This document shows, one piece after another, positions 1 to 44,007 of a DNA stretch of 44,007 nucleotides. The notes beneath the pieces are model-generated. The model had not been told where the DNA came from. It worked only from the letters and a program-made list of their open reading frames with translations, and did no database searches. The stretch lies in NCBI GenBank assembly GCA_964543965.1, contig CAZJAX010000001.1, forward strand, positions 1 to 44,007, read 5' to 3'. Position numbers and translations under genes: made by a program. The DNA comes from an uncultured Planctomycetia bacterium. GTDB taxonomy: Bacteria; Omnitrophota; Gorgyraeia; 2-02-FULL-51-18. How positions within the stretch are numbered: the first letter of the stretch is position 1; the number at the start of each line of letters is the position of its first letter.

Positions 1-582
<582 letters not shown>

Positions 583-592
583 GGGATATCCG

Positions 593-853
593 ATGAGTCT
601 AGCCTTTGATCTCAAGGTCGTGACGCCCGACGGCGTGGCCTTTCAAGGCCAGACGATTTCCGTTGTCGCGCCAGGGACTTTGGGGTATCTTGGAATCCTC
701 AAGAACCACGCCCCGCTGGTCACCTCGCTGGAAAAGGGCAACCTGACCTACAAAGACGAGGCCGGCGCTGTCCGTACGATGAAGATCGAAGGCGGCTTCC
801 TGGAAGTGCAGAAGAACCGGGTGTTGGTCTTAACAGATAAAGTAAGCGTATAA
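593..853 (+). CDS. atpC: F0F1 ATP synthase subunit epsilon, short form (86 aa, beta-sandwich domain only)
   Basis: It lies 10 nt after atpD. GILKNHAPLVTSL and GGFLEVQKNRVLVL match the epsilon N-terminal domain. There is no C-terminal helical hairpin. Confidence 0.8.
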   Translation: MSLAFDLKVVTPDGVAFQGQTISVVAPGTLGYLGILKNHAPLVTSLEKGNLTYKDEAGAVRTMKIEGGFLEVQKNRVLVLTDKVSV

Positions 854-877
854 AAGTTTTGCGGTCATAGCTTAGCT
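853..877 (+). repeat. Direct repeat copy A: 8 nt of flank plus tRNA-Asp nt 1-17 (orphan tRNA 5' fragment)
   Basis: 25/25 identical to 1173-1197. The two sequences diverge immediately afterwards (TCC versus GGC). Confidence 0.9.
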
Positions 878-881
878 TCCG

Positions 882-900
882 CCTGCCGCGCGGCGGCAGG
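882..900 (+). repeat. GC-rich hairpin CCTGCCGC-GCG-GCGGCAGG at the left border of the cassette
   Basis: Perfect 8-bp stem with a 3-nt loop. It shares the core CCTGCCG/CGGCAGG with the palindrome at 43429-43442. A second hairpin, CCTCATC-GAA-GATGAGG, lies at 911-927. Confidence 0.7.
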
Positions 901-944
901 ACGGACCCGTCCTCATCGAAGATGAGGCGGGGGCTGAAGAGATT

Positions 945-1190
945 ATGTATTACGTGTATGTTTTAATTAGCAAGAAAAACGGTAAAAGATATACTGGTTA
1001 CACGACAAAATTACCGGAGCAAAGGCTTAAGGAACATAATCAAGGCCTGAATACTTGGACTAGTCAGAACGGTCCATTTAAACTTTTGTATAGTGAGAGT
1101 TATTCTTCCGGACACGCGGCGCGAAAGAGAGAAGTTTACATGAAATCCGCCGCTGGAAGAAGATTTCTTGATAAAGTTTTGCGGTCATAG
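945..1190 (+). CDS. Small stand-alone GIY-YIG (URI-domain) nuclease family protein, 81 aa
   Basis: MYYVYVLISKKNGKRYTGYT...RLKEHNQG contains the GIY-(10 aa)-YTG motif and a conserved downstream R..EHN. Low GC. The stop codon TAG lies inside tRNA-Asp (nt 8-10 of the tRNA). Confidence 0.8.
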   Translation: MYYVYVLISKKNGKRYTGYTTKLPEQRLKEHNQGLNTWTSQNGPFKLLYSESYSSGHAARKREVYMKSAAGRRFLDKVLRS

Positions 1191-1197
1191 CTTAGCT
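1173..1197 (+). repeat. Direct repeat copy B (flank plus 5' end of the intact tRNA-Asp)
   Basis: 25/25 identical to 853-877. Confidence 0.9.
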
Positions 1198-1258
1198 GGC
1201 TTAAAGCGCCGCCCTGTCACGGCGGAGATCGAGGGTTCGAATCCCTTTGACCGCGCCA
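1181..1258 (+). tRNA. tRNA-Asp (anticodon GTC)
   Basis: The cloverleaf can be read by eye. Acceptor stem GCGGTCA/TGACCGC, anticodon arm CCGCC-CTGTCAC-GGCGG, T loop TTCGAAT, and an encoded CCA. Confidence 0.9.
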
Positions 1259-1380
1259 TTTTTTTCGATTAGAAGGTCATCTGCTTCGTTGTTCAGTCGT
1301 TCGCTTGTGCGGCGTAGCTCCCGCTACGCCTCCGCTCTCTCTTCTTCACGCCTCGCATATAACCTTCTAATCGAAAAAAA
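1259..1380. repeat. 19-bp perfect inverted repeat (TTTTTTTCGATTAGAAGGT ... ACCTTCTAATCGAAAAAAA) enclosing 84 nt
   Basis: The arms lie at 1259-1277 and 1362-1380. An internal hairpin GGCGTAGC-TCCC-GCTACGCC lies near 1311-1330. The repeat starts at the base after the tRNA-Asp CCA. Confidence 0.85.
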
Positions 1381-1446
1381 TGTGAATATATGAGCAAAGG
1401 GATTTAAATATATAAAAGGAGCACTCATGTCATCCGGTAAAGAAAA

Positions 1447-1830
1447 GTGGGTCGGTCTGGACTACTCTGGCTTCGCCTCATCGCAGGAGCCGGCATCGCT
1501 TATCACGGCTACGGAAAAGTTTTCGGCGGTCATATGGGCATGCTGACCGAAGGCGTGACGAAGATGGGTTTTCCGATGCCCGTCGTGTTCGCTTGGGCGG
1601 CTGCGCTTTCAGAGTTTGCCGGAGGCATCCTCTTGGCGCTGGGTTTGCTCGCGCGTCCCGCGGCATTTTTTATTTTCTGTACGATGACCGTAGCGGCATT
1701 CGTCGTCCATGGAAAGGATCCGCTCAATGTGAAAGAACTCGCGTTTGCTTATTGGGCGGTCGCAGGGGCCCTGATGCTGACGGGTCCCGGAGACTTGAGC
1801 CTCGACAAGCTTTTTTTCAAGAAAGGATGA
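1447..1830 (+). CDS. DoxX family membrane protein
   Basis: 127 aa with about four hydrophobic helices. LRLIAGAGIAYHGYGKVFGG is a typical DoxX N-terminus. GTG start. The TGA stop overlaps the next gene's ATG (ATGA). Confidence 0.7.
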   Translation: MGRSGLLWLRLIAGAGIAYHGYGKVFGGHMGMLTEGVTKMGFPMPVVFAWAAALSEFAGGILLALGLLARPAAFFIFCTMTVAAFVVHGKDPLNVKELAFAYWAVAGALMLTGPGDLSLDKLFFKKG

Positions 1831-2486
1831 ACATGAAAAGATCGATCCTGGTTCTTGTTTCATTCCTGATGATCATGGCTGCGATACAGCCCTCAGCTCA
1901 GGCGGCTTCCACGGAAGGCAAGAAGGGTCTGATGACTCTTGGAACGCCGGCGCCGGATTTCAGCTTGCCTGATGTCGTCACGGGAAAAAACGTTTCTTTA
2001 TCCGATTATGCGGGAAAGAAAGCTCTGGTCGTGATATTCCTCTGCCGTCACTGCCCATTTGTCGTGCATGATAAGGCAGGCATCATCCAGATGGCCAACG
2101 ACTACGCCGGCAAGGATTTCGCGATGGTCGGGATCAGCGCTAACGACGCGTCCAAGTATCCTGCCGATGCGCCTTCATCTTTGAGGGAGATGGCCATACA
2201 GGACAACTTCCCGATGCCAATCCTCTACGACGAGACTCAGGAGACTGCCAAGGCTTACACGGCCGTGACGACGCCTGACGTGTTCGTATTCGACCAGGAC
2301 CGCAAGCTCGCCTACCGCGGCCAGTTCGACGACGCCCGGCCGGGCAATGACATCCCTGTCACCGGCAATGACGCCCGTGCGGCCGTTGATGCCGTCCTTG
2401 CCGGCAAGCCTGCCGCCGAGCGCCAGAAGCCCTCCATTGGGTGCGGGATCAAGTGGAAAGAAGGCAGCGAGCCGGCTTACCTATAA
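1827..2486 (+). CDS. Secreted thioredoxin-fold protein (AhpC/TSA-TlpA-like, CxxC)
   Basis: Signal peptide MNMKRSILVLVSFLMIMAAIQPSAQA. FLCRHCPFV is the CxxC motif. The C-terminal QKPSIGCGIKW is typical of this thioredoxin family. The start is set at the internal ATG at 1827, because the upstream part of ORF 1593.. overlaps DoxX. Confidence 0.8.
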   Translation: MNMKRSILVLVSFLMIMAAIQPSAQAASTEGKKGLMTLGTPAPDFSLPDVVTGKNVSLSDYAGKKALVVIFLCRHCPFVVHDKAGIIQMANDYAGKDFAMVGISANDASKYPADAPSSLREMAIQDNFPMPILYDETQETAKAYTAVTTPDVFVFDQDRKLAYRGQFDDARPGNDIPVTGNDARAAVDAVLAGKPAAERQKPSIGCGIKWKEGSEPAYL

Positions 2487-2505
2487 ATAGACGTCTGAGT
2501 TTTAA

Positions 2506-2540
2506 AACCCTTCGCTGAAATCCGCGAAGGGTTTTTTGTT
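2506..2540 (+). terminator. Rho-independent terminator
   Basis: The 10-bp stem AACCCTTCGC/GCGAAGGGTT has an 8-nt loop and is followed by a T-rich run (TTTTGTTTTT). Confidence 0.8.
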
Positions 2541-2677
2541 TTTCAGTCCCATCTAGATTTACTGTTTGATTAACAATAATGGAAAAAATTCACCAAAAAC
2601 GCATATTTCACTCACCATTTCTTTAATCTAAAAAAATAGAATATCTCCGACAACTGAGAAAAAACGGAGAATAAAGC

Positions 2678-4147
2678 GTGAAAAGATACACCAGCTTCTT
2701 GATAGTTCTGACGTTTCTTACTGGAATTTCCCCTTCCGCGTTTGCGGATTCCAATGGTGATATGATGGCTATGCTTGAAAGCATGAAACAGCAAATGGTT
2801 AAAATGCAGGCGACCATCGAACAGCAAAACATTCGCATTCAGCAGCTTGAATCCACGCGCATCGCCGAGCCGCAGCGCATTGCTTCCGCCGATCCTCAGT
2901 TGCAGCCCAAGCTTACAAAGGAGGATTGGCAAAAAGGCGTCAAAGAGAGCCTCGGAGAATCTGTTCCCTGGATCAAGGGCTTGAAGTTTGGCGGCGATGT
3001 ACGCTTACGTTACGAGGCATTTGATTTTGAGGACAACAATTCCGAAGAGAATGTTTCATCGGATCGTTCAAGGAACCGTTTCCGCGTGCGCCTACGCTTC
3101 GGATTCGAAAAGGATTACGGCGACGATTGGAAAGTCGGCTTCAGGCTGGCGAGCGCCACGTCGACGAGCGGACAGGCTTTGGAGAACATATCGACTAATG
3201 TGACCTTTGGTAACCCAGGCCATTTTACCTTTAAAAATATCTTCATTGACCGAGTCTATGCGCAGTACGCTCCTACAGCTTTGAAGGATCAGGGTCCTCT
3301 CAAAAGCGTGATTGTGGGTGCCGGCAAATTCGAAAATCCATTTTTTCGCTACTCAACGGGAATCATGTGGGATTCGGACGTGACGCCGGAAGGTATTTAC
3401 GAGAAGGCGGATTTTCAGCTACTCGGCGATGAAGACAACCGGGTTAATTTTTACAGTACTCTAGGTCAATTTATCACCAACGAAAATTCGGGCGTGGATA
3501 CCGACGCGGGTCTATACGGGTATCAAGGGGCGCTGAATTGGTCCACAAAAAATTTTGGAACCAAGGATCCCGTGGATTTCACAGCGGCAGTCTCATTTTA
3601 CGATGTGACCGATTGGTCTAACACGGTTGCCTCCAACACTGCCGGCACCAGCTTTCTTCGCACGAATACGCTAGCGGCTGACAATTTCCGGATTCTTGAC
3701 GTTTATCCGGAAATCCAATTTCACGCGCTTGGGAAACAGGTCACACTCTGGTATAACTACCTAAAAAATTTGGGCAATGTCGGCACCGAAAATGCCGCCC
3801 TCAGCCTTGGAAACGATATTCATGACGCAGACGAAGCGTGGGGCGCCGGATTTAAGCTAGGCAAGGCCAAGAAGAAGGGTGACTGGGAAGCCGTTTACGG
3901 CTATTACGAGATCGGCGCCAATTCGGCCGTAGCTGCGTATAATGACGCCGACTTCGGAGGTCCCGGAGGAGTGGGTTTCACAAACCGTCAGGGCCACAAG
4001 TTCGGCCTCGGTTACATGGTGACAGATGCGGTGATGGTCAATTGGACAGGTTTTGTGGTGACACCGCTTAACCCGAATGCATCTGTTGCCAATAGCCAGA
4101 ACGAGACCGTATTTCGTTCACAGGCCGACGTTAATTATAAATTTTAA
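2678..4147 (+). CDS. Outer-membrane beta-barrel porin; possibly phosphate-selective, judged from operon context
   Basis: Signal peptide ending SAFA. An N-terminal coiled-coil segment is followed by alternating beta-strand-like sequence. The C-terminus VNYKF ends in an aromatic residue. It lies 26 nt upstream of pstS. GTG start with GGAG 11 nt upstream. Confidence 0.6.
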   Translation: MKRYTSFLIVLTFLTGISPSAFADSNGDMMAMLESMKQQMVKMQATIEQQNIRIQQLESTRIAEPQRIASADPQLQPKLTKEDWQKGVKESLGESVPWIKGLKFGGDVRLRYEAFDFEDNNSEENVSSDRSRNRFRVRLRFGFEKDYGDDWKVGFRLASATSTSGQALENISTNVTFGNPGHFTFKNIFIDRVYAQYAPTALKDQGPLKSVIVGAGKFENPFFRYSTGIMWDSDVTPEGIYEKADFQLLGDEDNRVNFYSTLGQFITNENSGVDTDAGLYGYQGALNWSTKNFGTKDPVDFTAAVSFYDVTDWSNTVASNTAGTSFLRTNTLAADNFRILDVYPEIQFHALGKQVTLWYNYLKNLGNVGTENAALSLGNDIHDADEAWGAGFKLGKAKKKGDWEAVYGYYEIGANSAVAAYNDADFGGPGGVGFTNRQGHKFGLGYMVTDAVMVNWTGFVVTPLNPNASVANSQNETVFRSQADVNYKF

Positions 4148-4173
4148 AACGAATTTAAACCAAGGAGAACTTC

Positions 4174-5037
4174 ATGTTAAAAAAGTACATTTCAGCTATA
4201 GCCGCCGCGGCCTTCATTTTTTCTCTGAACGGAGGAACGGCTGAGGCGAAGGGGCAAAACTCGATACAGATCAAAGGCTCGGATACGATGGTGAATCTCG
4301 TCCAGGGATGGGCCGAGGAATTCATGAAAAAGAATCCCAACGCGTTTTTCGCGGTCACCGGCGGAGGCTCAGGCACGGGCCTGGCCGCAATGATCAACGG
4401 CACCTGCGACATCGCCGTATCCTCGCGCGAAATCAGCAAGAAGGAAATCGCGCTGGCCAACAAGCGCGGGGTAGAGCCGAAGGAATACAAAGTCGCGCTG
4501 GATGGTCTGGCTGTAGTCGTGAATGTCGGCAACCCGGTCTCGACTCTTTCAATGGATCAGCTGGCGGACATCTTCAGCGGAAAGATAAAGAATTGGAATG
4601 AAGTCGGAGGTCCGGATAAAAAGATCGTGGTGCTTTCGCGCGAGGTCAATTCGGGCACGCATGTCTATTTCAAAGAACACGTGCTCCGCAAAGGCGACCC
4701 GAAATCCAGGGAAGAGTTTTCACCTGAGGCGCTCATGCTTTCTTCAAGCCAGGCCATCGCGGATGAAGTGAAGCATAACGCAAGCGCCATCGGGTACTAC
4801 GGCATGGGCTACATCGGCAAGGATCATAAACCGATCGCCGTATCCGTCGCAGGCGCCGAGGCGGCCGAGCCTACGATTGACAATGTCGTAAAGAATATCT
4901 ATCCGATCTCGAGACCGCTGTTCATTTATATCAACGGGGAACCAAAGGACTTCGTAAAGGATTTCATGAACTACATTCTTTCACCTGAAGGCCAGTCGAT
5001 CGTGGAAAAAATGGATTTTGTGCCTGTTCAGCGGTAA
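4174..5037 (+). CDS. pstS: Phosphate ABC transporter substrate-binding protein
   Basis: Signal peptide. IKGSDTMVNL, TGGGSGTG and SSREI motifs of PstS family PBPs. AGGAG ribosome-binding site. Confidence 0.9.
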   Translation: MLKKYISAIAAAAFIFSLNGGTAEAKGQNSIQIKGSDTMVNLVQGWAEEFMKKNPNAFFAVTGGGSGTGLAAMINGTCDIAVSSREISKKEIALANKRGVEPKEYKVALDGLAVVVNVGNPVSTLSMDQLADIFSGKIKNWNEVGGPDKKIVVLSREVNSGTHVYFKEHVLRKGDPKSREEFSPEALMLSSSQAIADEVKHNASAIGYYGMGYIGKDHKPIAVSVAGAEAAEPTIDNVVKNIYPISRPLFIYINGEPKDFVKDFMNYILSPEGQSIVEKMDFVPVQR

Positions 5038-5055
5038 GATAACCGCACTTAAGCG

Positions 5056-5931
5056 ATGAGTCTCTATAAGAAAATCCAGGAATTTTCGTTCGAAAGCGCG
5101 ATAAAAATCAGCGGCGTCGCCTCTATTTTTATCGTCGCGCTGATTTTTTTCTTCCTTCTGAAGGAAGGAATTCAGCTTTTTATGACGGAAAATCTCCTGA
5201 CTTTTCTTTCCGGACGCAGCTGGTACCCGATTTCAGATCCTCCGGAATTCGGCATCCTTCCTCTGATCCTGGGAACGCTTTTGGTGACACTGGGGGCGGC
5301 GCTCATTGCCATCCCCCTCGGCATCGCCGCAGCGGTTTACATCGCGGAGGTCGCCCCGGGAAGAACGAAGGAGATCCTAAAGTCCGGCATCGAGCTTCTG
5401 GCTGCGATCCCGAGCGTCGTTCTCGGCTTCATCGGAATGGTTACCATCGTCCCCTGGACGAAAGCGCTTTTTCACACGCCGACGGGGCTTACCGCATTTT
5501 CCGGGTCCGTGATCCTCGCGTTTATGGCGATGCCCACCATCGTCTCAATCGCAGAGGATGCGCTCCACAATGTACCCAAATCCTACAAGGAAGGCGCTTA
5601 CGCCCTCGGCGCCACTCAGTGGCAGACGATCTACCGCGTTATCCTTCCGTCAGCTTCATCTGGCATCGTGGCTGCCGTGATGCTGGGCATCGGCCGCGTG
5701 GTAGGAGAAACGATGGCTGTGATGATGGTAACCGGAAATTCTCCTTCGATGCCCAGCAGCTTTCTTTCGCCGGTGCGTACACTGACCGCAACAGTAGCTG
5801 CTGAAATGGGGGAGACCGTGCAGGGCAGCGACCACTATTTTGCTCTTTTCGCGATCGGCATCGTTCTATTTTTGATCACGATGCTCATCAATTTGAGTGC
5901 TGACCTCTTTCTTCATCGGGAGCGGCGCTAA
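5056..5931 (+). CDS. pstC: Phosphate ABC transporter permease
   Basis: Six-TM permease. The EAA-like loop AEDALHNVPKSYKEGAYALGATQWQT is present. Position in the pst operon. Confidence 0.9.
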   Translation: MSLYKKIQEFSFESAIKISGVASIFIVALIFFFLLKEGIQLFMTENLLTFLSGRSWYPISDPPEFGILPLILGTLLVTLGAALIAIPLGIAAAVYIAEVAPGRTKEILKSGIELLAAIPSVVLGFIGMVTIVPWTKALFHTPTGLTAFSGSVILAFMAMPTIVSIAEDALHNVPKSYKEGAYALGATQWQTIYRVILPSASSGIVAAVMLGIGRVVGETMAVMMVTGNSPSMPSSFLSPVRTLTATVAAEMGETVQGSDHYFALFAIGIVLFLITMLINLSADLFLHRERR

Positions 5932-6776
5932 TGTCTCCCAAGCTCACGCAGAAAATCGCATTTTGCGTTCTTTTCCTGGCGACGCTGCTTGTTATCGTTC
6001 CAGTTTTTTTAGTCCTGGCGGTAATTTTTCGCCATGGAGCCGCCGCGATCTCCTGGGAATTTCTGACAAAGATGCCGACTCAAGGCATGCGTGCGGGCGG
6101 AATTCTTCCCGCAATTGTCGGCACGTTTTACCTCGTTGCGGGAGCTGTGATCTTTGCGCTGCCGCTGGGTCTTTTTGCCGCGATTTATCTAAGCGAGTAT
6201 TCCAAGGATACGCTGATGAATCGTATCGTGCGTCTGGCGATCATCAATCTGGCGGGAGTGCCTTCGGTTGTGTTTGGTCTCTTCGGTTTGGCGCTCTTCG
6301 TCGGTTTTTTTCATTTCGGCGCCTCAATTTTGGCAGGCTCATTGACGCTGGGTGTGATGATTTTGCCGGTCATCATAACCTCGTCTCGGGAGGCATTCGA
6401 CTCTGTACCGAGATCGTTTCGCGATGTGAGCGAGTCACTCGGAGCTACGAAGCTCCAAACCATCGCGCATGCTGTGATGCCGCACGCCATTCCCGGTATT
6501 TTGACTGGAACCATCCTCGGTATCGGCAGGGCTGCCGGAGAAACTGCCCCGATCCTTTTTACCGTCGCTGCGTTTTATCTTCCGAGATTGCCCCAGGGTA
6601 TTTTCGACCAGGCGATGGCGCTTCCGTACCATCTCTATGTGCTCTCCACCCAAGTTCCGAACGTCGACATTAAAATCCGCTACGGCACTGCTCTCGTGCT
6701 TCTAGTCATTGTGCTTTTAATGAATCTGATCGCGATCACAATCCGTTCTCATTACAGGGCTAAAAAGAAATGGTAA
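5931..6776 (+). CDS. pstA: Phosphate ABC transporter permease
   Basis: The start overlaps the pstC stop (TAATG). SREAFDSVPRSFRDVSESLGATKLQT loop. GETAPILFT is typical of PstA. Confidence 0.9.
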   Translation: MSPKLTQKIAFCVLFLATLLVIVPVFLVLAVIFRHGAAAISWEFLTKMPTQGMRAGGILPAIVGTFYLVAGAVIFALPLGLFAAIYLSEYSKDTLMNRIVRLAIINLAGVPSVVFGLFGLALFVGFFHFGASILAGSLTLGVMILPVIITSSREAFDSVPRSFRDVSESLGATKLQTIAHAVMPHAIPGILTGTILGIGRAAGETAPILFTVAAFYLPRLPQGIFDQAMALPYHLYVLSTQVPNVDIKIRYGTALVLLVIVLLMNLIAITIRSHYRAKKKW

Positions 6777-7534
6777 ACAATCTTATTTTTAAGATACGCA
6801 CCAGCGACCTCACGGTCGATTACGGTGCTATTCGAGTGCTTAAGAATGTGACGCTCGACATCGAAGCCAACAGTATCTTAAGCATCATCGGTCCCGCAAA
6901 TTCAGGCAAAACCTCGTTTCTAAAATCGATGAACCGGCTCCTGGATTCGGTGCCGAACGCGAGGATCGGCGGGCAGATACTGCTGGACGGCAAGGATGTG
7001 TACCGTCAATACGACCCGGTGCTTCTGCGCCGCAAGGTCGGTATTATTTTCGCGATGCCGCTTCCTTTGCCGATGACGATATTCGAGAACGTCGTCTATG
7101 GGCCCCGACGCCAGGGCGTCAAAGACCGCTCTGTGCTGGCTCATACCGCCGAAAAAGCGCTGAAAGACGCCTATCTATGGGACGAAGTACAGGACAGGCT
7201 TCAGGAGCCGGCGATGAAGCTTTCCGGAGGGCAGCAGCAGCGTCTCTGCATCGCCCGCACTTTGGCGCTGGCGCCTGATGTCATCCTGTTCGACGAACCT
7301 TGCTCGGCGCTGGATCCTATCTCGACCGCGAAAGTCGAGGAGGCGATGTTTAAGCTCAAAGAGCGCTACACGATCATTCTCGTGACGAACAATACCAAGC
7401 AGGCCGCACGAGTAGGAGATAATACTGCCTTTTTTCTTATGGGCGAGCTCGTCGAATCAGGCAAGACCAGCGATATTTTTACGAAACCCCGCGACCAACG
7501 CACCGACGATTATATTTCTGGGAGGTTCGGCTGA
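6770..7534 (+). CDS. pstB: Phosphate ABC transporter ATP-binding protein, divergent copy (Q-loop and H-loop substituted)
   Basis: Walker A GPANSGKTS, signature LSGGQQQRL and Walker B ILFDEP are present. The Q-loop position reads IIFAMPLP (no Gln) and the H-loop reads ILVTNN (no His). Confidence 0.85.
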   Translation: MVNNLIFKIRTSDLTVDYGAIRVLKNVTLDIEANSILSIIGPANSGKTSFLKSMNRLLDSVPNARIGGQILLDGKDVYRQYDPVLLRRKVGIIFAMPLPLPMTIFENVVYGPRRQGVKDRSVLAHTAEKALKDAYLWDEVQDRLQEPAMKLSGGQQQRLCIARTLALAPDVILFDEPCSALDPISTAKVEEAMFKLKERYTIILVTNNTKQAARVGDNTAFFLMGELVESGKTSDIFTKPRDQRTDDYISGRFG

Positions 7535-8316
7535 TGGAAAATGTCGCAATCGCCAAAGAAGCCATCTCGACGAAGGATCTTGATCTTCATTACGGGCGCT
7601 TTCAGGCGCTTAAAAAGGTAAATTTCTCCGCTGCGCAGAATCAGATCACGTCGATCATCGGACCCTCGGGCTGCGGAAAGTCTACGCTGCTCAGGGTGTT
7701 CAACCGCATGAACGATCTCGTCGAAGGATGCCGCATCAGCGGAGAGGTGCTTTTAGAAGGCGAGAATATCTACGGGCCCGACATGGATCTTCTTCGTCTG
7801 CGTAAAAAGGTCGGCATGGTATTCCAGAGACCGAACCCTTTCCCTCTTTCTGTTTTTGAAAATATCGTTTTCGGTCTGCGCATACATCATCTTTATGACA
7901 AGAAGAACATGGATAAGCTTCGTGAGATCGCCCGGCAGAGCCTGGAGTCAGTGCTTTTGTGGGACGATCTCAAGAATTCGATGAACAAACTCGCGACCAA
8001 CCTCTCCCTTGAGCAGCAGCAGCGCTTATGCATCGCGCGCTTGCTAGTCATCAAACCGGACATTTTGCTGATGGATGAGCCGTGTTCCGCGCTCGACCCG
8101 ATGGCAACGGCACGAATCGAGGAGTTGATGCAGGAGCTCAAGAAAAATTACACCATTATCATCGTCACGCACAACATGCAGCAGGCCGCGCGCGTCTCTG
8201 ACGAGACCGGTTATATGTTCTTGGGAGAGCTGGTGGAATTCGGAAAAACGACAGACGTTTTCACCGCACCCAAATATAGATCTACTGAAGATTACATCAC
8301 CGGACGTCTCGGTTAA
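7534..8316 (+). CDS. pstB: Phosphate ABC transporter ATP-binding protein, canonical copy
   Basis: GPSGCGKST, MVFQRPNPFP, LSLEQQQRL, LLMDEP and IIVTHNMQQAARV. Ends in EDYITGRLG like E. coli PstB. Confidence 0.92.
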   Translation: MENVAIAKEAISTKDLDLHYGRFQALKKVNFSAAQNQITSIIGPSGCGKSTLLRVFNRMNDLVEGCRISGEVLLEGENIYGPDMDLLRLRKKVGMVFQRPNPFPLSVFENIVFGLRIHHLYDKKNMDKLREIARQSLESVLLWDDLKNSMNKLATNLSLEQQQRLCIARLLVIKPDILLMDEPCSALDPMATARIEELMQELKKNYTIIIVTHNMQQAARVSDETGYMFLGELVEFGKTTDVFTAPKYRSTEDYITGRLG

Positions 8317-8325
8317 GGAGGATCC

Positions 8326-8985
8326 ATGGAAAGGCATTTTGACGAAGAGCTGAAGGACTTAAAGCAGAACCTGCTTCAAATGGCTGATATCGCTCAAGAA
8401 ATGATACGTCTTGCCATCCGCAGTCTGGTAGAGCGAAGATCCGAGCTGGCGAAGGATGTGTTCGCACTCGAAGACAAGGTAAACCACATGGAAGTCCATA
8501 TTGAGGACTCGGTGCTGAGGCTGCTGGTTCTCAGACAGCCCGCTGCCAAGGATCTGCGGTTTTTGACCGCTGTCCTTAAGATAAACAATGATCTTGAACG
8601 CGTCGCCGACCAGGCATGCAATATTACGGAATTGGCCGCGGATCTGCTAAAAGTGGCTCCGCTGAAGCCTTTGATCGATATCCCGCACATGGCGACGCTT
8701 GCTCAAAAGATGATCAAAGACAGCCTGGATGCATTCGTGCAGCATGACCCAAAGCTGGCCAAAGAGGTCTGTGTACACGATGATGATGTCGACCGCTTTA
8801 ATGATCAGATCTTCAGGGAGCTTTTAACTTACATGATGCAGGATCCCGCCAATATCGCCCGAGCGGTGGATTTGATCCTTATCAGCCGTAACCTCGAAAG
8901 GATCGCTGATCATGCCACGAACATCAGCGAAGAAGTGATCTTTATCGAGGAAGGCAAGAACGTCAAACACCAGACAGGAAGCTAA
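8326..8985 (+). CDS. phoU: Phosphate signalling complex protein PhoU
   Basis: 219 aa. Two repeats carry the E(R/x)xxD motifs (NNDLERVADQA and SRNLERIADHA). Follows pstB. Confidence 0.9.
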   Translation: MERHFDEELKDLKQNLLQMADIAQEMIRLAIRSLVERRSELAKDVFALEDKVNHMEVHIEDSVLRLLVLRQPAAKDLRFLTAVLKINNDLERVADQACNITELAADLLKVAPLKPLIDIPHMATLAQKMIKDSLDAFVQHDPKLAKEVCVHDDDVDRFNDQIFRELLTYMMQDPANIARAVDLILISRNLERIADHATNISEEVIFIEEGKNVKHQTGS

Positions 8986-8991
8986 GCCGGT

Positions 8992-9384
8992 TTAAAGGCA
9001 GGCTTTGATCTCCGCCGCGCAGGCGGCCAGGTCCTCATCCGAGGACCTTTTTTTATTGGCGAAATTAAGCTCTCCGGCCTCTCCCGATGCCGGCACCAGA
9101 TGGATGTGCGCGTGCCGGACTTCCAGACCGTAGACCAGGACCGCGACTTTCTCGCAAGGGACGGCCTTTTTTACGGCGCGCGCCACTTTTTTGGCGAAAA
9201 CCATGAGCGAGGCGAGCTCCGCGTCCTCAAGATCAAAAATATAATCGGTTTCCTTTTTTGGGATCACGAGCACATGGCCGCGTTTGAGCGGAGAGATCTC
9301 CATGAAGGCGAAATGGCGCTCGTCCTCGAGGACTTTGTGGCAGGGGATCTCGCCGCGAATGATTTTGGTGAATAGCGTGCTCAT
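8992..9384 (-). CDS. HIT family (histidine triad) protein
   Basis: MSTLFTKIIRGEIPCHKV N-terminus and the histidine triad RHAHIHLVP. The start is set at the internal ATG at 9384, which is the typical HIT N-terminus. The longer ORF to 9423 would overlap the divergent gene. Confidence 0.85.
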   Translation of the reverse strand: MSTLFTKIIRGEIPCHKVLEDERHFAFMEISPLKRGHVLVIPKKETDYIFDLEDAELASLMVFAKKVARAVKKAVPCEKVAVLVYGLEVRHAHIHLVPASGEAGELNFANKKRSSDEDLAACAAEIKACL

Positions 9385-9388
9385 GGGA

Positions 9389-9397
9389 TAAAATATA
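9389..9397. promoter_or_regulatory. Overlapping face-to-face -10-like hexamers in a 17-bp divergent intergenic region
   Basis: On the plus strand, TAAAAT (9389-9394) lies 7 nt before ATG 9402. On the minus strand, TATATT (9397-9392) lies 7 nt before ATG 9384. Neither gene has a Shine-Dalgarno sequence. Confidence 0.35.
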
Positions 9398-9401
9398 GCA
9401 T

Positions 9402-11078
9402 ATGAAGAAAAGATTCCCATCACTTTTTATCGCCTGCGCCGCGATCGCCCTTTTATGCGGAGCGGCCGCATTTGCCAAAGAAGCCGTACGCACCGCTTAT
9501 GTCGCCGGCGCATTTTATGCCTCAAAGGGCAGCCTGATCGAGTATCAGATCGACAATTTTTTGACAAAAGTCCGTCCCTCTAAAAAGGCCCGTCCGGCGC
9601 CGCGCCTGATGATCGTGCCTCATGCCGGCTACGTCTATTCCGGCCAAACCGCGGCTCATGCCTATGCCCACCTCGAAGGCCAATCATTCGATACGGTCGT
9701 GATGATAGGGCCTTATCACAAAGCGTCTTTTCCGGGGGCTTCCGTGTGGACCGGAGGGGATTGGCAGACGCCTATAGGCAGCGTGCCGGTAGATGAGGAG
9801 ATCGCCGGAGAGATCTATAGCGCCGACAAGGCTTTTCAGCACGATGCGTCGGTTCACCGTACTGAGCACTCTCTCGAGGTGCAAGTGCCATTCCTTCAGA
9901 GAGTGCTAAAAAATTTCAAGATCGTGCCCGTCGCCGTCAACGACATATCCGTCGAAAACACGCAAAAGCTGGCTGCTGCAGTCGCGAAGGCCATCGAAGG
10001 CAAAAAGGCGATCGTGCTGATCTCAACGGATATGAGCCACTATTATCCGGACGGGGATGCGCGTCGCATGGACGGGCTGGCGCTTCGTCTTATCGAAAAA
10101 AATGACATTTTATCCCTGCGCGTCGCGCTCGCGTCAAAGAAATCCGAATTTTGCGGAGCTGCCGCGCTGTTGACGGGCCTCGAGCTATTGAACCTCTGGA
10201 AGAGCGCTCCCCCGGAGCTCCTGGATTATTCGAACAGCGGCGATAGCAGCGGTGACAAGAACCGCGTCGTAGGATACGCGTCGTTGGCCGTGTATTCCGC
10301 AGCGGCGCCAAAAACGGATACACTGAAAAAAGAAGCCGGAGCTGCTCCGAAAAAAGAAGAGCCTGCCAAAAAGAACGAAGAGCTGAAAAAGGAAGATCCG
10401 GCGAAAAAGAAAGACGAGTCCAAGAGCGAGGAACCGAAAAAACAGGAGATTGTCACGAAAAAAGAGGAAGTGAAGCCTGCGCCCCCCTCCCAAGATCCCT
10501 CCAGCAGCTCTCTCCCTGAAGAGGCGGCTTATCTGACCAAAGTACAGGAAGCTTATCTCCTGCATATCGCCCGCCGTACGCTCGAGACCTATCTTGTCGA
10601 CCGCAGCCTGCCTGAATTTAAGGCGCTCGACAATTTCCTTTCTGAGAACGCGGCCGTGTTCGTGACGCTGAAAAACGGCGGGCGTCTTCGCGGATGCATA
10701 GGATCCATGGCAGCCGAAGAGCCCTTGTATCTGGCGGTCCAGCGCAAGGCCTTGCAGGCTGCGACCGAGGATCCGCGCTTTTCTCCGGTCACGGCCTCAG
10801 AGCTCAGGGACATCCGCATCGAAATATCGGTCCTAAGCTTCCCCAAAAAAGTCCAAAATCCGGATCAGATCGTGATGGGCCGTCACGGCGTCATCGCCAA
10901 ACAGGGCCGCCGCATGGGCGTGTTTCTGCCGCAGGTCGCCTCCGAGACCGGATGGAGCCGGGAGCAGTTCTTGAACGAGCTTTGTTCGCAGAAAGCGGGT
11001 CTTTCGGCCGATGCATGGAAGGATCCGCGCACGGAGCTCTACGTTTTTACCGCGAACTCGTTTTCCGAAGCGGAATAA
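9402..11078 (+). CDS. Fusion protein: signal peptide, MEMO1-like domain (AmmeMemoRadiSam protein B), K/E/P-rich linker, AMMECR1 domain (protein A)
   Basis: Signal peptide MKKRFPSLFIACAAIALLCGAAAFA. MIVPHAGYVYSG and ISTDMSHY are MEMO-type motifs. The low-complexity linker runs AAPKKEEPAKKNEELKKEDPAKKKDESK... The C-terminal VFVTLKNGGRLRGCIGS is the AMMECR1 signature. Confidence 0.8.
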   Translation: MKKRFPSLFIACAAIALLCGAAAFAKEAVRTAYVAGAFYASKGSLIEYQIDNFLTKVRPSKKARPAPRLMIVPHAGYVYSGQTAAHAYAHLEGQSFDTVVMIGPYHKASFPGASVWTGGDWQTPIGSVPVDEEIAGEIYSADKAFQHDASVHRTEHSLEVQVPFLQRVLKNFKIVPVAVNDISVENTQKLAAAVAKAIEGKKAIVLISTDMSHYYPDGDARRMDGLALRLIEKNDILSLRVALASKKSEFCGAAALLTGLELLNLWKSAPPELLDYSNSGDSSGDKNRVVGYASLAVYSAAAPKTDTLKKEAGAAPKKEEPAKKNEELKKEDPAKKKDESKSEEPKKQEIVTKKEEVKPAPPSQDPSSSSLPEEAAYLTKVQEAYLLHIARRTLETYLVDRSLPEFKALDNFLSENAAVFVTLKNGGRLRGCIGSMAAEEPLYLAVQRKALQAATEDPRFSPVTASELRDIRIEISVLSFPKKVQNPDQIVMGRHGVIAKQGRRMGVFLPQVASETGWSREQFLNELCSQKAGLSADAWKDPRTELYVFTANSFSEAE

Positions 11079-11931
11079 ATAGCCAGAGCTGAGCCGGGAA
11101 CAGGAAGAAAAAGATCGTCGGCACGTGCATCGTGGCGACCAAAAGCGCGTGAAAAATAAAGCCGTCTATCACTGCGATGCGCCGCGTGCGCCGGGCGAAG
11201 AGCAGGAAGGGCATCGCGATCTCCCACACGACTACCCCGATCCCAAGACAATAGCAGACCGCCGCATGGCCGGCGAAAAAATCTCTGAACGGGAACGGCT
11301 TGATCACGCCTTCCGCAGAACCGTTCATCAGATAGTACAGCGGGTTGCCGCTGATCCAGTTGCCGCCCGCCGTGCATTTGACCAGGCCTGTATAAAAAAA
11401 TGTGAAAGCGATCTGTATCTGCAGGAGCCTTTGGATAAAAAATGGACGGCGTTCTCTGGCTTCCCGGATACGGGGGAAGATGCGGCTGTCGACCGAGTAG
11501 TAGTCGCCCGGATAACCCGTCACGCATAAAAGAGAAAGCGTCACGAGCAGGATATCGAAGGAAAGCGTACCGATGTGCAGCGAATTGACGGCATAGAAGT
11601 AATAACAGCATAGTGTCATGACGATGCAGGAGGCCTGTGTCAGAAATCCTGCGGCGAAAAACAGCAGAGACAGGGTAAACGCGCCCATCATGATGTTGAC
11701 GAAACTGTCGGGACTCTTCGACGCCCATTCGATCGCCGCCGGAGTGAAAAATGAGAAATTCTTTCGTGCGTAGGCGGTGGAGTAGTAATTGTCTGCCGGA
11801 TGCAGAAAAGTCGGGAGGATGTGCGCTCCGGTCGTGAATGCGGCGAAGAATCGGAATACCGAAAGCGCCTTTGAAGGCCGCTCTTTTAGGAATAAGCGGT
11901 TCCAGACTCTGGCTATGCCTGAGGTCAGCAT
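11047..11931 (-). CDS. Polytopic membrane protein, HTTM-domain-like (vitamin K-dependent gamma-carboxylase / SdpB-like family)
   Basis: 294 aa with about 7-8 TM helices. The start (ALSVFRFFAAFTTGAHIL) and overall pattern resemble HTTM proteins. The assignment is by recollection only. Confidence 0.5.
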   Translation of the reverse strand: MLTSGIARVWNRLFLKERPSKALSVFRFFAAFTTGAHILPTFLHPADNYYSTAYARKNFSFFTPAAIEWASKSPDSFVNIMMGAFTLSLLFFAAGFLTQASCIVMTLCCYYFYAVNSLHIGTLSFDILLVTLSLLCVTGYPGDYYSVDSRIFPRIREARERRPFFIQRLLQIQIAFTFFYTGLVKCTAGGNWISGNPLYYLMNGSAEGVIKPFPFRDFFAGHAAVCYCLGIGVVVWEIAMPFLLFARRTRRIAVIDGFIFHALLVATMHVPTIFFFLFPAQLWLFIPLRKTSSR

Positions 11932-12374
11932 CGGTAGGCGAGATCCCGGCGGACTTCGTTTTTTGCTTCCGGGCGGCAGGAATAGACGGCCTGTGCGACC
12001 GCAAACGAATCATACGATGGGAATTTACGCCGAAGGTAGCGGCAGAAATCCTCATCGGGTCCCCCGCCCAGCGTGCTGATCAGGATATTGCGGCGGATAT
12101 TATCGTAGCCGAGCCATCGCGTCTCAAAGATGCGGTGGGGGTCGATCAGCTCTATCCGGTCTCCGGTCTGCCCGTAAACCTCCGCCCGCACCTCGACATC
12201 GTCCACCCGGAAGAACATGATCCATCCCGCCGGCGGGTAGAGAAATTTGATCTTCGGAAGGCGCTTTCCGAAGAGAGGATCGAGGTAGTGATACCGGATC
12301 GATTCGTATTGAAATACGAGGAGCCAAAGGAGGGTAAAGGCGCTGATGAGGGTGTTTCGCAGATGTTTGGGCAT
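11925..12374 (-). CDS. Hypothetical membrane-anchored protein, translationally coupled to the HTTM gene
   Basis: 149 aa with a single N-terminal TM (LISAFTLLWLLVF). Its stop overlaps the HTTM start by 7 nt. No family recognised. Confidence 0.55.
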   Translation of the reverse strand: MPKHLRNTLISAFTLLWLLVFQYESIRYHYLDPLFGKRLPKIKFLYPPAGWIMFFRVDDVEVRAEVYGQTGDRIELIDPHRIFETRWLGYDNIRRNILISTLGGGPDEDFCRYLRRKFPSYDSFAVAQAVYSCRPEAKNEVRRDLAYRC

Positions 12375-12446
12375 CGGCAGTCCTGGCGTCCTCCGGAGTG
12401 GTATACTACTATCCTATAGCAGGCTGAGCTTCTTTTCATCCAAAAA

Positions 12447-13154
12447 ATGGCCGCATCGCGGGCGTTTTTCATAAGGAAAAACATGATCTATCACTGCGGA
12501 CAGAAAAAAGCGCTGTGGTTCCGGAACCGCGCGGCTGAGTTCCTGCAAGCCTATACTTCGAACGAACCTTCAAGTCCGCGCAATGCTTTTCTCGATATTC
12601 ACGGAAAGATCATCGCCCTCGCGGACCAGTCGCTGGTGTCCCCCGAGGAAGTGCTCGTGGTGATCGAAAAGCCCTTTGAAGAGCGTCTGCGCACCCATTT
12701 GGCGCGCTACCAGCCTCTTTACGGCACGGAGATCACCGCGGCCAACCACAACCTATATTTCGACTTAGAAGCCGCGTATTTACCGGCATCGGACGAGATC
12801 GCGATCCCCCAGAAAAAAGGACAGCTTATTTTAAGCCCCTATCTTCTGCCGTCTTCCGTGTCTGAAGAGGAGTTTCTTCTTTTCCGTGTAAAAAACGGAC
12901 TGCCGCTGCAGGGCATCGATTTTGACCGCGATCTTCTTCTGAGTATAGGCGACGAAGATTTTGTCAGCTACAAAAAGGGCTGTTATCTGGGTCAGGAGAT
13001 CATCGCGCGCATCCATTTCCGGGGTAAACCGCCGAAAAAGCTCGTGGTTCGTTCTCAGGACTCATGCACCCCGGAGGATCGTCCGCGGCTTACTTCGGCA
13101 GTTCGAAACCCTCAAGATGGCAAGATCTATGGTTTTATTATGGTCCAGAATTAA
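12447..13154 (+). CDS. YgfZ/GcvT-like folate-binding protein
   Basis: KKGCYLGQEIIARIHFRG matches the K-G-C-Y-x-G-Q-E signature of the YgfZ/CAF17 family. The true start may be ATG 12483 (MIYHCG). Confidence 0.6.
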   Translation: MAASRAFFIRKNMIYHCGQKKALWFRNRAAEFLQAYTSNEPSSPRNAFLDIHGKIIALADQSLVSPEEVLVVIEKPFEERLRTHLARYQPLYGTEITAANHNLYFDLEAAYLPASDEIAIPQKKGQLILSPYLLPSSVSEEEFLLFRVKNGLPLQGIDFDRDLLLSIGDEDFVSYKKGCYLGQEIIARIHFRGKPPKKLVVRSQDSCTPEDRPRLTSAVRNPQDGKIYGFIMVQN

Positions 13155-13270
13155 CATAAGTCATTTTATATTAGATACTTACATAGATCATTATAGGATT
13201 AATCCTTTGGGCAGCTATTGACGTCTAACATAGCGACAGGAACCCATAAGCTTCCAAAAAGGAGATTGCG

Positions 13271-13882
13271 ATGAAATTGATTCTGCACAAATCTTTGATC
13301 GGTCTGATAGTTTTTTCATTTGCTGCCAGCGACGTGCGCGCGGAAAAAGTAATGGACAAAGCCGAAGTGAAGGCACAGCTTGAAGCGATCGAAAGGCTGA
13401 AAACAGAGGATCCCGAAAAATATAAGGAAGTGATGAGGATCCGCAAGGAAAAATTAAAGGAGAAGATGGATGAGCTTAAGGTCAAGGATCCTGCAAAATA
13501 CAAGGAACTTCAGCAGCAGATGTCCGCTAAACGCCGCGAAGCGCTGGACAAGCTGAAGAAAGAGGAACCGACTAAGTATCGCCAGGTGATGGAATGGCAA
13601 ACACGCGAGTTGGAGCGCATCAAGTCGGAGGAGCCAGCTCGATATAAAGAGATCCTCAAGAAAAATCCGAAGCTCGCGGAAAATATCAAAAAACGCGAAG
13701 AGCTGGAGAAGCTTAAGGTGGAGAACCCCAAGAAATTCCAAGAACTCGCTGACGCCAAACTGCGTGAGCTGCAGGTCATGAGAGAGAAAGAGCCCGAGAA
13801 ATACAAGCAGCTGCTGGAAAACGTGCCGGGTCTCGAGCGCGGTATCCAGAACGCTGAGAACGCAAAAAAGAGCGGAAGATAA
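13271..13882 (+). CDS. Secreted K/E-rich helical repeat protein (six '[DEN]-P-x-[KR]-[YF]-[KRQ]-[EQ]-[VIL]' units)
   Basis: Signal peptide ...FAASDVRA. The repeats are EDPEKYKEVM, KDPAKYKELQ, EEPTKYRQVM, EEPARYKEIL, ENPKKFQELA and KEPEKYKQLL, spaced 23-30 aa apart. AAAGGAG ribosome-binding site. Confidence 0.75.
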   Translation: MKLILHKSLIGLIVFSFAASDVRAEKVMDKAEVKAQLEAIERLKTEDPEKYKEVMRIRKEKLKEKMDELKVKDPAKYKELQQQMSAKRREALDKLKKEEPTKYRQVMEWQTRELERIKSEEPARYKEILKKNPKLAENIKKREELEKLKVENPKKFQELADAKLRELQVMREKEPEKYKQLLENVPGLERGIQNAENAKKSGR

Positions 13883-13902
13883 TCGCATCATAGGAGTCGA
13901 TC

Positions 13903-14499
13903 ATAAAAGAAGCTCTTTCTAATGAAGCAGAGATCATCGAGCAAGCCCGCTCCGGCGGACTGAAAGCTTTCGGCGCGCTCGTGGAGATGCACCAGGAGCG
14001 CGCCGTCGCCCGCGCCTTTGCTTTGACCGGCAATTGGGAGGATGCGCGCGATCTGGCACAGGAAGCGTTCATCCGTGCTTATGAGAATCTGGACGGCTTC
14101 AAGGCGGAAAGCCGTTTCTACACCTGGTATTACAGGATCCTGTCAAACGTTTGTAAAGATCACCTGAGAAAAAAGAAAGTTCGAGCCGCCATTTCGTTTT
14201 TTACGGGCCGCGGCGATGAAGGGGAAGGGACAGCGGAGGAGAACATCGTCGACCGGTCCAAAAATGCCAAGGAGGCGCTTTTGGATAGGGAGCTCGGCCA
14301 AAATCTGTATAAAGCGGTATCGAGTCTCCCGTTTCGACAGAAGAATGCGTTTGTGCTTAGGTATATGGAGGACATGAGTCTCGAAGAGATCGGAGAGACC
14401 ATGCAGATTTCGACCGGCGCGGTAAAGGCTCACCTGTGGCAAGCGGTCAAGAAAATGAAAGATTTTCTCGGCTCATATGCCGGTACGGAGGGATGCTGA
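13903..14499 (+). CDS. ECF-type RNA polymerase sigma-70 family factor; start probably non-canonical
   Basis: Region 2 (DLAQEAFIRAYENLDGF, FYTWYYRILSN) and region 4 (FVLRYMEDMSLEEIGETMQISTGAVKAHL) are present. The conserved N-terminal helix EAEIIEQARSGGLKAFGALVE is encoded upstream of the first GTG (13981). The frame is open from 13894. The only plausible initiators are ATC 13900 and ATA 13903, downstream of AGGAG (13892-13896). Confidence 0.8.
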   Translation: MKEALSNEAEIIEQARSGGLKAFGALVEMHQERAVARAFALTGNWEDARDLAQEAFIRAYENLDGFKAESRFYTWYYRILSNVCKDHLRKKKVRAAISFFTGRGDEGEGTAEENIVDRSKNAKEALLDRELGQNLYKAVSSLPFRQKNAFVLRYMEDMSLEEIGETMQISTGAVKAHLWQAVKKMKDFLGSYAGTEGC

Positions 14500-14501
14500 A
14501 A

Positions 14502-14897
14502 ATGGATGATAAAATTTTCGATAAAATGGACCGGATGTTTTCTGCCCGTATGAAAAATGAAGCTCCGCACGTTCCCGGGGAGATACTGAATGGTTTCAGT
14601 CATTCCGTGGCTGAAAGGATACGTGAGCGGGAGAATCAGAAGCTGCAGTCGGCGCGCCAAAGTCCAGTGTTTCGGCCCCGCGTACTTGTGCCCGTATTCG
14701 CGGCGGTCATGCTTTTTTTCACGGTTATATTCCGGGTTCCTTCATTTTCCACAGACACCGGCATGAGAGCGATGGTGGCTCAGAGCGCTTTAGAAATTAG
14801 CGAGGAAATCACGGCTTTGTCAGCGATGGGAGCCTGGGGCGACGAGGACGACAACATGCTCGTCCCCGCCGAAATCGTTTTTGAGGATCTAGCTTAG
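14502..14897 (+). CDS. Putative anti-sigma factor (single-pass membrane protein)
   Basis: Starts 2 nt after the sigma stop (an alternative ATG at 14493 overlaps it). One TM (VLVPVFAAVMLFFTVIF). Acidic C-terminus. The position is typical of an ECF anti-sigma factor. Confidence 0.55.
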   Translation: MDDKIFDKMDRMFSARMKNEAPHVPGEILNGFSHSVAERIRERENQKLQSARQSPVFRPRVLVPVFAAVMLFFTVIFRVPSFSTDTGMRAMVAQSALEISEEITALSAMGAWGDEDDNMLVPAEIVFEDLA

Positions 14898-15517
14898 GCC
14901 GAAGTCTTGATCTGCGATGCTTGCGCCATGGCCTGCATTTCACCTTCGAGCGCAGGACGGATGACCGGCAGAGCTGAGCCGTCTTTCGCCAGATCGACCG
15001 CCTGACCCTTCTTGAGCTGGACCACTTTCCCTGATTTTTTATCCAATACGTCCACTTTCCCTTCACGGACCGCAAAGGTCGTCACAGGATTGGTCGGGGT
15101 GGCAGGCTGGACGCGGCCCCAGAACTGAGTGCCTCGCACCGTCGCGACAGCGGTCGGCGTTTCGACCTTGAACGTAGATCCCATATGAAGTTTCTTAAGG
15201 TTCATGATCGCGTTGCCGTTCTTGATCTGTACGTGCATGTCTGTTCTTGAAGCATTCACGATGGCAAATTCGCTGGTGGGCAATACGCGGCATCCGGCCA
15301 TTCCGTTGACGGAAAGATCGAGGGTGCTATTAGCCTCAGAAGTCACGACGATATCGCCGGTCCGCAGTTTCATACCCGGCTGCGCGCTCAGCTTCTCGAA
15401 ACCGCGCTGGATGTGAGGGTTTCCGACCATCGACTTCACGACCACTTGGTCTTCGGCGAATGACGGTGTCTGCAAGAGCGCTACGAATGACAGAACCAGC
15501 CAGAAAATCTTTTTCAT
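14894..15517 (-). CDS. Secreted FecR-domain protein
   Basis: Signal peptide MKKIFWLVLSFVALLQTPSFA. KLRTGDIVVTSEANSTLDL ... VETPTAVATVRGTQFW resembles the FecR (PF04773-like) beta-rich domain. Confidence 0.65.
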   Translation of the reverse strand: MKKIFWLVLSFVALLQTPSFAEDQVVVKSMVGNPHIQRGFEKLSAQPGMKLRTGDIVVTSEANSTLDLSVNGMAGCRVLPTSEFAIVNASRTDMHVQIKNGNAIMNLKKLHMGSTFKVETPTAVATVRGTQFWGRVQPATPTNPVTTFAVREGKVDVLDKKSGKVVQLKKGQAVDLAKDGSALPVIRPALEGEMQAMAQASQIKTSA

Positions 15518-15699
15518 CGGAATTCCTTCATTTTTAAAGTGCAGGATTTAGTTTTAATATACCAATTTAAAGTTCGGCTGTCACGAGTGTCAGGGGAACC
15601 TATACCTTTCTCTACGGCGGCGCCCTTCTTTTGGATTGCAGCCGGATTTGTATTTTATTAATACATCAGGCATACTTCGTCCTTATACTTAAGGACCCG

Positions 15700-18600
15700 A
15701 TGAAACCTAACCCTATGATCCGCCCAACGGCTTTGATGCTGCTTTTGAGCGTATTTCTGAGCGAGCTGTCTTTTGCGGCTCCCTCTGAAAAGCCGGCCGC
15801 CGCCGTGTCATTGCGGCCGCTGGAAAGGCTCGTCCGCGACCCTCAAGAATTCCAAGCCCCTCTGGATTTCTGCACTTTGAAAGAAGTCTCCAAGGGTTCC
15901 TCGGATAAGCTGATCATCCATATCCAGGACGCTCACGCCAATCTTTCCGGACAGCAGAATCTCGCGCGCACTTTAGAGAGCATTATCCGGCAGTACGGGA
16001 TCTCGCTTGTGCTTGTGGAAGGCGGCTCACCTGCGGAAGGCTCTCTCGAACCTCTTAAAAAAATAGGACCTGCGGGATCCGCCGAGCGGGCCGCCAAGAG
16101 ACTGCTGGCCGAAGGAAGGCTCTCCGGCGAAGAATACCTGCAGCTGACTTCGCGTCACCGCATGACGCTGCGCGGCGTCGAAAACATGACGCTTTACCGG
16201 AACAGCGTAGAAAGCTATGCGCGGCTGGCGGAAAAGAGGCAAAAGGCGCTTGATTATCTCAAAACCGTACGTTTCGCGGTCGGTAAGCTCAAGGCAAAGT
16301 TTTATCCTGCAAGCCTTTTGGATTACGAAAATAGAAAAAAGGCCGAGGGCGGTTCCGGGATCGGCCGCTTGGTAGAATTTGCCGATGAGAACAGCATAGA
16401 TCTCGGAGAATTTCAGAACATTGCGGAACTAAGACCGCTTTTAGCCTCGGAAAAGACCATCGATTTCTCTCTAGCCAACCTCGAACAGGCGGCGCTTCTG
16501 GATCAGCTGCACCGGCGCGGCGCAGGAGAGGATATCCGCGGACAGCTTGAAAAGTTCAATCAGGCAAAAAATTCAAAAGTCTCTCAGTATACCCTCTTTC
16601 GAAATATCTTAAATATCGCCGATAAGAAGGGTGTGTCTCTCGCGGGTTATCCGAATCTCCTGAAATACGGCGCATATCTTAAGAAGTTTCAGGAGATCGA
16701 CCTCGATCTGCTTTTAGAGGAAAGCGAAAATGCCGAAGATCTCGTATACCGCTCAGCGCTCCGCTCACAGGATGCGCTCATGATCCGCGCCATCGACCGC
16801 TACACAGCGCTCCTGGAAACTGCTTACCGTATCCAGATGAGCAGTAAGGATTTCAATTTTTTTCGTGCCAACGAACCCGATTTTTCCACGGCAGGATATC
16901 TGGCATTCATCAACCGTAAGCTCGCTGAGCAGGATTATTTTTCGGACCTTCTCGTTTATGACCCGTGCATCGAGGAAGGCGAAAAGGCTCTGGCCGATTT
17001 TTATGCGTCGGTCGACCGAAGAGATGCCGCCTTCCTTGAGAATGCAAAAGGGATCCTGAAAGAAGAGGGCCGGAGCGCGGCCGTGCTGATCACGGGCGGC
17101 TATCACAGCCAGCACCTAAAAAAACTTTTCAGGGATAATGATTATTCTTACATTGTCCTCGCGCCCATCGTTACATCCGAGACCAACCAGCAAAAATACG
17201 AAGATCTGCTTCTCGGAGAAAAAAAGGGATCGAAAAGGATCGAAGCGGGTGAAAGCGATATCATGAGTTTCCGCCATAACGATGGTGTCCGAACTCTGCG
17301 CGCCGCTTCCAGCGGACCGCGATGGATCTCCCGCTATGCGGGAGTTGCCGGTGTCCCCGCATCGGACGCTGCCGTACGCCGCGTACGCTCGGATTTCGCC
17401 AAGAGAGTGTGGGTTACTGAGGGAAGTCCGTTCCGAACCGTTACCAAAGACAGGCGCGCGGTCTCCGCTTCTAAGCCCGAGGATGCCGGGAAAGGAGATC
17501 TATTCAAGGAGAGTGATGGTCATTTCCCCGATCTGGAAAGGCCGGTAATATTTTACGGCAGCGGTCCGGAGTCAAACCCTCTCTTTAGATTCACCGGCAT
17601 TAAGTCCGGCTATCCGGATAAATTTTTAACCAACGGATTTTTTAGTCAGAACGGTCCGCTTTTCGCACAATGGCGTTTCGAAACCCTGCGATCGAGTTTT
17701 GCAAAAATGGGTGCGCGATTTGCCGCCGAACAGACTGCGCGCCCCGCCGCCGGCTGGCCCCTGGCCGCCAGCCCGGAAACGGTCGGAGCTGTGAGGATGA
17801 TCCTTGAAACCCCTGCAGTGGCCGAAGGTTTGAAAAAAAAGGAGTTTAACTACCCGCTTTATCAGCGGGAAATAGAAAAGTTTAAAAATTATCATAACGT
17901 AGACATCGAACAAACGGCTGCGCTGGTTGCGATCCTGACGCTCTATATCGCAAGAATAGGGAATGACCCTAACAATTATCAAGCCGTCATCGGAGAATTG
18001 GGTAAATCAGAAGGTCCTTTAAAGGTTCTTTTTTTGCGGGCTCACGGTTTTGCGTTCGGTGCGTGGGCTCCATTCATGAAACCCAATATCTATACGAATC
18101 AATATGAGGGCCAGGAAGTCCGTATCCTGCAGACAGCCGCATCTGCGATATCAGCCGATCTTGCTCAGGCATCCCTGCCGGCCGCGTATCTGCAGTCCTG
18201 GGCTCCGGGCAAGACCATGCGGGATAGGGATAAGGTTCTTATTTCGCTCAATGATTGGATTTTTCCTGCGGGAGTCATCATAAGCAACAGAGAGATTAAC
18301 CGCGGATTTTATAGAGACGCAGAGCCAAGAGTGCGTGTTGCGGCGAACTCGGCCGACGTCACTGTTAAAAAGCGGGGGAGTCTGACCGTCCGGAAGATCA
18401 AAGTATACCTGGGTTACGGCGCTCCCGAACCGCCAGGCCACTTGGCGCTTCATCTGCTAGGAACCAACATCATTGCTTCCAGAATGGAAAATCTGATCAA
18501 TCACGCGCGAGATATGCACAGATTAACTTATGCGCCCATACCCGATCTGTCCCTTTACCGTATGCGGTATCCATCCGTTGCAGATGAGCTGATGCGCTTC

Positions 18601-21600
18601 GATCAGGTGCATAGAAAAGCGGTGTCGAGGGAGCTCTCCGCGCTGTCTCAGGATCAGACGACACAGCTGCTGATAGAGATGCAGGACGACCACGAGGAAT
18701 ATCACGTTTATGCGGTGCAGCTCGGCATCGAGCAGAAGCTGCTTCATGATAAAGATTCGGAGCTTTTTCCTCAGCTCGGTGAGCTGGCAAAGGGCAGAGC
18801 GCCTTACTTAACGCTGGCAGGACTCAGCATTGTCAGCGCTTACGGCGCTCTTAAACCAGAAGGCACGGTCATCGAAAACAGGCGTTCTTTAGATTCGATA
18901 TACAACGGCGCTCTGCGTTTGGGTTATTTAAAAGACGGCGCTAAACCTATATTCTCAGAAAGAGAGATCAACCCAGGCACAGTGATCCTTATGAACGCGG
19001 AGCAGCTCGATGCGCTTATTTCTTTATCCAAGGAAGAACTCAAAGAGCTTGCCACCAAGCTATTAAAAGAATTGTTCGGTATCGATGCGCTGCCGGACGA
19101 CTCGGAAGTGATCGCCAGGCCTTTACAGGAGATGATCTCAGCTCCAGGACCCGTCTATGCAGTGACGCCTTCGCTGCAGGGAAATCAACCCATACCTTTG
19201 GACGAAAAGCAGGGTTCGCGTCTGGCGGAAGACGATAGCGCATTTATGAAGTCGCTGCGCGGCCTGCTGGCCGACGGAAACTTTATCGCGGCGGTTCTCC
19301 GCAGCGGGTCGGAAAGAAAGCGGTTCCTGAGCTGGGTAAGCCAGAACGCCGAACGGCAAGGAACCTGGAGCGATATCGTCGAGATCGGCCGCCTGCGGAG
19401 TTTACTCGGAAAAGAGGATGAACCCCGCGCCGCGCTTTTGGACGATATCCGGACGACCGCGGCGATGCACACTTTTGCGGTGTTTACATCGCAAGGCGGC
19501 GCCCGTTATGAAATGAGAACCAGCGACAATTTCGACCGCGGTGAGCGAAGGCTTCTCTATCCGATGATCGAACAGTTCATCGCCTCGCATCCAGCTTCGG
19601 TCCGCATAGAGGATATCGGCATCTCGACAGGCGCAAAACCGGTCCAGCTGGCACGATTTCTGGATTCGAAGTCCCTGGCATCGAAGGTCTTTTTTACCGG
19701 AACCGACTATCTGACGGAGCCGCGTCTTGTAAGGGTCGGCGCAGGTCGTGAGACGGTGGAGGGACTTTTCAACGCATCAGGACAGCTGGTCTGGACGCGT
19801 TTTTGGTCGCCCGAGCACCGGCATTTCATTTCCCGCCGTGTCAAAACACCTCAAGACAGCAAATTTACATCGGCCGAGCAGCTTAAGCTCGAATACGGCG
19901 CCGGAAGATACGTGATCCTCCCGCGTTATCTCCCGGCCTATCTCGAAGAATGCCGCCGCCTGCTTTCTGCCGCGGATTTCATCGAGGAAGATGTAACAAA
20001 AGCCTCGCCGGACAGAACTGCGGATCTGGTGCTCGTAAACAATGTCTATATCCATCTGGATAGCGGCGAGAGGCGTGCCGCTCTGCTGAGTATTTTCAAT
20101 CGGTTGAATCCGGCCGGCGGACGAGCCGTTTTTATGGAGTCCGGCAGGCGCAGTATCCGCAAAGGCGGCGTGGAAAGCGGTGTCGCCGTGTATGAAATAT
20201 ATGAACGCAAGGGGTCGACCGTGACCCGCATCAAGTCTCACTCCAGGGCGGAAGAACTGGCTGAACTTATCAGCAAAGACATGCTGCTGTCCCATCATCG
20301 TGACAGCTGGGCGCCTCGCGCGGATCTCGCGGGCCGCGACGCGGCGTTCGATGCCGAATTGGACGAGCTGCTTCCCCGAGGATGGAACCTTCCTGGAAGG
20401 GACATCATGCCTGAAGTCATCGAGCTCGACGATCCAGAGATCAGGGAAATATCGCCTGAAGAAGTAAAGTTGAAGACCCGCGCCGACCAGGCGACGGAGA
20501 TGACCCGCGAGACCATCGCGCGGGAAGGCACCCGCTCATGGACCAAGAGCTGGATCGAAACGATCGAGGGCTGGATCGAGATATATGAAAGCCGGCCCGT
20601 TGCAAGTCCGAATACCGCAGAATATCTGGCGCTGTTCCAGGACCGGCTAGCGGTCCTGCGTGCCCATAGGACGGAGCTTGAAAGACGCGCTGCCCAAATA
20701 CCTGCTGACGAACCCTCTCTCTTTATTGCGCTCAACACGAGTCCCGGGGGACGCCAGCTGACGGCCGAAGAACTCAACAAGATCCTTGGGCTGTTCAGAG
20801 ACAGTCCGGTGATCGCTGACACCGGATCGATAAAGCTTCGTATGAGTTTTGAGGGGATCCCTCCGGTTACCGACGCTCAGCTTGATCTGATCAGCGCGTT
20901 TCTGACCGCGCAAAAGAACGGCGCCCGCTTGGCGGAGCGTTTCATGACGCTCGATTCGGGGAGCCCCGAGAACCAGAAGTACATTCCTACTATCATCAGT
21001 TTCGTCAGCCAGTTTCTGAAGGTCGCCGAAAAGGACAAGGACGACCGAACCGGAGAATTGATCTATCACCTGCATGTCACCGACAGTGAAGCGGCGGATC
21101 TGAGCGGGATGATGGCCAAGATCAAAAATATGAACACGGTCGACGCCGGCATCTATCTGATGATGCAGGCATACCGCAGTCTTTATTTCGACGTGCTTAA
21201 AGGTAAAGACGACATGATGAATACCGAAACACGAGCGGTGCTCGAAGATTCTCCTGGAGCCTACGGCACCGACCCCGAGCGTCCCGTGCTTTTCGACCTG
21301 ACCCCCGAGCGTCAGATCGTCGCCGTGTACCTGCCTGTCGAGGGCAACACGTTCGTGAAGCTCGAGATCGTACGCGGAACCGGGTCTGACGAGCGCACAA
21401 TGGACGCGGAGACCACCAAACTTTCTCCTCTGTTAAACGCTAAAGGCCAGCCGATGCATGTGTTCCGAGCGCGCAGCTCCATCGTAAACGGCGTTACGCT
21501 TGGCGCGCATGAGACAGAAGGTGCTCGGTTCGCGAAGGCCGACCTGGAAGCCGAAAGATTTTTGAATGACCCGGCCAATTCTTACGTGAGAAGCCTTTAT

Positions 21601-24285
21601 ACCGAATATAAATCCAGAGGCGTTCCAGGGATAGACAATTGGGTGTATCGGGCGGCGGCCGCGGCAACGGAAGGACAGCGTCACGAAGTCGTTGGAGAGC
21701 TGATCTCGGCGAAGCGCATCGAGAAGGAATATCCGGATGCAGAGCTCATCGGGATCGGTCTCGGGATAGGCGCTTATGAAGCCGATATCGTGTTTGAGGT
21801 CAAGGGAACTAAGCCCCACCTCTTGGTCATCGAGTCCAAATACGACCGCACGCCTCATTTCCGCTCTACTTTCGAACGAACGACCAACTATCAGATGAAG
21901 CCTTTGGCCGAAAAACTCATCATGGTCGAAGACCTTCTGGGTCTTCCCGTGCGCTACGCCGTGATGGGCGCGGGCCCGAAGATCCTGATCTTGGAATCCG
22001 GCCGCGATTTTGATCGCTTTGAGAGCGCCGGCAGAACTGATGTCAATTTTACCTATGAAGATCAGCAGGCCGGCCGTCGTCCCGGAAAAACAGTGCTGAG
22101 GACCATCCCCGTCGATCTTATCCTTCTGAACGTCGATGCCAAGAAGCTGCCGGATGCTGAAACACCCCAAGTGCGCATCTATGATTCGACTTCCATCCGC
22201 GCGGACTTCTTCAGAACCATCGGAGGCCATTTCATACCTTCGGCGGGACAGCGCCGTCTAGTGCGTCCTGAGATCCTTCCGGCCGTTTTGGAAGAGGCGT
22301 TCCAGAGAGAGATCGAGATCGAAAGGGAATGGACGAGAATAGAGCCGTATTTGGAGCGTCTGGTGCGTTCCGTACGCCAGCCCGGCGCGGTCAAAGGCCT
22401 CGTCGAAGGCGACATCGAGCTTTTCCGGGAAGGCGCACGGTTTTTCCTCACCGAAGGTCTCAGGCGCGGCCGCACCTTCGATGACCTGCGGCACGTGATC
22501 AGCGACAGACTGAGCGCTAAAGGCGGCGTAAAGAACATATATGAACCCTTCAAAAAAGCCGGAGAGAGAAACCGTCCCGCTGAAGGCGCGCGGCTCGCTG
22601 CGGAGGACAAAGAGCTTTTTGTGAAGAAACTTGAGTTTACTCCCGGACTGCATACGCTGCTTATCGATAAAAGGCGCGAGAGCGTGCGCCAGGCGATCAG
22701 AGAGGCAAAATTGAAGTGGGCTAAAGAACAGCATTCGGCGCAGCCCGATCCGGTTCTTCTGGACCAGCTGAAAAATGTGGAAGTGAACGATCCTGAGTTG
22801 GGCAACATCAAGATCGGCATCAGCGGCGAAGAGTCTCTCTTGAACGAACGGCTGGATTTCCTCCTGCAGGAACTCTTGATGAACGCATTCGACGCGTACG
22901 CGCGCACCGGAGGGCGAGGCGGCGAGATCGAGCTGCGCGTCGCCGAGGCCGGCGGCGAGATCCGCATCGAGATATCCGACTCTGGAATAGGCGTCTCAAA
23001 CATCACGGACAAACCGGGAGAATTTAAAGTCACCGCCAATCCTTCCGTCAAAGACGCTTATTTGACCGGCGGAGCGGGCGCAGGCCTCCTTTGGTCTAAG
23101 GTGGTCGCTCAGGCCCGCAACGGTGATCTCACCGTTTTTTCTCCCGGCCGCGGAGATTTTAAAACGACGGTCAGGATGTCTTTTCCCAAAGACGAGATCA
23201 GCGCGGATTATATTTCTTCCGCTGCGAGGCTCGCGTCGGCTCAAGACCCGCAGCGGCTGCGCCGGATATATGCCATCGACGAGCCCTTACCGGACGAAGC
23301 GGTCTCAAAGTTTTCCGATGCGGCGCCGATCATGGATCTCATCGCGCTGATCGCGGCTCATCATGAAAATTCAAATCGGGGAAATATTCCCGTTCAGGCC
23401 GCTTCGACGGCGTTTGCCGGCCTCGAAATACTGCCTGAGACTGCCGGCGGAATTCCCGTGCGCCTCGCAGACCCGCGAGCCGCCGGAAAATATCTTGATA
23501 CGGTCGTCGTGACGAGGGAAGCGGCGCGCCTGGCGGCCTCACGCCTGGCCGCTTCCAGGGCTCTCGATGTCAAACTGCCCGAGCTTTGGCATGAAAACCA
23601 GCCTGCGCGTGAAGCGGCTGCCGATTACAAGAGCCGCGACAGCCGGACAGCTCAGCTTCTGCGCCAGCTCGTCAAAAATCTGAAAGCCACCCAGCATGTG
23701 ATCCTATTCATGAGCGTCGAAGGCCAGGATGAAGAACTTTTAAAGCAGGAGATCGCCGAGCTGAGATCCGAACTCGAAGCGCTGAATCAGAAAAGACAGA
23801 CGGGACGTCTTGAGGTCTCCATCCGCCTGGCCGACGCGGCCGGCACCCAGATCGAGGGTGCTTTGTGGCAGACCGGGGGTTTCGACGAAACGAAAGCAGA
23901 GAAGAAGGCTTTCTCGGGAGCTCTTCGCCAATCTCTCATCGACCGTGCCGTCAAGACGCAGTCCGCTTATCTGCCTGCCGATGAGGCTCATTACGACCGT
24001 GAGAAAGGGTATTACAACGCCATCCCATACAAACCCGATATGCGCGCGGCTATCGCGGCCGTCGTGGATGAAGAGCTCGCTGCCCGCATGCTGAGCGTCC
24101 TGACGGGTCAGGATATGAGCCTGCCGGGCAATATGACGCTGATCCGAGAACCTCACAGATACGCCGGACCCGTCACCACGGATACTTACCGCGCCAAACA
24201 GCTTATCGTGCGCGCCTTGGCCCGCATTTCCGATGAACTTCGCCGGGATTATCTCTCTCTCAGAGCCTCTGCGATCGCGGCATAA
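15700..24285 (+). CDS. Giant multi-module protein (about 2,861 aa) with an N-terminal signal/anchor sequence; function unknown
   Basis: One uninterrupted ORF. The track starts at TTG 15631, but ATG 15700 yields MKPNPMIRPTALMLLLSVFLSELSFAAP (signal-like). It contains Tiki/ChaN-like, SAM-MTase-like, PD-(D/E)xK-like and GHKL-like motif sets and a recurring G-[AS]-R-[LF]-A motif. All antisense ORFs within it are shadows. Confidence 0.85.
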   Translation: MKPNPMIRPTALMLLLSVFLSELSFAAPSEKPAAAVSLRPLERLVRDPQEFQAPLDFCTLKEVSKGSSDKLIIHIQDAHANLSGQQNLARTLESIIRQYGISLVLVEGGSPAEGSLEPLKKIGPAGSAERAAKRLLAEGRLSGEEYLQLTSRHRMTLRGVENMTLYRNSVESYARLAEKRQKALDYLKTVRFAVGKLKAKFYPASLLDYENRKKAEGGSGIGRLVEFADENSIDLGEFQNIAELRPLLASEKTIDFSLANLEQAALLDQLHRRGAGEDIRGQLEKFNQAKNSKVSQYTLFRNILNIADKKGVSLAGYPNLLKYGAYLKKFQEIDLDLLLEESENAEDLVYRSALRSQDALMIRAIDRYTALLETAYRIQMSSKDFNFFRANEPDFSTAGYLAFINRKLAEQDYFSDLLVYDPCIEEGEKALADFYASVDRRDAAFLENAKGILKEEGRSAAVLITGGYHSQHLKKLFRDNDYSYIVLAPIVTSETNQQKYEDLLLGEKKGSKRIEAGESDIMSFRHNDGVRTLRAASSGPRWISRYAGVAGVPASDAAVRRVRSDFAKRVWVTEGSPFRTVTKDRRAVSASKPEDAGKGDLFKESDGHFPDLERPVIFYGSGPESNPLFRFTGIKSGYPDKFLTNGFFSQNGPLFAQWRFETLRSSFAKMGARFAAEQTARPAAGWPLAASPETVGAVRMILETPAVAEGLKKKEFNYPLYQREIEKFKNYHNVDIEQTAALVAILTLYIARIGNDPNNYQAVIGELGKSEGPLKVLFLRAHGFAFGAWAPFMKPNIYTNQYEGQEVRILQTAASAISADLAQASLPAAYLQSWAPGKTMRDRDKVLISLNDWIFPAGVIISNREINRGFYRDAEPRVRVAANSADVTVKKRGSLTVRKIKVYLGYGAPEPPGHLALHLLGTNIIASRMENLINHARDMHRLTYAPIPDLSLYRMRYPSVADELMRFDQVHRKAVSRELSALSQDQTTQLLIEMQDDHEEYHVYAVQLGIEQKLLHDKDSELFPQLGELAKGRAPYLTLAGLSIVSAYGALKPEGTVIENRRSLDSIYNGALRLGYLKDGAKPIFSEREINPGTVILMNAEQLDALISLSKEELKELATKLLKELFGIDALPDDSEVIARPLQEMISAPGPVYAVTPSLQGNQPIPLDEKQGSRLAEDDSAFMKSLRGLLADGNFIAAVLRSGSERKRFLSWVSQNAERQGTWSDIVEIGRLRSLLGKEDEPRAALLDDIRTTAAMHTFAVFTSQGGARYEMRTSDNFDRGERRLLYPMIEQFIASHPASVRIEDIGISTGAKPVQLARFLDSKSLASKVFFTGTDYLTEPRLVRVGAGRETVEGLFNASGQLVWTRFWSPEHRHFISRRVKTPQDSKFTSAEQLKLEYGAGRYVILPRYLPAYLEECRRLLSAADFIEEDVTKASPDRTADLVLVNNVYIHLDSGERRAALLSIFNRLNPAGGRAVFMESGRRSIRKGGVESGVAVYEIYERKGSTVTRIKSHSRAEELAELISKDMLLSHHRDSWAPRADLAGRDAAFDAELDELLPRGWNLPGRDIMPEVIELDDPEIREISPEEVKLKTRADQATEMTRETIAREGTRSWTKSWIETIEGWIEIYESRPVASPNTAEYLALFQDRLAVLRAHRTELERRAAQIPADEPSLFIALNTSPGGRQLTAEELNKILGLFRDSPVIADTGSIKLRMSFEGIPPVTDAQLDLISAFLTAQKNGARLAERFMTLDSGSPENQKYIPTIISFVSQFLKVAEKDKDDRTGELIYHLHVTDSEAADLSGMMAKIKNMNTVDAGIYLMMQAYRSLYFDVLKGKDDMMNTETRAVLEDSPGAYGTDPERPVLFDLTPERQIVAVYLPVEGNTFVKLEIVRGTGSDERTMDAETTKLSPLLNAKGQPMHVFRARSSIVNGVTLGAHETEGARFAKADLEAERFLNDPANSYVRSLYTEYKSRGVPGIDNWVYRAAAAATEGQRHEVVGELISAKRIEKEYPDAELIGIGLGIGAYEADIVFEVKGTKPHLLVIESKYDRTPHFRSTFERTTNYQMKPLAEKLIMVEDLLGLPVRYAVMGAGPKILILESGRDFDRFESAGRTDVNFTYEDQQAGRRPGKTVLRTIPVDLILLNVDAKKLPDAETPQVRIYDSTSIRADFFRTIGGHFIPSAGQRRLVRPEILPAVLEEAFQREIEIEREWTRIEPYLERLVRSVRQPGAVKGLVEGDIELFREGARFFLTEGLRRGRTFDDLRHVISDRLSAKGGVKNIYEPFKKAGERNRPAEGARLAAEDKELFVKKLEFTPGLHTLLIDKRRESVRQAIREAKLKWAKEQHSAQPDPVLLDQLKNVEVNDPELGNIKIGISGEESLLNERLDFLLQELLMNAFDAYARTGGRGGEIELRVAEAGGEIRIEISDSGIGVSNITDKPGEFKVTANPSVKDAYLTGGAGAGLLWSKVVAQARNGDLTVFSPGRGDFKTTVRMSFPKDEISADYISSAARLASAQDPQRLRRIYAIDEPLPDEAVSKFSDAAPIMDLIALIAAHHENSNRGNIPVQAASTAFAGLEILPETAGGIPVRLADPRAAGKYLDTVVVTREAARLAASRLAASRALDVKLPELWHENQPAREAAADYKSRDSRTAQLLRQLVKNLKATQHVILFMSVEGQDEELLKQEIAELRSELEALNQKRQTGRLEVSIRLADAAGTQIEGALWQTGGFDETKAEKKAFSGALRQSLIDRAVKTQSAYLPADEAHYDREKGYYNAIPYKPDMRAAIAAVVDEELAARMLSVLTGQDMSLPGNMTLIREPHRYAGPVTTDTYRAKQLIVRALARISDELRRDYLSLRASAIAA

Positions 24286-24343
24286 ACTCTCTAAGACGCA
24301 GCAACTTTATTTAAGCATTTATAACCCTTTAATATTCAAATAC

Positions 24344-24372
24344 TTACAATTGATTTTTCATGTTAATAGAAT
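24344..24372 (+). promoter_or_regulatory. Sigma-70-like promoter candidate, TTACAA-17-TAGAAT
   Basis: Lies in the AT-rich 161-nt gap upstream of the REC-GAF-HK gene. The spacer is exactly 17 nt. Confidence 0.35.
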
Positions 24373-24446
24373 GAATGATTAATTATGCTTATTGAGACCC
24401 TCTAGAGCCTTAGGTAACCTTGATAGTAAGGTATCCAGGAGGGTTC

Positions 24447-26120
24447 ATGCAGCGAAGGTTGGAAGATCCAAAGCCCAAAAAAAACCAGATCCACATTCTC
24501 ATCATCGAAGACGACAACGAGTTAAGAACGTTTCTATCGTCTGAGCTCACCTTGCGCGGTTATCACACCCAGACCGCAGCCGACGGCCTGGAGGCCATGG
24601 AAAAAGTCCGCCGGCATCCCTTTAATCTGGTCTTAAGCGACTTGCGCATGCCGCGCATGGACGGTATGGCCGTGCTTAAAGCTTTGAAAGAGATCGATCC
24701 TCAGATCGACGTGATCCTCATGAGCGGGCAGGGCGATATCGAGATCGCCGTGAAAGCGATCAAGCTCGGCGCCTTCGATTTTCTGGAAAAGCCCGTTTCG
24801 ATGGAAAAGCTTCTGCTTTTGATCGACAAGGCCCTCGAAAAAAGCGAGATCCGTATGCTGATGGCGCTCTACAGCGCCAGCCGCATGCTCTTTTCGTCTT
24901 CGCGTCTCGAGGAGCTGCTTTCGATGACGATGAATATGCTGTATTCGGTGTTCAAAGCCGATGAAGGGTCGTTCATGATTTATGAAGAAGAGCGCTTGCG
25001 GATTCTTACCAGCCGCGGAATTCCCGAAGAGATCGTCAAAACAGCCTCTGTCAAAATGGGTGAGCGCGTATCCGGCTACGCTCTACAGCATAAAAAACCG
25101 CTGCTTCTGATCGAGGGCCGCGAAAAATATTCGGAACTGGGAAAGATCGAAACCCGTACTCACATCCAGTCGTCGATGGTCATCCCGGTCTACTGCAACG
25201 ACACTCCGGTCGGCGTGCTCAATCTGAGCCGCACCGTTCACCGGGAGAATTTCACTTACAACGATCTGCGCAACGCCACGATCTTCGCTTCCCAGCTCGG
25301 ACAGACCGTGCACAACTCGCGGCTCGGCCACAGCCTTGACGAGAAAATGAAAGAGCTTAAAGAGGCCTATCGATTGCTCGAAGAGCGTAAGGCACTCCTG
25401 GAAGAAAAGGAAAAACTCGCCAAAGTCGGCTGCATGATCGCCGGCATGGTGCATGAGGTCAACAACCCTCTGACGGCCGTTCTTGGCCACGCCGATCTGC
25501 TTCTTTCACAGGATGACCTGGCGCCGGAAGTCCGCGAGACGCTGCAGATCATTTTGCGCCAGGCGATGGCCTGCCGCGACCTCGTGCAGGACCTTCTGCT
25601 GTATTCAAGACGGCGCAAGCCCGAGCTGCGCGACGTCGATCTGCCGGGGCTTATTCATGACGTCCTGAATTGCGCTTCTCCCGAGATCCTGCGCAGCGGC
25701 GTGCGGGTGAGATTTTGCTATCCCAAAAACTTTCAGACCGTGCAGGCCGATCCTCAGCAGCTGGCGCAGGTGTTCCTAAACCTCGTGAAAAATTCCTGTC
25801 AGGCGCTCGAGACGCGTCCCGGCAAACGCCATTTGGCCATCAAGATCCGGCCAAACGCCGATGCAGCTTCCGCCGATATCCTTGTGATGGACAACGGCTC
25901 CGGCATCCCCGCAGATCTATCCGAGAAGATATTCGATCCGTTTTTCACGACGAAACCGTCCGGTAAAGGGACGGGACTCGGCCTGAGCATGGTCCGTGAG
26001 ATCGTGCGCGAGCACGGCGGTCGCATCGACGTCCGGCCGTCGCATCTTCCGGGCGCGGTTTTCTCGATCACACTTCCTTATACCCAGACGACCCTCTCCG
26101 GCCTGCCGTCCCGAGCCTAG
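24447..26120 (+). CDS. Hybrid two-component protein: receiver (REC), GAF and histidine kinase (HisKA + HATPase_c)
   Basis: REC: ILIIEDD...LVLSDLRMPRMDG...K. The middle region is GAF-like. H-box MVHEVNNPLTAV, N-box NLVKNSCQA, G1 DNGSGIP, G2 GKGTGLGLS. AGGAGG lies 4-5 nt before ATG 24447. Confidence 0.88.
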   Translation: MQRRLEDPKPKKNQIHILIIEDDNELRTFLSSELTLRGYHTQTAADGLEAMEKVRRHPFNLVLSDLRMPRMDGMAVLKALKEIDPQIDVILMSGQGDIEIAVKAIKLGAFDFLEKPVSMEKLLLLIDKALEKSEIRMLMALYSASRMLFSSSRLEELLSMTMNMLYSVFKADEGSFMIYEEERLRILTSRGIPEEIVKTASVKMGERVSGYALQHKKPLLLIEGREKYSELGKIETRTHIQSSMVIPVYCNDTPVGVLNLSRTVHRENFTYNDLRNATIFASQLGQTVHNSRLGHSLDEKMKELKEAYRLLEERKALLEEKEKLAKVGCMIAGMVHEVNNPLTAVLGHADLLLSQDDLAPEVRETLQIILRQAMACRDLVQDLLLYSRRRKPELRDVDLPGLIHDVLNCASPEILRSGVRVRFCYPKNFQTVQADPQQLAQVFLNLVKNSCQALETRPGKRHLAIKIRPNADAASADILVMDNGSGIPADLSEKIFDPFFTTKPSGKGTGLGLSMVREIVREHGGRIDVRPSHLPGAVFSITLPYTQTTLSGLPSRA

Positions 26121-26190
26121 ACTTCCGGCTAGACGGCTTTTCCTCTGAGAGTATTTACCCCTCAAGACCTGCTAAATCAACGCTTTGTTT

Positions 26191-26219
26191 TTGCAAAAAA
26201 CGATGGTAATATTTATAAG
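26191..26219 (+). promoter_or_regulatory. Sigma-70-like promoter candidate, TTGCAA-17-TATAAG, upstream of tRNA-Arg
   Basis: Hexamers with a 17-nt spacer, about 24 nt upstream of the mature tRNA 5' end. Confidence 0.3.
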
Positions 26220-26242
26220 CTTTTCCGACCGATGCAAGACTC

Positions 26243-26316
26243 GTGCCCGTAGCTCAATTGGATAGAGCATCTGACTACGGATCAGAAGGTTGTAGGTTCA
26301 ACTCCTACCGGGCACA
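26243..26316 (+). tRNA. tRNA-Arg (anticodon ACG)
   Basis: Acceptor GTGCCCG/CGGGCAC, anticodon arm TCTGA-CTACGGA-TCAGA, T arm GTAGG-TTCAACT-CCTAC. CCA is not encoded. Confidence 0.9.
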
Positions 26317-26322
26317 CGCTTT

Positions 26323-26351
26323 AAACTGCGGCGTCCGCCGCAGTTTTTTTA
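26323..26351 (+). terminator. Rho-independent terminator
   Basis: Stem CTGCGGC/GCCGCAG with loop GTCC, followed by T7. Confidence 0.8.
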
Positions 26352-26452
26352 TTTAATGGCGCAGTATCCTGAAAGAGGAAAGAGAAGGCTGTAAGGTTTT
26401 CACGCGAAGGTAGGGATCGGGGAACGAGGACCAGCTGGATCGTGCCGGCCTG

Positions 26453-27469
26453 TCAGATCTCGATATTGTGTTTCCGGCACCACTCGATGGACCGCCGCAT
26501 ACCCTCTTCCAGCCCGACCTGAGGGTTGTAATCCAGCTCGTTCTGAGCTTTTTCAATGGAACAGGCGATATTATGGTCCATTTCGCCTGCGACGTGGATA
26601 TCTTTCATGTAGAGCGACACGCTCTGCAGAGCGCCGTCCAGGCTCCGGCAGATGGCGGGAACAGCGCCCGGCATGTACCGCGGCCTGAAGTTTTTCACTC
26701 CCAATAGACGCGCGATCGTCTTGTAGATTTCGATGATCTGATAAGGCACCGCGTCCGCGATCCAATACGTCTGCCCGTTGGCGGCTTCCTTTTCAGCCGC
26801 CAGCAGCATCGCCTGGCAGGTGTTGTCGAGATAGCTCATGCTTCGGAGATTGTTTCCCCCGCCGTATACCACGGGGTCGCCCTTTTTGATCATGCGAAAA
26901 AAATTCGTCTGGCGGTCGGGCTGGTTGGGCCCGTAGTACCAGCAGGGTCTTAAGATCACGGTCTTGAGCTTACCTTCGCTGAAGCAGCGGTTGACGGCCA
27001 TCTCAGCCATGTATTTGCTCCGGCCGTAATGCATGTACGGAGCTGGAGGATCCGTCTCTTTCATGAGATCCGACGTCTTGCGCATGCCGGCGACGGAGTT
27101 TGAGCTGATCATGATCATTTTCTTGACGCCCTTTTCGACGCACTTCTTCAGGACGTTTTCGGTGCCCTTCGTGTTGATCTTGTAAAATTCGGTGGTGTTG
27201 TGGGGGTGAATGATGCCGGCGATATGAAATACGATATCGATGCCGTCGAACGCTTTGTCCAGAGTCTCGAGATGCTGGACATCTCCGTCCATGCATTCGA
27301 TCTCTTTCATCTTAGAAAGCTCCGCGATGAAGGACTTGTTCGTGTTCTTAAATGTCAGGCAGCGGATATGCCAATCGTTCAAGGGGCCTTCGCCGTTGTA
27401 GCCGTGGGTGAGAATTTCCGCAAAGCGGTTACCCAGCCAGCCGGGCGCGCCGGTGATCAAAATACGCAT
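26453..27469 (-). CDS. NAD-dependent epimerase/dehydratase (extended SDR)
   Basis: MRILITGAPGWLGNRF is the Rossmann GxxGxxG motif. YGRSKYMAE is the YxxxK catalytic motif. GAGGAG ribosome-binding site. Confidence 0.85.
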   Translation of the reverse strand: MRILITGAPGWLGNRFAEILTHGYNGEGPLNDWHIRCLTFKNTNKSFIAELSKMKEIECMDGDVQHLETLDKAFDGIDIVFHIAGIIHPHNTTEFYKINTKGTENVLKKCVEKGVKKMIMISSNSVAGMRKTSDLMKETDPPAPYMHYGRSKYMAEMAVNRCFSEGKLKTVILRPCWYYGPNQPDRQTNFFRMIKKGDPVVYGGGNNLRSMSYLDNTCQAMLLAAEKEAANGQTYWIADAVPYQIIEIYKTIARLLGVKNFRPRYMPGAVPAICRSLDGALQSVSLYMKDIHVAGEMDHNIACSIEKAQNELDYNPQVGLEEGMRRSIEWCRKHNIEI

Positions 27470-27606
27470 TTACTTCTCCTCAAAAAATGATGTAAATCAA
27501 AAATGTTGAGTGAAAATTTTCACCCTAAATATAGTAACTTATGCTTATTTTTAAGTAAACTTAATTTCATTTATTTAAAATTGAAGATTCTGCGCTCTGA
27601 GAGCCG

Positions 27607-27635
27607 TTGATTTTGGCTCCTAAATGGCGTACTAT
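27607..27635 (+). promoter_or_regulatory. Sigma-70-like promoter TTGATT-17-TACTAT, 7 nt upstream of ATG 27643 (leaderless-type)
   Basis: The hexamers and the exact 17-nt spacer can be read directly. There is no Shine-Dalgarno sequence between the -10 and the ATG. Confidence 0.45.
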
Positions 27636-27642
27636 GAGATTT

Positions 27643-28413
27643 ATGAACATGAAAACTTCCGTTTTGACTCCCGCCGAAAAGGCCGATTTCTCCCGTGACG
27701 GTTTCCTGGTCGTGCGGGGTTTGTATGATGCCCGCGAAATGGCCGACCTGTCTGCCTGGATCGATGAATTGTCGGCGCGGCCTCCGGCCGTCGGCAAGCT
27801 CATGGCTTATTATGAGGACAGCCGGCTGGAAAGCGGCAAGAAAATCCTGTCCCGCATTGAAAAATTCGTGGATTATCATGACGGCATGAAGTCTCTGGTC
27901 TACGGTGAGAAAATGACCGGGCGGGTTTCTGAGCTTTTGGGCGACCGCGCGCTGCTATTCAAGGAAAAGGTCAATTTCAAGATGCCCGGCGGCGCAGGCT
28001 TCGAAGCGCATCAGGATATCCAGCCCGGATGGGATGCGTATGCGCCGTATTTTATTTCTGTTCTTGTGACGGTGGACCCGAGCACGATCGAGAACGGATG
28101 CCTCGAACTTTCGGCGGGTCATCACAAAAGGGGGCTGATCGGCCAGAAGTGGAAGCCGCTGGCGGGTGACGAGCTCCAGGGCATCGAGTTTACGCCGTAT
28201 CCGATGGAACCGGGGGATGTCGCATTTTTCGACTGTTTCGTACCGCATCAGTCCAAGCCCAACCTTACATCCAAGCGCCGCCGCAACCTGTATCTGACCT
28301 ACAACCGCGCAAGCGACGGAGATTTCCGGGAAAAATATTTCGCCGACAAACGCAAAAGCTTCCCTCCGGACTTCGAACGCGAGCCTGGCAAAGAGTACGT
28401 CTTTCGCGTATGA
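27643..28413 (+). CDS. Phytanoyl-CoA dioxygenase (PhyH) family Fe(II)/2-oxoglutarate dioxygenase
   Basis: MNMKTSVLTPAEKADFSRDGFLVVRGL is a PhyH-type N-terminus. The HQD facial-triad motif (EAHQDIQPGW) and a distal H (FVPHQS) are present. The track ORF begins at 27607, which falls inside the promoter. Confidence 0.75.
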   Translation: MNMKTSVLTPAEKADFSRDGFLVVRGLYDAREMADLSAWIDELSARPPAVGKLMAYYEDSRLESGKKILSRIEKFVDYHDGMKSLVYGEKMTGRVSELLGDRALLFKEKVNFKMPGGAGFEAHQDIQPGWDAYAPYFISVLVTVDPSTIENGCLELSAGHHKRGLIGQKWKPLAGDELQGIEFTPYPMEPGDVAFFDCFVPHQSKPNLTSKRRRNLYLTYNRASDGDFREKYFADKRKSFPPDFEREPGKEYVFRV

Positions 28414-28422
28414 TAGCTCCTC

Positions 28423-30069
28423 ATGAATAAATCGACCCTGTTCCGTCAAAATCTCAAGAAGAAGGGCAGCCTGCTCCTCGCGGGCGCCCACGACGCGCTG
28501 AGCGCCAAACTGATCGAGGAAGCGGGATTCGATGCCGTCTGGGCGTCGAGCTTCGGCGTGTCCGCCTCGACCAAGTGCCTGCCGGATACCAACGTTCTCA
28601 CGATGACCGAGATGCTCGAGGCCGTGAAGGGAATGAATGAAGCCATCTCCATCCCGCTCATCGCCGACTGCGACAACGGCTACGGAAACGCGCTCAACGT
28701 TATCCGCATGGTCAAAGAATATGAGCGCGCCGGGATCGCCGGCATCTCTATCGAAGACAATCCTTTTCCGAAAAAATGCAGTCTCTATCCCGGAGAGCGC
28801 CAGGAACTCGTCGACAAGGATGAGATGGCCGGACGCATCCATGCTGCGACGTCTACACGCAAAAACAAGGATTTCTTCGTCATCGCCCGCACCGAGGCGC
28901 TTATCGCGGGTCTCGGCATGGATGAAGCGCTCTCCCGCGCCAAAGCCTATGAAGCGGCCGGAGCCGACGCCATCCTCATCCACTCGCGCCAGCTCGTGCC
29001 CGATGAGATCAAGACTTTCGCCAAGCTTTGGAACGGCAAAGTGCCTCTCGTCGCCGTGCCGACCAAGTACCCCGACATCCGTTCCAAGGAGCTCAATAAA
29101 CTCGGCATCAAGATCGTGATATTCGCCAATCAGGCTCTGCGCGCTTCCGTCGTCGCGATGCGCGAGACGCTCGCCGAAATGAAGAAGCTCGACAAGCCTG
29201 CGCCGGTCAAGACCGAGATCGCGCCGCTATCCGAGGTATTCCGCCTCGTGGGTCAGCCGGACATGGAAGTGAACGAGCAGAAGTACGTCAAAAATTTTAA
29301 GAAGAAGCCCTCCGCCGTCATCGTCGCGGCCGGCTTCGAAAAAAATATCTGGCCCCTCAACTCAGACAAGCCCAAAGCGATGCTGGAGATCAAAGGCAAG
29401 ACCTTGCTGGAACGCCAGGCGGGGCTTCTCCTCAAAGCCGGCGTTCATCCGGTCTCGGTGGTCACGGGGTACAAGCACGAGAAGGTCAGCGCGCCGTCCG
29501 TGCAGACTATTTTTAATCCGCGTTATAAAGACACTCACATGCTTTACTCGCTCTTTGCGGCCAAAGAGCAGATGAAGGACAAGTTTCTCTTCCTGTATGG
29601 CGACGTTCTCTTCGAAGAATTTGTGCTCTCTCGTCTCTTGAAGACCAAGCACGACATCACGCTCGTGGTCCAGGAAGTCCTGCCGTCCTATCGGATGGAT
29701 GCCGGATATTCCAAACCCCAGCGCGACTGGGTACGTCTTTCCGGAGGCGAGGATGTCGATGCGCCGCGCCGCGTCGAAGAGATCGGCCATCATCTGGGCC
29801 GCGACGGCGCCAACGGCGAGTTCATCGGCCTGGCTCATTTCTCAAAACACGGCGCCGCCGTCCTCCGCGCCGCGTACGACAAAGCGCTGACGCGCAACGG
29901 CCACGCTTTCCAAAACGCGCCCAATCTCAAAAAGGCGCAGTTCACCGACATGATCCAGGAACTCATCGATCGGGGAGAGAAAGTAAGCGCCATCGTCATC
30001 CGCTCCGGCTGGATCGACATCGAGACGTTCGAAGACTATCAGAAAGCTTGGCAGACCGCTAAAGCCTAA
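28423..30069 (+). CDS. Phosphoenolpyruvate phosphomutase fused to a C-terminal nucleotidyltransferase domain
   Basis: N-terminal half: AHDALSAKLIEEAGFDAVWASSFGVSAS, IADCDNGYGN and ISIEDNPFPKKCS (the Ppm 'EDKxFPKxNS'-type motif). C-terminal half: AVIVAAGFEKNIWPLNSDKPKAMLEIKGKTLLERQ (NTP-transferase G-rich loop). Confidence 0.85.
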   Translation: MNKSTLFRQNLKKKGSLLLAGAHDALSAKLIEEAGFDAVWASSFGVSASTKCLPDTNVLTMTEMLEAVKGMNEAISIPLIADCDNGYGNALNVIRMVKEYERAGIAGISIEDNPFPKKCSLYPGERQELVDKDEMAGRIHAATSTRKNKDFFVIARTEALIAGLGMDEALSRAKAYEAAGADAILIHSRQLVPDEIKTFAKLWNGKVPLVAVPTKYPDIRSKELNKLGIKIVIFANQALRASVVAMRETLAEMKKLDKPAPVKTEIAPLSEVFRLVGQPDMEVNEQKYVKNFKKKPSAVIVAAGFEKNIWPLNSDKPKAMLEIKGKTLLERQAGLLLKAGVHPVSVVTGYKHEKVSAPSVQTIFNPRYKDTHMLYSLFAAKEQMKDKFLFLYGDVLFEEFVLSRLLKTKHDITLVVQEVLPSYRMDAGYSKPQRDWVRLSGGEDVDAPRRVEEIGHHLGRDGANGEFIGLAHFSKHGAAVLRAAYDKALTRNGHAFQNAPNLKKAQFTDMIQELIDRGEKVSAIVIRSGWIDIETFEDYQKAWQTAKA

Positions 30070-30102
30070 ACGTCCTGCGGTCCAGCTTTTTGGGCTATGC
30101 CC

Positions 30103-30207
30103 TTAGGGGTGATTGCTTCGGATCGCGACGATCATCGGGATCACGGTGAGGAGAACGGCGAATACCAGGAAAAGGATCAGTCCGCCGATGTCTTTCGAGA
30201 TCTTCAT
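30103..30207 (-). CDS. Small hydrophobic peptide, 34 aa (MKISKDIGGLILFLVFAVLLTVIPMIVAIRSNHP); not in the ORF track
   Basis: ATG 30207 is preceded by GGAGGAG at a spacing of about 4 nt. It lies 21 nt downstream of the transaminase-NTase stop on the same strand. One predicted TM. TAA stop at 30103-30105. Confidence 0.45.
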   Translation of the reverse strand: MKISKDIGGLILFLVFAVLLTVIPMIVAIRSNHP

Positions 30208-30228
30208 TTCTCCTCCCGGTTCAAAAAC

Positions 30229-32019
30229 CTATGATTTAAGGTGATCTGAGATCTTCTGCAAGTCCTCTTCAAAATCCATCTCTGTCCAGAAATACCCCTG
30301 AGTAGGCACCCAGCCGATCTTTCTTTTCTGTAAGAGCTTGCAGTAGGCGTCTTCGTATTCGACAAGGTCGTTTTTACGGCGGGCAAAATCATTCAATATC
30401 TTCCTGAGTTCTATCGCGTCAGTCTTTGAAAATTTCACGATGCCGGTGGCTTCGCCGATGGGTTTGAGGCCGGGGACTTTGGGCTTCGTGATGGCAAGCG
30501 CACGGCCGTTTTTGACGCGGAGCATCATTTCTTCGCCGTTTTCTTTCGCGTGCTCGTCCAGCAGGAACACGCTTCCCCAACCCTCGAGCAGGCGGCCTAG
30601 CATCGGAGCCGGGAAGAAGACATCGGCGTCCATGACGATGACTTCGCTATTCAGGTATTTTCCGGCAGTGTGGAGCGAGAGGACGCTGCCTTTCCGGTAC
30701 TCGCGGTTGGTCACGAAGCGGATCTTGAGGCCGGCGCCGTGTTTTTTGGCGGCTTGGATGATCTGATTTTTCTCGTGGCCGACGACGATGACCGCTTCTT
30801 TGATATTATTTTCACGGAAGGCGTCGAGGTAGCGCTTTAAAAGTGTTTCCCCGCTGTTGCCGAGAGGGATGAGGCACTTGGGAAGCGCTTTGGTGCGTGC
30901 GCCGAAACGTTTGCCCACACCGGCGGCCAGCACGATGGCTTTGGGAGCAGACTTAGGCTTGCCGGCAAGCTGCCGGTAGACCGCGGCGAAGCGGCGCAGA
31001 TCATTCTCGGAGACCTCGCCGAGGCATGAGACGCGGAAGATGGTCTTTTTCAGCGCGGATTGGCCTGCATAGATCACGAAACCCTTCTTTTTCATCTCAT
31101 CATGAAGTCTTTCGTAGGAAAGCCCTTCGGGCAGCCTCGCCGACAGGAGGACGTGCGAACGGTATTTTTTTTCTACGAGAAAACGCGCCCCGCTCGATAA
31201 AAGACCTTCTTCGACAAGAGCCATTTTACGGGCGTAAGTTTCGATGCGGTGTTTTACACCTTGTTTAAGAAGCTCATCGAGCGCCCGGTCAAACGCGTAG
31301 TAGAGCTGAACGGCGGGCGTGAAAGGCGGCTCGTATGTGCGCGCGGATTCGAGTGAGGTGCGCAGGTCGAGATAGACGCTTTTCTTGTCTTTGGGAAGTT
31401 GCGCTGCCTCTGTTTTGGAAACGAACACAAATGATACGCCGGGAAACGCGTGCAGGCACTTGCCCGAGGAGCCGGCGAGGAAATCGACGTCCTTCAGGTC
31501 GATGATTTCGGCGCCAAGAGAGCTTACGGCGTCGACGAGAACAGCTTTTTTATATTTTTTGGCAAGTCGCGCGATTGCGGCCAGGGGATTGAGCATCCCC
31601 GTCGAAGTCTCGTGATGCACCATCGCGACGGCGGTGATGGAGCGGTCGGATCTGAGAATATTCTCGATGGCGCCGAGCTCTGGAAACTGTGTGAGCGCTG
31701 CCGCCAGGACGCGGTGGGTGCGGCCGTGAGCTTTGAGGATCGCGGCCATACGCTCGCCATAGACGCCGTTGGACAGCACGAGCGTCTTGCCGCCGTAGGA
31801 TGAGAGCATCGCTTCGACGGCGGAGGTGCCTGACCCGGTGAAGAGAGCGGCTTCGTGCGATCTTTGGATGCCGAACGCTTTCAAGAGCTTTGAGCGGACA
31901 TCGCGGAATAGCCTGGAGAACTCAGGCTCTCGGTGACAGAGGTCAGGTCCTAAAAGCGCACGCCGCACACCTTCGGTGACGTTGACGGGGCCGGGGTTTA
32001 AGAGGACCCAGCGTTTCAT
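30229..32019 (-). CDS. 2-aminoethylphosphonate:pyruvate aminotransferase (class V, PhnW/AEPT-like) fused to a C-terminal LicC/PntC-like nucleotidyltransferase
   Basis: N-terminus: LLNPGPVNVTEGVRRALLGPDLCHREPEF and the PLP lysine context SSGKCLHAFPGVSFV. C-terminus: AIVLAAGVGKRFGARTKALPKCLIPLG (NTase signature). Confidence 0.8.
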   Translation of the reverse strand: MKRWVLLNPGPVNVTEGVRRALLGPDLCHREPEFSRLFRDVRSKLLKAFGIQRSHEAALFTGSGTSAVEAMLSSYGGKTLVLSNGVYGERMAAILKAHGRTHRVLAAALTQFPELGAIENILRSDRSITAVAMVHHETSTGMLNPLAAIARLAKKYKKAVLVDAVSSLGAEIIDLKDVDFLAGSSGKCLHAFPGVSFVFVSKTEAAQLPKDKKSVYLDLRTSLESARTYEPPFTPAVQLYYAFDRALDELLKQGVKHRIETYARKMALVEEGLLSSGARFLVEKKYRSHVLLSARLPEGLSYERLHDEMKKKGFVIYAGQSALKKTIFRVSCLGEVSENDLRRFAAVYRQLAGKPKSAPKAIVLAAGVGKRFGARTKALPKCLIPLGNSGETLLKRYLDAFRENNIKEAVIVVGHEKNQIIQAAKKHGAGLKIRFVTNREYRKGSVLSLHTAGKYLNSEVIVMDADVFFPAPMLGRLLEGWGSVFLLDEHAKENGEEMMLRVKNGRALAITKPKVPGLKPIGEATGIVKFSKTDAIELRKILNDFARRKNDLVEYEDAYCKLLQKRKIGWVPTQGYFWTEMDFEEDLQKISDHLKS

Positions 32020-32573
32020 CGCAGCGACTTGGAAAAATTCTGTGTGATCTCTTCGGGAGTCGCCAGCACACGCGGCGGAGGCGCGGCGGTTTCCGAAGAG
32101 GTGCGTATGAGGATGAACACCGGACCTTTGGCCGTGAGCGCTTTTTTCATCACGCGGTCGAGCCCCCAGCGCGTGCGCACGCGCTTGGTATAGCGGTAGC
32201 CAGCGCTCTTGGCGATATCTTCAAGCTTCACGGTTTGCGTATGCGACGTCTGGCCGCCGGTGGATTCGTAGCTGGCGTTGTCGATGACGATGTGGATAAA
32301 ATTTTCGGGCTTGAGAGCGCCGATGGTCGCCAGCTGTCCGAGGTTCATGAGAACGGCGCCGTCGCCGTCGAGGGCGACGATCTTGCGGCCGGGTTTGGCG
32401 AGCGCGATCCCGAGCGCGATGGAGGAGGTCATTCCCATGGAGCCGATCATGTAGAAATTTTCAGGCCGGTCTTTGGCGGCCTGGCCGAAGCGCGAAATAT
32501 AGCCTGTCGCATGCACGACGGGCTCATCCTGGATATGGGCAAAAACCGCTTTGACCGCTTCTAAGCTTTTCAT
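32016..32573 (-). CDS. Phosphonopyruvate (sulfopyruvate-type) decarboxylase, beta subunit (TPP-binding PP domain)
   Basis: GSMGMTSSIALGIALA...VALDGDGAVLMNLG is the TPP GDG-x(n)-N motif. Overlaps its neighbours by 4 nt on each side. Confidence 0.8.
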   Translation of the reverse strand: MKSLEAVKAVFAHIQDEPVVHATGYISRFGQAAKDRPENFYMIGSMGMTSSIALGIALAKPGRKIVALDGDGAVLMNLGQLATIGALKPENFIHIVIDNASYESTGGQTSHTQTVKLEDIAKSAGYRYTKRVRTRWGLDRVMKKALTAKGPVFILIRTSSETAAPPPRVLATPEEITQNFSKSLR

Positions 32574-33085
32574 TCGCCGAATATCCCTTTTTTGATGAAG
32601 ATCACGAAAGGCTCTTTCTTCACGTCCAGCGTGCGTCCGGCGCGGAAAAGCGAGGGCAGAAGCTCGTCTTTGTCGGGCGCGAGGCTCTCGACGCCGATCT
32701 CTTTGACGAGGCGTTCGCAGGAGCGTCCCATGATGAGATGCTCGGGCGCGTCGGGGCCGAGACCGCGGTAGGTCACGAGACAGAGCACAGGGATCTTATA
32801 AATGAGGTTGAGCGAGGTGAGCACGTTGAGCGAGTAGCCGAGGCCTGAATTTTGCATCAGCACGACGGGGCGTTTGCCCGCCAGATAAGCGCCTGACGCC
32901 ATGCCGATGGCGGCGTCTTCCCGCGTCGCCGGCACGTAGGCGAGACTGCGGTCCTGCGTCAGATGGCTGATCAGAGAGCCCAAAAGAGAGCAGGGGACAC
33001 CCGTGAAGAAATCAAATCCCTCTTCTTTCAGTCCCGCGGAAAATTCGACCGCATTTTTTTTATGAGTTTCGGTCCATTTCGACAT
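32570..33085 (-). CDS. Phosphonopyruvate decarboxylase, alpha subunit (TPP PYR domain)
   Basis: FFTGVPCSLLGSL ... TREDAAIGMASGAYLAG ... MQNSGLG is typical of the N-terminal half of Ppd/ComD. Confidence 0.8.
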   Translation of the reverse strand: MSKWTETHKKNAVEFSAGLKEEGFDFFTGVPCSLLGSLISHLTQDRSLAYVPATREDAAIGMASGAYLAGKRPVVLMQNSGLGYSLNVLTSLNLIYKIPVLCLVTYRGLGPDAPEHLIMGRSCERLVKEIGVESLAPDKDELLPSLFRAGRTLDVKKEPFVIFIKKGIFGE

Positions 33086-33091
33086 GAGACG

Positions 33092-33100
33092 ATGATAACA
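33092..33100 (-). promoter_or_regulatory. Extended -10 (TGTTATCAT), 6 nt upstream of ATG 33085 (leaderless-type)
   Basis: The reverse complement of 33092-33100 reads TGTTATCAT. No Shine-Dalgarno sequence. Confidence 0.4.
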
Positions 33101-33145
33101 GAACCGATTTCAAAAAAGAATAACTTATGCTAAATTGAGTTTCAC

Positions 33146-33781
33146 ATGAGCTCATACCCAGAGATCCTTTTCGGATTCAACCGCAGAATATCGTCCCGAT
33201 GGGTGCCCTATCTTCTCAAGACACCCATCACGCCCAATCAGATCACGACGCTTTCGCTGGCGTGCGGCATGATCGCGGCTTTCTTCCTGTCTCACGGCCT
33301 GCGCCCATGGCTTCTGGCGGGAGCGGCTTTCTGGCAGCTGGCTTTCATCCTCGACAACTGCGACGGCGCCGTCGCGCGTCAGAAAGGTCTCTCGAGCGTC
33401 TCGGGGATGTGGTACGACTTCGTCGCTGACCTTCTTGTGGATTTTTCCATCTGGACCGGGCTCGGCTGGGCGGTCTATCATCACGGCGGCGCGTCCTACG
33501 CGCTGTGGACGGCTCTGGCAGCCGCGGCGGGATCGCTTATCAATTTCGTCCTCGTGGCGGTGCGCCGCACAGGAGGTAAGACGGGTAAAGAAGCGCCTCC
33601 CGATCCAAAGAATATTTTTCATACGACTCTGCATGTCTTAAGCAACGACGGCGACCCGACGCTTCTCATCTGGATCTTCGCGCTGATAGGACGCCCGGAA
33701 TATTTTTTGGTGCTCGGGTGTTTTTACATCAATTTTATCTGGATCGCGGGAGTGTTTACGGCGAGTAAAAATAAACTTTAG
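33146..33781 (+). CDS. CDP-alcohol phosphatidyltransferase family membrane protein
   Basis: LDNCDGAVARQKGLSSVSGMWYDFVADLLVD matches D-G-x2-A-R-x8-G-x3-D-x3-D. Polytopic membrane protein. TGCTAAATT (extended -10) lies 9 nt before the ATG. Confidence 0.85.
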   Translation: MSSYPEILFGFNRRISSRWVPYLLKTPITPNQITTLSLACGMIAAFFLSHGLRPWLLAGAAFWQLAFILDNCDGAVARQKGLSSVSGMWYDFVADLLVDFSIWTGLGWAVYHHGGASYALWTALAAAAGSLINFVLVAVRRTGGKTGKEAPPDPKNIFHTTLHVLSNDGDPTLLIWIFALIGRPEYFLVLGCFYINFIWIAGVFTASKNKL

Positions 33782-35769
33782 ATATTCCAGATCCTCTTGG
33801 AATATTCGGCGACCATGCGGTCCGTGTTGAAGAACCCAGCGCCGGCGACCGCGTAGATCATCTTGGAGATCCAGTCCGAGCTGTGATTGTCGGCGCCCTT
33901 CCGGTTGGTCTCATAATAAAGCGTCATGACCTTCCCGAGCATCTCATAGAGCGCGGCCGAATCTTCCTTGATCCTCAGATTTTTCTCGTCCCCGACCTCG
34001 CTGCCGTGGTGCTCCCAGCCGAATATCCAGCCTAGATTCTTATCCGCGGCTTCCACGACCCAGCCGTCCAGCGTCGAGAGCTGCAGCACGCCGTTCAAGA
34101 TCGCCTTCATGCCGCTGGTGCCTGACGCTTCGAAGGGCGGCAGGGGATTGTTGAGCCACACGTCGACTCCGGAAGCGAGCATCTTACCGATATAGGTATC
34201 GTAGTTTTCGAGCATCGCGACGCGCACGAGACCCGTGCTCTTCTCGAGCGAATCGATGGTGGAGAGCATCTCGTTCACGAAGGTGAAGCCGAGGTCGTCC
34301 TTCGGATGCGCTTTGCCGGCGAACAGGATCTGGATGGGTCCGTACTTTTCGGCTGTTTCCAACAGACGCTTGACGTCCTGCAGGATCAGGCTGGGCCGTT
34401 TGTACGACGCGATGCGCCGTGCCCAGCAGATCGTGAACACGTCGGGATCCATTTTCCAGTGACGCAGGGCGGTACAGAGTGCTTTCTTGTTGGTTTGGTG
34501 GGCTTCCCAGAGGCCGCGGCGGAAGTTGGTGTCGTCCTTGAGCGTGACGGCCTCGGCCAGCGACGGCGGATCAGCCTGCCAGTTTTTCAGCGCGGGTTGT
34601 TTGGAGAACAGCTCCGCGACAGGTTTTGAGATCCAGGTATGCGTATGGACGCCGTTGGTGACAGCGTCGATCTTGTCTTTGAACTGCGGGAACTGCAGAC
34701 GCGTGACCTCGCCGTGTTTGGCGGCGACGGCATTGACGTGGCTGCAAACGTTCATGGAAAACTCGGTGAAATTGATCAGGTCGTGGTGGTGCGGATCCTG
34801 GCCGTATTCTCGGAGGAGGCTTGAGTCTTCGTCGCGCAGGATGCCTTCGAGCATTTTTTTCGGGAAACGGTCATGGCCCGCCGCGACCGGCGTGTGGCAG
34901 GTGTAAGCGAAATGTTTTTTCAGATCCTCGAGCTGAGCGTCGTTCAGCTTGCGCGCCTTCTGGATGAAGGCCAGCGCCGCGTGTCCTTCGTTCAGATGAT
35001 ATGTATCGATCGAGTAACCGAGCAGGTCGAGCGCCGCGGCGCCTCCTAGACCGAGGATGATGCGCTGCATGGCTTTCCATTCGGCATTGTCGCTGCGGTA
35101 AAGCTGACCCGTCAGCTGGCGAAGAGGCTCGGAGTTTTCGGAGACGTTGGAGTCGAGGAGGATGAGCGGTACGACGTGGTTCTTGTCGTGGCTGTAGACG
35201 AAGTATTTCCAGAGACGCAGTTCGATGCTCTCGTTCTTGAGGCGCACTTGCACGCGCTGCTGGAGCGGCACGAGCCCGGGATAGCTCCAAGGATCCCAGT
35301 CGGTCTCCTCGGGAACCTGACCGTCCTTGAACCAGAAATTCTGCTTAAAATAGCCCTTGTTCCAGAGGATCCCCACCGCGACGAGAGGCAGTCCCCGGTC
35401 GGCCGCACTTTTCAGAGTATCGCCGGCCAGCACGCCCAGACCTCCTGAGTAGATCGGAAGATCCAGCGGATGGTCGACCTGCACGGAAAGATAATAGTCC
35501 ATCGCGCGCATGTTGGAAAAAATGTGGTGGTTGGACGAGAGGTTCTTTTCGGAAAGGGGGGAGCTGCCTTCAAACACATTGTAGCTGTTGGTCGAAAGTC
35601 CGTATTCCATCGAAAAGTAGCCGATAGAGCGCGACTGGGGGCTCCGAAGGATCTGCTCGGCTTTCAGCAGAGGCTCCATGGGAAAACCGAAGTATTTTTT
35701 ATCCGTGATATCGGCAGAATAGCGGGTCTTGAACTCTTCGACCGGAACCAGAGAAATAAACTTTTCCAT
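33778..35769 (-). CDS. glgP: Alpha-glucan (glycogen/maltodextrin) phosphorylase, GT35 short bacterial type
   Basis: 663 aa. IGYFSMEYGL, YSGGLGVLAGD, HLNEGHAA and EASGTSGMKAILNG (PLP lysine region) are present. Confidence 0.88.
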   Translation of the reverse strand: MEKFISLVPVEEFKTRYSADITDKKYFGFPMEPLLKAEQILRSPQSRSIGYFSMEYGLSTNSYNVFEGSSPLSEKNLSSNHHIFSNMRAMDYYLSVQVDHPLDLPIYSGGLGVLAGDTLKSAADRGLPLVAVGILWNKGYFKQNFWFKDGQVPEETDWDPWSYPGLVPLQQRVQVRLKNESIELRLWKYFVYSHDKNHVVPLILLDSNVSENSEPLRQLTGQLYRSDNAEWKAMQRIILGLGGAAALDLLGYSIDTYHLNEGHAALAFIQKARKLNDAQLEDLKKHFAYTCHTPVAAGHDRFPKKMLEGILRDEDSSLLREYGQDPHHHDLINFTEFSMNVCSHVNAVAAKHGEVTRLQFPQFKDKIDAVTNGVHTHTWISKPVAELFSKQPALKNWQADPPSLAEAVTLKDDTNFRRGLWEAHQTNKKALCTALRHWKMDPDVFTICWARRIASYKRPSLILQDVKRLLETAEKYGPIQILFAGKAHPKDDLGFTFVNEMLSTIDSLEKSTGLVRVAMLENYDTYIGKMLASGVDVWLNNPLPPFEASGTSGMKAILNGVLQLSTLDGWVVEAADKNLGWIFGWEHHGSEVGDEKNLRIKEDSAALYEMLGKVMTLYYETNRKGADNHSSDWISKMIYAVAGAGFFNTDRMVAEYSKRIWNI

Positions 35770-35775
35770 CGGGGA

Positions 35776-35784
35776 ATTATAGCA
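35776..35784 (-). promoter_or_regulatory. Extended -10 (TGCTATAAT), 6 nt upstream of glgP ATG 35769 (leaderless-type)
   Basis: The reverse complement of 35776-35784 reads TGCTATAAT. No Shine-Dalgarno sequence. Confidence 0.45.
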
Positions 35785-35816
35785 GAGGCTATACCTTTAT
35801 GGTAGAGTAAATCCCC

Positions 35817-36287
35817 ATGCTTTCGGACAAAAAAGAGCTCGACCAATTTTACATGCGCATGGCGATCAAAGAGGCCGAAAAAGCCTTTGATAAGGGCGAG
35901 GTGCCTATCGGGGCGGTCGTCGTGCATCAAAACAAGGTCATCGGCCGCTCGCACAACCAGACCCGGCTTCTCAAGGACGCCACTGCCCATGCTGAAATGC
36001 TGGCGTTGACGCAGGCTTGCGAGACCCTGCAGGCCGAGCGTTTACCCGAAACGACGCTTTATGTTACACTTGAGCCCTGTCCGATGTGCGTCGGGGCGAT
36101 GATCCTCGCCCGGATCAAGCGGCTGGTATATGGCGCCAGAGAAAAGAAGACCGGCGCCTGCGGTTCGATCGTGAACCTTCTCGCCGACGGAAAATGGAAC
36201 CATACTTTCCGCATAGAAGAGGGGCTGCTCGAATTCGAATCTGCCGCCCTCCTGCAGGAGTTCTTCAAGACCAAAAGACAGTCATAA
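35817..36287 (+). CDS. tadA: tRNA adenosine(34) deaminase
   Basis: HAEMLAL and PCPMCVGA zinc-binding motifs of CDA-fold TadA. 156 aa. Confidence 0.92.
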   Translation: MLSDKKELDQFYMRMAIKEAEKAFDKGEVPIGAVVVHQNKVIGRSHNQTRLLKDATAHAEMLALTQACETLQAERLPETTLYVTLEPCPMCVGAMILARIKRLVYGAREKKTGACGSIVNLLADGKWNHTFRIEEGLLEFESAALLQEFFKTKRQS

Positions 36288-36296
36288 TTTTTTTTC

Positions 36297-36384
36297 GGAG
36301 AGGTGCGTGAGCGGCTGAAACGACACGCCTGGAAAGCGTGTAACCCGCAAGGGTTCGGGGGTTCGAATCCCCCCCTCTCCTCCA
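36297..36384 (+). tRNA. tRNA-Ser (anticodon GGA)
   Basis: Acceptor GGAGAGG/CCTCTCC, anticodon arm CACGC-CTGGAAA-GCGTG, long variable arm ACCC-GCAA-GGGT, T arm GGGGG-TTCGAAT-CCCCC, and an encoded CCA. Confidence 0.9.
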
Positions 36385-36409
36385 GCTTTGTTATTACGAT
36401 AGGATCGGC

Positions 36410-37201
36410 ATGCAGATCAAAGCGCTCATCCCAAAAAGACTCAAAAATTTTCTTAAGCGGATCTATTATTTCGGATCCAGATATACCTGCCCCTTTTGCC
36501 GTTCTCGGCTGAGGACTTTCTTGCCGTTCGGTTTTCCGTTTCCCGTCTTGAAGGAGAAAAAGGTCGCGGGAGCCGGTTTACGTCCGCAGGCTCGATGCCC
36601 GATCTGCTTTTCTCTCGACCGGGAGCGGCTTGTCTATCTCTATCTTCAGAATAGAACGGATTTTTTTAAAAAACACCTTAAAGTCCTTCACGTCGCTCCC
36701 GAGTCCAGGCTTGCGGAGATCTTTCTGCGCAGACAAGACCTCGACTATTTGAGAGCCGATCTCCATCCTCAGCAAGGCATGGTCGAGATGGATTTGACGG
36801 ATATCCGCTATCCTGATAACGCGTTTGACGTCGTCGTGTGCTGTCATGTGCTGGAACATATCATCGATGACGGAAAGGCTATGCGCGAGCTTTTCCGTGT
36901 CCTGAAGCCGGAAGGGTGGGCCGTGCTTCAGGTGCCTATCTCGCTATCCCTGAAAAATACTTTTGAAGATCCTTCGATCACGACCGAGGCCGGCAGGGAA
37001 GAGGCGTTCGGGCAGGCGGACCATGTGAGAATATACGCCTGTGAAGATTATAGGAACAGGCTGGAGAAGGCCGGGTTTGAAGTGGATCTTTTCCGGTGGG
37101 AAGAGGGTGCGTCTCATTTCGGCTATCCCGGAAACAAGTACGGCCTCAACTTAAACGAAACCGTCTTCAGAGCGCGCAAGCCGGCGCGGCGCGTCAGTTA
37201 A
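36410..37201 (+). CDS. Class I SAM-dependent methyltransferase with an N-terminal CxxC...CxxC zinc-ribbon
   Basis: YTCPFCRS ... ARCPICFS form the zinc-ribbon. VLHVAPES (motif I-like), FDVVVCCHVLEHI and LKPEGWAVL are also present. Confidence 0.75.
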   Translation: MQIKALIPKRLKNFLKRIYYFGSRYTCPFCRSRLRTFLPFGFPFPVLKEKKVAGAGLRPQARCPICFSLDRERLVYLYLQNRTDFFKKHLKVLHVAPESRLAEIFLRRQDLDYLRADLHPQQGMVEMDLTDIRYPDNAFDVVVCCHVLEHIIDDGKAMRELFRVLKPEGWAVLQVPISLSLKNTFEDPSITTEAGREEAFGQADHVRIYACEDYRNRLEKAGFEVDLFRWEEGASHFGYPGNKYGLNLNETVFRARKPARRVS

Positions 37202-37754
37202 AAATATATTCCCCCGACCGCACCTTCTGTACGATCGATCCCGAAGGCGACTGATTCTCTGACTGCGCCGGAACTTTATCCGGTGAAAGTGCCTGTCCCA
37301 GGCTCCTGACGCGGCGTGAGACGGCCGCGGCTTTTTTGTCCCGCTGCGCGATAAGTTTTTCGGCGAGCTCTCTTTTTTCATTCTGTTCTTTTATCTGCTG
37401 CTCGATCTCTTCGTCTGTGGGAAGGGGATTGGCTGGTCCCGCGGCGGCTTCTTCGGAAACGTCCCGGGACGTCTGGGCAGCGGCCTCCTCAGGGACGTCC
37501 GCTTTATTCTCTGGAGCGTTCTCTTCGGTGATGACGCGGGTTCCGGGGGTCATTTTGACTTCGTCGAGCGAAAGCTTGAGCGGGTCGTCCGCAAATCCGC
37601 GGGAAAATACTCGCCGCACCTCCGTATCCGCTTCGGCAGGAACTTTTTGCGCTGGAGAGCGCTCGAACATCAGCGTTACCAGAGAGAATATCACGACCGC
37701 ACACACCGCCAGCGCCGCCAGGCTCAGTCCGATGAATTTATTGTGAAGGCTCAT
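37194..37754 (-). CDS. Hypothetical membrane-anchored acidic protein (last gene of the pilin-like operon)
   Basis: N-terminal TM (GLSLAALAVCAVVIFSLVTLMF). An acidic, low-complexity middle region includes DVPEEAAA/DVSEEAAA. No family recognised. Confidence 0.5.
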   Translation of the reverse strand: MSLHNKFIGLSLAALAVCAVVIFSLVTLMFERSPAQKVPAEADTEVRRVFSRGFADDPLKLSLDEVKMTPGTRVITEENAPENKADVPEEAAAQTSRDVSEEAAAGPANPLPTDEEIEQQIKEQNEKRELAEKLIAQRDKKAAAVSRRVRSLGQALSPDKVPAQSENQSPSGSIVQKVRSGEYIFN

Positions 37755-37770
37755 AACGTCTCCATACTTT

Positions 37771-39048
37771 CTATGATTCTTTAAAACTCAGCTTTGCATA
37801 GGCGATCCTGCCCGTGCTGTCTTTGACCGGCGGATACCACAGAGGCGCCTGATCTTTCAGCCTCTCATCGTAGTATTGCAGCTGGTTGTAGCCGTGTATC
37901 ACTTGGCCCGTTGACGTGTCAAAAATACCGGTGAGTCCGCCCGGCAGCTTGGTCGTGAGGCCGCCGTACTGCACTAAATCACCTTTTAAAAATGTCCAAA
38001 AATTCTGCACCTGAAACTGCCCGGTCAGCGCTGTGATCGAGCCATCGACTTCGATGTCCTGCGGGCCTTGGTCCGTGACGTACACGTTGTTGTAGGCCAC
38101 GAGTCCCAACATATCGGTGCTCGAGGGATTGGTCCTCGGGTCGGTGTTGTAGATCAGGTTTCCGCCGATATAGATATTGGCGTCCGAGGCGATGGTGAGC
38201 TGGCCGTTCAGGACGCCCTGCACTGTCGCGTTGCCGCTTTGCACGAAGAGAGCGCCGTTGGCGGGGATGGGCATATTTTGGTTGGTCCAGCCGCGCGCTG
38301 CGTTGGTCACGTTCATCGTGCCGTCCGAGACAAGCGTGATCGTGCTGTCGCCCGTGAGCTGCATTCCTTGAGCGGCTTGAGCGCCGGCCTGGATCGACGT
38401 CATGAAATCGGAGGCGACCGGCAGCGCTAGCGACGGCGCGCCTGTCGTTAGCCCCTGCTGATAATCGGGGTTGTCCGTCGACGGCGACCAATAATTTACA
38501 GAGGAGTGCACCTGGCTTACTGCGCCTTCAAAAACCGGCGCGCCCCACATGTTGAATCGTCCGTTGGTGTGCGTGGGCCCCGTGGAGATCATGCCGGTAA
38601 TCCACCAGTTGCCTCCCCAGACAGGGTCGATCTCCGTATTGCTCAGATAACCCCAGTGCGAGAACGAGATCATTTTGACCCGGAGCGTCAACGTTCTCGG
38701 AACGCCGTTGTAAGTGCCCAATGACACGATCGTGTATGTCGGCCATGCGGCGCCGTCGCTGGTCGCCGTCGCGCTGTAGCTCCCGGAGGTGCTGCCGACC
38801 GAATAAGAGCTGCTTGAAACGGTCAAGGATGCCGGCGCTGAGGCCTGTGCCCGCAGCTGCATGAATGCGTGCGCCAGTCCTGCGTCCGCGATATAGTACG
38901 CGCGGATCGAATCGGCGGTCCGAGCGGCGGTCTTCAGGTCGTTGGTCGTGACGAGAAAGGAGGTTTCAGCGATCAGCGAGATCAGACCCACCACGATCAG
39001 CGTATAAAAAAGTATGAACCCTTTTTCATTGCGGCGATGGTTTCTCAT
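37771..39048 (-). CDS. PilX/GspK-like minor (pseudo)pilin with a large C-terminal beta-rich domain
   Basis: NEKGFILFYTLIVVGLISLIAETSFLVTTNDLKTAAR...AYYIADAGL resembles the PilX N-terminal domain. Its start overlaps the upstream pilin-like gene by 4 nt. Confidence 0.65.
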   Translation of the reverse strand: MRNHRRNEKGFILFYTLIVVGLISLIAETSFLVTTNDLKTAARTADSIRAYYIADAGLAHAFMQLRAQASAPASLTVSSSSYSVGSTSGSYSATATSDGAAWPTYTIVSLGTYNGVPRTLTLRVKMISFSHWGYLSNTEIDPVWGGNWWITGMISTGPTHTNGRFNMWGAPVFEGAVSQVHSSVNYWSPSTDNPDYQQGLTTGAPSLALPVASDFMTSIQAGAQAAQGMQLTGDSTITLVSDGTMNVTNAARGWTNQNMPIPANGALFVQSGNATVQGVLNGQLTIASDANIYIGGNLIYNTDPRTNPSSTDMLGLVAYNNVYVTDQGPQDIEVDGSITALTGQFQVQNFWTFLKGDLVQYGGLTTKLPGGLTGIFDTSTGQVIHGYNQLQYYDERLKDQAPLWYPPVKDSTGRIAYAKLSFKES

Positions 39049-39593
39049 GAGGAATGGTTCCTTATGTTCGTCATCGTTGTCACGGAGCCTGTGACGGTGA
39101 CTCCGCGTACCGCCTGCGAAAGACCGACATCGATCCCGATCCCGATATTTTCAAAACTGGACCCTGCCGGCATCCAGAATCTCAGCGTAATCGTCCGTCC
39201 CGCCGGAGCCGTATAGATGACTTCGTCCTGCTCGCCTGCGCTTGTCGGATGGTGGTAAATGACCTGAGTGCCGTCGCTGCTCAAGCGGTACCACCGCTCG
39301 ATGCCGTCCGTGCAGGTGAAATGAAGTTCGCTGATGCTGGTGAGCGTGTATGTCTCGGCTTCCGCCAGCCGGAAAGTGCCCGTCGGCTCGGTTTTACCTT
39401 TAAGGATCTTCGTCAGCAGCAGATTGGCGTCACGCTGCAGCGTCTGGCCCATCACGTTGGTCGCGTAGAAATGTTTCGAAGTCACGAGGGTACCCAGCAC
39501 GGAGCCAACCAGAAGCACGGAGATAGACAGCGCCGCCAGGAGCTCGACGATGGTCATGCCTCTTGCGTTGAGTTTAGTTGAGCTGGGGTTCAT
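39045..39593 (-). CDS. Prepilin-type N-terminal cleavage/methylation domain protein (PilW/GspJ-like minor pilin)
   Basis: ARG|MTIVELLAALSISVLLVGSVL is a class III signal (G/xTxxE followed by a hydrophobic helix). Confidence 0.75.
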   Translation of the reverse strand: MNPSSTKLNARGMTIVELLAALSISVLLVGSVLGTLVTSKHFYATNVMGQTLQRDANLLLTKILKGKTEPTGTFRLAEAETYTLTSISELHFTCTDGIERWYRLSSDGTQVIYHHPTSAGEQDEVIYTAPAGRTITLRFWMPAGSSFENIGIGIDVGLSQAVRGVTVTGSVTTMTNIRNHSS

Positions 39594-40002
39594 TGGCGAT
39601 GTCCGTGGCGCAAAATTCGCTTTTGGTGACGACTCCGATGGGTGATTTTTCCTGCCAACTGACTTGGACGAGGACTTTTTTGCGGTAAGTGTCGATGTTG
39701 GTGACGGTGACGGCAGCGGTGCCCATCAGATCGTCGGCCGAGGTGTTGAACGTGCCCCGGGTGTCGATGGAGACGGCGCCGTAGTTTTGGTTGGCGAGGG
39801 TAGAAAATGTCTGGCGGCGCTTTTCTTCGAGAATCCTTTGGGCGACAAACACAGCCTGGACTTTGTGTTTGGAGTAAGAGGCGATGTATTTATAGGAGAT
39901 TATAGAACCGGCTACAGCTACCCATACGAGGGCCAGGATCAAGATCGACGTCAGCGCCTCCACCAAAGTGAAACCGTTGGAGCTCACTCTACGTATATAC
40001 AT
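39574..40002 (-). CDS. Prepilin-type N-terminal cleavage/methylation domain protein (PilV/GspI-like minor pilin)
   Basis: SNG|FTLVEALTSILILALVWVAVAG is a canonical GFTLxE prepilin motif. Confidence 0.8.
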   Translation of the reverse strand: MYIRRVSSNGFTLVEALTSILILALVWVAVAGSIISYKYIASYSKHKVQAVFVAQRILEEKRRQTFSTLANQNYGAVSIDTRGTFNTSADDLMGTAAVTVTNIDTYRKKVLVQVSWQEKSPIGVVTKSEFCATDIANEPQLN

Positions 40003-40152
40003 TTTATTATCTTTAATTATAATTTATAATAAATTACAAATTCTTTCAATAGAAGGGCGTTTTCCCCGAGGGGGAATAGCTTAGAATTAATCAATTTATT
40101 CGATTAACAATAAAGTAGTAATCCCCGGCTCCATTTTAGCCATTCCTATCTC

Positions 40153-40182
40153 TTGGCGTGCCGGACACAAATGAGCTATAAT
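40153..40182 (+). promoter_or_regulatory. Sigma-70-like promoter TTGGCG-18-TATAAT, 10 nt upstream of the dnaX ATG
   Basis: A perfect TATAAT lies at 40177-40182. There is no Shine-Dalgarno sequence in the 10 nt before ATG 40193. Confidence 0.4.
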
Positions 40183-40192
40183 CTTACATCTC

Positions 40193-41908
40193 ATGGAAAA
40201 TAAACCGTATCTCGTCATCGCGCGTAAATACCGCCCCCAGGGTTTTGACACCGTCATCGGGCAGGACGCCGTTACCACGACGCTGAAGAACGCCATCAGC
40301 ACCAACCGCATCGGTCACGCCTACCTTTTTACCGGCCCGCGCGGCGTCGGCAAGACCTCCATGGCGCGCATTTTCGCCAAAGCGCTCAATTGCAAGAGCG
40401 GCCCGACGCCGAACCCCTGCGGCAAATGCCAGACGTGCCTTGAGATCGAGCAGAGCCGTTCGCTTGACGTGATGGAGATCGACGGCGCCTCCAACCGCGG
40501 CATCGACGAGATCCGCGCGCTTCGCGAAAATGTGCGCTTCGCGCCCGCCTCCGGAAAATACAAAATTTACATCATCGACGAAGTGCATCAGATCACGACC
40601 GACGCGTTCAACGCGCTCCTCAAGACCCTCGAGGAGCCGCCCGCGTACGTGAAGTTCATCTTCGCGACGACGTCCGCGCAGAAGGTGCCGGCGACCATCC
40701 TTTCGCGCTGCCAGCGTTTCGATTTCCGCCGCATCCCGGCCGAAAAGATCGTCGCGGCGCTCAAAGACATCGCCAAGAACGAAAAGATCAAGATCGATGA
40801 AGAAGCGCTCTACGTCATCGCGCAGGCCGCCGACGGCAGTCTCCGAGACAGCCAGTCCATCCTCGACCAGATCGCTTCCTCTTCCCAGGAAAAGATCACT
40901 AAAAAGGATGTCGTCTTTTCTCTCGGCGCGCTCGAGGACGAAAAGCTTTTTGAGCTGACCGACGCGCTGGCCCAGCGCAAGGCCAAGGAAGCTCTCGAGA
41001 TCCTCGACGGGATCCTCAACGAAGGCAAGGACCCGTCGCTCTTCCTCGAAAAACTGCTCGAGCACGTGCGCAACCTCCTTTTCATGCAGGTCTCAGGCAC
41101 GCTCGCCGATCTCATCGACTCGGGCGAGTCCTACAAAAAGATGCTCGCCAAGCAGAAAGATTCCTTTTCTAAAGAGGATCTTTTCTACTTTTTCAGCGTC
41201 ATCATGAACACGCTTCAGATCACGCGGCGCTTCGAGATGAAGCGCATTCCCATCGAGATGGCGCTCATCAAGCTCGCGCACCGCGCACCCATGGAAGACC
41301 TCTCCGAGGCGATCGCTTTTCTGCGCTCCCAAGAAAAAAAAACTCTTCTAGCTGAAGCGCCCGCGGCCCGCGGTCCCGCGGCGCCGAAAGCGGCAGCGCC
41401 CCAGACGCCGCCGGCCGCCAAGCCTGCGCCCGCAAAACCCGTTTCCTCCAAAATGGACGATGACGACGATATCCCCGAGATCGAAGAGCTTCCGGCCGAA
41501 GATCTCGAGATCGTCCCGAAGAACCGCGCGGGCGCGGGCGCTTCGCTCGATTCGATCTGGCAGCCGCTGATCGCGGCCCTCAAGACCGAAAAAATGTCCG
41601 TCGCATCTTATCTGGCCGAAGGCGAGCCGCTTCATTTCAAAGACGGCGTGGCGCTCTTGGCGTTTCCGCAGAAATTCAATTTTCACAAGGAGACTCTCGA
41701 AGTCCCCGACAACAAAAAGCTCATCGAAAAACATCTGTCGCGTCTGCTGGGTCAGGATGCGCGCATCGAGTTTCAGATGGTCAAGGAAGTCTCGGGTAAA
41801 AACTCGGCCGGTTTTGCCGCCGCCGCGGAAGCGCCGCCTTCACCCGAAGTGGACAACGCGCTTAAGTCCGCGATGAACCTATTCGGCGGGCGAGTCGTGG
41901 ACCGCTAG
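40193..41908 (+). CDS. dnaX: DNA polymerase III subunits gamma/tau
   Basis: YRPQGFDTVIGQD, GPRGVGKTS (Walker A), the Zn module CGKCQTCLEI, IIDEVH (Walker B) and SRCQRFDFRRI (sensor) are present. Confidence 0.95.
   Translation: MENKPYLVIARKYRPQGFDTVIGQDAVTTTLKNAISTNRIGHAYLFTGPRGVGKTSMARIFAKALNCKSGPTPNPCGKCQTCLEIEQSRSLDVMEIDGASNRGIDEIRALRENVRFAPASGKYKIYIIDEVHQITTDAFNALLKTLEEPPAYVKFIFATTSAQKVPATILSRCQRFDFRRIPAEKIVAALKDIAKNEKIKIDEEALYVIAQAADGSLRDSQSILDQIASSSQEKITKKDVVFSLGALEDEKLFELTDALAQRKAKEALEILDGILNEGKDPSLFLEKLLEHVRNLLFMQVSGTLADLIDSGESYKKMLAKQKDSFSKEDLFYFFSVIMNTLQITRRFEMKRIPIEMALIKLAHRAPMEDLSEAIAFLRSQEKKTLLAEAPAARGPAAPKAAAPQTPPAAKPAPAKPVSSKMDDDDDIPEIEELPAEDLEIVPKNRAGAGASLDSIWQPLIAALKTEKMSVASYLAEGEPLHFKDGVALLAFPQKFNFHKETLEVPDNKKLIEKHLSRLLGQDARIEFQMVKEVSGKNSAGFAAAAEAPPSPEVDNALKSAMNLFGGRVVDR
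41334..41342 (+). promoter_or_regulatory. A9 homopolymer inside dnaX; candidate slippage/frameshift site for a gamma-like short product
   Basis: Sequence G AAA AAA AAA C. The -1 frame reaches TGA at 41353-41355. The +1 frame reaches TAG at 41349-41351. Three CCGCGG palindromes follow. Confidence 0.4.
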
Positions 41909-41912
41909 TACG

Positions 41913-42509
41913 ATGCCGTATCCCGAGTCGATGGTGCAGCTGATCGAAGAATTCGCCAAGATGCCGGGCGTCGGCCGCCGCACCGCCGAGCGCTTCGCGA
42001 TGTACATCCTTTCGGCATCGCCGGAGTCCGTCGAGGCGCTCTCCGAGCTCGTGCTGCGCGTCCACAAAAACATCCACGCCTGTCAGGAATGCTACAACCT
42101 AAGCGAAGCGCCTGTCTGCCACATTTGCGCCAATCCCGCGCGCGACCACGGCCTGATCTGCGTCGTGCAGGATCCCAAAGACGTGATCGCGATGGAGAAG
42201 GCGGGGGAGTTTCCGGGCATTTACCACGTGCTTATGGGCGCGCTCTCGCCGCTGGACGGCATCGGCCCCAAGGATCTGCGCGTCAAAGAACTGCTCGACC
42301 GCCTCAAGCGAGGCGGCGTGCGAGAGGTCGTCATCGGAACCAGCTCCGACACCGAGGGCGACGCCACTTCGGCGTACTTGATGAAGCAGCTTAAACCTTT
42401 AAAGGTCAAAGTCACGCGCCTGGCGCACGGCGTCCCCGTCGGCAGCGCGCTCGAATTCGTCGACAAGGCCACGCTTTCGCGAGCATTTCGGCATAGACAA
42501 GAAATTTAA
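41913..42509 (+). CDS. recR: Recombination protein RecR
   Basis: LIEEFAKMPGVGRRTAERFA (HhH), the C4 zinc finger CQECYNLSEAPVCHIC, and a Toprim region (VVQDPKDVIAME). Confidence 0.93.
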   Translation: MPYPESMVQLIEEFAKMPGVGRRTAERFAMYILSASPESVEALSELVLRVHKNIHACQECYNLSEAPVCHICANPARDHGLICVVQDPKDVIAMEKAGEFPGIYHVLMGALSPLDGIGPKDLRVKELLDRLKRGGVREVVIGTSSDTEGDATSAYLMKQLKPLKVKVTRLAHGVPVGSALEFVDKATLSRAFRHRQEI

Positions 42510-42585
42510 AATTTGCTAATCTAAATCATTGTTTTTTACGCAATCCTTTCCTGTGATTAGGGTTGCATGCTAAAAAGGAGATAAC

Positions 42586-43350
42586 ATGGGGATTTTAGGG
42601 TCTATCAAAAAAGGTTTTTCCGTCGCGGGATCGAGTGTCCCGGTGGCGCTCATCCTTTTTGTATTCGGCTTCGTCTTCAACGTCATCAACCTGATGATCA
42701 CCCCCGAAAACCAGGACCCCAACACGCCGCCCTCGGTTCCCATGATCGCCGTCGGCATCGCGTTTATCCTTATCACTGTCTTCATGCAGGGCGCTTCGAT
42801 GGCCTATGTCCGCAATAAGATCAAGCAGTCCTCTGCCGCGCTCGGCGATTTTTTCTCGAGCGGCATGCATTTTTATATCAGGATATTCGTGCTATCGATC
42901 ATCATGGCTCTTATCATCGGCGTATTCGTCCTTGCCGCTGCGCTGGCTGTCGGCGCTCTCGGTGAATCGATGCGTCTGGTCGCTGCCGTGCTCGCCATCC
43001 TATCGGCGGCAATGGGCATCTTCGTCCTTCTCCTTTTCTTTTTCGCGCCTTACATCGTCGTCAATGAAGAGCTTGGCGTGATCGCCTCGCTCAAGCGCAG
43101 CGTCTCGCTGGTCCGCTCCAGCTTCATAAAAGTCATCGGCCTGGCTCTTCTTCTGATCCTCGCCGGTTTCCTGGTGGGCATCGTGATCGGTTTCGCCGTA
43201 GGTTTCGTATCACCGATGATGCCCCCGATGGCGTCCAAAATACTTTTCGCGTTCATCAGCAGCTTCGTGAACGCCTTCCTCGGCCTCTTCGTGACGTCGA
43301 GCTTTATGAGTTTTTACCTGAGCCGTTCTTCGTCCGCACCTTCGACTTAA
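42586..43350 (+). CDS. Polytopic membrane protein of unknown function
   Basis: 254 aa with about 6 TM segments. AAAGGAG ribosome-binding site. No family recognised. Confidence 0.55.
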   Translation: MGILGSIKKGFSVAGSSVPVALILFVFGFVFNVINLMITPENQDPNTPPSVPMIAVGIAFILITVFMQGASMAYVRNKIKQSSAALGDFFSSGMHFYIRIFVLSIIMALIIGVFVLAAALAVGALGESMRLVAAVLAILSAAMGIFVLLLFFFAPYIVVNEELGVIASLKRSVSLVRSSFIKVIGLALLLILAGFLVGIVIGFAVGFVSPMMPPMASKILFAFISSFVNAFLGLFVTSSFMSFYLSRSSSAPST

Positions 43351-43407
43351 GGAACCGTTCAAAGCCAAACTCTCCGAAGTTTCTGATATAATATAAAACT
43401 TAATCAC

Positions 43408-43426
43408 AAGTTTATTCCCTGGTAGC
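43408..43426 (+). repeat. Direct repeat copy A (8 nt of flank plus tRNA-Asn nt 1-11); tRNA nt 11-20 recur at 43442-43451
   Basis: 19/19 identical to 43711-43729. CTCAGCTGGT at 43442-43451 equals 43729-43738. Confidence 0.9.
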
Positions 43427-43428
43427 CT

Positions 43429-43442
43429 GCCTGCCGGCAGGC
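43429..43442. repeat. 14-nt perfect palindrome GCCTGCCGGCAGGC splitting the orphan tRNA-Asn 5' fragment
   Basis: Read directly. It shares the CCTGCCG/CGGCAGG core with the hairpin at 882-900. Confidence 0.85.
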
Positions 43443-43457
43443 TCAGCTGGTGACGCT

Positions 43458-43667
43458 ATGTATGTGTATGCATTGCAGAGCATTAAAGATAAAAATTTGT
43501 ACATCGGGCTTTCTCAGGATCCAAAGAGAAGATTAGACGAGCATAATTCAGGACAAAATAGATCTACAAAATCTAGAACTCCTTTTTGCCTCATCTATAT
43601 AGAAAAATGTGAAAATAGAAAGCTTGCTAGAAAAAGAGAATTAGAGTTAAAATCAGGCTCTGGTTGA
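43458..43667 (+). CDS. Small GIY-YIG nuclease family protein, 69 aa; C-terminus cut by an in-frame TGA relative to its paralog at 945-1190
   Basis: MYVYALQSIKDKNLYIGLS...RRLDEHNSG matches the GIY-YIG core. Read past the TGA, the frame continues EFLKHLTKL, which parallels RRFLDKVLRS in the paralog. Confidence 0.7.
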   Translation: MYVYALQSIKDKNLYIGLSQDPKRRLDEHNSGQNRSTKSRTPFCLIYIEKCENRKLARKRELELKSGSG

Positions 43668-43710
43668 GAGTTCTTGAAACACCTCACCAAATTAAATCCA
43701 ATAATATAAA

Positions 43711-43729
43711 AAGTTTATTCCCTGGTAGC
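43711..43729 (+). repeat. Direct repeat copy B (flank plus 5' end of the intact tRNA-Asn)
   Basis: 19/19 identical to 43408-43426. Confidence 0.9.
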
Positions 43730-43794
43730 TCAGCTGGTAGAGCGGTTCGCTGTTAACGAACATGTCGTAGGTTCGAGTCCTACCCAGGGAGCCA
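43719..43794 (+). tRNA. tRNA-Asn (anticodon GTT)
   Basis: Acceptor TCCCTGG/CCAGGGA, anticodon arm GTTCG-CTGTTAA-CGAAC, T arm GTAGG-TTCGAGT-CCTAC, and an encoded CCA. Confidence 0.9.
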
Positions 43795-43831
43795 TTTAGT
43801 CCTCTCATAAGGGTAAAACCGAGAGGACAAA

Positions 43832-43866
43832 AGCCCTGATTCACACAATGGATCAGGGCTTTTTTA
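43832..43866 (+). terminator. Rho-independent terminator
   Basis: The 9-bp stem AGCCCTGAT/ATCAGGGCT has an 11-nt loop and is followed by TTTTTAT. An extra hairpin GTCCTCTC...GAGAGGAC lies at 43798-43828. Confidence 0.8.
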
Positions 43867-44007
43867 TGTCTTTGAAACGTCGCGAGATGCGCGGTCTTCA
43901 AAGCTCATAAAATTCAAAATCTACGATTTTCCGGTTCGTCCGAAAAAGCCAGCCAACCACGCAGCGATTATTCTTCAGAATCTGGCTTTTTATCTCGAAT
44001 GTGGCTT

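Follow-up and report, generated by a model that had tools for sequence, protein, structure and literature searches.

Between atpC and a tRNA-Asp gene, the window (the whole stretch of 44,007 nt that was analysed) carries a compact arrangement of direct repeats, hairpins and one small ORF, all on the forward strand. The tRNA-Asp(GTC) gene, with its CCA encoded, occupies 1181-1258 (ARAGORN; Rfam RF00005, 69.1 bits). A 25-mer, AAAGTTTTGCGGTCATAGCTTAGCT, was found in two exact copies, at 853-877 and 1173-1197, with no third copy in the 44-kb window when up to three mismatches were allowed (shuffled sequences lead one to expect 0). Since the tRNA starts at 1181, the 25-mer consists of 8 nt of leader followed by tRNA-Asp nt 1-17, and therefore stops just short of D-loop G18 G19. 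The left copy is an orphan, made up of the native tRNA-Asp leader AAAGTTTT and pseudo-tRNA-Asp nt 1-17 and matching the right copy at 25/25 positions; the right copy forms the leader and nt 1-17 of the intact gene and also encodes the last five codons and the stop of the ORF. An earlier note on this DNA had proposed that a GIY-YIG ORF lies just 5' of tRNA-Asp between direct repeats duplicating the 5' end of the tRNA, and this was borne out exactly at these coordinates.

Two adjacent GC hairpins follow the orphan. Hairpin 1 (878-905) has an outer stem TCCG/CGGA and a perfect inner stem at 882-900, and hairpin 2 (906-932) has an outer stem CCCG/CGGG and an inner stem at 911-927; the shorter hairpins first noticed at 882-900 and 911-927 are real, and represent the perfect cores of these longer structures. 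Folded as DNA, 853-947 gave -26.8 kcal/mol (z = -4.2). In three related loci (L059, L060 and L008) homologous hairpins share these outer stems and their inner stems covary, and within the window CCTGCCG..CGGCAGG hairpins occur only at this element and at a second one described below. Judged from sequence, the two hairpins make up a conserved module rather than an incidental feature. Neither they nor the 25-mer, which occurs only twice, behave as a general intergenic repeat, the possibility raised at the outset as one that would undo the proposal. The spacer GGCTGAAGAGAT (933-944) is a degenerate continuation of tRNA-Asp from nt 18 (GGCTTAAAGCG..) and is likely the ribosome-binding region of the ORF. 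Scanning 600-1500 for promoters and terminators returned nothing above shuffled sequences.

The ORF (945-1190) encodes a stand-alone GIY-YIG nuclease of 81 aa that matches Pfam PF01541 over residues 1-69 (58.5 bits against a cut-off of 22.6, E = 8e-16). Its TAG stop, at 1188-1190, is tRNA-Asp nt 8-10, confirming that its last codons and stop are encoded by the repeat and the tRNA. We do not regard this shared stop codon as anything special: among the relatives, about a third stop at tRNA nt 8-10, the level expected by chance for ORFs that lack their own stop and read into a tRNA. The catalytic residues Y5, Y16, G18, R27, H31 and E63 are invariant in 37 aligned sequences, which include both ORFs of the window, and a 10-sequence profile matched the structures 1zg2 (E = 1e-10) and 1ywl (E = 3e-9) and, more weakly, the SLX1 nuclease domain (E = 0.008). 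By homology, the protein is a bare UPF0213/SLX1-like nuclease domain. Pfam, NCBIfam and PHROGs revealed no second domain, NCBIfam gave nothing above its cut-off for the ORF, a PADLOC search for defence systems had no match, and a look-up of the exact protein found it not on record. The catalytic domain fills all 81 aa, leaving no place for the DNA-binding module of homing endonucleases; to our knowledge, the characterised GIY-YIG homing endonucleases all have such a domain, unlike this protein.

Occupied and empty atpC/tRNA-Asp sites

Three metagenome contigs (L056, L057 and L058) lack exactly 878-1197, and each encodes an identical AtpC. In these contigs atpC is followed by 7 nt and then by the intact tRNA-Asp, the 25-mer occurs once, and the hairpins and ORF are absent; a search for such empty sites in relatives, with atpC running straight into tRNA-Asp, had been suggested beforehand. 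Once 878-1197 is removed, the window is identical to L057 at 654/654 nt and to L058 at 459/459 nt. These 320 bp (for which the 25-bp repeat makes 853-1172 an equally valid description) represent an indel polymorphism within DNA that otherwise does not differ, and L057 and L058 compared with the window display the presence and absence at a conserved site that is expected of a free-standing homing endonuclease gene. The comparison shows that the ancestral tRNA-Asp gene was split by insertion after nt 17, in the D-loop, and that the 25-bp duplication rebuilds an intact tRNA-Asp directly 3' of the ORF, with the native 5' end staying upstream as the orphan. The empty sites thus support the proposal in the earlier note of a cassette that inserted into the D-loop region carrying or copying a replacement 5' half, and no relative was seen to have the repeat without the ORF, which had been named in advance as an observation that would speak against it.

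Whether the replacement 5' half was carried or copied is better judged from the family than from the window, where carriage, copying on insertion and later gene conversion are indistinguishable because the two repeat copies are identical, native leader included. We rejected the leader AAAGTTTT as a part of the element, as AAGTTTT precedes ORF-less tRNA-Asp in four contigs (L056-L058 and L069), the last of which has a different upstream context. Two elements at the same atpC/tRNA-Asp site in diverged hosts (L059 and L060) have the native leader AAGTTTT on the orphan and a different leader on the ORF-proximal copy. Taken together, the leaders of L059, L060 and L069 favour, for the family, a replacement 5' end that is carried by the element.

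The empty sites could also be precise deletions instead of naive targets, for which the perfect 25-bp repeats would provide a route. Such deletion is also part of a quite improbable reading in which nothing here is currently mobile: a small nuclease gene, long resident and retained by the host, would sit on tRNA promoters and share a transcript with the tRNA, the repeats and pseudo-tRNA pieces would be relics of old rearrangements, and the ORF-less contigs would have arisen by deletion between the 25-bp repeats. Strong purifying selection on the ORF (dN/dS 0.12-0.13) is consistent with such retention, and the three ORFs at the conserved Asp site, with saturated synonymous divergence and host AtpC only 62% identical, also fit ancient vertical inheritance of a host-retained gene. 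More distant UPF0213 relatives that we sampled were not linked to tRNAs and can occupy stable contexts of another kind (for example P0035, in 23 contigs). Against long residence, the ORF has 39% G+C compared with 54% for the window and 55% for atpC, a composition foreign to the host that suggests foreign origin, and the repeat is perfect despite the old ORF lineage. The distribution of relatives, given below, weighs on the same side.

Relatives beside tRNA genes

The same architecture occurs again in the window, 5' of tRNA-Asn at 43388-43794, as a diverged copy on the same strand. Its left repeat (43388-43426) comprises ATAATATAAA, a 10-nt indel, and AAGTTTAT with pseudo-tRNA-Asn nt 1-11. The pseudo-tRNA is interrupted by a single GC hairpin, AGCCTGCCTGCCGGCAGGCT (43424-43443), which has CCTGCCG..CGGCAGG in common with hairpin 1 of the first element, and it resumes after the hairpin with nt 10-20 (43441-43451). 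The second GIY-YIG ORF (43458-43676) is 44% identical to the first (tblastn E = 6e-14); as called it has 69 aa, with an in-frame TGA at 43665-43667, and homology runs on to 43676. The right repeat (43701-43729) leads into an intact tRNA-Asn(GTT) at 43719-43794, the two together spanning 43701-43794 by ARAGORN and repeat comparison. No empty site was found for this tRNA-Asn element; its match was an identical occupied copy in L061, which includes an identical second ORF.

Beyond the window we collected 55 related loci from at least six phyla, with hosts that include Omnitrophota, Patescibacteria, Chloroflexota and WOR-3. A tRNA gene adjoins every locus that could be judged (51/51), the other 4 being contig ends. 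An intronless tRNA on the same strand starts between about -40 and +210 nt from the ORF stop in 37 loci, 6 further loci have an intron-containing tRNA-Asn there (typed as tRNA-Asn by eye), and in 1 the tRNA is cut by the contig end. A mirror-image form, with the intact tRNA just upstream of the ORF and a pseudo-3' part downstream, was seen in 7-8 loci, so the position on the 5' side, as first described, holds for the window and most relatives but is not universal. Orphan copies of the local tRNA were present in 35/39 loci (best ungapped score of at least 10), and the mean orphan score was 16.9 versus 6.8 and 7.7 in control regions. The near relatives are all linked to tRNAs, with orphan fragments; ORFs at other sites without repeats would have counted against the proposal. 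One relative splits a protein-coding gene.

We rejected an intron-encoded GIY-YIG endonuclease of the group I kind. Rfam searches of 700-1500 at E <= 10 gave the tRNA alone, with no intron or riboswitch around the ORF, and the group I introns of the six relatives lie within the downstream tRNA-Asn, not around the ORF. A phage vector was also rejected, as no relatives were found in IMG/VR viral contigs.

The family is patchy across phyla, and its ORF clades follow tRNA identity more than host alone, with occasional switches of target (Ala, Asn, Met and Ile within one clade). Tandem units were found in L059, L002, L023, L026 and L040, and closely related loci differ in their tandem arrays and mirror forms. 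Each of these patterns argues against a gene that no longer moves, as does the relative that splits a protein-coding gene.

Repeat boundaries differ from locus to locus, with left ends from about -21 to +1 and right ends from nt 11 to 37, leading us to reject a target duplication of fixed length. A long duplication of the target site is at the centre of an improbable alternative, a transposition-like insertion in which a structure-specific nuclease would nick one strand in a loop of an extruded tRNA-gene cloverleaf (nt 17/18 or 36/37) and, close to the foot of the acceptor stem, the opposite strand, after which the element would be joined in and fill-in would duplicate the 12-45 nt between the nicks. 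The window's repeat, a perfect copy of local sequence that includes the native leader, agrees with this, the repeats end at loop-coding positions on the right and near tRNA +1 on the left, and the nuclease resembles structure-specific enzymes of the SLX1 type. Such an insertion is harder to reconcile with termini at 878/1197 that lack inverted repeats, with an element that encodes no joining enzyme, or with repeats of no fixed length. Simple target duplication would also not yield the ORF-proximal leaders of L059 and L060, which are unlike the native one, and the pseudo-tRNA runs on beyond the hairpins, in relatives with exact matches (L009 nt 18-33, L034 nt 18-28). The same absence of terminal inverted repeats, together with the varying extents of the repeats, led us to reject an insertion sequence or MITE.

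The double hairpin and a proposed route of spread

The orphan tRNA piece is interrupted in most loci by a conserved 30-bp palindromic double hairpin. We counted 61 double hairpins in the 55 loci, nearly all within ~400 nt of an ORF; their consensus, TCCGCCAGAGGCGGA|TCCGCCTCTGGCGGA, is a perfect palindrome of 30 bp, and the outer stem pairs covary, the pairing statistics being partly circular because the hairpin set was selected for pairing. The hairpin pair ends 10-29 nt before the ATG or, in the mirror arrangement, starts 9-25 nt past the ORF end. Single orphans with several hairpin pairs were found in L003, L015 and L007, and solo double hairpins of 30 nt lie in frame within a DnaJ gene and a UvrC-like gene.

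All of these observations can be accommodated by a two-component system, which we nevertheless consider rather unlikely. The 30-bp palindromic double hairpin would then be the primary mobile unit and the binding site of the nuclease, which would cut ~8-15 nt to either side; the ORF would have been inserted beside a hairpin already present in the tRNA copy, and the solo hairpins would be non-autonomous copies. SLX1, a related GIY-YIG domain, cuts branched DNA, which we count in favour of this system. The empty sites in the window's population speak against it, as they are without the hairpin, so that ORF and hairpins came or went together. The second element of the window has a single hairpin, no hairpin was found in one relative (L053), and the partial circularity of the pairing statistics takes some weight from the covariation.

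We instead read the region, with a probability of roughly 60%, as a very small selfish element that belongs with the free-standing homing endonucleases, consists of the GIY-YIG gene and the GC-rich double hairpin, and lives inside tRNA genes. Besides the empty sites and the recurrence next to tRNAs, this reading draws support from the invariant catalytic residues, from purifying selection on the ORF and from its foreign-looking G+C content, while the shifting repeat boundaries and the absence of a DNA-binding domain weigh against it. The nuclease would break tRNA-coding DNA at a loop-coding position, and the break would be repaired from the occupied allele, with the orphan and the intact tRNA as homology arms, so that repair would copy in the ORF, the hairpins and the replacement tRNA end. 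This would be the same route as that of fungal mitochondrial mobile ORFs, in which the end of a gene is replaced and the native end is left behind. Regeneration of the essential tRNA should make the insertion nearly neutral to the host, and conservation of tRNA sequences across phyla should make a target site available in many hosts. Unequal recombination between the repeats may then produce the tandem arrays of the relatives and, by clean loss, may also bring back an empty site. The double hairpin would mark the position of the break; its role is probably either to destroy the target within the orphan or to serve as the site that the nuclease itself binds. Hairpins do break up the orphan, yet an intact tRNA is regenerated beside the ORF; because this tRNA keeps any target that lies wholly inside it, self-cleavage is not obviously avoided.

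A wider claim, which we think less likely than not, is that uncultivated bacteria have a mobile system of two parts, so far unrecognised, in which the GIY-YIG gene is paired with the 30-bp palindromic double hairpin. The bare 80-aa nuclease would take its specificity from DNA structure, either the palindrome or cruciform that accompanies it or the extruded cloverleaf of a tRNA gene, would cut at a set distance, would remodel tRNA genes by splitting, duplicating and replacing them, and would scatter non-autonomous hairpins into genes. In a bolder version, a transcript of the orphan tRNA piece and hairpins may guide the nuclease to matching tRNA genes.

Thousands of genomes and metagenome bins have small genes beside tRNAs that are annotated, with no account of their presence, as 'GIY-YIG nuclease family protein', and the homing-type reading would give these genes a testable identity as mobile elements of ~0.3 kb that colonise tRNA genes yet preserve them. 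The pseudo-tRNA fragments and tandem arrays that such elements leave can confuse tRNA annotation. How an 80-residue catalytic domain without a DNA-binding module finds one kind of gene is a question for enzymology, and a new cis-acting site could be present in the conserved 30-bp palindromic double hairpin. ORF-less group I introns occur alongside the element in tRNA-Asn, a pairing relevant to the way in which introns become joined with homing endonucleases.

Comparison with known systems

The literature that we searched held no description of a tRNA-targeting GIY-YIG element of this kind, the part of the search on UPF0213/YhbQ/YazA being swamped by unrelated word matches. The arrangement had been likened in the earlier note to the mirror image of 3'-end tRNA targeting by integrases. 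Like integrase islands and prophages, the element targets a tRNA gene and leaves an intact tRNA together with a partial duplicate, so the likeness stands for the outcome; it fails for the mechanism, because there is no recombinase. Integrase islands use a tyrosine or serine recombinase, take the 3' part of the tRNA and measure kilobases, whereas the present element usually takes the 5' part and measures ~0.3 kb, and we rejected an integrase-type tRNA island since the element encodes nothing but the nuclease and duplicates the 5' part. A true mirror image, in which a small circular cassette would be integrated by recombination at a tRNA-derived attachment site with the 5' half of the tRNA in place of the 3' half, is extremely unlikely. 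It would leave the same outcome of an intact tRNA beside the element and a partial copy at its far end, and in the tRNA-Lys loci direct repeats do bound units of ORF plus tRNA, but the 320-bp element encodes no integrase or other recombinase, its sole ORF being the GIY-YIG nuclease, and the loci share no conserved attachment core and have variable repeat ends.

The stand-alone UPF0213/COG2827 proteins (PDB 1zg2 BH0048 and 1ywl EF2693) and the SLX1 domain belong to the same sequence family and agree with the present protein in size, single-domain build and catalytic residues; with family similarity and one domain, its 81 aa fall within the ~80-110 aa of UPF0213. The distant UPF0213 members sampled differ from the present clade in their lack of linkage to tRNAs. 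We know of no mobility ascribed to UPF0213/COG2827 proteins.

A mobile precedent is SegB of phage T4, a free-standing GIY-YIG homing endonuclease in a tRNA gene cluster with a 27-bp site that includes the conserved tRNA TpsiC motif (PMC2330249), and intronless and collaborative homing offer a precedent as well (PMC3984707). In both SegB and the present case tRNA genes surround or adjoin a free-standing GIY-YIG gene, and the SegB gene is inherited together with flanking tRNA sequence after cleavage of an allele without them. SegB is a phage protein, which we take to be far longer than 81 aa and to have a separate DNA-binding region. Unlike the present element, SegB homing involves no partial tRNA duplication and no hairpin module.

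The hairpins have parallels of their own. Rickettsia palindromic elements are in-frame palindromic insertions in genes and have been reviewed with other prokaryotic MITEs (PMC10969869). The solo double hairpins in the DnaJ and UvrC-like genes, in frame and 30 nt long, resemble them, although size, sequence and hosts differ. We know of no nuclease gene associated with the Rickettsia elements. Double-hairpin elements (DHEs) of chytrid and fission-yeast mitochondria are treated as potentially mobile in PMC10085805, which cites Paquin and Lang 1996 and Paquin et al. 2000. DHEs are, like the present hairpins, short G+C-rich units of two adjacent stem-loops that lie between genes as well as within RNA genes; different species share them, they are suspected of mobility, and they are found in genomes that also have GIY-YIG mobile ORFs. 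Our 61 units in 55 loci, with their 30-bp palindromic consensus, have the form of DHEs and are likened to them by fold, not by sequence; the bacterial units differ in being near-perfect 30-bp palindromes (longer and nested in loci of the Omnitrophota type) tied to one nuclease gene family.

The closest analogue is the fungal mORFs, such as those of Allomyces macrogynus atp6 and the atp6/atp9/cox2/nad3 hybrids of Glomus, in which the end of a gene is replaced and the native remnant is kept (PMC3630166). Here as there, an endonuclease ORF lies at the end of an essential gene with a replacement end and a non-functional remnant, a combination seen in the window and in L059 and L060, where the leaders differ. 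Both are present or absent in close relatives, and in both the replaced part can differ from the remnant. The mORFs are mitochondrial, affect the 3' end of protein-coding genes and often form in-frame fusions, whereas the present element resides in tRNA genes of bacterial chromosomes, usually at the 5' end (3' forms exist), has an ORF of ~80 aa, and, unlike mORFs, bears a conserved palindromic double hairpin within the remnant. On this comparison, the strategy of replacing the end of a gene and leaving a remnant, so far fungal and mitochondrial, would extend to bacterial chromosomes and to RNA genes.

The tRNA-Asp element and its empty sites

The 25-mer AAAGTTTTGCGGTCATAGCTTAGCT is present exactly at 853-877 and 1173-1197, with no third match in the window at up to three mismatches (chance expectation none), so it is not a window-wide repeat. 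ARAGORN and Rfam placed an intact tRNA-Asp(GTC) at 1181-1258, and the repeat thus comprises 8 nt of leader and tRNA nucleotides 1-17, stopping within the D-loop, much as the earlier note had read it. The two GC hairpins it described between the copies are also there, though its limits (882-900 and 911-927) cover only the perfect cores of structures extending over 878-905 and 906-932. After a 12-nt spacer following hairpin 906-932 comes the predicted GIY-YIG open reading frame (ORF) at 945-1190, whose 81-residue product has a Pfam GIY-YIG match at E = 8e-16. The ORF is indeed AT-rich (39% G+C vs 54% for the window), and its final five codons and TAG stop are encoded by the repeat, the TAG being tRNA nucleotides 8-10. 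Minimum-energy folding of the whole transcript (853-1262) predicts that the acceptor strand (861-867) of the orphan, the left-over partial tRNA copy, pairs with the acceptor strand at the real tRNA's 3' end, enclosing the entire element as a giant D-loop insertion; the fold suggests that the orphan could compete with folding of tRNA-Asp.

Empty sites, which the earlier note had proposed looking for, were found by exact-sequence look-up of the AtpC encoded just upstream. It led to three short contigs from metagenomes, L056, L057 and L058, in each of which only 7 nt separate atpC from an intact tRNA-Asp, the 25-mer occurs once, and hairpins and ORF are both absent. Without 878-1197, the window is identical to L057 over 654/654 nt and to L058 over 459/459 nt, and L056 differs at one base between window position 70 and the tRNA, so these 320 bp are present or absent within an otherwise near-clonal population. 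The site is thus polymorphic for an insertion whose duplicated target sequence rebuilds an intact tRNA. Another ORF-less tRNA-Asp, in contig L069, has a different upstream context and the leader AAGTTTT as well, indicating that this leader is native to the tRNA and not the element's.

We also observed further variation around this site. Window 1-69 (atpD) differs from L056 252-320 at 18 of 69 positions, followed by ~860 identical nt, a sharp recombination boundary within the population. Window position 1248 (tRNA-Asp nucleotide 66) is T in the window and L058 and C in L056 and L057, where it gives an A7.C66 acceptor-stem mismatch (related loci L059 and L060 have G7-C66); this variant could be a footprint of allelic recombination inside the tRNA gene. 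Immediately 3' of tRNA-Asp the window has a hairpin of 126 nt (1257-1382; arms of 28 nt, RNA fold z = -7.6) that occurs nowhere else in it. L056 and L058, though otherwise identical, have two different long hairpins in its place that resemble bidirectional terminators, with L058 realigning near window position 1417, and these differences mark the 3' side of tRNA-Asp as a second hypervariable spot. Fragments resembling tRNA-Asp are found downstream of the ORF-less tRNA-Asp genes (L056 ~1195-1324, L069 1500-1680, L058 ~470-520). They include, in L056, CTTAAGCGCCGC..TCGAATCCC in inverted orientation together with a CCGCC-ACA-GGCGG hairpin, as well as GGCGGCGAATCCCTT motifs that recur, and may be earlier elements' remnants or an unrecognised RNA.

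Native and carried tRNA ends

L059 and L060, whose ORFs encode the closest protein relatives (74% and 71% identity), have them at the same place, between the atpC and tRNA-Asp genes. The L059 orphan bears the native leader AAAGTTTT, and ACAATATT precedes the copy next to the ORF. In L060 the atpC stop and the ORF start overlap; its intact tRNA carries a leader that differs again and is followed by a copy of tRNA nucleotides 11-17, the double hairpin and nucleotides 18-76. These leaders mark the orphan as the remnant of the native gene, and the tRNA end beside the ORF as travelling with it. The replacement 5' half had been described as carried or copied: the relatives point to carried, while the window's own leaders are identical and fit both.

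The encoded protein is a bare GIY-YIG catalytic domain with Y5, Y16, G18, R27, H31 and E63 invariant in 37 sequences. Among solved structures it is closest to the UPF0213 proteins BH0048 and EF2693, with the SLX1 nuclease domain matching more weakly, and no DNA-binding module or other second domain was detected by Pfam, NCBIfam, PHROGs or PADLOC. Integration of the recombinase type, the least credible alternative, can be excluded in that form, as no recombinase is encoded by the element. The three Asp-site ORFs have dN/dS of 0.12-0.13 with saturated synonymous sites, and AtpC is 62% identical between the window and L059, implying either long residence at the atpC/tRNA-Asp site or repeated re-invasion. 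The protein looks like an active nuclease under selection, and under either history it has been kept functional. Long residence would suit a gene simply retained by its host, with the empty sites as deletions; we consider this host-retention explanation very improbable.

A tRNA-linked family with orphans and double hairpins

A profile search using one genome per species yielded 55 related loci in MAGs labelled Omnitrophota, many Patescibacteria lineages, Chloroflexota/Dehalococcoidia, WOR-3, Planctomycetota and others; GIY-YIG genes are among those predicted as donated by Patescibacteria to other bacteria (PMC12455944). A same-strand intronless tRNA (Asn, Lys, Val, Ile, Met, Ala, Pro, Arg or Gln) starts ~-40 to +210 nt from the ORF stop at 37 loci, a downstream tRNA-Asn with a group I intron, hence missed by ARAGORN, is present at six, and at one the downstream tRNA is truncated by the contig end; four loci lie too near a contig end for a tRNA call. 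The earlier note had asked whether such ORFs always sit 5' of a tRNA with a duplicated fragment. Linkage to a tRNA holds at every testable locus, but the intact tRNA is just upstream of the ORF at 7-8 of them, and an orphan lies on the ORF's far side in 35 of 39 scored loci, not all (mean best ungapped score 16.9, vs 6.8 and 7.7 in control regions). A rough neighbour-joining tree groups the ORFs by tRNA identity, and one Patescibacteria clade spans Ala, Asn, Met and Ile. Among more distant UPF0213 homologues the setting varies: one occupies a stable non-tRNA context, one apparently splits a protein-coding gene, and one is again 31 nt 5' of a tRNA-Ile, so the tRNA habit is a property of a clade and not of the whole protein family.

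Our intron observation concerns L006 2704-2939, L008 3294-3571, L017 1555-1826, L038 1406-1648, L039 3342-3573 and L050 3273-3600, from Omnitrophota, WOR-3, Planctomycetia-labelled and Patescibacteria MAGs, with a layout like that of "collaborative homing", in which a free-standing endonuclease is paired with an intron; the ORFs of L010 and L017 are nearly identical, but the two loci differ in whether the intron is present. Separately, in a Bacteroidota-type contig (L062 672-2297, L063 137-1750) a 44%-identical GIY-YIG ORF lies between and overlaps two ORFs with AlbA_2 and HATPase_c_4/HTH domains; because these domains normally occur together in one protein, the ORF appears to be an insertion splitting a protein-coding gene.

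The window holds a second family member at 43388-43794, where tblastn of the first ORF detected a 44% identical GIY-YIG ORF (43458-43676) directly 5' of tRNA-Asn (43719-43794). Its upstream orphan consists of a leader copy and tRNA-Asn nucleotides 1-11, an interrupting GC hairpin that shares CCTGCCG..CGGCAGG with the first element, and then nucleotides 10-20. No GIY-YIG ORF of this kind is present at the window's two other tRNAs. This second ORF has an in-frame TGA at 43665-43667 where relatives have Arg (GSG*EFL vs AAGRRFL), in a sequence identical in L061, and may be C-terminally truncated.

In most loci the orphan is interrupted by a conserved pair of short GC hairpins, of which we found 61 in the 55 loci, nearly all at most ~400 nt from the ORF. 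The consensus, TCCGCCAGAGGCGGA followed by TCCGCCTCTGGCGGA, is a perfect 30-bp palindrome of two 15-bp palindromes, with a purine-rich first loop and a pyrimidine-rich second. Covariation is seen at the outer three pairs of each stem (UA with CG, CG with AU), and only this is informative, the set having been chosen for pairing. Hairpins of the window and its closest relatives are longer nested versions that keep outer stems TCCG/CGGA and CCCG/CGGG around variable, covarying inner stems. The pair follows tRNA nucleotide 17 in Asp, Ala, Pro, Met, Val, Ile and some Asn loci, nucleotide 8, 12 or 29 in others, and the anticodon (36/37) in all tRNA-Lys loci, and it lies in the T arm in mirror-image Val loci; beyond it, the pseudo-tRNA usually continues 6-17 nt more up to the ORF start. 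A two-component system centred on the double hairpin, which the closeness of the pairs to the ORF would fit, is possible though unlikely. Double-hairpin elements are known from chytrid and fission-yeast mitochondria, where they are potentially mobile units (PMC10085805).

Solo 30-nt double hairpins lie in frame in a DnaJ gene (L026 4770-4799, encoding SAQGGPASGW in the G/F region) and a UvrC-like gene (L013 1024-1053, encoding PSAKGGSAPG), reminiscent of Rickettsia palindromic elements, and indicate that the hairpin unit can move or be copied alone.

Loci are arranged as orphan 5' part, ORF and intact tRNA (the window's type), as intact tRNA, ORF and orphan 3' part, or with both orphans flanking the ORF plus an intact tRNA. 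Tandem arrays also occur: a second orphan-plus-hairpin copy after the ORF, at the contig end (L059), an ORF 3'-end remnant 5' of the orphan (L002), two units of ORF 3' end and orphan 3' part (L023), two orphan 3' copies (L026) and three orphan 5' copies (L040). In six Patescibacteria loci (L007, L020, L026, L028, L037 and L044) the intact tRNA downstream of the ORF is Lys (Asn in L037), and its 12-17-nt leader and trailer are mutually complementary, extending the acceptor stem (cctaacatctctttggt / accaaagagatgttagg in L026). The acceptor strands in L026 are TGGGCGC at the outermost orphan 3' end vs CGGGGGC in the intact tRNA, which suggests that the latter came as cargo rather than being copied from the resident gene.

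Probable homing into tRNA genes and its known parallels

Most likely, the nuclease breaks tRNA-coding DNA, and repair templated by an occupied allele, whose orphan and intact tRNA would provide the homology arms, would copy in the ORF, hairpins and replacement end. Breaks in the regenerated tRNA, repaired from the adjacent orphan, would produce exactly the tandem arrays seen, and clean empty sites would arise by recombination between the repeats. A transposition-like event, in which structure-specific nicks make the long target duplication, would also yield direct repeats but seems improbable. Weak points of the homing reading are the bare domain without a DNA-binding module and the regenerated tRNA, itself a possible target. 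The double hairpin might answer one or both by destroying the target in the orphan; alternatively, it could be a palindromic site bound by the nuclease, which would cut a short distance to either side, and this would account for the hairpin pair always lying 10-30 nt from one ORF end in direct and mirror arrangements alike.

As the earlier note had supposed, we found no earlier description of such a GIY-YIG element in the literature searched on GIY-YIG with tRNA genes, pseudo-tRNAs, Patescibacteria, Omnitrophota and free-standing endonucleases. We place the element under known free-standing homing-endonuclease or mobile-ORF elements, unusual in its RNA-gene targets in bacterial chromosomes, its minimal nuclease and its dedicated palindromic double hairpin. 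Free-standing endonucleases carry out intronless homing by the same logic (PMC3984707), and T4 SegB recognises the tRNA TpsiC motif (PMC2330249). The closest parallel is a fungal mitochondrial mobile ORF that inserts with a replacement gene end, the native end staying as a remnant (PMC3630166).

Follow-up and report, generated by a model that had tools for sequence, protein, structure and literature searches.

A probably self-contained ECF sigma factor operon beside lineage-specific FecR-domain, giant and histidine kinase genes in an Omnitrophota genome

The window, the whole 44,007-nt stretch of Omnitrophota DNA analyzed here, contains six consecutive genes that were initially annotated as a single regulatory unit. 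All six open reading frames were found as described and at the coordinates given for them. The convergent 4-nt stop overlap between the third and fourth genes was also confirmed (TTAG at 14894-14897). The giant gene starts at ATG 15700, and the divergent gap between the FecR-domain gene and the giant gene is therefore 15518-15699, which confirms its length of 182 nt (41% GC). The genes and regulatory features of this region are as follows:

13199-13230, plus strand: ECF-type autoregulatory promoter (-35 TTAATCCTTT, 13-nt gap, -10 CGTCTAACA)
13271-13882, plus strand: K/E-rich repeat protein, first operon gene (signal peptide, six repeats)
13900-14499, plus strand: ECF sigma factor (Pfam Sigma70_r2, 8.9e-17; Sigma70_r4_2, 9.3e-14)
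14493/14502-14897, plus strand: small single-pass membrane protein in the anti-sigma position (one hydrophobic helix)
14894-15517, minus strand: secreted FecR-domain protein, 207 aa (Pfam FecR, 8e-9; signal peptide)
15556-15584, minus strand: predicted sigma-70-like promoter of the FecR-domain gene (GTGACA, 17 nt, TATATT, TG extension)
15648-15676, plus strand: candidate housekeeping promoter of the giant gene (TTGTAT, 17 nt, CATACT)
15700-24285, plus strand: giant gene, 2861 aa (ATG 15700 behind AAGGA)
24286-24446, no strand: AT-rich gap (32% GC)
24447-26120, plus strand: cytoplasmic hybrid kinase, REC-GAF-HisKA-HATPase_c by Pfam (start ATG 24447)
26323-26346, plus strand: terminator-like hairpin after the kinase gene (10-bp stem, then a T run)

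The first gene of the operon encodes a protein with six [DEN]P-x-[KR]-[YF]-[KRQ]-[EQ] repeats (DP-x-KYKE-type, helical), whose mature form is 20% K and 18% E and for which a Pfam search gave no family match. Where the upstream flank is readable, an orthologue of it almost always precedes the sigma gene, and most of these orthologues carry an extra RRED-x-RD repeat and a Gly-rich tail. The second gene encodes an ECF sigma factor with regions 2 and 4 only (Pfam), which scores 106.6 bits against TIGR02937 (sigma70-ECF; cut-off 42.9 bits); its best NCBIfam family matches are SigW/RpoE-like, not FecI-like, and all fall below the family cut-offs. The sigma reading frame is open from 13894 and has its first canonical start at GTG 13981, and both here and in G004, a genome of the same genus, the N-terminal helix precedes any ATG, GTG or TTG. 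Because this conserved helix lies upstream of GTG 13981, translation probably begins at ATC 13900 or ATA 13903, behind AGGAG.

The third gene has an ATG at 14493 that overlaps the sigma stop, and an invariant Met at 14502. Its product combines a conserved cytoplasmic head, one transmembrane helix and a periplasmic motif, EEIAAL-ELGAWTEEDE. The earlier description of a single-pass membrane protein is thereby confirmed; the accompanying "anti-sigma" label derives from position and topology only, and Pfam, NCBIfam and PDB profile searches gave no anti-sigma domain. Relatives of the small protein form about 100 clusters, all hypothetical and without a Pfam family, and the organism names given for them are of Omnitrophota only.

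We examined orthologous sigma loci in metagenome contigs and across 15 further genera of this order. The order K/E-repeat gene, ECF sigma gene, small single-pass protein gene recurs at about 22 related loci, apparently of Omnitrophota; at most of the orthologous loci the sigma gene is flanked by both partners, with the small-protein gene following it in translational coupling. The conserved context upstream of the operon comprises w12447, FIST and a pterin dehydratase, and a DEAD-box helicase is the downstream neighbor at about 9-10 loci. When genome contigs were scanned with the sigma alignment, generic ECF sigma factors dominated among the matches listed, which carried taxon labels only. The full six-gene order occurs outside the window only in G004, at 52-83% amino-acid identity, and this synteny is uninformative because the two genomes, being of one genus, are too close. 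Among five same-genus genomes we found no empty site that would mark the block as an insertion, and four of the five also lack w12447.

A promoter motif, TTAAACCTTT-N12/13-CGTCTAA, precedes the operon at every orthologous locus with a readable upstream flank; in the window it lies at 13199-13230, 40 nt upstream of the first operon gene. A matrix was built from 10 training loci, leaving out the window and keeping 8 further loci outside training. With this matrix the window's operon promoter scores 29.3, true ECF sites (including those of the 8 non-training loci) score 23-34 bits, and the maximum scores in simulated genomes (n=10) are 18-25. Only two sites in this genome reach 24 or more: the operon's own (29.3) and one of 27.4 upstream of a gene for a secreted EF-hand protein on contig C24. 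Across 41 genomes the motif pattern was counted 38 times, versus 3 for a reversed control, and most of the extra sites are found 3-72 nt ahead of genes whose products are secreted (EF-hand, LTXXQ, DUF6515, Gly-rich). In relatives, the motif precedes genes for small secreted proteins, including those of the CpxP/Spy-type LTXXQ family.

The initial annotation had pointed to the region upstream of 13271 and to the divergent gap as places where a shared ECF-type -35/-10 might be found. The first region has one. In 15518-15699 (scanned as 15480-15740) there is no ECF motif, and the best matrix score is 5.5, versus 23-34 for true sites. A relaxed form of the motif was rejected for this gap, in which "AAC" is nowhere followed by "CGTC" at a distance of 15-17 nt, and GGAACC at about 15596 was rejected as a -35 element, being followed by CGGC and unconserved in G004. 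In the gap at 24286-24446 the matrix gives a score of 14.5, which is at noise level because 29 matches of at least 14 occur genome-wide. The conserved self-regulating unit is therefore three genes only, namely those for the K/E-repeat protein, the ECF sigma factor and the small membrane protein. Synteny and promoter-motif tests, the two by which the initial annotation said it could be refuted, both go against six genes acting as one regulatory unit; the ECF part of that proposal stands for the first three genes, which are real and conserved as a unit, and falls for the remaining three, which lie outside it. Those three, coding for the FecR-domain protein, the giant protein and the kinase, are lineage-specific neighbors without the promoter signature of this sigma factor.

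In the FecR-domain protein, the FecR domain (aa 58-155) follows a cleavable signal peptide, and its 207 aa contain no cytoplasmic anti-sigma domain, no membrane helix and no second hydrophobic segment. It matches the NCBIfam family Lsa19 over residues 55-204 (2e-31; 109 bits, far below the 250-bit cut-off). Like Leptospira Lsa19/LipL45, it is about 200 aa long, consists of a signal peptide and then a FecR domain, and lacks an anti-sigma part; unlike them it has no lipobox cysteine, and no adhesin role can be inferred. Its candidate promoter, a predicted start only, matches the consensus at 10 of 12 positions, with both hexamers conserved in G004. The protein would be soluble and periplasmic, and expressed from its own sigma-70-like promoter. 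In none of the 11 other genera that possess both is the FecR orthologue near the sigma operon: the two occupy separate contigs or are 140 kb from each other. The orthologues (39-54% identity) adjoin housekeeping genes in other genera, with variable neighbors, and their loci show no ECF motif scoring 20 or more. This genome has 8 FecR-domain loci and 3 ECF sigma genes. The sigma operon and the FecR orthologue do co-occur across genomes (Fisher p = 3e-4; 0.003 within the family), an association we set aside because the genomes lacking both are smaller and related.

The giant protein carries a signal peptide, a module of about 520 aa at its N-terminus and, close to the C-terminus, an HATPase_c domain. 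The N-terminal module, common to a large family of paralogues, is found on about 16 other contigs of this genome and, among the matches listed, in at least 34 of 40 relatives, and the open frames that begin with it reach 14048 aa; the middle and C-terminal parts have an orthologue in G004 only. In six other genomes, the closest relatives of the N-terminal module have housekeeping genes upstream. The candidate promoter of the giant gene (8 of 12 matches by eye) lies within the longest block conserved with G004, and this gene, which belongs to a set of roughly 17 paralogues, is probably transcribed from a promoter of its own. As in the Omnitrophota giant genes described previously (doi 10.1101/2023.11.21.568195; doi 10.64898/2026.06.07.730766), a small genome here holds many very long open reading frames, whose products open with a signal peptide and include methyltransferase-like and HATPase_c modules. 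Behind the giant gene, the AT-rich gap does contain a promoter candidate, as had been noted, in the form of a weak sigma-70-like match (9 of 12) at 24343-24372. The REC-GAF kinase would be a cytoplasmic sensor transcribed from this gap. It follows the giant orthologue in G004 only (83% identity), and its relatives in four other genera (34-44%) are on contigs without a giant-family match among the matches listed.

We consider it likely that the region is a mosaic, in which an ECF sigma operon of the envelope-stress type (13199-14897), autoregulated and complete in itself, stands beside three lineage-specific neighbor genes. The operon resembles E. coli RpoE-RseA-RseB and B. subtilis SigW-RsiW in its two-domain sigma factor, the translationally coupled single-pass membrane protein downstream, the periplasmic protein in the same operon, the autoregulatory "AAC ... 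CGTC" promoter and a small secreted-protein regulon (with CpxP/Spy-type LTXXQ proteins in relatives). Unlike in those systems, the membrane partner here has no detectable anti-sigma domain or zinc-binding motif, the periplasmic protein is encoded first and consists of K/E-rich helical repeats that belong to no family, the sigma gene seems to start at a non-canonical codon, and the NCBIfam family matches are far under the cut-offs. The small membrane protein would probably hold the sigma factor at the inner membrane, and a periplasmic signal would probably release it, perhaps with the involvement of the co-transcribed K/E-repeat protein. The free sigma factor would then read the promoters that carry the motif; the motif itself is directly observed, and its recognition by this sigma factor is what we infer. 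Its predicted targets in this genome would be its own operon and the single secreted EF-hand protein gene on C24.

Could the sigma factor nevertheless control the giant gene? The original interpretation is partly supported as a whole, and two residual hints keep this side of it from being flatly unsupported: giants recur downstream of the operon, and G018 has a full-strength ECF site (score 31) 25 nt upstream of a FecR paralogue, which is followed by a giant-family gene. Giants of three paralogue types lie directly downstream of the ECF operon in 5 of about 16 genera, at 108-700 nt in four other genera and at 803 nt in the window's genus, when about 0.1-0.2 cases would be expected by chance. 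That an envelope-stress sigma factor is genetically tied to the giant-protein family in this Omnitrophota family is nonetheless unlikely in our estimation; if true, the role of the sigma factor would be to sense or buffer the load imposed by giant-protein export, in the window via read-through. Such read-through, from 13230 and antisense across the FecR-domain gene, is itself a doubtful route to control of the giant. It would be helped by the lack of a predicted plus-strand intrinsic terminator between 14897 and 15700, as in the operon-giant gaps of G045 and G042, and by giants standing directly downstream in G013, G015, G042, G045, G046 and the metagenome locus L171. These downstream giants are of three non-orthologous types, 23-28% identical to one another, and a Poisson P of about 1e-4 to 1e-3 applies to three independent events. 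However, a complete convergent gene separates operon and giant in the window, and in G013 the operon is followed by a 13-bp palindromic hairpin, and the giant has a sigma-70-like promoter (10 of 12) 140 nt upstream. Moreover, the DEAD-box helicase is an at least equally common downstream neighbor, and giant genes may simply favor insertion or recombination at the site downstream of the operon.

The FecR-domain and giant proteins could instead work as a pair that has nothing to do with the ECF operon and is co-regulated from the 182-nt region; the FecR-domain protein would then serve the giant as its partner or sensor in the periplasm. The divergent layout and the promoter blocks are conserved in G004, three contigs of other genomes (G018:C2, G003:C1 and G027:C2) have a FecR-domain gene 0.1-2.7 kb ahead of a giant-family gene, and other FecR paralogues adjoin large haemagglutinin-type secreted proteins. 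Yet, counted roughly by eye among the matches listed, this amounts to at least about 4 lineages versus 1-2 expected by chance, which is not significant; only one of the 8 FecR loci in this genome is beside any of the roughly 17 giants, the closest N-module relatives of the giant in six other genomes follow housekeeping genes, and true FecR orthologues have variable neighbors. We regard this pairing as improbable.

In FecI/FecR/FecA systems, FecR consists of an N-terminal cytoplasmic anti-sigma domain, one transmembrane helix and a periplasmic FecR domain; the FecI-type sigma factor is co-transcribed with FecR, a TonB-dependent transducer with a signaling extension is encoded adjacently, and the target gene has a promoter for the sigma factor. 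As in FecI-FecR-FecA of E. coli and the Fox and Pup systems of Pseudomonas, genes for an ECF sigma factor, a FecR-domain protein and a large envelope protein are neighbors here, and the FecR domain is genuine by Pfam; but that the FecR domain senses an envelope signal and frees the ECF sigma factor, which then activates the giant gene, the cell-surface-signaling logic first proposed for this locus, is very improbable and is contradicted on four defining features, given that the six-gene adjacency is confined to this genome and G004, that the soluble FecR-domain protein, made with a cleavable signal peptide, has neither a membrane helix nor a cytoplasmic sigma-binding part, that the SigW/RpoE-like sigma factor already has a dedicated conserved membrane partner, that the sigma and FecR genes are convergent and unlinked in 11 genera, that no ECF motif precedes the putative target, and that there is no TonB-dependent transducer or Plug-domain receptor in the window (Plug-domain genes are found only on contigs C29 and C33).

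The mosaic reading corrects an attractive but unsupported one, in that a FecR domain next to an ECF sigma factor and a giant gene does not here amount to a signaling system. It also gives a concrete entry point to gene regulation in a phylum with almost no cultured members: a sigma factor whose promoter motif is sharply defined, and a small predicted regulon of secreted proteins. With this sigma factor comes a family of membrane partners that has no known relatives by Pfam, NCBIfam or PDB profile search. The main texts of West-Roberts et al. 2023 (doi 10.1101/2023.11.21.568195) and of a 2026 preprint (doi 10.64898/2026.06.07.730766) contain neither the word "sigma" nor "FecR", and giant-family genes behind one ECF operon are undescribed in both. 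The recurrence of giant genes at this position bears on how Omnitrophota express giant proteins and cope with them, and offers a testable lead.

Six genes had been placed in this part of the window by the initial annotation, and ORF listing, translation and Pfam/NCBIfam scans agree with all of these positions:

13271-13882 (+), KErep, a K/E-repeat protein with a signal peptide and six DP-x-KYKE-type repeats
from ATC 13900 or ATA 13903 (likely start) (+), ECF sigma factor, with regions 2 and 4 only in the Pfam/NCBIfam scans
14493 or 14502 to 14897 (+), small membrane protein in the anti-sigma position, with one hydrophobic helix; its start overlaps or abuts the sigma stop
14894-15517 (-), FecR-domain gene, convergent with the small membrane protein gene and overlapping it by 4 nt
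from ATG 15700 (+), giant gene, divergent from the FecR-domain gene across a 182-nt gap
161-nt gap before the kinase, 32% GC
from 24447, REC-GAF-HisKA-HATPase kinase

The window is an entire contig of a 1.89-Mb assembly that is 92% complete; genomes of relatives measure 1-2.7 Mb, and their open frames reach 14048 aa. Within 13894-13983 no ATG, GTG or TTG precedes the conserved N-terminal helix of the sigma factor, and both candidate start codons lie behind an AGGAG. In G004, the nearest relative, this helix is likewise not preceded by an ATG, GTG or TTG, and the ATC-ATA pair is conserved there together with the AGGAG ahead of it, which points to a non-canonical start codon. The family of the small membrane protein (14493-14897) comprises about 100 clusters, none with an annotated member; its only organism names are Omnitrophota MAGs, and a periplasmic tail motif, EEIAAL-ELGAWTEEDE, is conserved.

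The KErep-sigma-small membrane protein operon has a well-defined promoter motif. In ten loci outside the window, the 220 nt upstream of KErep share TTAAACCTTT, a spacer of 12-13 nt and CGTCTAA. A two-block matrix trained on these ten loci, with the window excluded, scores the window's own site (13199-13230) at 29.3 and recovers eight non-training loci with scores of 23-34; its maxima in simulated genomes (n=10) were 18-25. Genome-wide, the window's genome has a single further site above 24 (C24:6204-6235, score 27.4), 75 nt upstream of a gene whose 221-aa secreted product has both an EF-hand pair and NPPGP-type repeats (C24:6204-6975, outside the window). The gene for the orthologue of this protein in G015 (contig C114) bears the motif too. 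Across 41 genomes the corresponding IUPAC pattern occurs 38 times, versus 3 for the reversed control. Of the extra sites, most precede a gene for a small secreted protein at a distance of 3-72 nt, and the genes behind extra sites encode Gly-rich LLGAGVGAIS proteins, an orthologue of the EF-hand protein, charged-repeat proteins, a DUF6515 protein and two LTXXQ (CpxP/Spy) proteins. Such a set of small secreted proteins behind predicted ECF sites is typical of an envelope-stress regulon.

The six genes had been proposed to form one regulatory unit. All six are kept in G004, which is of the same genus, across four short contigs, with amino-acid identities of 74% (KErep), 77% (sigma), 52% (small protein), 82% (FecR), 66% (N-terminal module of the giant protein) and 83% (kinase); G004 is too near the window's genome for informative synteny. 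Both the operon and the FecR orthologue are missing from four of the five same-genus genomes, among them G003, which is 97% complete. At most of the loci examined in 15 further genera of the order and on metagenome contigs, sigma has KErep on one side and the small membrane protein on the other, and the usual 5' context of the operon is an orthologue of window gene 12447, a FIST protein and pterin-4a-carbinolamine dehydratase. In the window's own genome the FIST orthologue (65% identity; C67:2-1807, outside the window) has moved to a contig apart from the operon, next to yet another FecR-domain gene; in relatives FIST precedes the operon.

Among the genera examined, no FecR orthologue (39-54% identity) adjoins the operon beyond G004: in G019 the two share a contig but lie 140 kb apart, and in other genera they are on different contigs. 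The neighbours of the FecR orthologue are housekeeping genes, namely PEP carboxylase, a copper ATPase and orthologues of window genes 27607, 33778 and 35817. In two genera, at loci L027 (G023:C19) and L030 (G013:C10), it adjoins orthologues of window genes 27607-28413 and of the nucleotidyltransferase part of 30229-32019, which in the window belong to a phosphonate cluster further downstream; insertion of the giant gene and the kinase may therefore have separated genes that were once adjacent. The contigs that carry relatives of the kinase (34-44% identity) have no giant-family match among the matches listed. Thus, with the full order found only in G004 and the FecR orthologue unlinked to the operon in other genera, the single unit does not hold.

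Nor does the divergent gap at 15518-15699, taken earlier as a shared control region, carry the ECF motif for the giant gene: the best matrix score in 15480-15740, on both strands, was 5.5. The FecR-domain gene has a predicted sigma-70-like promoter there (10/12, with a TG extension; 15584 to 15556, minus strand), and by eye an 8/12 match, TTGTAT, 17 nt, CATACT, faces the giant gene at 15648-15676; both matches fall within blocks conserved with G004. FecR orthologue loci of relatives have no ECF motif scoring 20 or more, and the gap upstream of the kinase reaches 14.5, which is noise level.

A FecR/ECF cell-surface signalling system is likewise rejected. The FecR-domain protein (207 aa) has a cleavable signal peptide and neither an anti-sigma domain nor a membrane helix; the top matches of the sigma factor are SigW/RpoE-like, and the two Plug-domain genes of the genome are both on other contigs. 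ECF sigma genes number 3 in this genome, against 8 FecR-domain loci, of which the other seven all lie on contigs free of ECF sigma genes.

The first ~520 residues of the giant protein form an N-terminal module that matches about 16 other contigs of the genome and 34 of 40 relatives; beyond it, the only orthologue is in G004, with modules partly reordered. In L074 (G004:C50), compared with window 19200-24285, the block matching residues ~1730-1960 precedes that matching ~1170-1520. The words "sigma" and "FecR" are absent from the main texts of two Omnitrophota giant-gene papers (doi 10.1101/2023.11.21.568195; doi 10.64898/2026.06.07.730766).

A giant-family gene does follow the small membrane protein gene, 108-700 nt downstream on the same strand, in G013, G045, G046, G042, metagenome locus L171 and G015. 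The first five are of one type (N-terminal modules 33-51% identical) and G015 has a second (23%); the giant of the window and G004 is a third (24-28%), separated from the operon by the FecR-domain gene. With giant-family starts at ~1% of genes and ~16 genera, ~0.1-0.2 such cases are expected by chance, and three independent events have P ~1e-4 to 1e-3. The operon-giant gaps of these relatives contain no ECF motif, and a DEAD-box helicase is the downstream neighbour at least as often. In G013 the giant has a sigma-70-like promoter of its own and a strong hairpin follows the operon; this perfect 13-bp palindrome (L042 9137-9166), with A and T runs on its flanks, resembles a terminator acting in both directions. 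In G018 (contig C2), an ECF site scoring 31 lies 25 nt upstream of a gene for a 386-aa secreted FecR-domain paralogue with a KErep-like tail, and a 1417-aa giant-family gene lies 77 nt further on. In the window's genome, C12:7486-12628 (outside the window) carries a DEAD-box helicase and then two pairs of a FecR-domain protein and a ~360-aa secreted protein; 17 nt ahead of the second FecR gene, the genome's best match (39%) to the motif-driven G018 paralogue, stands a weak ECF-like motif that scores 15.6 and has a spacer short by one base.

The downstream giants and the G018 site keep a looser sigma-giant link alive without rescuing the six-gene unit. The ECF operon of the region is unremarkable in kind but sharply defined, and the three lineage-specific genes adjoining it lie outside its predicted regulon.

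Follow-up and report, generated by a model that had tools for sequence, protein, structure and literature searches.

A short peptide recurs along a giant bacterial protein built of unrelated modules. What does it mark? The question is raised by an open reading frame (ORF) in the 44,007-nucleotide stretch of DNA analysed here (the window). Giant proteins are a signature of Omnitrophota and of other bacteria that are ultra-small and depend on a host. What these proteins do is described as "poorly understood" (Seymour et al. 2023).

Modular giant proteins of Omnitrophota

The ORF starts with an ATG at 15700, preceded by AAGGA 5 nt upstream, and ends with a stop codon at 24283-24285. A first-pass annotation of this DNA had called one uninterrupted giant ORF, and this is correct. 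The product has 2,861 aa; the database copy, P0001, begins at the second ATG and has 2,856 aa. Relatives carry Omnitrophota or Omnitrophica names and occupy 554 loci in GTDB genomes. We list 120 of them, mostly from Omnitrophota MAGs, with lengths of 1,640-4,971 aa. The only part common to all 120 is the N-terminal ~500 aa. None of the listed relatives is shorter than 1,640 aa, so the N-terminal domain was never seen on its own among them. Individual genomes encode 5-7 or more paralogues, between which the cargo differs extremely. Cargo modules comprise enzymes, regulators and many orphan folds. Most cargo Pfam domains in relatives belong to cytoplasm-type ATP- or SAM-dependent enzymes and DNA-binding regulators. 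These observations support the earlier description of the ORF as a chain of unrelated modules. We conclude that it is one of a family of modular, membrane-targeted giants which is confined to Omnitrophota and has multiple paralogues. Briefly, the family architecture consists of a signal or anchor, an N-terminal alpha/beta domain of ~470 aa, a disordered linker, a variable string of cargo and a conserved C-terminal tail. The features of the present protein, excluding the motif, are as follows.

15700..24285, + strand: giant ORF, 2,861 aa, of the Omnitrophota family of modular giant proteins
15700..15780, + strand: signal peptide or signal anchor, aa 1-27 (helix 7-26 in the AF2 model)
15817..17214, + strand: conserved N-terminal domain, aa 40-505, candidate TIKI-superfamily hydrolase
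17224..17709, + strand: disordered linker, aa 509-670, from the N-terminal domain to motif 1 (AF2 pLDDT 27-43)
19933..20142, + strand: methyltransferase-like stretch in module M2, aa 1412-1481 (sub-threshold)
22846..23190, + strand: GHKL/histidine-kinase-type ATPase in module M5, aa 2383-2497 (Pfam HATPase_c)
23272..24258, + strand: conserved C-terminal domain, aa 2525-2853, ~330 aa
24223..24282, + strand: conserved C-terminal tail, an amphipathic helix; the protein ends ...LSLRASAIAA

N-termini are conserved across the family, and the stretch at aa 1-27 is the only hydrophobic segment of this protein. In the family, the signal or anchor ends with F-L-x-Q-E-[LIV]-S-[YF]-[AS]-A-P; the corresponding residues here are FLSELSFAAP. 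Judged from sequence, this putative signal or anchor would mediate export and set membrane topology. The topology is puzzling: the N-terminus is export-like but the cargo is mostly of cytoplasm type.

Several enzyme folds had previously been read from the cargo by eye. The GHKL ATPase is confirmed: in M5, HATPase_c scores 35.9 bits against a cut-off of 26.4 (E=1.1e-8, profile positions 4-109 of 111). NCBIfam histidine-kinase models weakly match the same stretch, and no HisKA or dimerisation domain was detected with M5. The SAM-methyltransferase-like guess for M2 has weak hits. Here, CheR (E=0.016) and Methyltransf_25 (E=0.038) match with Pfam scores below their cut-offs, and PADLOC mad2 matches aa 1422-1481 (E=1e-4). 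The PD-(D/E)xK-like guess refers to M4, where the residues EAD...VIESK are visible by eye; the module has no Pfam, NCBIfam or PADLOC match.

The C-terminal domain was detected in ~15 of the 120 listed relatives, always at the terminus. A Foldseek search with this domain returned nothing significant and nothing protease-like. The tail has a family-wide consensus, A-[VI]-G-x-[AS]-A-COOH. Alanine is the last residue in 92 of the 120 listed relatives, and 81 end in -AA or -SA. Among complete giants in the loci, 20 of 22 are Ala-terminal, compared with 11% of ordinary ORFs. An ARLA/ARMV-like element often lies in the tail, about 10 aa from the end.

A pentapeptide punctuating the modules

The first-pass annotation proposed that a five-residue motif recurs more often than composition would allow. 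All of its motif coordinates proved exact when rechecked on the ORF. In composition shuffles, G[AS]R[LF]A is expected 0.044 times and occurs five times; for [GA][AS]R[LF]A there are eight copies against an expected 0.11. We corrected for the choice of pattern by scoring every 5-mer, with 13 two-residue classes, in the protein and in 60 shuffles. In this unbiased search [AG][AS]R[LF]A was the best recurring 5-mer of the whole protein (p=4e-13). The best pattern in shuffled sequence had a median of 5e-6 and a top value of 6e-9, so none of the 60 came near the real protein. In a six-frame translation of the window the motif was found five times in the giant ORF and once elsewhere, in a stop-filled frame.

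For replication, the motif as defined on this protein was counted in the non-homologous cargo of 119 relatives. The cargo of the ~120 relatives holds 325 copies against 7.8 expected. When each protein was searched de novo, GARL, GAR.A or G.RLA ranked first, in as many as 20 copies. P0121, identified independently from its cargo homology, has 18. ORFs of at least 1,500 aa contain 224 copies in 159,112 aa; ordinary neighbours contain none (488 ORFs of 100-600 aa, 139,705 aa). Chance recurrence in an Ala-, Arg- and Leu-rich protein is refuted by the shuffling and the replication, and we give it practically no credence. The composition invites such a reading (L 10.8%, A 10.6%, R 8.1%), and two of the copies first listed are coincidental look-alikes. 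However, the excess is 40- to 100-fold, is replicated in 119 independent proteins and is absent elsewhere.

The family logo has five sharply conserved residues with unconserved flanks, and the consensus is G-[A/S]-R-[L/M/F]-A. A sister clade has R-[S/A]-E-x-R in place of G-A-R-L/M-A. The variants RSExR, GTRL, G.RMA and GAKLA track the tree of the N-terminal domain. Such a lineage-wise switch is as expected of a site co-evolving with its reader. One clade keeps the N-terminal domain and its invariant residues, yet punctuation is undetectable there. We recognise six true sites in the present protein and two look-alikes.

17710..17724, + strand: punctuation motif 1, GARFA, aa 671, preceded by the disordered linker
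19213..19227, + strand: punctuation motif 2, GSRLA, aa 1172
20920..20934, + strand: punctuation motif 3, GARLA, aa 1741, start of module M3
21520..21534, + strand: punctuation motif 4, GARFA, aa 1941, end of M3 and start of M4
22585..22599, + strand: punctuation motif 5, GARLA, aa 2296, ahead of the HATPase_c module
23221..23235, + strand: punctuation motif 6, degenerate AARLA, aa 2508, ahead of the C-terminal domain
16216..16230, + strand: YARLA look-alike, aa 173, in helix 163-201 (pLDDT >90)
23521..23556, + strand: AARLAASRLAAS look-alike, aa 2608-2619, in a helix inside the conserved C-terminal domain

AARLA-2508 is a degenerate but true punctuation site. It aligns with the GARL/GARM/GTRL/GSRL column of homologues and is disordered in the AF2 model (pLDDT 27-42). 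Four other entries of the earlier list are not counted as sites. YARLA-173 is not punctuation; it lies within a helix of the folded N-terminal domain, where Y173 and L176 are family-invariant. The AARLAASRLAAS copy is probably not punctuation either; it aligns with NRFIA/GRISA/ARFDA of homologues, in a helix of the C-terminal domain. GARY (1267) and GARFF (2245) depart from the family motif. The six true sites delimit seven segments, of 670, 501, 569, 200, 355, 212 and 354 aa, and not the eight or so modules counted previously.

The motif sits at the end of a linker, immediately ahead of the next module. In four motif-rich homologues no Pfam envelope contains a motif, and the motifs bracket the envelopes tightly. 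Hydrophobicity drops within about 10 aa of the motif. AF2 models place disorder ahead of motifs 1 and 6, at 509-670 and around 2508. Homology blocks shared between giants start within 10 aa of a motif in 23% of cases, compared with 6% at random, and span a motif in 18%, compared with 55% at random. Module M3 is motif-flanked in three different proteins. Its homologues in P0122 and P0123 start directly after GARLA and GTRMA, and end at GARLA and (R)ARMA, respectively. Likewise, the M4 homology block in P0014 starts at GARMA-788. Some linkers contain closely spaced pairs of motifs (13-45 aa apart), an arrangement that would suit redundant cleavage sites.

Codons differ from site to site in this protein. 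Across the family, mismatches to a consensus 15-mer concentrate at third codon positions, and 239 matches to the 15-mer are in frame compared with 36 in the other five frames. Because synonymous codons vary and matches are almost only in frame, the motif is taken to be under selection as protein, which we regard as shown. This agrees with the first-pass annotation, which had called it a feature of the protein and not a DNA repeat.

The motif also has a codon skew of its own (CGG, CTG), which may point to a component at the DNA level. Motif codons are skewed to one consensus 15-mer beyond each gene's own usage, and differently from codons for invariant residues of the N-terminal domain.

The original claim was staked on three points: that the motif exceeds composition, lies between modules and not in folded cores, and is kept in orthologues. 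All three were tested and hold, conservation extending to the M3 boundaries. We regard the motif as virtually certain to be genuine punctuation between modules, operating at the level of the protein.

The N-terminal domain and the role of the motif

The N-terminal domain has an alpha/beta core split by a helical insert of ~290 aa, and is modelled with AF2 pLDDT >85. The core strands (58-64, 71-77, 103-106, 156-159, 460-466 and 483-489) have beta-alpha-beta topology. Five residues are family-invariant: D77 (15928), H79 (15934), E107 (16018), R441 (17020) and H469 (17104). All lie at the tips of beta-strands in the AF2 model. Both H79 to E107 and R441 to H469 are separated by 28 positions. In the TIKI-fold protein RRSP the spacings are 28 (H3902 to E3930) and 29 (R4001 to H4030), and in Bcr135 H85 to E113 is 28 (PMC6254334). 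The TIKI constellation consists of two conserved His and two conserved Glu with a nearby conserved basic residue (PMC6254334). Judged by spacing and strand-tip position, in place of a validated alignment, the N-terminal domain carries this constellation with Asp as the first Glu.

Profile and structure searches point the same way, at scores below thresholds. Pfam gave no significant match of the domain to the TIKI clan (TraB_PrgY_gumN, Cofac_haem_bdg/ChaN, Erythro_esteras). The match to PF04187 (ChaN) reaches 14.1 bits (E=0.047), under the cut-off of 27.7. Among 27 family members, PF04187 matches seven (best E=0.007) and DUF5694 five (best E=7e-4), all below gathering cut-offs. Foldseek against the PDB found nothing at E<=0.001; the highest probabilities were for EreC 6xcq (prob 0.51, E 0.43) and HopBA1 5t09 (prob 0.33), with E-values above 0.1. 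In profile searches against PDB sequences, no TIKI chain was among the matches of the domain. Membership of the TIKI superfamily is thus suggestive and below thresholds. An earlier guess by eye, Tiki/ChaN-like, gains convergent evidence from the residues, the weak ChaN and DUF5694 matches and the EreC and HopBA1 hits, all scores being sub-threshold. The TIKI fold is also found in esterases and in proteins that are not enzymes, among them ChaN and PMT.

What, then, could the motif do? The most likely reading, which we consider about an even bet on the present analysis, is that the motif marks where a protease processes a modular polyprotein. A lineage-specific, co-evolving protease would recognise the pentapeptide and cut the precursor into separate modules; the family would then be bacterial polyproteins. 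The best in-cis candidate for the protease would be the N-terminal domain, present in one copy per polyprotein; it carries the TIKI catalytic constellation, and the superfamily includes the proven endopeptidases Tiki and RRSP. That this domain is the protease is a serious possibility, though we lean against it. No conserved protease-gene neighbour of the giant loci was found. Nor were split-gene variants beginning at a motif, which counts against cleavage. The clade that retains the N-terminal domain but shows no punctuation, the puzzling topology and the codon skew of the motif also weigh against this reading. A bolder proposal is that a considerable part of the enzymes and regulators of Omnitrophota is made in the form of membrane-targeted polyproteins, each self-cut by an N-terminal TIKI-type peptidase at a lineage-specific pentapeptide code. 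We offer this tentatively, as something we would sooner expect to be wrong than right.

Other roles would leave the chain uncut. The motif may be a docking or recognition SLiM in a giant that stays intact as a membrane-tethered multi-enzyme scaffold; its partner could be the N-terminal domain acting as hub, a chaperone, or a factor for insertion, secretion or scaffolding. We think this fairly unlikely. A sharp five-residue logo with free flanks, accessible linkers and lineage variants would fit binding too, and the ARLA/ARMV-like tail element suits it as well as cleavage. Furthermore, such giants are interpreted in a 2026 preprint as assemblies of several enzymes anchored to the membrane (bioRxiv 10.64898/2026.06.07.730766). 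However, up to 20 identical sites per chain, each exactly at a module start, are hard to explain by docking. Processing better explains an architecture with one hydrolase per chain, and a candidate partner was not found among neighbour genes. A purely structural linker element with no external reader, such as a helix cap or rigid joint at module starts, seems quite improbable. The position immediately ahead of modules would suit it, and the AF2 models tentatively show, with low confidence, short helices near motif 1 and near motif 6. Yet such an element would not be expected to switch wholesale to the unrelated RSExR in a sister clade, or to be absent from a third clade. The motif precedes modules of completely unrelated folds, and the ordinary multi-domain proteins of these genomes all lack it.

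Two further explanations look to nucleic acid. The motif could be mainly a by-product of gene assembly, with a ~15-nt sequence (consensus GGCGCGCGGCTGGCG) serving as a micro-homology or recombination site for the insertion, duplication or exchange of modules, and the peptide tolerated in linkers. Such an origin could coexist with a protein-level function. It would account for homology blocks that start at motifs, for the skew towards one 15-mer and for the extreme variability of cargo among paralogues. As the main explanation it is improbable: all synonymous codons are used, including both the Arg (CGN, AGG) and Leu (CTN, TTG) families, mismatches fall at third positions, and the 15-mer occurs almost only in frame and on the coding strand. 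Substitutions are also conservative at the protein level (A/S, L/M/F), homologous recombination needs more than 15 degenerate nucleotides, and the loci have no associated recombinase. Alternatively, motifs might be internal translation starts at a position-4 NTG, the modules being translated separately from one mRNA. Across the family, 82% of position-4 codons are ATG, CTG or TTG, an enrichment over the gene background. In the present protein, however, NTG is found at only two of six sites (TTT, CTG, TTG, TTC, CTC, CTC). GGA, which gives an SD-like GGAG, is depleted (35 compared with 51 expected), and the RSExR clade has no fixed position with a codon of this kind. Gly, Ala and Arg are kept as residues while their codons change synonymously; a ribosome-binding site would impose no such constraint. 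We regard internal starts as very improbable.

Because the motif is exclusive to giants, always between modules and lineage-specific, the cleavage question is directly testable. The motif is a first concrete handle on whether and where giants are processed. It predicts exact product boundaries, a peptide substrate and a candidate protease with named catalytic residues. Structure prediction and annotation could also use it as a rule for dividing giants into units. Processing, if true, would mean large-scale use of polyproteins by a cellular organism, and a new modular platform for delivery or assembly, akin to MARTX toxins. A polyprotein with a self-cleaving peptidase would be a virus-like expression strategy for a bacterium's own or exported proteome. 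Its cleavage code would be readable, and all giants of the phylum could then be parsed into their products. Should the motif be a docking site instead, it would be a new organising principle for multi-enzyme scaffolds.

Comparison with known systems

The MARTX toxins of Vibrio and relatives resemble these giants in having several thousand residues, conserved termini and a variable mosaic of unrelated effector or enzyme modules. They reach 5,208 aa with modular effectors (PMC5218395), and the effector RRSP is itself a TIKI-fold endopeptidase (PMC6254334). MARTX chains have one cysteine protease domain each; giants have one N-terminal domain each. In MARTX toxins, autoprocessing within the linkers between effectors sets the modules free. 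The differences are many. A Pfam scan of the whole protein (E<=1) found no RTX, glycine-rich or hemolysin-type repeats here, and Peptidase_C80, the inositol-hexakisphosphate-activated cysteine protease domain, was absent from the Pfam scan. The termini of giants are the TIKI-like domain, and an unrelated domain of ~330 aa plus the tail. A Sec-like N-terminal signal replaces the architecture of a type I secretion substrate, and the candidate protease is N-terminal and of another fold. The site is a strict pentapeptide, whereas that of MARTX is Leu-X. Giants carry mostly housekeeping-type enzymes and orphan folds, not known toxins, and occur as 5-7+ paralogues per genome. Their phylum is uncultivated with no eukaryotic host known, and cleavage of giants would be by analogy.

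Viral polyproteins (potyvirus NIa-Pro, picornavirus 3C, flavivirus NS2B-NS3) likewise encode unrelated units in one ORF with a short, repeated, lineage-specific junction motif. That motif co-evolves with a protease in the same chain, which for giants is a candidate. The giants share the general hallmark of polyproteins, namely a short junction motif that recurs at module boundaries, is accessible and is lineage-specific. However, they are cellular bacterial genes, and module number and order are free between paralogues. With the TIKI superfamily (Tiki1/2, TraB/PrgY, erythromycin esterases, ChaN, RRSP, HopBA1, PMT C1-C2), the N-terminal domain has in common [D/E]-x-H ...28... E ... R ...28-29... 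H. It differs in its sub-threshold scores, in the Asp at the first Glu and in the ~290-aa helical insert that splits the core.

The closest relations are the Omnitrophota giants already published. 'Archaeovorins' or dockerin-type giants were described by West-Roberts et al. 2023 (bioRxiv 10.1101/2023.11.21.568195), who proposed post-translational cleavage without cleavage points. [quoted passage not shown] The present family has the Omnitrophota origin, the N-terminal hydrophobic segment and, across relatives, the diverse cargo Pfam domains of such long proteins, our protein itself having just one significant Pfam domain. Published giants share the phylum, membrane-associated N-termini and cargo (methyltransferase, HATPase, GNAT, HAD, PGM, radical SAM, HEAT). 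They are mainly much longer, and the papers report no punctuation motif, TIKI-like N-terminal domain or conserved C-terminal tail. The first-pass annotation knew of no described system with this punctuation. As regards the punctuation this stands for the literature searched, but multi-enzyme giants of Omnitrophota had been published already.

The giant gene and its recurrent pentapeptide

The giant gene of the window is flanked by ordinary chromosomal genes and four tRNAs. AAGGA lies 5 nt 5' of its ATG. The database copy of the protein (P0001) begins at the following ATG. Features of the region are as follows.

9402-11078: one 558-aa ORF in which Memo-like and AMMECR1 domains are fused
11838-13882: three successive ORFs (193, 235 and 203 aa) without a Pfam match
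13981-14499 (+): ECF-type sigma-70 factor, immediately upstream of the giant gene
14894-15517 (-): FecR-domain protein in divergent orientation, immediately upstream of the giant gene
15700-24285 (+): giant ORF, ATG at 15700 and stop at 24283-24285, 2,861 aa
24420-26120: hybrid GAF-histidine kinase with a receiver domain, downstream of the giant gene
27607-30069: PhyH-family dioxygenase adjoining a PEP mutase-nucleotidyltransferase domain fusion

The FecR-domain protein is likely an anti-sigma factor or sensor. The gene content of 27607-30069 suggests a locus for phosphonate biosynthesis or decoration.

The first-pass annotation described a pentapeptide recurring between enzyme-like modules of the giant protein, and its motif coordinates were all exact. 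Compared with composition shuffles, G[AS]R[LF]A is found 5 times against 0.044 expected, and [GA][AS]R[LF]A 8 times against 0.11. Because the motif had been defined post hoc, we ran an unbiased search of all 5-mers, each position being either a single residue or any of 13 two-residue classes. The top pattern of the whole protein was [AG][AS]R[LF]A (p=4e-13; best of 60 shuffles, 6e-9). Six-frame translation of the 44-kb window placed the motif five times in the giant ORF and once in a stop-filled frame.

Punctuation of a family of giant proteins

Homology searching identified 120 relatives among the matches listed, of 1,640-4,971 aa. All named relatives in this set are Candidatus Omnitrophota/Omnitrophica. 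Conservation along the protein is uneven.

aa ~30-540: kept in all relatives listed
aa ~540 to ~2500: unrelated among relatives, with a highly diverse Pfam repertoire
aa ~2500-2861: kept in the closest few relatives

The central cargo of relatives includes kinases, FHA, HEAT, methyltransferases, HATPase, GNAT, HAD, PGM, glycogen synthase, glutamine synthetase, RelA/SpoT, DnaJ, SecA, sigma-70 r4 and TetR/LacI, among others. In two relatives, P0016 and P0031, the precomputed Pfam annotation includes an Intein_splicing domain (PF14890), a hint that giant polyproteins may contain inteins. Among GTDB species representatives, the N-terminal domain is encoded at 554 loci, often 5-7 or more per MAG. 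By label, 80 of these comprise 37 Omnitrophota/Omnitrophica, 38 third-party 'uncultured Planctomycetia' assemblies and 5 from one 'Eisenbacteria' MAG. Accordingly, the window is very probably of Omnitrophota origin. Some giants are broken in two, the N-domain and the long cargo stretch forming separate ORFs in different frames (L046, 9940-12229 and 12057-21630; L077, 4993-6603 and 6712-15787). These could be frameshifts, real or from assembly errors.

The pattern G[AS]R[LFMIV]A was fixed before the relatives were inspected. It occurs 325 times in them, compared with 7.8 expected. Positions 1, 3 and 5 of the motif logo are fixed (G, R and A, each 1.0), position 2 is A (.91) or S, and position 4 is L (.76) or M (.16). 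The flanks are nearly information-free, with weak preferences for S/A at -1, P at -2 and E/D at +1. In unbiased k-mer enrichment, GARL and ARLA were the only enriched words with several copies per protein. When each protein was searched de novo, most members had GARL, GAR.A or G.RLA as their best pattern; P0091 reached the maximum of 20 copies. The same features recur in P0121, a 5,289-aa protein found independently via cargo homology: the motif is present 18 times, and the protein also has the N-terminal domain and a C-terminus of the family type. Together, the shuffles, the look-elsewhere test and this family replication rule out chance or composition as the source of the motif. The recurrence first reported is borne out as a whole.

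ORFs of at least 1,500 aa around the 80 loci (159,112 aa) contain 224 motif copies, whereas 488 ordinary ORFs of 100-600 aa around the same loci (139,705 aa) contain none. The absence from ordinary neighbours rules out a general proteome feature. It does not amount to significant depletion, since ~3 copies would be expected by a rough estimate from typical residue frequencies.

Motifs lie between folded domains. In four motif-rich homologues no copy falls inside a Pfam envelope, and motifs tightly bracket the envelopes, as in these examples.

P0091: GARLA at 4460, HAD at 4486-4588, GARLA at 4633
P0040: motif at 2365, HATPase_c at 2453-2562, motif at 2581
Giant protein of the window: GARLA at 2296, HATPase_c at 2383-2497, AARLA at 2508

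The motif stays outside the domains predicted in these proteins; the first-pass annotation had named a position inside folded cores as evidence against its claim. Mean hydrophobicity is 0.22 near the motif (within ~10 residues), down from 0.33, and the linker-like stretch is longer upstream than downstream. In AF2 models of the window's protein, aa 40-505 of the 1-670 segment are confident and aa 509-670 are disordered, as far as motif 1. The 2490-2861 segment is disordered around AARLA-2508 and then folded. Across the family, aa 540-660 is the typical location of the first motif. The last one usually comes 334-380 aa before the end, ahead of the C-terminal domain wherever that domain is detectable.

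Motifs also coincide with the edges of homology. An exhaustive HMMER search of cargo aa 1172-2295 against 1.84 billion representative proteins recovered only 3 relatives, all giants. Two of the three match aa ~1736-1946, which is exactly the module between the motifs at aa 1741 and 1941. Its counterparts are motif-flanked too (GARLA...GARLA in P0122; GTRMA...ARMA in P0123), so the expected conservation in homologues was found. We then defined homology blocks by all-vs-all comparison of cargo regions, with random motif placement as the baseline. Block starts lie within 10 aa of a motif in 23% of cases (random, 6%) and within 20 aa in 34% (random, 11%). Only 18% of blocks span an internal motif, compared with 55% at random. 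We conclude that motifs delimit evolutionary modules.

The motif varies by lineage. In a six-protein clade (P0113-P0119) GARLA is missing and R-[S/A]-E-x-R appears instead, in like context, at 5-11 copies per protein. Further variants are GTRL (P0024, P0027, P0034), G.RMA, GSRV and GAKLA. When the N-terminal domain is used to build a neighbour-joining tree, proteins that share a motif type group together in contiguous blocks. No punctuation was detectable in a third block, many of whose proteins end in -SL or -SV. Candidate motifs from this motif-poor clade, DFSFL and PEPEFFLL, proved to come from within repeated domains such as multiple copies of glutamine synthetase.

Codons at the six sites of the window's protein vary at every position (GGT/GGC/GCT, GCG/TCG/GCC/GCT, CGA/CGT/CGC/CGG/AGG, TTT/CTG/TTG/TTC/CTC and GCC/GCG/GCT). 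At 212 motif sites all synonymous codons are in use, those of either Arg family and either Leu family among them. With at most 3 mismatches allowed, the consensus 15-mer is matched 239 times in frame on the coding strand and 36 times in the other five frames. Mismatches cluster at third codon positions and, in the Leu/Met codon, at its first base. The sequences point to selection on the peptide, and the original claim of a protein-level motif holds. Codon variation, in-frame bias and depletion of the Shine-Dalgarno-like GGA exclude a DNA repeat, ribosome binding site or internal start as the main explanation. A ribosome binding site or start codon is made unlikely by the GGA depletion and by NTG at only 2 of the 6 sites, although 82% of position-4 codons at family sites are NTG. 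With each gene's own usage controlled, motif sites prefer GGC-GCG-CGG-CTG/TTG-GCG (observed against expected: CGG 116 and 43, CTG 86 and 43, AGA 3 and 32). Invariant N-terminal-domain residues of the same genes prefer CGC and CTC. This skew possibly stems from shared ancestry, or from exchange of motif-coding DNA along with modules. An origin as a recombination site may contribute to the motif but is unable to explain its conservation at the protein level.

Conserved termini and a candidate protease

The N-terminal domain has no significant match in Pfam, PDB sequences or Foldseek. Its sole Pfam match is ChaN of the 'Tiki superfamily' (E=0.047 for the window's protein). Of 27 family members, 7 match ChaN (best E=0.007) and 5 match DUF5694. 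Foldseek gives its highest probabilities to erythromycin esterase EreC and HopBA1, neither match being significant; HopBA1 and the Ere family of erythromycin esterases are both counted in the TIKI superfamily (PMC6254334). Active TIKI enzymes are defined by a set of two His and two Glu with a conserved basic residue, as in RRSP (E3900, H3902, E3930, R4001, H4030) and the Bcr135 pair H85/E113 (PMC6254334). The family-invariant residues here are D77-x-H79, E107, R441 and H469, all at beta-strand tips in the model. Their spacings are 28 and 28, compared with 28 and 29 in RRSP. Searches of the PDB with phmmer and profiles gave no TIKI evidence. A Pfam scan of the insert-less core gave no match and is uninformative, the R441/D442 segment being absent from that construct. 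Because the weak leads all converge on TIKI and the constellation is invariant, we take the domain to be a probable, divergent TIKI-type hydrolase, a membership that sequence and model suggest. Tiki1 probably cuts Wnt3a at a Leu|Ala bond.

Other candidate proteases were rejected. The ~330-aa C-terminal domain of the window's protein, detected in ~15 relatives, shows no significant similarity to a known structure, and catalytic residues are not obvious in it. Its AF2 model (pLDDT 68) gave no significant or protease-like match in Foldseek, and it has 1 invariant polar residue. No conserved protease gene neighbours the loci; the recurring neighbours are nuo genes. NADH dehydrogenase (nuo) operon genes adjoin the giant gene at ~10-13 loci (L017, L020, L034, L045, L046, L048 and others), probably through synteny of one orthologue group.

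Both ends of the protein are conserved. The family N-terminus (window 15700-15780; P0002-P0025) has a K/R-rich start and a hydrophobic stretch, followed by F-L-x-Q-E-[LIV]-S-[YF]-[AS]-A-P. A generic Sec leader would not be conserved to this degree; hence, the sequence suggests a dedicated targeting signal or functional transmembrane helix. At the C-terminus (window 24223-24282), an amphipathic helix runs to a terminal A-[VI]-G-x-[AS]-A-COOH. Among the 120 relatives listed, 92 have a terminal Ala and 81 end in -AA or -SA. Terminal Ala is found in 20 of 22 complete giants at the loci, compared with 11% of ordinary ORFs. One clade ends in -SL/-SV, and several tails carry a canonical motif copy 9-17 residues before the end. 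The tail could be a degron, PDZ ligand or secretion signal.

Processing, docking and known systems

The motif is a sharply defined, accessible inter-module pentapeptide, family-specific and lineage-variable. Each chain has a single copy of a domain whose invariant residues form a constellation like that of hydrolases. We infer that the giants may be polyproteins whose motif is recognised by a protease that co-evolves with it, possibly the N-terminal domain itself. In the chief alternative, the motif would serve for docking and stay uncleaved, the giant being a multi-enzyme scaffold tethered to the membrane. Three observations argue against cleavage: the motif-poor clade retains the N-terminal domain, an export-type N-terminus is joined to cytoplasm-type cargo, and the codon skew at motif sites is unexplained. 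The modules and the protein-level motif between them, as first proposed, are upheld; the suggested role as linker, processing site or docking motif stays a proposal.

Multi-enzyme giants of Omnitrophota have been published before (West-Roberts et al. 2023; Seymour et al. 2023; bioRxiv 10.64898/2026.06.07.730766), and their cleavage has already been put forward as a hypothesis. The words motif, cleavage, linker and polyprotein do not occur in the 2026 preprint (bioRxiv 10.64898/2026.06.07.730766), and no paper linking Omnitrophota to polyproteins was found in the literature searched. Hence, within that literature, neither the punctuation code and its variants among clades nor the conserved tail and the TIKI-like N-terminal domain appear to have been described. 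The motif turns the question of cleavage into specific, cheap experiments, and is therefore of high interest.

The closest analogy is with MARTX toxins, which have conserved termini, mosaic effectors and one in-cis protease that cuts inter-effector linkers after Leu (PMC2780291, PMC5218395). However, RTX repeats, the C80 protease domain and type I secretion architecture are missing from the window's protein. Since these features define MARTX, it does not belong to that family. Viral polyproteins provide the second analogy.

What the first reader, a model, noticed from the sequence alone, without database searches (positions are those of the whole stretch)
43388..43794. Second GIY-YIG cassette at tRNA-Asn with the same architecture and the same CCTGCC(G)/(C)GGCAGG palindrome
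Upstream of the second GIY-YIG ORF, tRNA-Asn nt 1-20 plus 8 nt of flank are duplicated (43408-43426 and 43442-51, versus 43711-43738). The orphan copy is split by a 16-nt insert containing the perfect palindrome GCCTGCCGGCAGGC. The A/T stretch ATAATATAAAA also recurs upstream of both copies.

The cassette at tRNA-Asp carries CCTGCCGC-GCG-GCGGCAGG at the equivalent position. Two independent tRNA loci therefore share four features: an orphan tRNA 5' fragment ending in the D-loop, the same palindrome core, an AT-rich GIY-YIG ORF, and an intact tRNA. This argues for a family of site-specific elements rather than coincidence. The palindrome could be a recognition or terminator structure.
Basis: seen in the sequence. 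Interest (0 to 1): 0.7.

Follow-up and report, generated by a model that had tools for sequence, protein, structure and literature searches.

The report
tRNA-linked GIY-YIG nuclease and hairpin cassette
A 300-base selfish-looking insert, made of a tiny nuclease gene, a GC-rich hairpin and a duplicated start of the neighbouring tRNA gene, sits in front of tRNA-Asn; it belongs to a large family of tRNA-linked cassettes found across several bacterial phyla, and I found no description of this architecture.

Summary
Window 43388-43794 holds an orphan 5' piece of tRNA-Asn split by a 16-nt palindromic insert, then a 69-aa GIY-YIG ORF, then intact tRNA-Asn. A second cassette with the same layout sits at tRNA-Asp (853-1258).

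It is not a local oddity. Among 89 homologous ORFs in 80 species genomes, 49 have a same-strand tRNA directly downstream and 17 have one directly upstream. In 35 of 51 cassettes the upstream piece matches its own tRNA better than any other tRNA. GC hairpins are 44-fold enriched just upstream of the ORFs, and hairpin type follows nuclease clade across phyla.

Related genomes carry empty sites for both window cassettes. The ORFs are compositionally foreign (GC3 0.27-0.38 against 0.70-0.79 for host genes) and under strong purifying selection. The hairpin leader is more conserved than synonymous sites.

The best reading is a mobile cassette in which a single-domain GIY-YIG nuclease works with a cognate DNA hairpin. 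This resembles the recently described Ssn/SRM pairs, but here the unit is inserted at tRNA genes with duplication of the target.

The nuclease-hairpin pairing is known. The tRNA-targeted architecture, orphan fragments, solo units and tandem arrays appear undescribed. The insertion mechanism is inferred, not shown.

The parts
43388..43398 (+). ATAATATAAAA, the upstream copy of an 11-mer that recurs at 43701-43711. It may be a -10-like element, but its significance is uncertain.
   Evidence: Sequence read. The alignments show no extended similarity beyond it, and no sigma-70 promoter was called.
43408..43426 (+). Orphan tRNA-Asn piece, part 1: 7 nt of upstream flank plus tRNA nt 1-11/12. It is identical to 43711-43729.
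   Evidence: It scores better against its own tRNA than against all 46 non-cognate tRNAs.
43427..43442 (+). 16-nt GC-rich insert CTGCCTGCCGGCAGGC carrying the palindrome GCCTGCCGGCAGGC (43429-43442). With its flanks it forms an 8-bp hairpin at 43424-43443. It sits at the spacer/D-stem junction of the tRNA cloverleaf (position 9/10, with ambiguity up to 11).
   Evidence: The same palindrome type occurs in the related cassettes L018, L023, L026, L027, L031, L058, L065, L066, L077 and L094.
43443..43451 (+). Orphan tRNA-Asn piece, part 2: tRNA nt 12-20, ending in the D-loop. It is identical to 43730-43738.
43458..43667 (+). GIY-YIG ORF2 (69 aa), a single-domain nuclease of UPF0213/Slx1-like type. 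The catalytic motif residues are retained. GC3 is 0.27. The ORF ends at a TGA that replaces a conserved Arg.
   Evidence: Pfam, alignment, PDB profile search, GC3, translation.
43668..43709 (+). In-frame continuation after the TGA (EFLKHLTKLNPII, then TAA). This is the ancestral C-terminus of ORF2 and indicates a recent nonsense mutation or read-through.
   Evidence: Compare the conserved C-terminal motif G-R-x-F-L.
43719..43794 (+). Intact tRNA-Asn(GTT), the functional copy of the duplicated target.
   Evidence: ARAGORN and Rfam at 69.5 bits. It aligns within an 89%-identical block to the tRNA at the empty site in L090.
853..877 (+). Cassette 1: orphan tRNA-Asp piece (7-8 nt of flank plus tRNA nt 1-17), 25/25 identical to 1173-1197. 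It starts at the last base of the atpC stop codon.
878..931 (+). Cassette 1: double GC hairpin. The first hairpin holds the palindrome CCTGCCGCGCGGCGGCAGG (882-900).
   Evidence: Folds give -40.5 kcal/mol (z -5.3) as RNA and z -5.5 as DNA.
945..1190 (+). Cassette 1: GIY-YIG ORF1 (81 aa), 43% identical to ORF2. GC3 is 0.38. Its stop codon lies inside tRNA-Asp.
1181..1258 (+). Cassette 1: intact tRNA-Asp(GTC).

Best explanation
**What it is.** Window 43388-43794 is a compact insertion cassette of about 300 bp placed at a tRNA gene. A twin sits at 853-1258. The cassette has three parts:
1. a copy of the first ~20 nt of the target tRNA plus a few to ~20 nt of its upstream flank, interrupted by a GC-rich hairpin;
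2. a gene for a ~80-aa nuclease consisting of nothing but a GIY-YIG catalytic domain (UPF0213/Slx1-like type);
3. the intact, functional tRNA gene.

**What is shown.**
- The cassette is a gain/loss polymorphism at orthologous sites.
- It is compositionally foreign.
- It belongs to a large family spread across phyla and across many tRNA species.
- The protein is under strong purifying selection.
- The hairpin is a constrained cis element whose type tracks the nuclease clade.

**What is inferred.** The nuclease and the hairpin form a cognate pair of the kind demonstrated for Ssn nucleases and their SRM/NTS hairpins. The protein would bind the hairpin when the DNA is single-stranded (during replication, heavy tRNA transcription or DNA uptake) and cut next to it, that is, inside tRNA-derived sequence.

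The resulting breaks would be repaired by recombination that uses the duplicated tRNA sequence as homology. That repair copies the cassette into tRNA genes that lack it (homing-like gene conversion). It would also generate the observed by-products: tandem arrays, ORF-less 'solo' orphan-plus-hairpin units, and pseudo-tRNA copies on either side of the ORF.

Because one complete tRNA copy is always regenerated, the insertion costs the host little. The hairpin also breaks the homology between the direct repeats, which should slow loss of the element by repeat recombination.
For: **Architecture is widespread.**
- 535 relatives were confirmed in one-genome-per-species GTDB contigs.
- Of 89 ORF hits in 80 loci, 49 have a same-strand tRNA within 170 nt downstream and 17 have one within 200 nt upstream.
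- The upstream piece matches its own tRNA better than all ~46-50 non-cognate tRNAs in 35 of 51 cassettes.

**Insertion polymorphism.**
- At the atpC to tRNA-Asp site, L086 is empty. L085 holds two orphans with hairpins.
- At the DUF7847 to tRNA-Asn site, L090-L093 are empty, with the tRNA 9 nt after the stop codon and dnaX-recR synteny preserved.

**Foreign origin.** GC3 is 0.27 and 0.38 for the two ORFs, against 0.70-0.79 for neighbouring genes.

**Functional protein.**
- Catalytic residues are conserved.
- dN/dS is about 0.05-0.07.

**Hairpin is a selected, cognate cis element.**
- It is 44-fold enriched just upstream of the ORFs.
- Nuclease clades co-cluster with hairpin type across phyla and across tRNA species.
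- The leader is 69/70 identical where synonymous divergence is 0.34, and 57/57 identical where it is 0.50.
- Stems are kept while loops vary.
- Hairpins sit at loop or junction positions of the cloverleaf and rarely in stems.

**By-products consistent with recombination.**
- A four-unit tandem array with a 316-bp period in L066.
- Solo units in L014, L020, L076 and L085.

**Precedents.**
- Single-domain GIY-YIG Ssn nucleases bind cognate hairpins that flank their own gene and cut only ssDNA beside them (PMC11893778).
- SegB cuts tRNA genes and drives recombination-dependent tandem amplification of a tRNA+segB unit (PMC2330249 and PMC13096335).
- Mobile endonuclease ORFs that carry a duplicate of the disrupted gene end are known in fungal mitochondria (PMC3630166).
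Against: - No biochemical activity is known for this protein. Its nearest solved relatives are uncharacterised UPF0213 proteins and Slx1, not Ssn proper.
- The published SRM consensus does not match the window's hairpins.
- A nuclease alone does not explain a 25-60 bp target duplication that includes the upstream flank.
- The hairpin lies inside the orphan with tRNA sequence resuming after it. Its position differs even within one clade on one tRNA type: 9/10 in the window, 21/22 in L094, 22/23 in L018.
- The intact tRNA copy keeps the sequence that the element supposedly targets.
- The orphan is 100% identical to the functional copy, so neither copy can be identified as imported.
- The window's two nucleases are only 43% identical. 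They did not spread recently within this genome.
- ORF2 carries a nonsense codon.
- The exact 20-mer palindrome is mostly found away from any GIY-YIG gene in viral contigs.
- The clade tree is a simple neighbour-joining tree without support values.
Confidence: 0.55

Rival explanations
1. This is a classical free-standing homing endonuclease of the SegB type. The protein itself recognises double-stranded tRNA-gene sequence and cuts alleles that lack the cassette. The hairpin is only an expression element, such as an mRNA 5' stabiliser, attenuator or autorepressor operator, or it is simply a spacer that protects the orphan from re-cleavage.
For: - Empty and occupied alleles exist.
- The association with tRNA genes is strong.
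- SegB recognises a conserved tRNA motif and cuts many tRNA genes.
- The hairpin lies in the predicted 5' leader of the ORF, just downstream of the duplicated tRNA upstream flank.
Against: - The protein is 69-90 aa, a catalytic domain only, with no DNA-binding domain. Characterised GIY-YIG homing enzymes are two-domain proteins (abstract of PMC3664794, listed).
- The intact tRNA in the same genome would remain a target.
- There are no close relatives in phage collections.
- Hairpin sequence, and not just structure, is conserved and co-varies with the protein.
Confidence: 0.15
2. This is a host-serving, domesticated gene. The small nuclease would act in tRNA or DNA maintenance, or in control of incoming DNA as SsnA does in Neisseria. 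It would be placed in tRNA operons for co-expression. The orphan pieces would be scars of local tandem duplication and decay, not of transposition.
For: - Purifying selection is very strong.
- Pseudo-tRNA copies occur on either side of the ORF and range from nearly full length to short. This is expected from decay of a redundant duplicate.
- Stand-alone Slx1-like GIY-YIG genes are recurrently fused or linked to tRNA methyltransferase homologues (PMC1564403).
- SsnA has a host-level role in transformation.
Against: - Composition is foreign.
- The cassettes are absent from close relatives at the same sites.
- The same clade occurs in different phyla and at different tRNAs.
- Tandem arrays and multiple divergent copies per genome occur.
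- One window copy carries a nonsense mutation.
- Most homologues sit on very short metagenomic contigs, as repeats do.
Confidence: 0.12
3. The hairpins are independent miniature palindromic elements (REP-, RPE- or DHE-like), mobilised by some other activity. They accumulate in dispensable pseudo-tRNA copies. Their link to the GIY-YIG gene is indirect.
For: - The exact 20-mer occurs 42 times in IMG/VR, and 40 of those copies have no GIY-YIG gene and no tRNA gene nearby.
- Hairpin units occur in frame inside long ORFs in L004, L036 and L075.
- Palindrome position inside the orphan varies.
- TSD-like repeats of at least 6 bp flank 4 of 40 viral copies, against 1.7% in controls.
Against: - In genomes with the nuclease, hairpins are 44-fold concentrated at the cassettes.
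- Hairpin type follows nuclease clade.
- In the 44-kb window there is no copy outside the two cassettes.
- The REP/RAYT and SRM/Ssn precedents show that dispersed copies are compatible with a cognate enzyme.
Confidence: 0.08
4. The function lies at the RNA level. The orphan tRNA 5' piece plus hairpin would be transcribed as a small RNA or leader that guides or regulates the nuclease, for example by pairing with the tRNA gene or transcript.
For: - The layout of a 17-27-nt target-matching segment next to a stable hairpin resembles a guide plus scaffold.
- The orphan is kept identical to the tRNA.
Against: - The orphan length and the hairpin position are highly variable.
- Three-nucleotide loops and loop-free perfect palindromes point to DNA rather than RNA structure.
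- The G.T versus A.C mismatch test gave no RNA signal.
- No Rfam family matched.
- SsnA does not bind RNA.
Confidence: 0.03
5. This is a remnant of an integrase-type genomic island or prophage attachment site at a tRNA gene.
For: tRNA genes are classic integration sites, and integration leaves partial tRNA repeats.
Against: - The repeat is the 5' part of the tRNA, not the 3' part.
- The whole unit is only ~300 bp, and no recombinase gene lies between the repeats.
- The same tiny unit recurs in dozens of genomes.
Confidence: 0.02

Closest known systems
Ssn nucleases and their SRM/NTS hairpin repeats (Chenal et al. 2025, Nat Commun, PMC11893778)
   Same: - Both are single-domain GIY-YIG proteins of about 80-94 aa.
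- In both, the gene is flanked by a GC-rich hairpin with a short (3-nt) loop.
- In both, hairpin variants pair with nuclease variants.
- In both, hairpins are also dispersed elsewhere.
- The authors noted that the unit looks IS-like.
   Different: - The nearest solved relatives here are UPF0213/Slx1-cluster proteins, whereas Ssn is defined by CDD cd10448. That membership could not be tested.
- The published SRM consensus does not match these hairpins.
- That paper reports no link to tRNA genes, no orphan tRNA fragments, no target duplication and no empty sites ('tRNA' occurs 0 times).
- The hairpin here lies inside a tRNA-derived sequence.
Phage T4/T6 SegB, a free-standing GIY-YIG homing endonuclease in the tRNA gene cluster (PMC2330249, PMC13096335)
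   Same: - Both are GIY-YIG genes embedded among tRNA genes.
- SegB targets tRNA gene sequence.
- Both are present or absent between relatives.
- SegB drives tandem amplification of a tRNA+nuclease unit by recombination through short homology. Compare the 4-unit array in L066.
   Different: - SegB is a larger two-domain, phage-borne enzyme that recognises the T-psi-C region and cuts near the tRNA 3' end.
- The proteins here are catalytic domain only and chromosomal.
- The duplicated part here is the tRNA 5' end, and a cognate hairpin is present.
- There is no detectable close sequence relationship.
Mobile endonuclease ORFs (mORFs) with duplicated gene termini in fungal mitochondria, such as Allomyces atp6 and Glomus atp6/atp9/cox2/nad3 (PMC3630166)
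   Same: In both, an endonuclease ORF is inserted in a gene together with a replacement copy of the disrupted gene end. This leaves a displaced, non-functional fragment and a working hybrid gene.
   Different: - The mORFs sit in protein-coding genes, duplicate the 3' terminus, and encode LAGLIDADG or larger GIY-YIG enzymes.
- In the mORFs the inserted copy is visibly foreign.
- Here the target is a tRNA gene, the 5' part is duplicated, and the two copies are identical.
- From memory only, not checked here: mobile double-hairpin elements accompany such ORFs in Allomyces.
REP elements and their RAYT (IS200/IS605-like) transposases
   Same: Both pair a single enzyme gene, flanked by its cognate hairpin, with dispersed hairpin copies. 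In both, the hairpin class co-varies with the enzyme clade.
   Different: RAYTs are HUH/Y1 transposases, not GIY-YIG nucleases. REPs are not tied to tRNA genes and do not sit in duplicated target fragments.

Membership tests
GIY-YIG nuclease superfamily (Pfam PF01541) | Significant match to the GIY-YIG domain profile | tested here: met
   ORF2 scores E 1.2e-16 (61 bits, cut-off 22.6). ORF1 scores E 8.3e-16.
GIY-YIG nuclease superfamily (Pfam PF01541) | Conserved catalytic residues: the Tyr of GIY, the Tyr and Gly of YIG, Arg, His/Tyr and Glu | tested here: met
   Invariant columns Y5, Y16, G18, R27, H31, E63 and K67 (ORF1 numbering) are present in both window proteins. ORF2 lacks only the C-terminal ~13 residues because of a TGA codon.
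UPF0213 / prokaryotic Slx1-like stand-alone GIY-YIG | Closest sequence relatives are the UPF0213 proteins, with a single-domain length of about 80-107 aa | tested here: met
   The profile of 35 family members hits PDB 1zg2 (BH0048, E 1.6e-16) and 1ywl (EF2693, E 1.7e-15), then the Slx1 GIY-YIG domains (E 3e-6). 1ywl is placed in the Slx-1 cluster by PMC1564403.
Ssn family (site-specific ssDNA nucleases, CDD cd10448) | Assignment to cd10448, or blastp E<1e-10 to N. meningitidis SsnA | not testable with these tools
   No CDD search is available and no SsnA sequence was held.
Ssn family (site-specific ssDNA nucleases, CDD cd10448) | Gene flanked by an SRM element matching the published degenerate consensus | tested here: not met
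   The SRM regular expression gives no match in either window cassette. It gives only 1 match in all cassette zones, at L021 2812-2839. GC hairpins of another sequence class are present instead.
Ssn family (site-specific ssDNA nucleases, CDD cd10448) | Binds and cuts only single-stranded DNA next to its hairpin | not testable with these tools
   This requires purified protein and oligonucleotide assays.
Free-standing homing endonuclease (SegB / I-TevI type) | Presence/absence polymorphism at homologous loci | tested here: met
   Empty sites L086 (tRNA-Asp) and L090-L093 (tRNA-Asn).
Free-standing homing endonuclease (SegB / I-TevI type) | Catalytic domain tethered to a sequence-specific DNA-binding domain | tested here: not met
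   The proteins are 69-81 aa, fully covered by the GIY-YIG domain alone.
Free-standing homing endonuclease (SegB / I-TevI type) | Cleaves the allele that lacks the element, while the occupied allele is immune | not testable with these tools
   The intact tRNA copy persists unchanged beside the ORF, so immunity by site disruption is not evident.
Mobile endonuclease ORF with duplicated gene end (fungal mORF type) | Endonuclease ORF lying between a displaced gene fragment and a functional copy of the gene | tested here: met
   The layout occurs in 35 of 51 cassettes.
Mobile endonuclease ORF with duplicated gene end (fungal mORF type) | The inserted copy of the gene end is foreign, that is, diverged from the displaced native one | tested here: not met
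   The orphan and the functional copy are identical over 25 nt (Asp) and 28 nt (Asn). The segments are short, so the test is weak.
Integrase-mediated island at a tRNA gene | Recombinase gene between direct repeats made of the tRNA 3' part | tested here: not met
   The only ORF between the repeats is the 69-81-aa GIY-YIG gene, and the repeat is the tRNA 5' part.
Group I intron in a tRNA gene | Ribozyme core detectable, with insertion inside the tRNA | tested here: not met
   No intron model matched in either cassette. The cassette lies upstream of an uninterrupted tRNA.
Intrinsic terminator | GC hairpin followed by a T-tract | tested here: not met
   No terminator was called at 43424-43443 or at 878-931.
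REP/RAYT-type system | HUH/Y1 transposase as the cognate enzyme | tested here: not met
   The adjacent gene is a GIY-YIG nuclease.

The most novel reading that the evidence does not exclude
Single-domain GIY-YIG nuclease plus cognate hairpin units would be true autonomous mobile elements. They would recognise hairpin and cloverleaf structures in single-stranded DNA and insert at loop or junction positions of tRNA genes, duplicating the 5' part of the target. Their hairpins would also disperse in trans, landing in orphan tRNA copies, in the variable loop of a phage tRNA-Met, and in frame in protein genes. This would be the first evidence that the Ssn-like nuclease/hairpin pairs are transposable elements with tRNA target specificity, that is, a GIY-YIG counterpart of REP/RAYT and IS200/IS605.
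Probability: 0.3. Interest if true: 0.82.

Novelty: new variant of a known kind. Interest (0 to 1): 0.68.

Why it matters
- **A new route into essential genes.** If the reading is right, a minimal ~80-aa nuclease with a ~15-20-nt hairpin partner is enough to build a selfish element that colonises essential tRNA genes without harming them. It does so across Omnitrophota, CPR/Patescibacteria, Bacteroidota and Ignavibacteriota.
- **A biological context for Ssn-like nucleases.** The recently discovered hairpin-directed single-domain GIY-YIG nucleases would gain a mobility role and a target preference. Their role outside Neisseria is stated to be unknown (PMC11893778).
- **Annotation and assembly.** The family would explain many orphan tRNA fragments and 'pseudo-tRNAs' in genome annotation. 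It would also explain assembly breaks at tRNA loci in metagenomes.
- **Possible tools.** It offers a panel of naturally paired nuclease and hairpin specificities that could be tried as tools for cutting single-stranded DNA.
- **Experimental access.** Cultivable hosts such as Zunongwangia and Melioribacter carry cassettes, so the question can be tested directly.

Tried and rejected
- **Metagenome scan.** A scan with the flanking DUF7847 protein found only three distant partial matches.
- **False lead.** The top AtpD hit, P0034, belongs to an unrelated Terriglobales contig with a long AtpC.
- **Uninformative contigs.** L087 ends 12 nt after atpC. L088 has a different gene order.
- **Exact look-up of ORF2.** It found nothing.
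- **RNA and defence libraries.** Rfam shows only the tRNAs in both cassettes. PADLOC gave nothing meaningful. PHROGs and NCBIfam gave only marginal homing-endonuclease hits.
- **Phages.** INPHARED has no homologue. In IMG/VR only 2 of 26 hits are full-length relatives.
- **Promoter and terminator scans.** They gave no support for a duplicated sigma-70 promoter or for a terminator at the palindromes. The idea that the duplicated flank carries the tRNA promoter therefore stays an inference.
- **Flank motif.** The AAGTTT flank shared by the two cassettes is not found at the other two tRNAs of the window. It does occur at the empty tRNA-Asp site of L086, so it is probably native.
- **Flank alignment.** Alignment of the sequences beyond the repeats shows no further similarity. 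The window cassettes therefore show no sign of being decayed tandem arrays.
- **RNA versus DNA hairpin.** The G.T versus A.C mismatch test was inconclusive.
- **Target-site duplications.** The search around dispersed palindromes gave only a weak signal, 4 of 40.
- **Published SRM consensus.** It does not match these hairpins.
- **Literature.** Searches on GIY-YIG with tRNA, orphan fragments, YhbQ/UPF0213 or the palindrome sequence found no description of this architecture. The library lacks most subscription-journal papers, so earlier reports cannot be excluded.
Full report
**1. The observation**

ARAGORN and Rfam place tRNA-Asn(GTT) at 43719-43794.
- A 19-nt stretch at 43408-43426 (7 nt of flank plus tRNA nt 1-11/12) is identical to 43711-43729.
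- It is followed by a 16-nt insert, CTGCCTGCCGGCAGGC (43427-43442).
- After the insert, 43443-43451 repeats tRNA nt 12-20.
- The insert holds the perfect palindrome GCCTGCCGGCAGGC. With its tRNA-derived flanks it makes an 8-bp hairpin at 43424-43443.
- The ORF 43458-43667 is a GIY-YIG domain (E 1.2e-16).

The cassette at tRNA-Asp has the same order:
- orphan 853-877, identical to 1173-1197 (25/25);
- palindrome 882-900 inside a double hairpin at 878-931 (-40.5 kcal/mol, z -5.3);
- ORF 945-1190;
- tRNA 1181-1258.

CCTGCC...GGCAGG occurs nowhere else in the 44-kb window, where 0.04 matches are expected. An independent assembly of the same organism reproduces the sequence (L089).

Two refinements are needed. 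First, the two palindromes share only their core. Second, ORF2 stops at a TGA that replaces a nearly invariant Arg. The frame then continues, still conserved, for 13 codons to 43709. This indicates a recent nonsense mutation or read-through.

**2. A large family, not a local curiosity**

The two window proteins are 43% identical. A scan of one genome per species confirmed 535 relatives, and I kept the best 80 loci. The hosts are Omnitrophota, many Patescibacteria/CPR lineages, Bacteroidota, Ignavibacteriota and others.
- Of 89 ORF hits, 49 have a same-strand tRNA gene within 170 nt downstream.
- 17 have a tRNA gene within 200 nt upstream only.
- 5 are cut off by a contig end.
- At least 14 different amino-acid specificities are involved.

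In 35 of 51 cassettes, the 160 nt before the ATG contains a piece that matches the first 45 nt of its own downstream tRNA better than any of ~46-50 non-cognate tRNAs.

The orphan usually runs to within 0-10 nt of the start codon. It ends anywhere from the D-loop to the T-arm. Where the intact tRNA lies upstream instead, a damaged copy lies downstream of the ORF (L014, L032, L070).

The general rule is that the ORF sits between two copies of one tRNA. One copy is intact. The other is truncated on the ORF side and interrupted by hairpins.

**3. The hairpin is part of the element**

GC hairpins with the core NNNGCC-loop-GGCNNN occur at 2.98 per kb in the 130 nt upstream of the ORFs, against 0.068 per kb in the rest of the loci. 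That is a 44-fold enrichment.

Three main types appear:
- CCTGCC(TGCC)/(GGCA)GGCAGG, the window's type;
- double units of TCAGCC/GGCTGA and TCCGCC/GGCGGA;
- GTCGCC-N3-GGCGAC.

In a neighbour-joining tree of 96 ORFs, nuclease clades coincide with hairpin types (no support values). The CCTGCC clade joins the window's tRNA-Asn cassette with cassettes at Asn, Leu, His and Arg tRNAs from WOR-1, Levyibacteria and four Bacteroidota genera.

The hairpin leader is much more conserved than silent sites of the adjacent ORF:
- 69/70 identical where pS is 0.34 (L067 versus L076);
- 57/57 where pS is 0.50 (L023 versus L066);
- 33/33 where pS is 0.71 (L025 versus L039).

Stems are kept while loops change (L024 versus L053). 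Most units have a 6-bp stem and a 3-nt loop. Many double units are reverse complements of each other and form one long perfect palindrome.

Inside the orphan, hairpins sit at loop or helix-junction positions of the tRNA cloverleaf in about 18 of 20 cases and in stems in about 2. The background is 35% stem. The sample is small and partly non-independent.

**4. Evidence for insertion and horizontal movement**

- *Empty site, tRNA-Asp.* In L086 (AtpD 86% identical) atpC is followed after 55 nt by an intact tRNA-Asp with no orphan, hairpin or ORF. In L085 (AtpD 88% identical) the same site holds two successive orphan pieces with two different hairpins before the contig ends.
- *Empty site, tRNA-Asn.* In L090-L093 (dnaX-recR-DUF7847 synteny; RecR 82% identical) tRNA-Asn starts 9 nt after the DUF7847 stop codon, with nothing in between.
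- *Composition.* The ORFs are foreign: GC3 is 0.27 and 0.38, against 0.70-0.79 for neighbouring genes.
- *Selection.* The proteins are under strong purifying selection, with dN/dS about 0.05-0.07.
- *By-products.* Zunongwangia atlantica has four tandem units with a 316-bp period before tRNA-Arg(TCG), while Z. pacifica has one. ORF-less solo units occur at L014, L020, L076 and L085.
- *Assembly behaviour.* Most homologues found in metagenomes sit on contigs of 0.5-1.5 kb, as expected for repeats that break assemblies.

**5. What the protein is**

A profile of the family hits the solved but uncharacterised UPF0213 proteins BH0048 and EF2693 (E 1e-16). Next come the GIY-YIG domains of Slx1 structure-specific nucleases (E 3e-6). 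This is the 'Slx-1 cluster' of stand-alone prokaryotic GIY-YIG proteins (PMC1564403).

It has no DNA-binding domain. There is no close relative in phage genome collections and no defence-system match.

**6. How it most likely works**

The decisive comparison is with the Ssn family (PMC11893778). Ssn proteins are ~94-aa single-domain GIY-YIG enzymes.
- Their genes are flanked by cognate hairpin repeats.
- They bind those hairpins only in single-stranded DNA and cut just upstream of them.
- Their hairpin variants pair with enzyme variants.

Gene-adjacent cognate hairpin, co-variation, 3-nt loops and dispersed extra copies all match what I see.

I therefore infer that the window's nuclease recognises its hairpin in single-stranded DNA and cuts in the adjoining tRNA-derived sequence. 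Recombinational repair through the duplicated tRNA sequence would then spread and rearrange the cassette.

SegB gives a precedent for a GIY-YIG enzyme that cuts tRNA genes and drives recombination-dependent tandem amplification of a tRNA+nuclease unit. Fungal mitochondrial mORFs give a precedent for endonuclease ORFs that carry a replacement copy of the disrupted gene end.

*Shown:* anatomy, distribution, empty sites, foreign composition, selection, hairpin constraint and co-variation.

*Inferred:* ssDNA hairpin recognition, the cut, and the repair route.

**7. What remains unexplained**

- The hairpin lies inside the orphan with tRNA sequence resuming after it. Its position differs even within one clade on one tRNA type: 9/10 in the window, 21/22 in L094, 22/23 in L018.
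- A nuclease alone does not account for a 25-60-bp duplication that includes upstream flank.
- The intact tRNA copy is not visibly protected.
- Orphan and functional copies are identical, so neither can be called imported.
- The exact 20-mer CCTGCCTGCCGGCAGGCAGG occurs 42 times in IMG/VR, far above chance, and only one copy is next to a GIY-YIG gene. Two copies lie at the variable-loop position of a tRNA-Met sequence.
- Hairpin units also occur in frame inside long ORFs.

These points keep alive two other readings: that the hairpin is itself the mobile unit, and that some other activity moves it.

**8. Membership and novelty**

The proteins are GIY-YIG (met) and UPF0213/Slx1-like (met). Membership in Ssn proper is open.
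- The CDD assignment could not be tested.
- The published SRM consensus is not met by these hairpins.
- One related locus, L021, does carry a canonical NTS-like element.

They are not typical homing endonucleases, because they lack a DNA-binding domain. They are not integrase islands, group I introns or terminators.

Ten literature searches found no description of small GIY-YIG genes with orphan tRNA fragments and hairpins. The Ssn paper does not mention tRNA at all. The library misses many subscription-journal papers, so this is absence of evidence only.

I rate the finding a new variant of a known kind. The nuclease-hairpin pairing is known. The tRNA-targeted cassette with target duplication, the solos and arrays, and the cross-phylum spread are new as far as I can tell.

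**9. Verdict**

- Confidence is 0.55 for the nuclease-plus-cognate-hairpin mobile cassette. The SegB-like reading (0.15), the domesticated-gene reading (0.12) and the independent-hairpin reading (0.08) are the main rivals.
- Interest is 0.68.

Noticed in passing
window 43665-43709; L089 1290-1627: ORF2 stops at a TGA exactly where homologues have a conserved Arg (CGA to TGA is one transition). The frame stays open and conserved for 13 more codons. The independent Logan unitig of the same organism ends exactly before this TGA. That could mean a branch (polymorphism) in the read graph at that base.
   Followed up: partly
window 1257-1382: Immediately after tRNA-Asp there is a 28-nt inverted repeat (93% complementary) enclosing 70 nt. 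It folds at -48.3 kcal/mol (z -7.5), occurs once in the window, and is absent from the empty-site relative L086. It could be a long terminator or another small inserted element.
   Followed up: partly
window 43714-44006 versus L090 3782-4074: The tRNA-Asn and the ~215 nt downstream of it (two hairpins plus ~150 nt) are 89% identical between the window and L090. The flanking coding DNA is only 65-73% identical, and the DUF7847 protein is 54% identical. This could be a conserved non-coding RNA or a recently exchanged segment.
   Followed up: partly
L066 2820-4175 (Zunongwangia atlantica) versus L023 (Z. pacifica): Z. atlantica has four tandem cassettes with a 316-bp period before tRNA-Arg(TCG). 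Units differ at 0-21 positions, and dN/dS between units is about 0.07. The congener Z. pacifica has a single cassette at the same tRNA species.
   Followed up: partly
L094 470-1416 (IMG/VR UViG_3300035537_000177): A CCTGCC-type cassette sits in front of a tRNA-Asn whose anticodon loop is itself interrupted. A group I intron core (Rfam RF00028, 86 bits) lies at 1182-1416. Two different selfish insertions therefore occupy one tRNA gene.
   Followed up: partly
L144 2239-2330 and L121 ~8570-8650 (IMG/VR): The exact 20-mer palindrome sits at the variable-loop position of a tRNA-Met(CAT) sequence. In L144 the tRNA is otherwise complete and is called as a 92-nt tRNA, so it may be a functional tRNA with an extra arm. 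In L121 the T-arm is partly deleted and no tRNA gene is called.
   Followed up: no
L004 1024-1053; L075 4641-4656; L036 4650-4668: Hairpin units of the same classes lie inside long open reading frames. In L004 the 30-nt double unit is in frame within a 422-aa frame. This resembles Rickettsia palindromic elements that insert into protein genes.
   Followed up: partly
L021 2812-2839 (minus strand): A canonical Neisseria-type NTS/SRM element (TGTCATTCCCGCGAAGGCGGGAATCTGC) lies 76 nt upstream of a tRNA-His cassette ORF, in addition to the TCCGCC hairpin in the orphan. This hints that the family overlaps with Ssn proper.
   Followed up: no
L085 1263-1407: At the atpC to tRNA-Asp site of a close relative there are two successive orphan tRNA-Asp pieces with different hairpins (CTGCC..GGCAG and GGCACGTC..GACGTGCC) and no ORF before the contig ends. 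The same site is therefore occupied differently in different lineages.
   Followed up: partly
one search hit table (P0001-P0033): Most close homologues of ORF1 in the 5.8-billion-protein collection sit on contigs of only 0.5-1.5 kb. This suggests that these cassettes or their tRNA repeats routinely break metagenome assemblies.
   Followed up: no
literature: PMC1564403: Stand-alone Slx1-like GIY-YIG genes were reported in 2006 to be fused or linked to COG4123 and TrmH-type methyltransferases. TrmH is a tRNA Gm18 methyltransferase. From memory, COG4123 is now also assigned to a tRNA methyltransferase. This is an older, unexplained tie between this nuclease cluster and tRNA biology.
   Followed up: no
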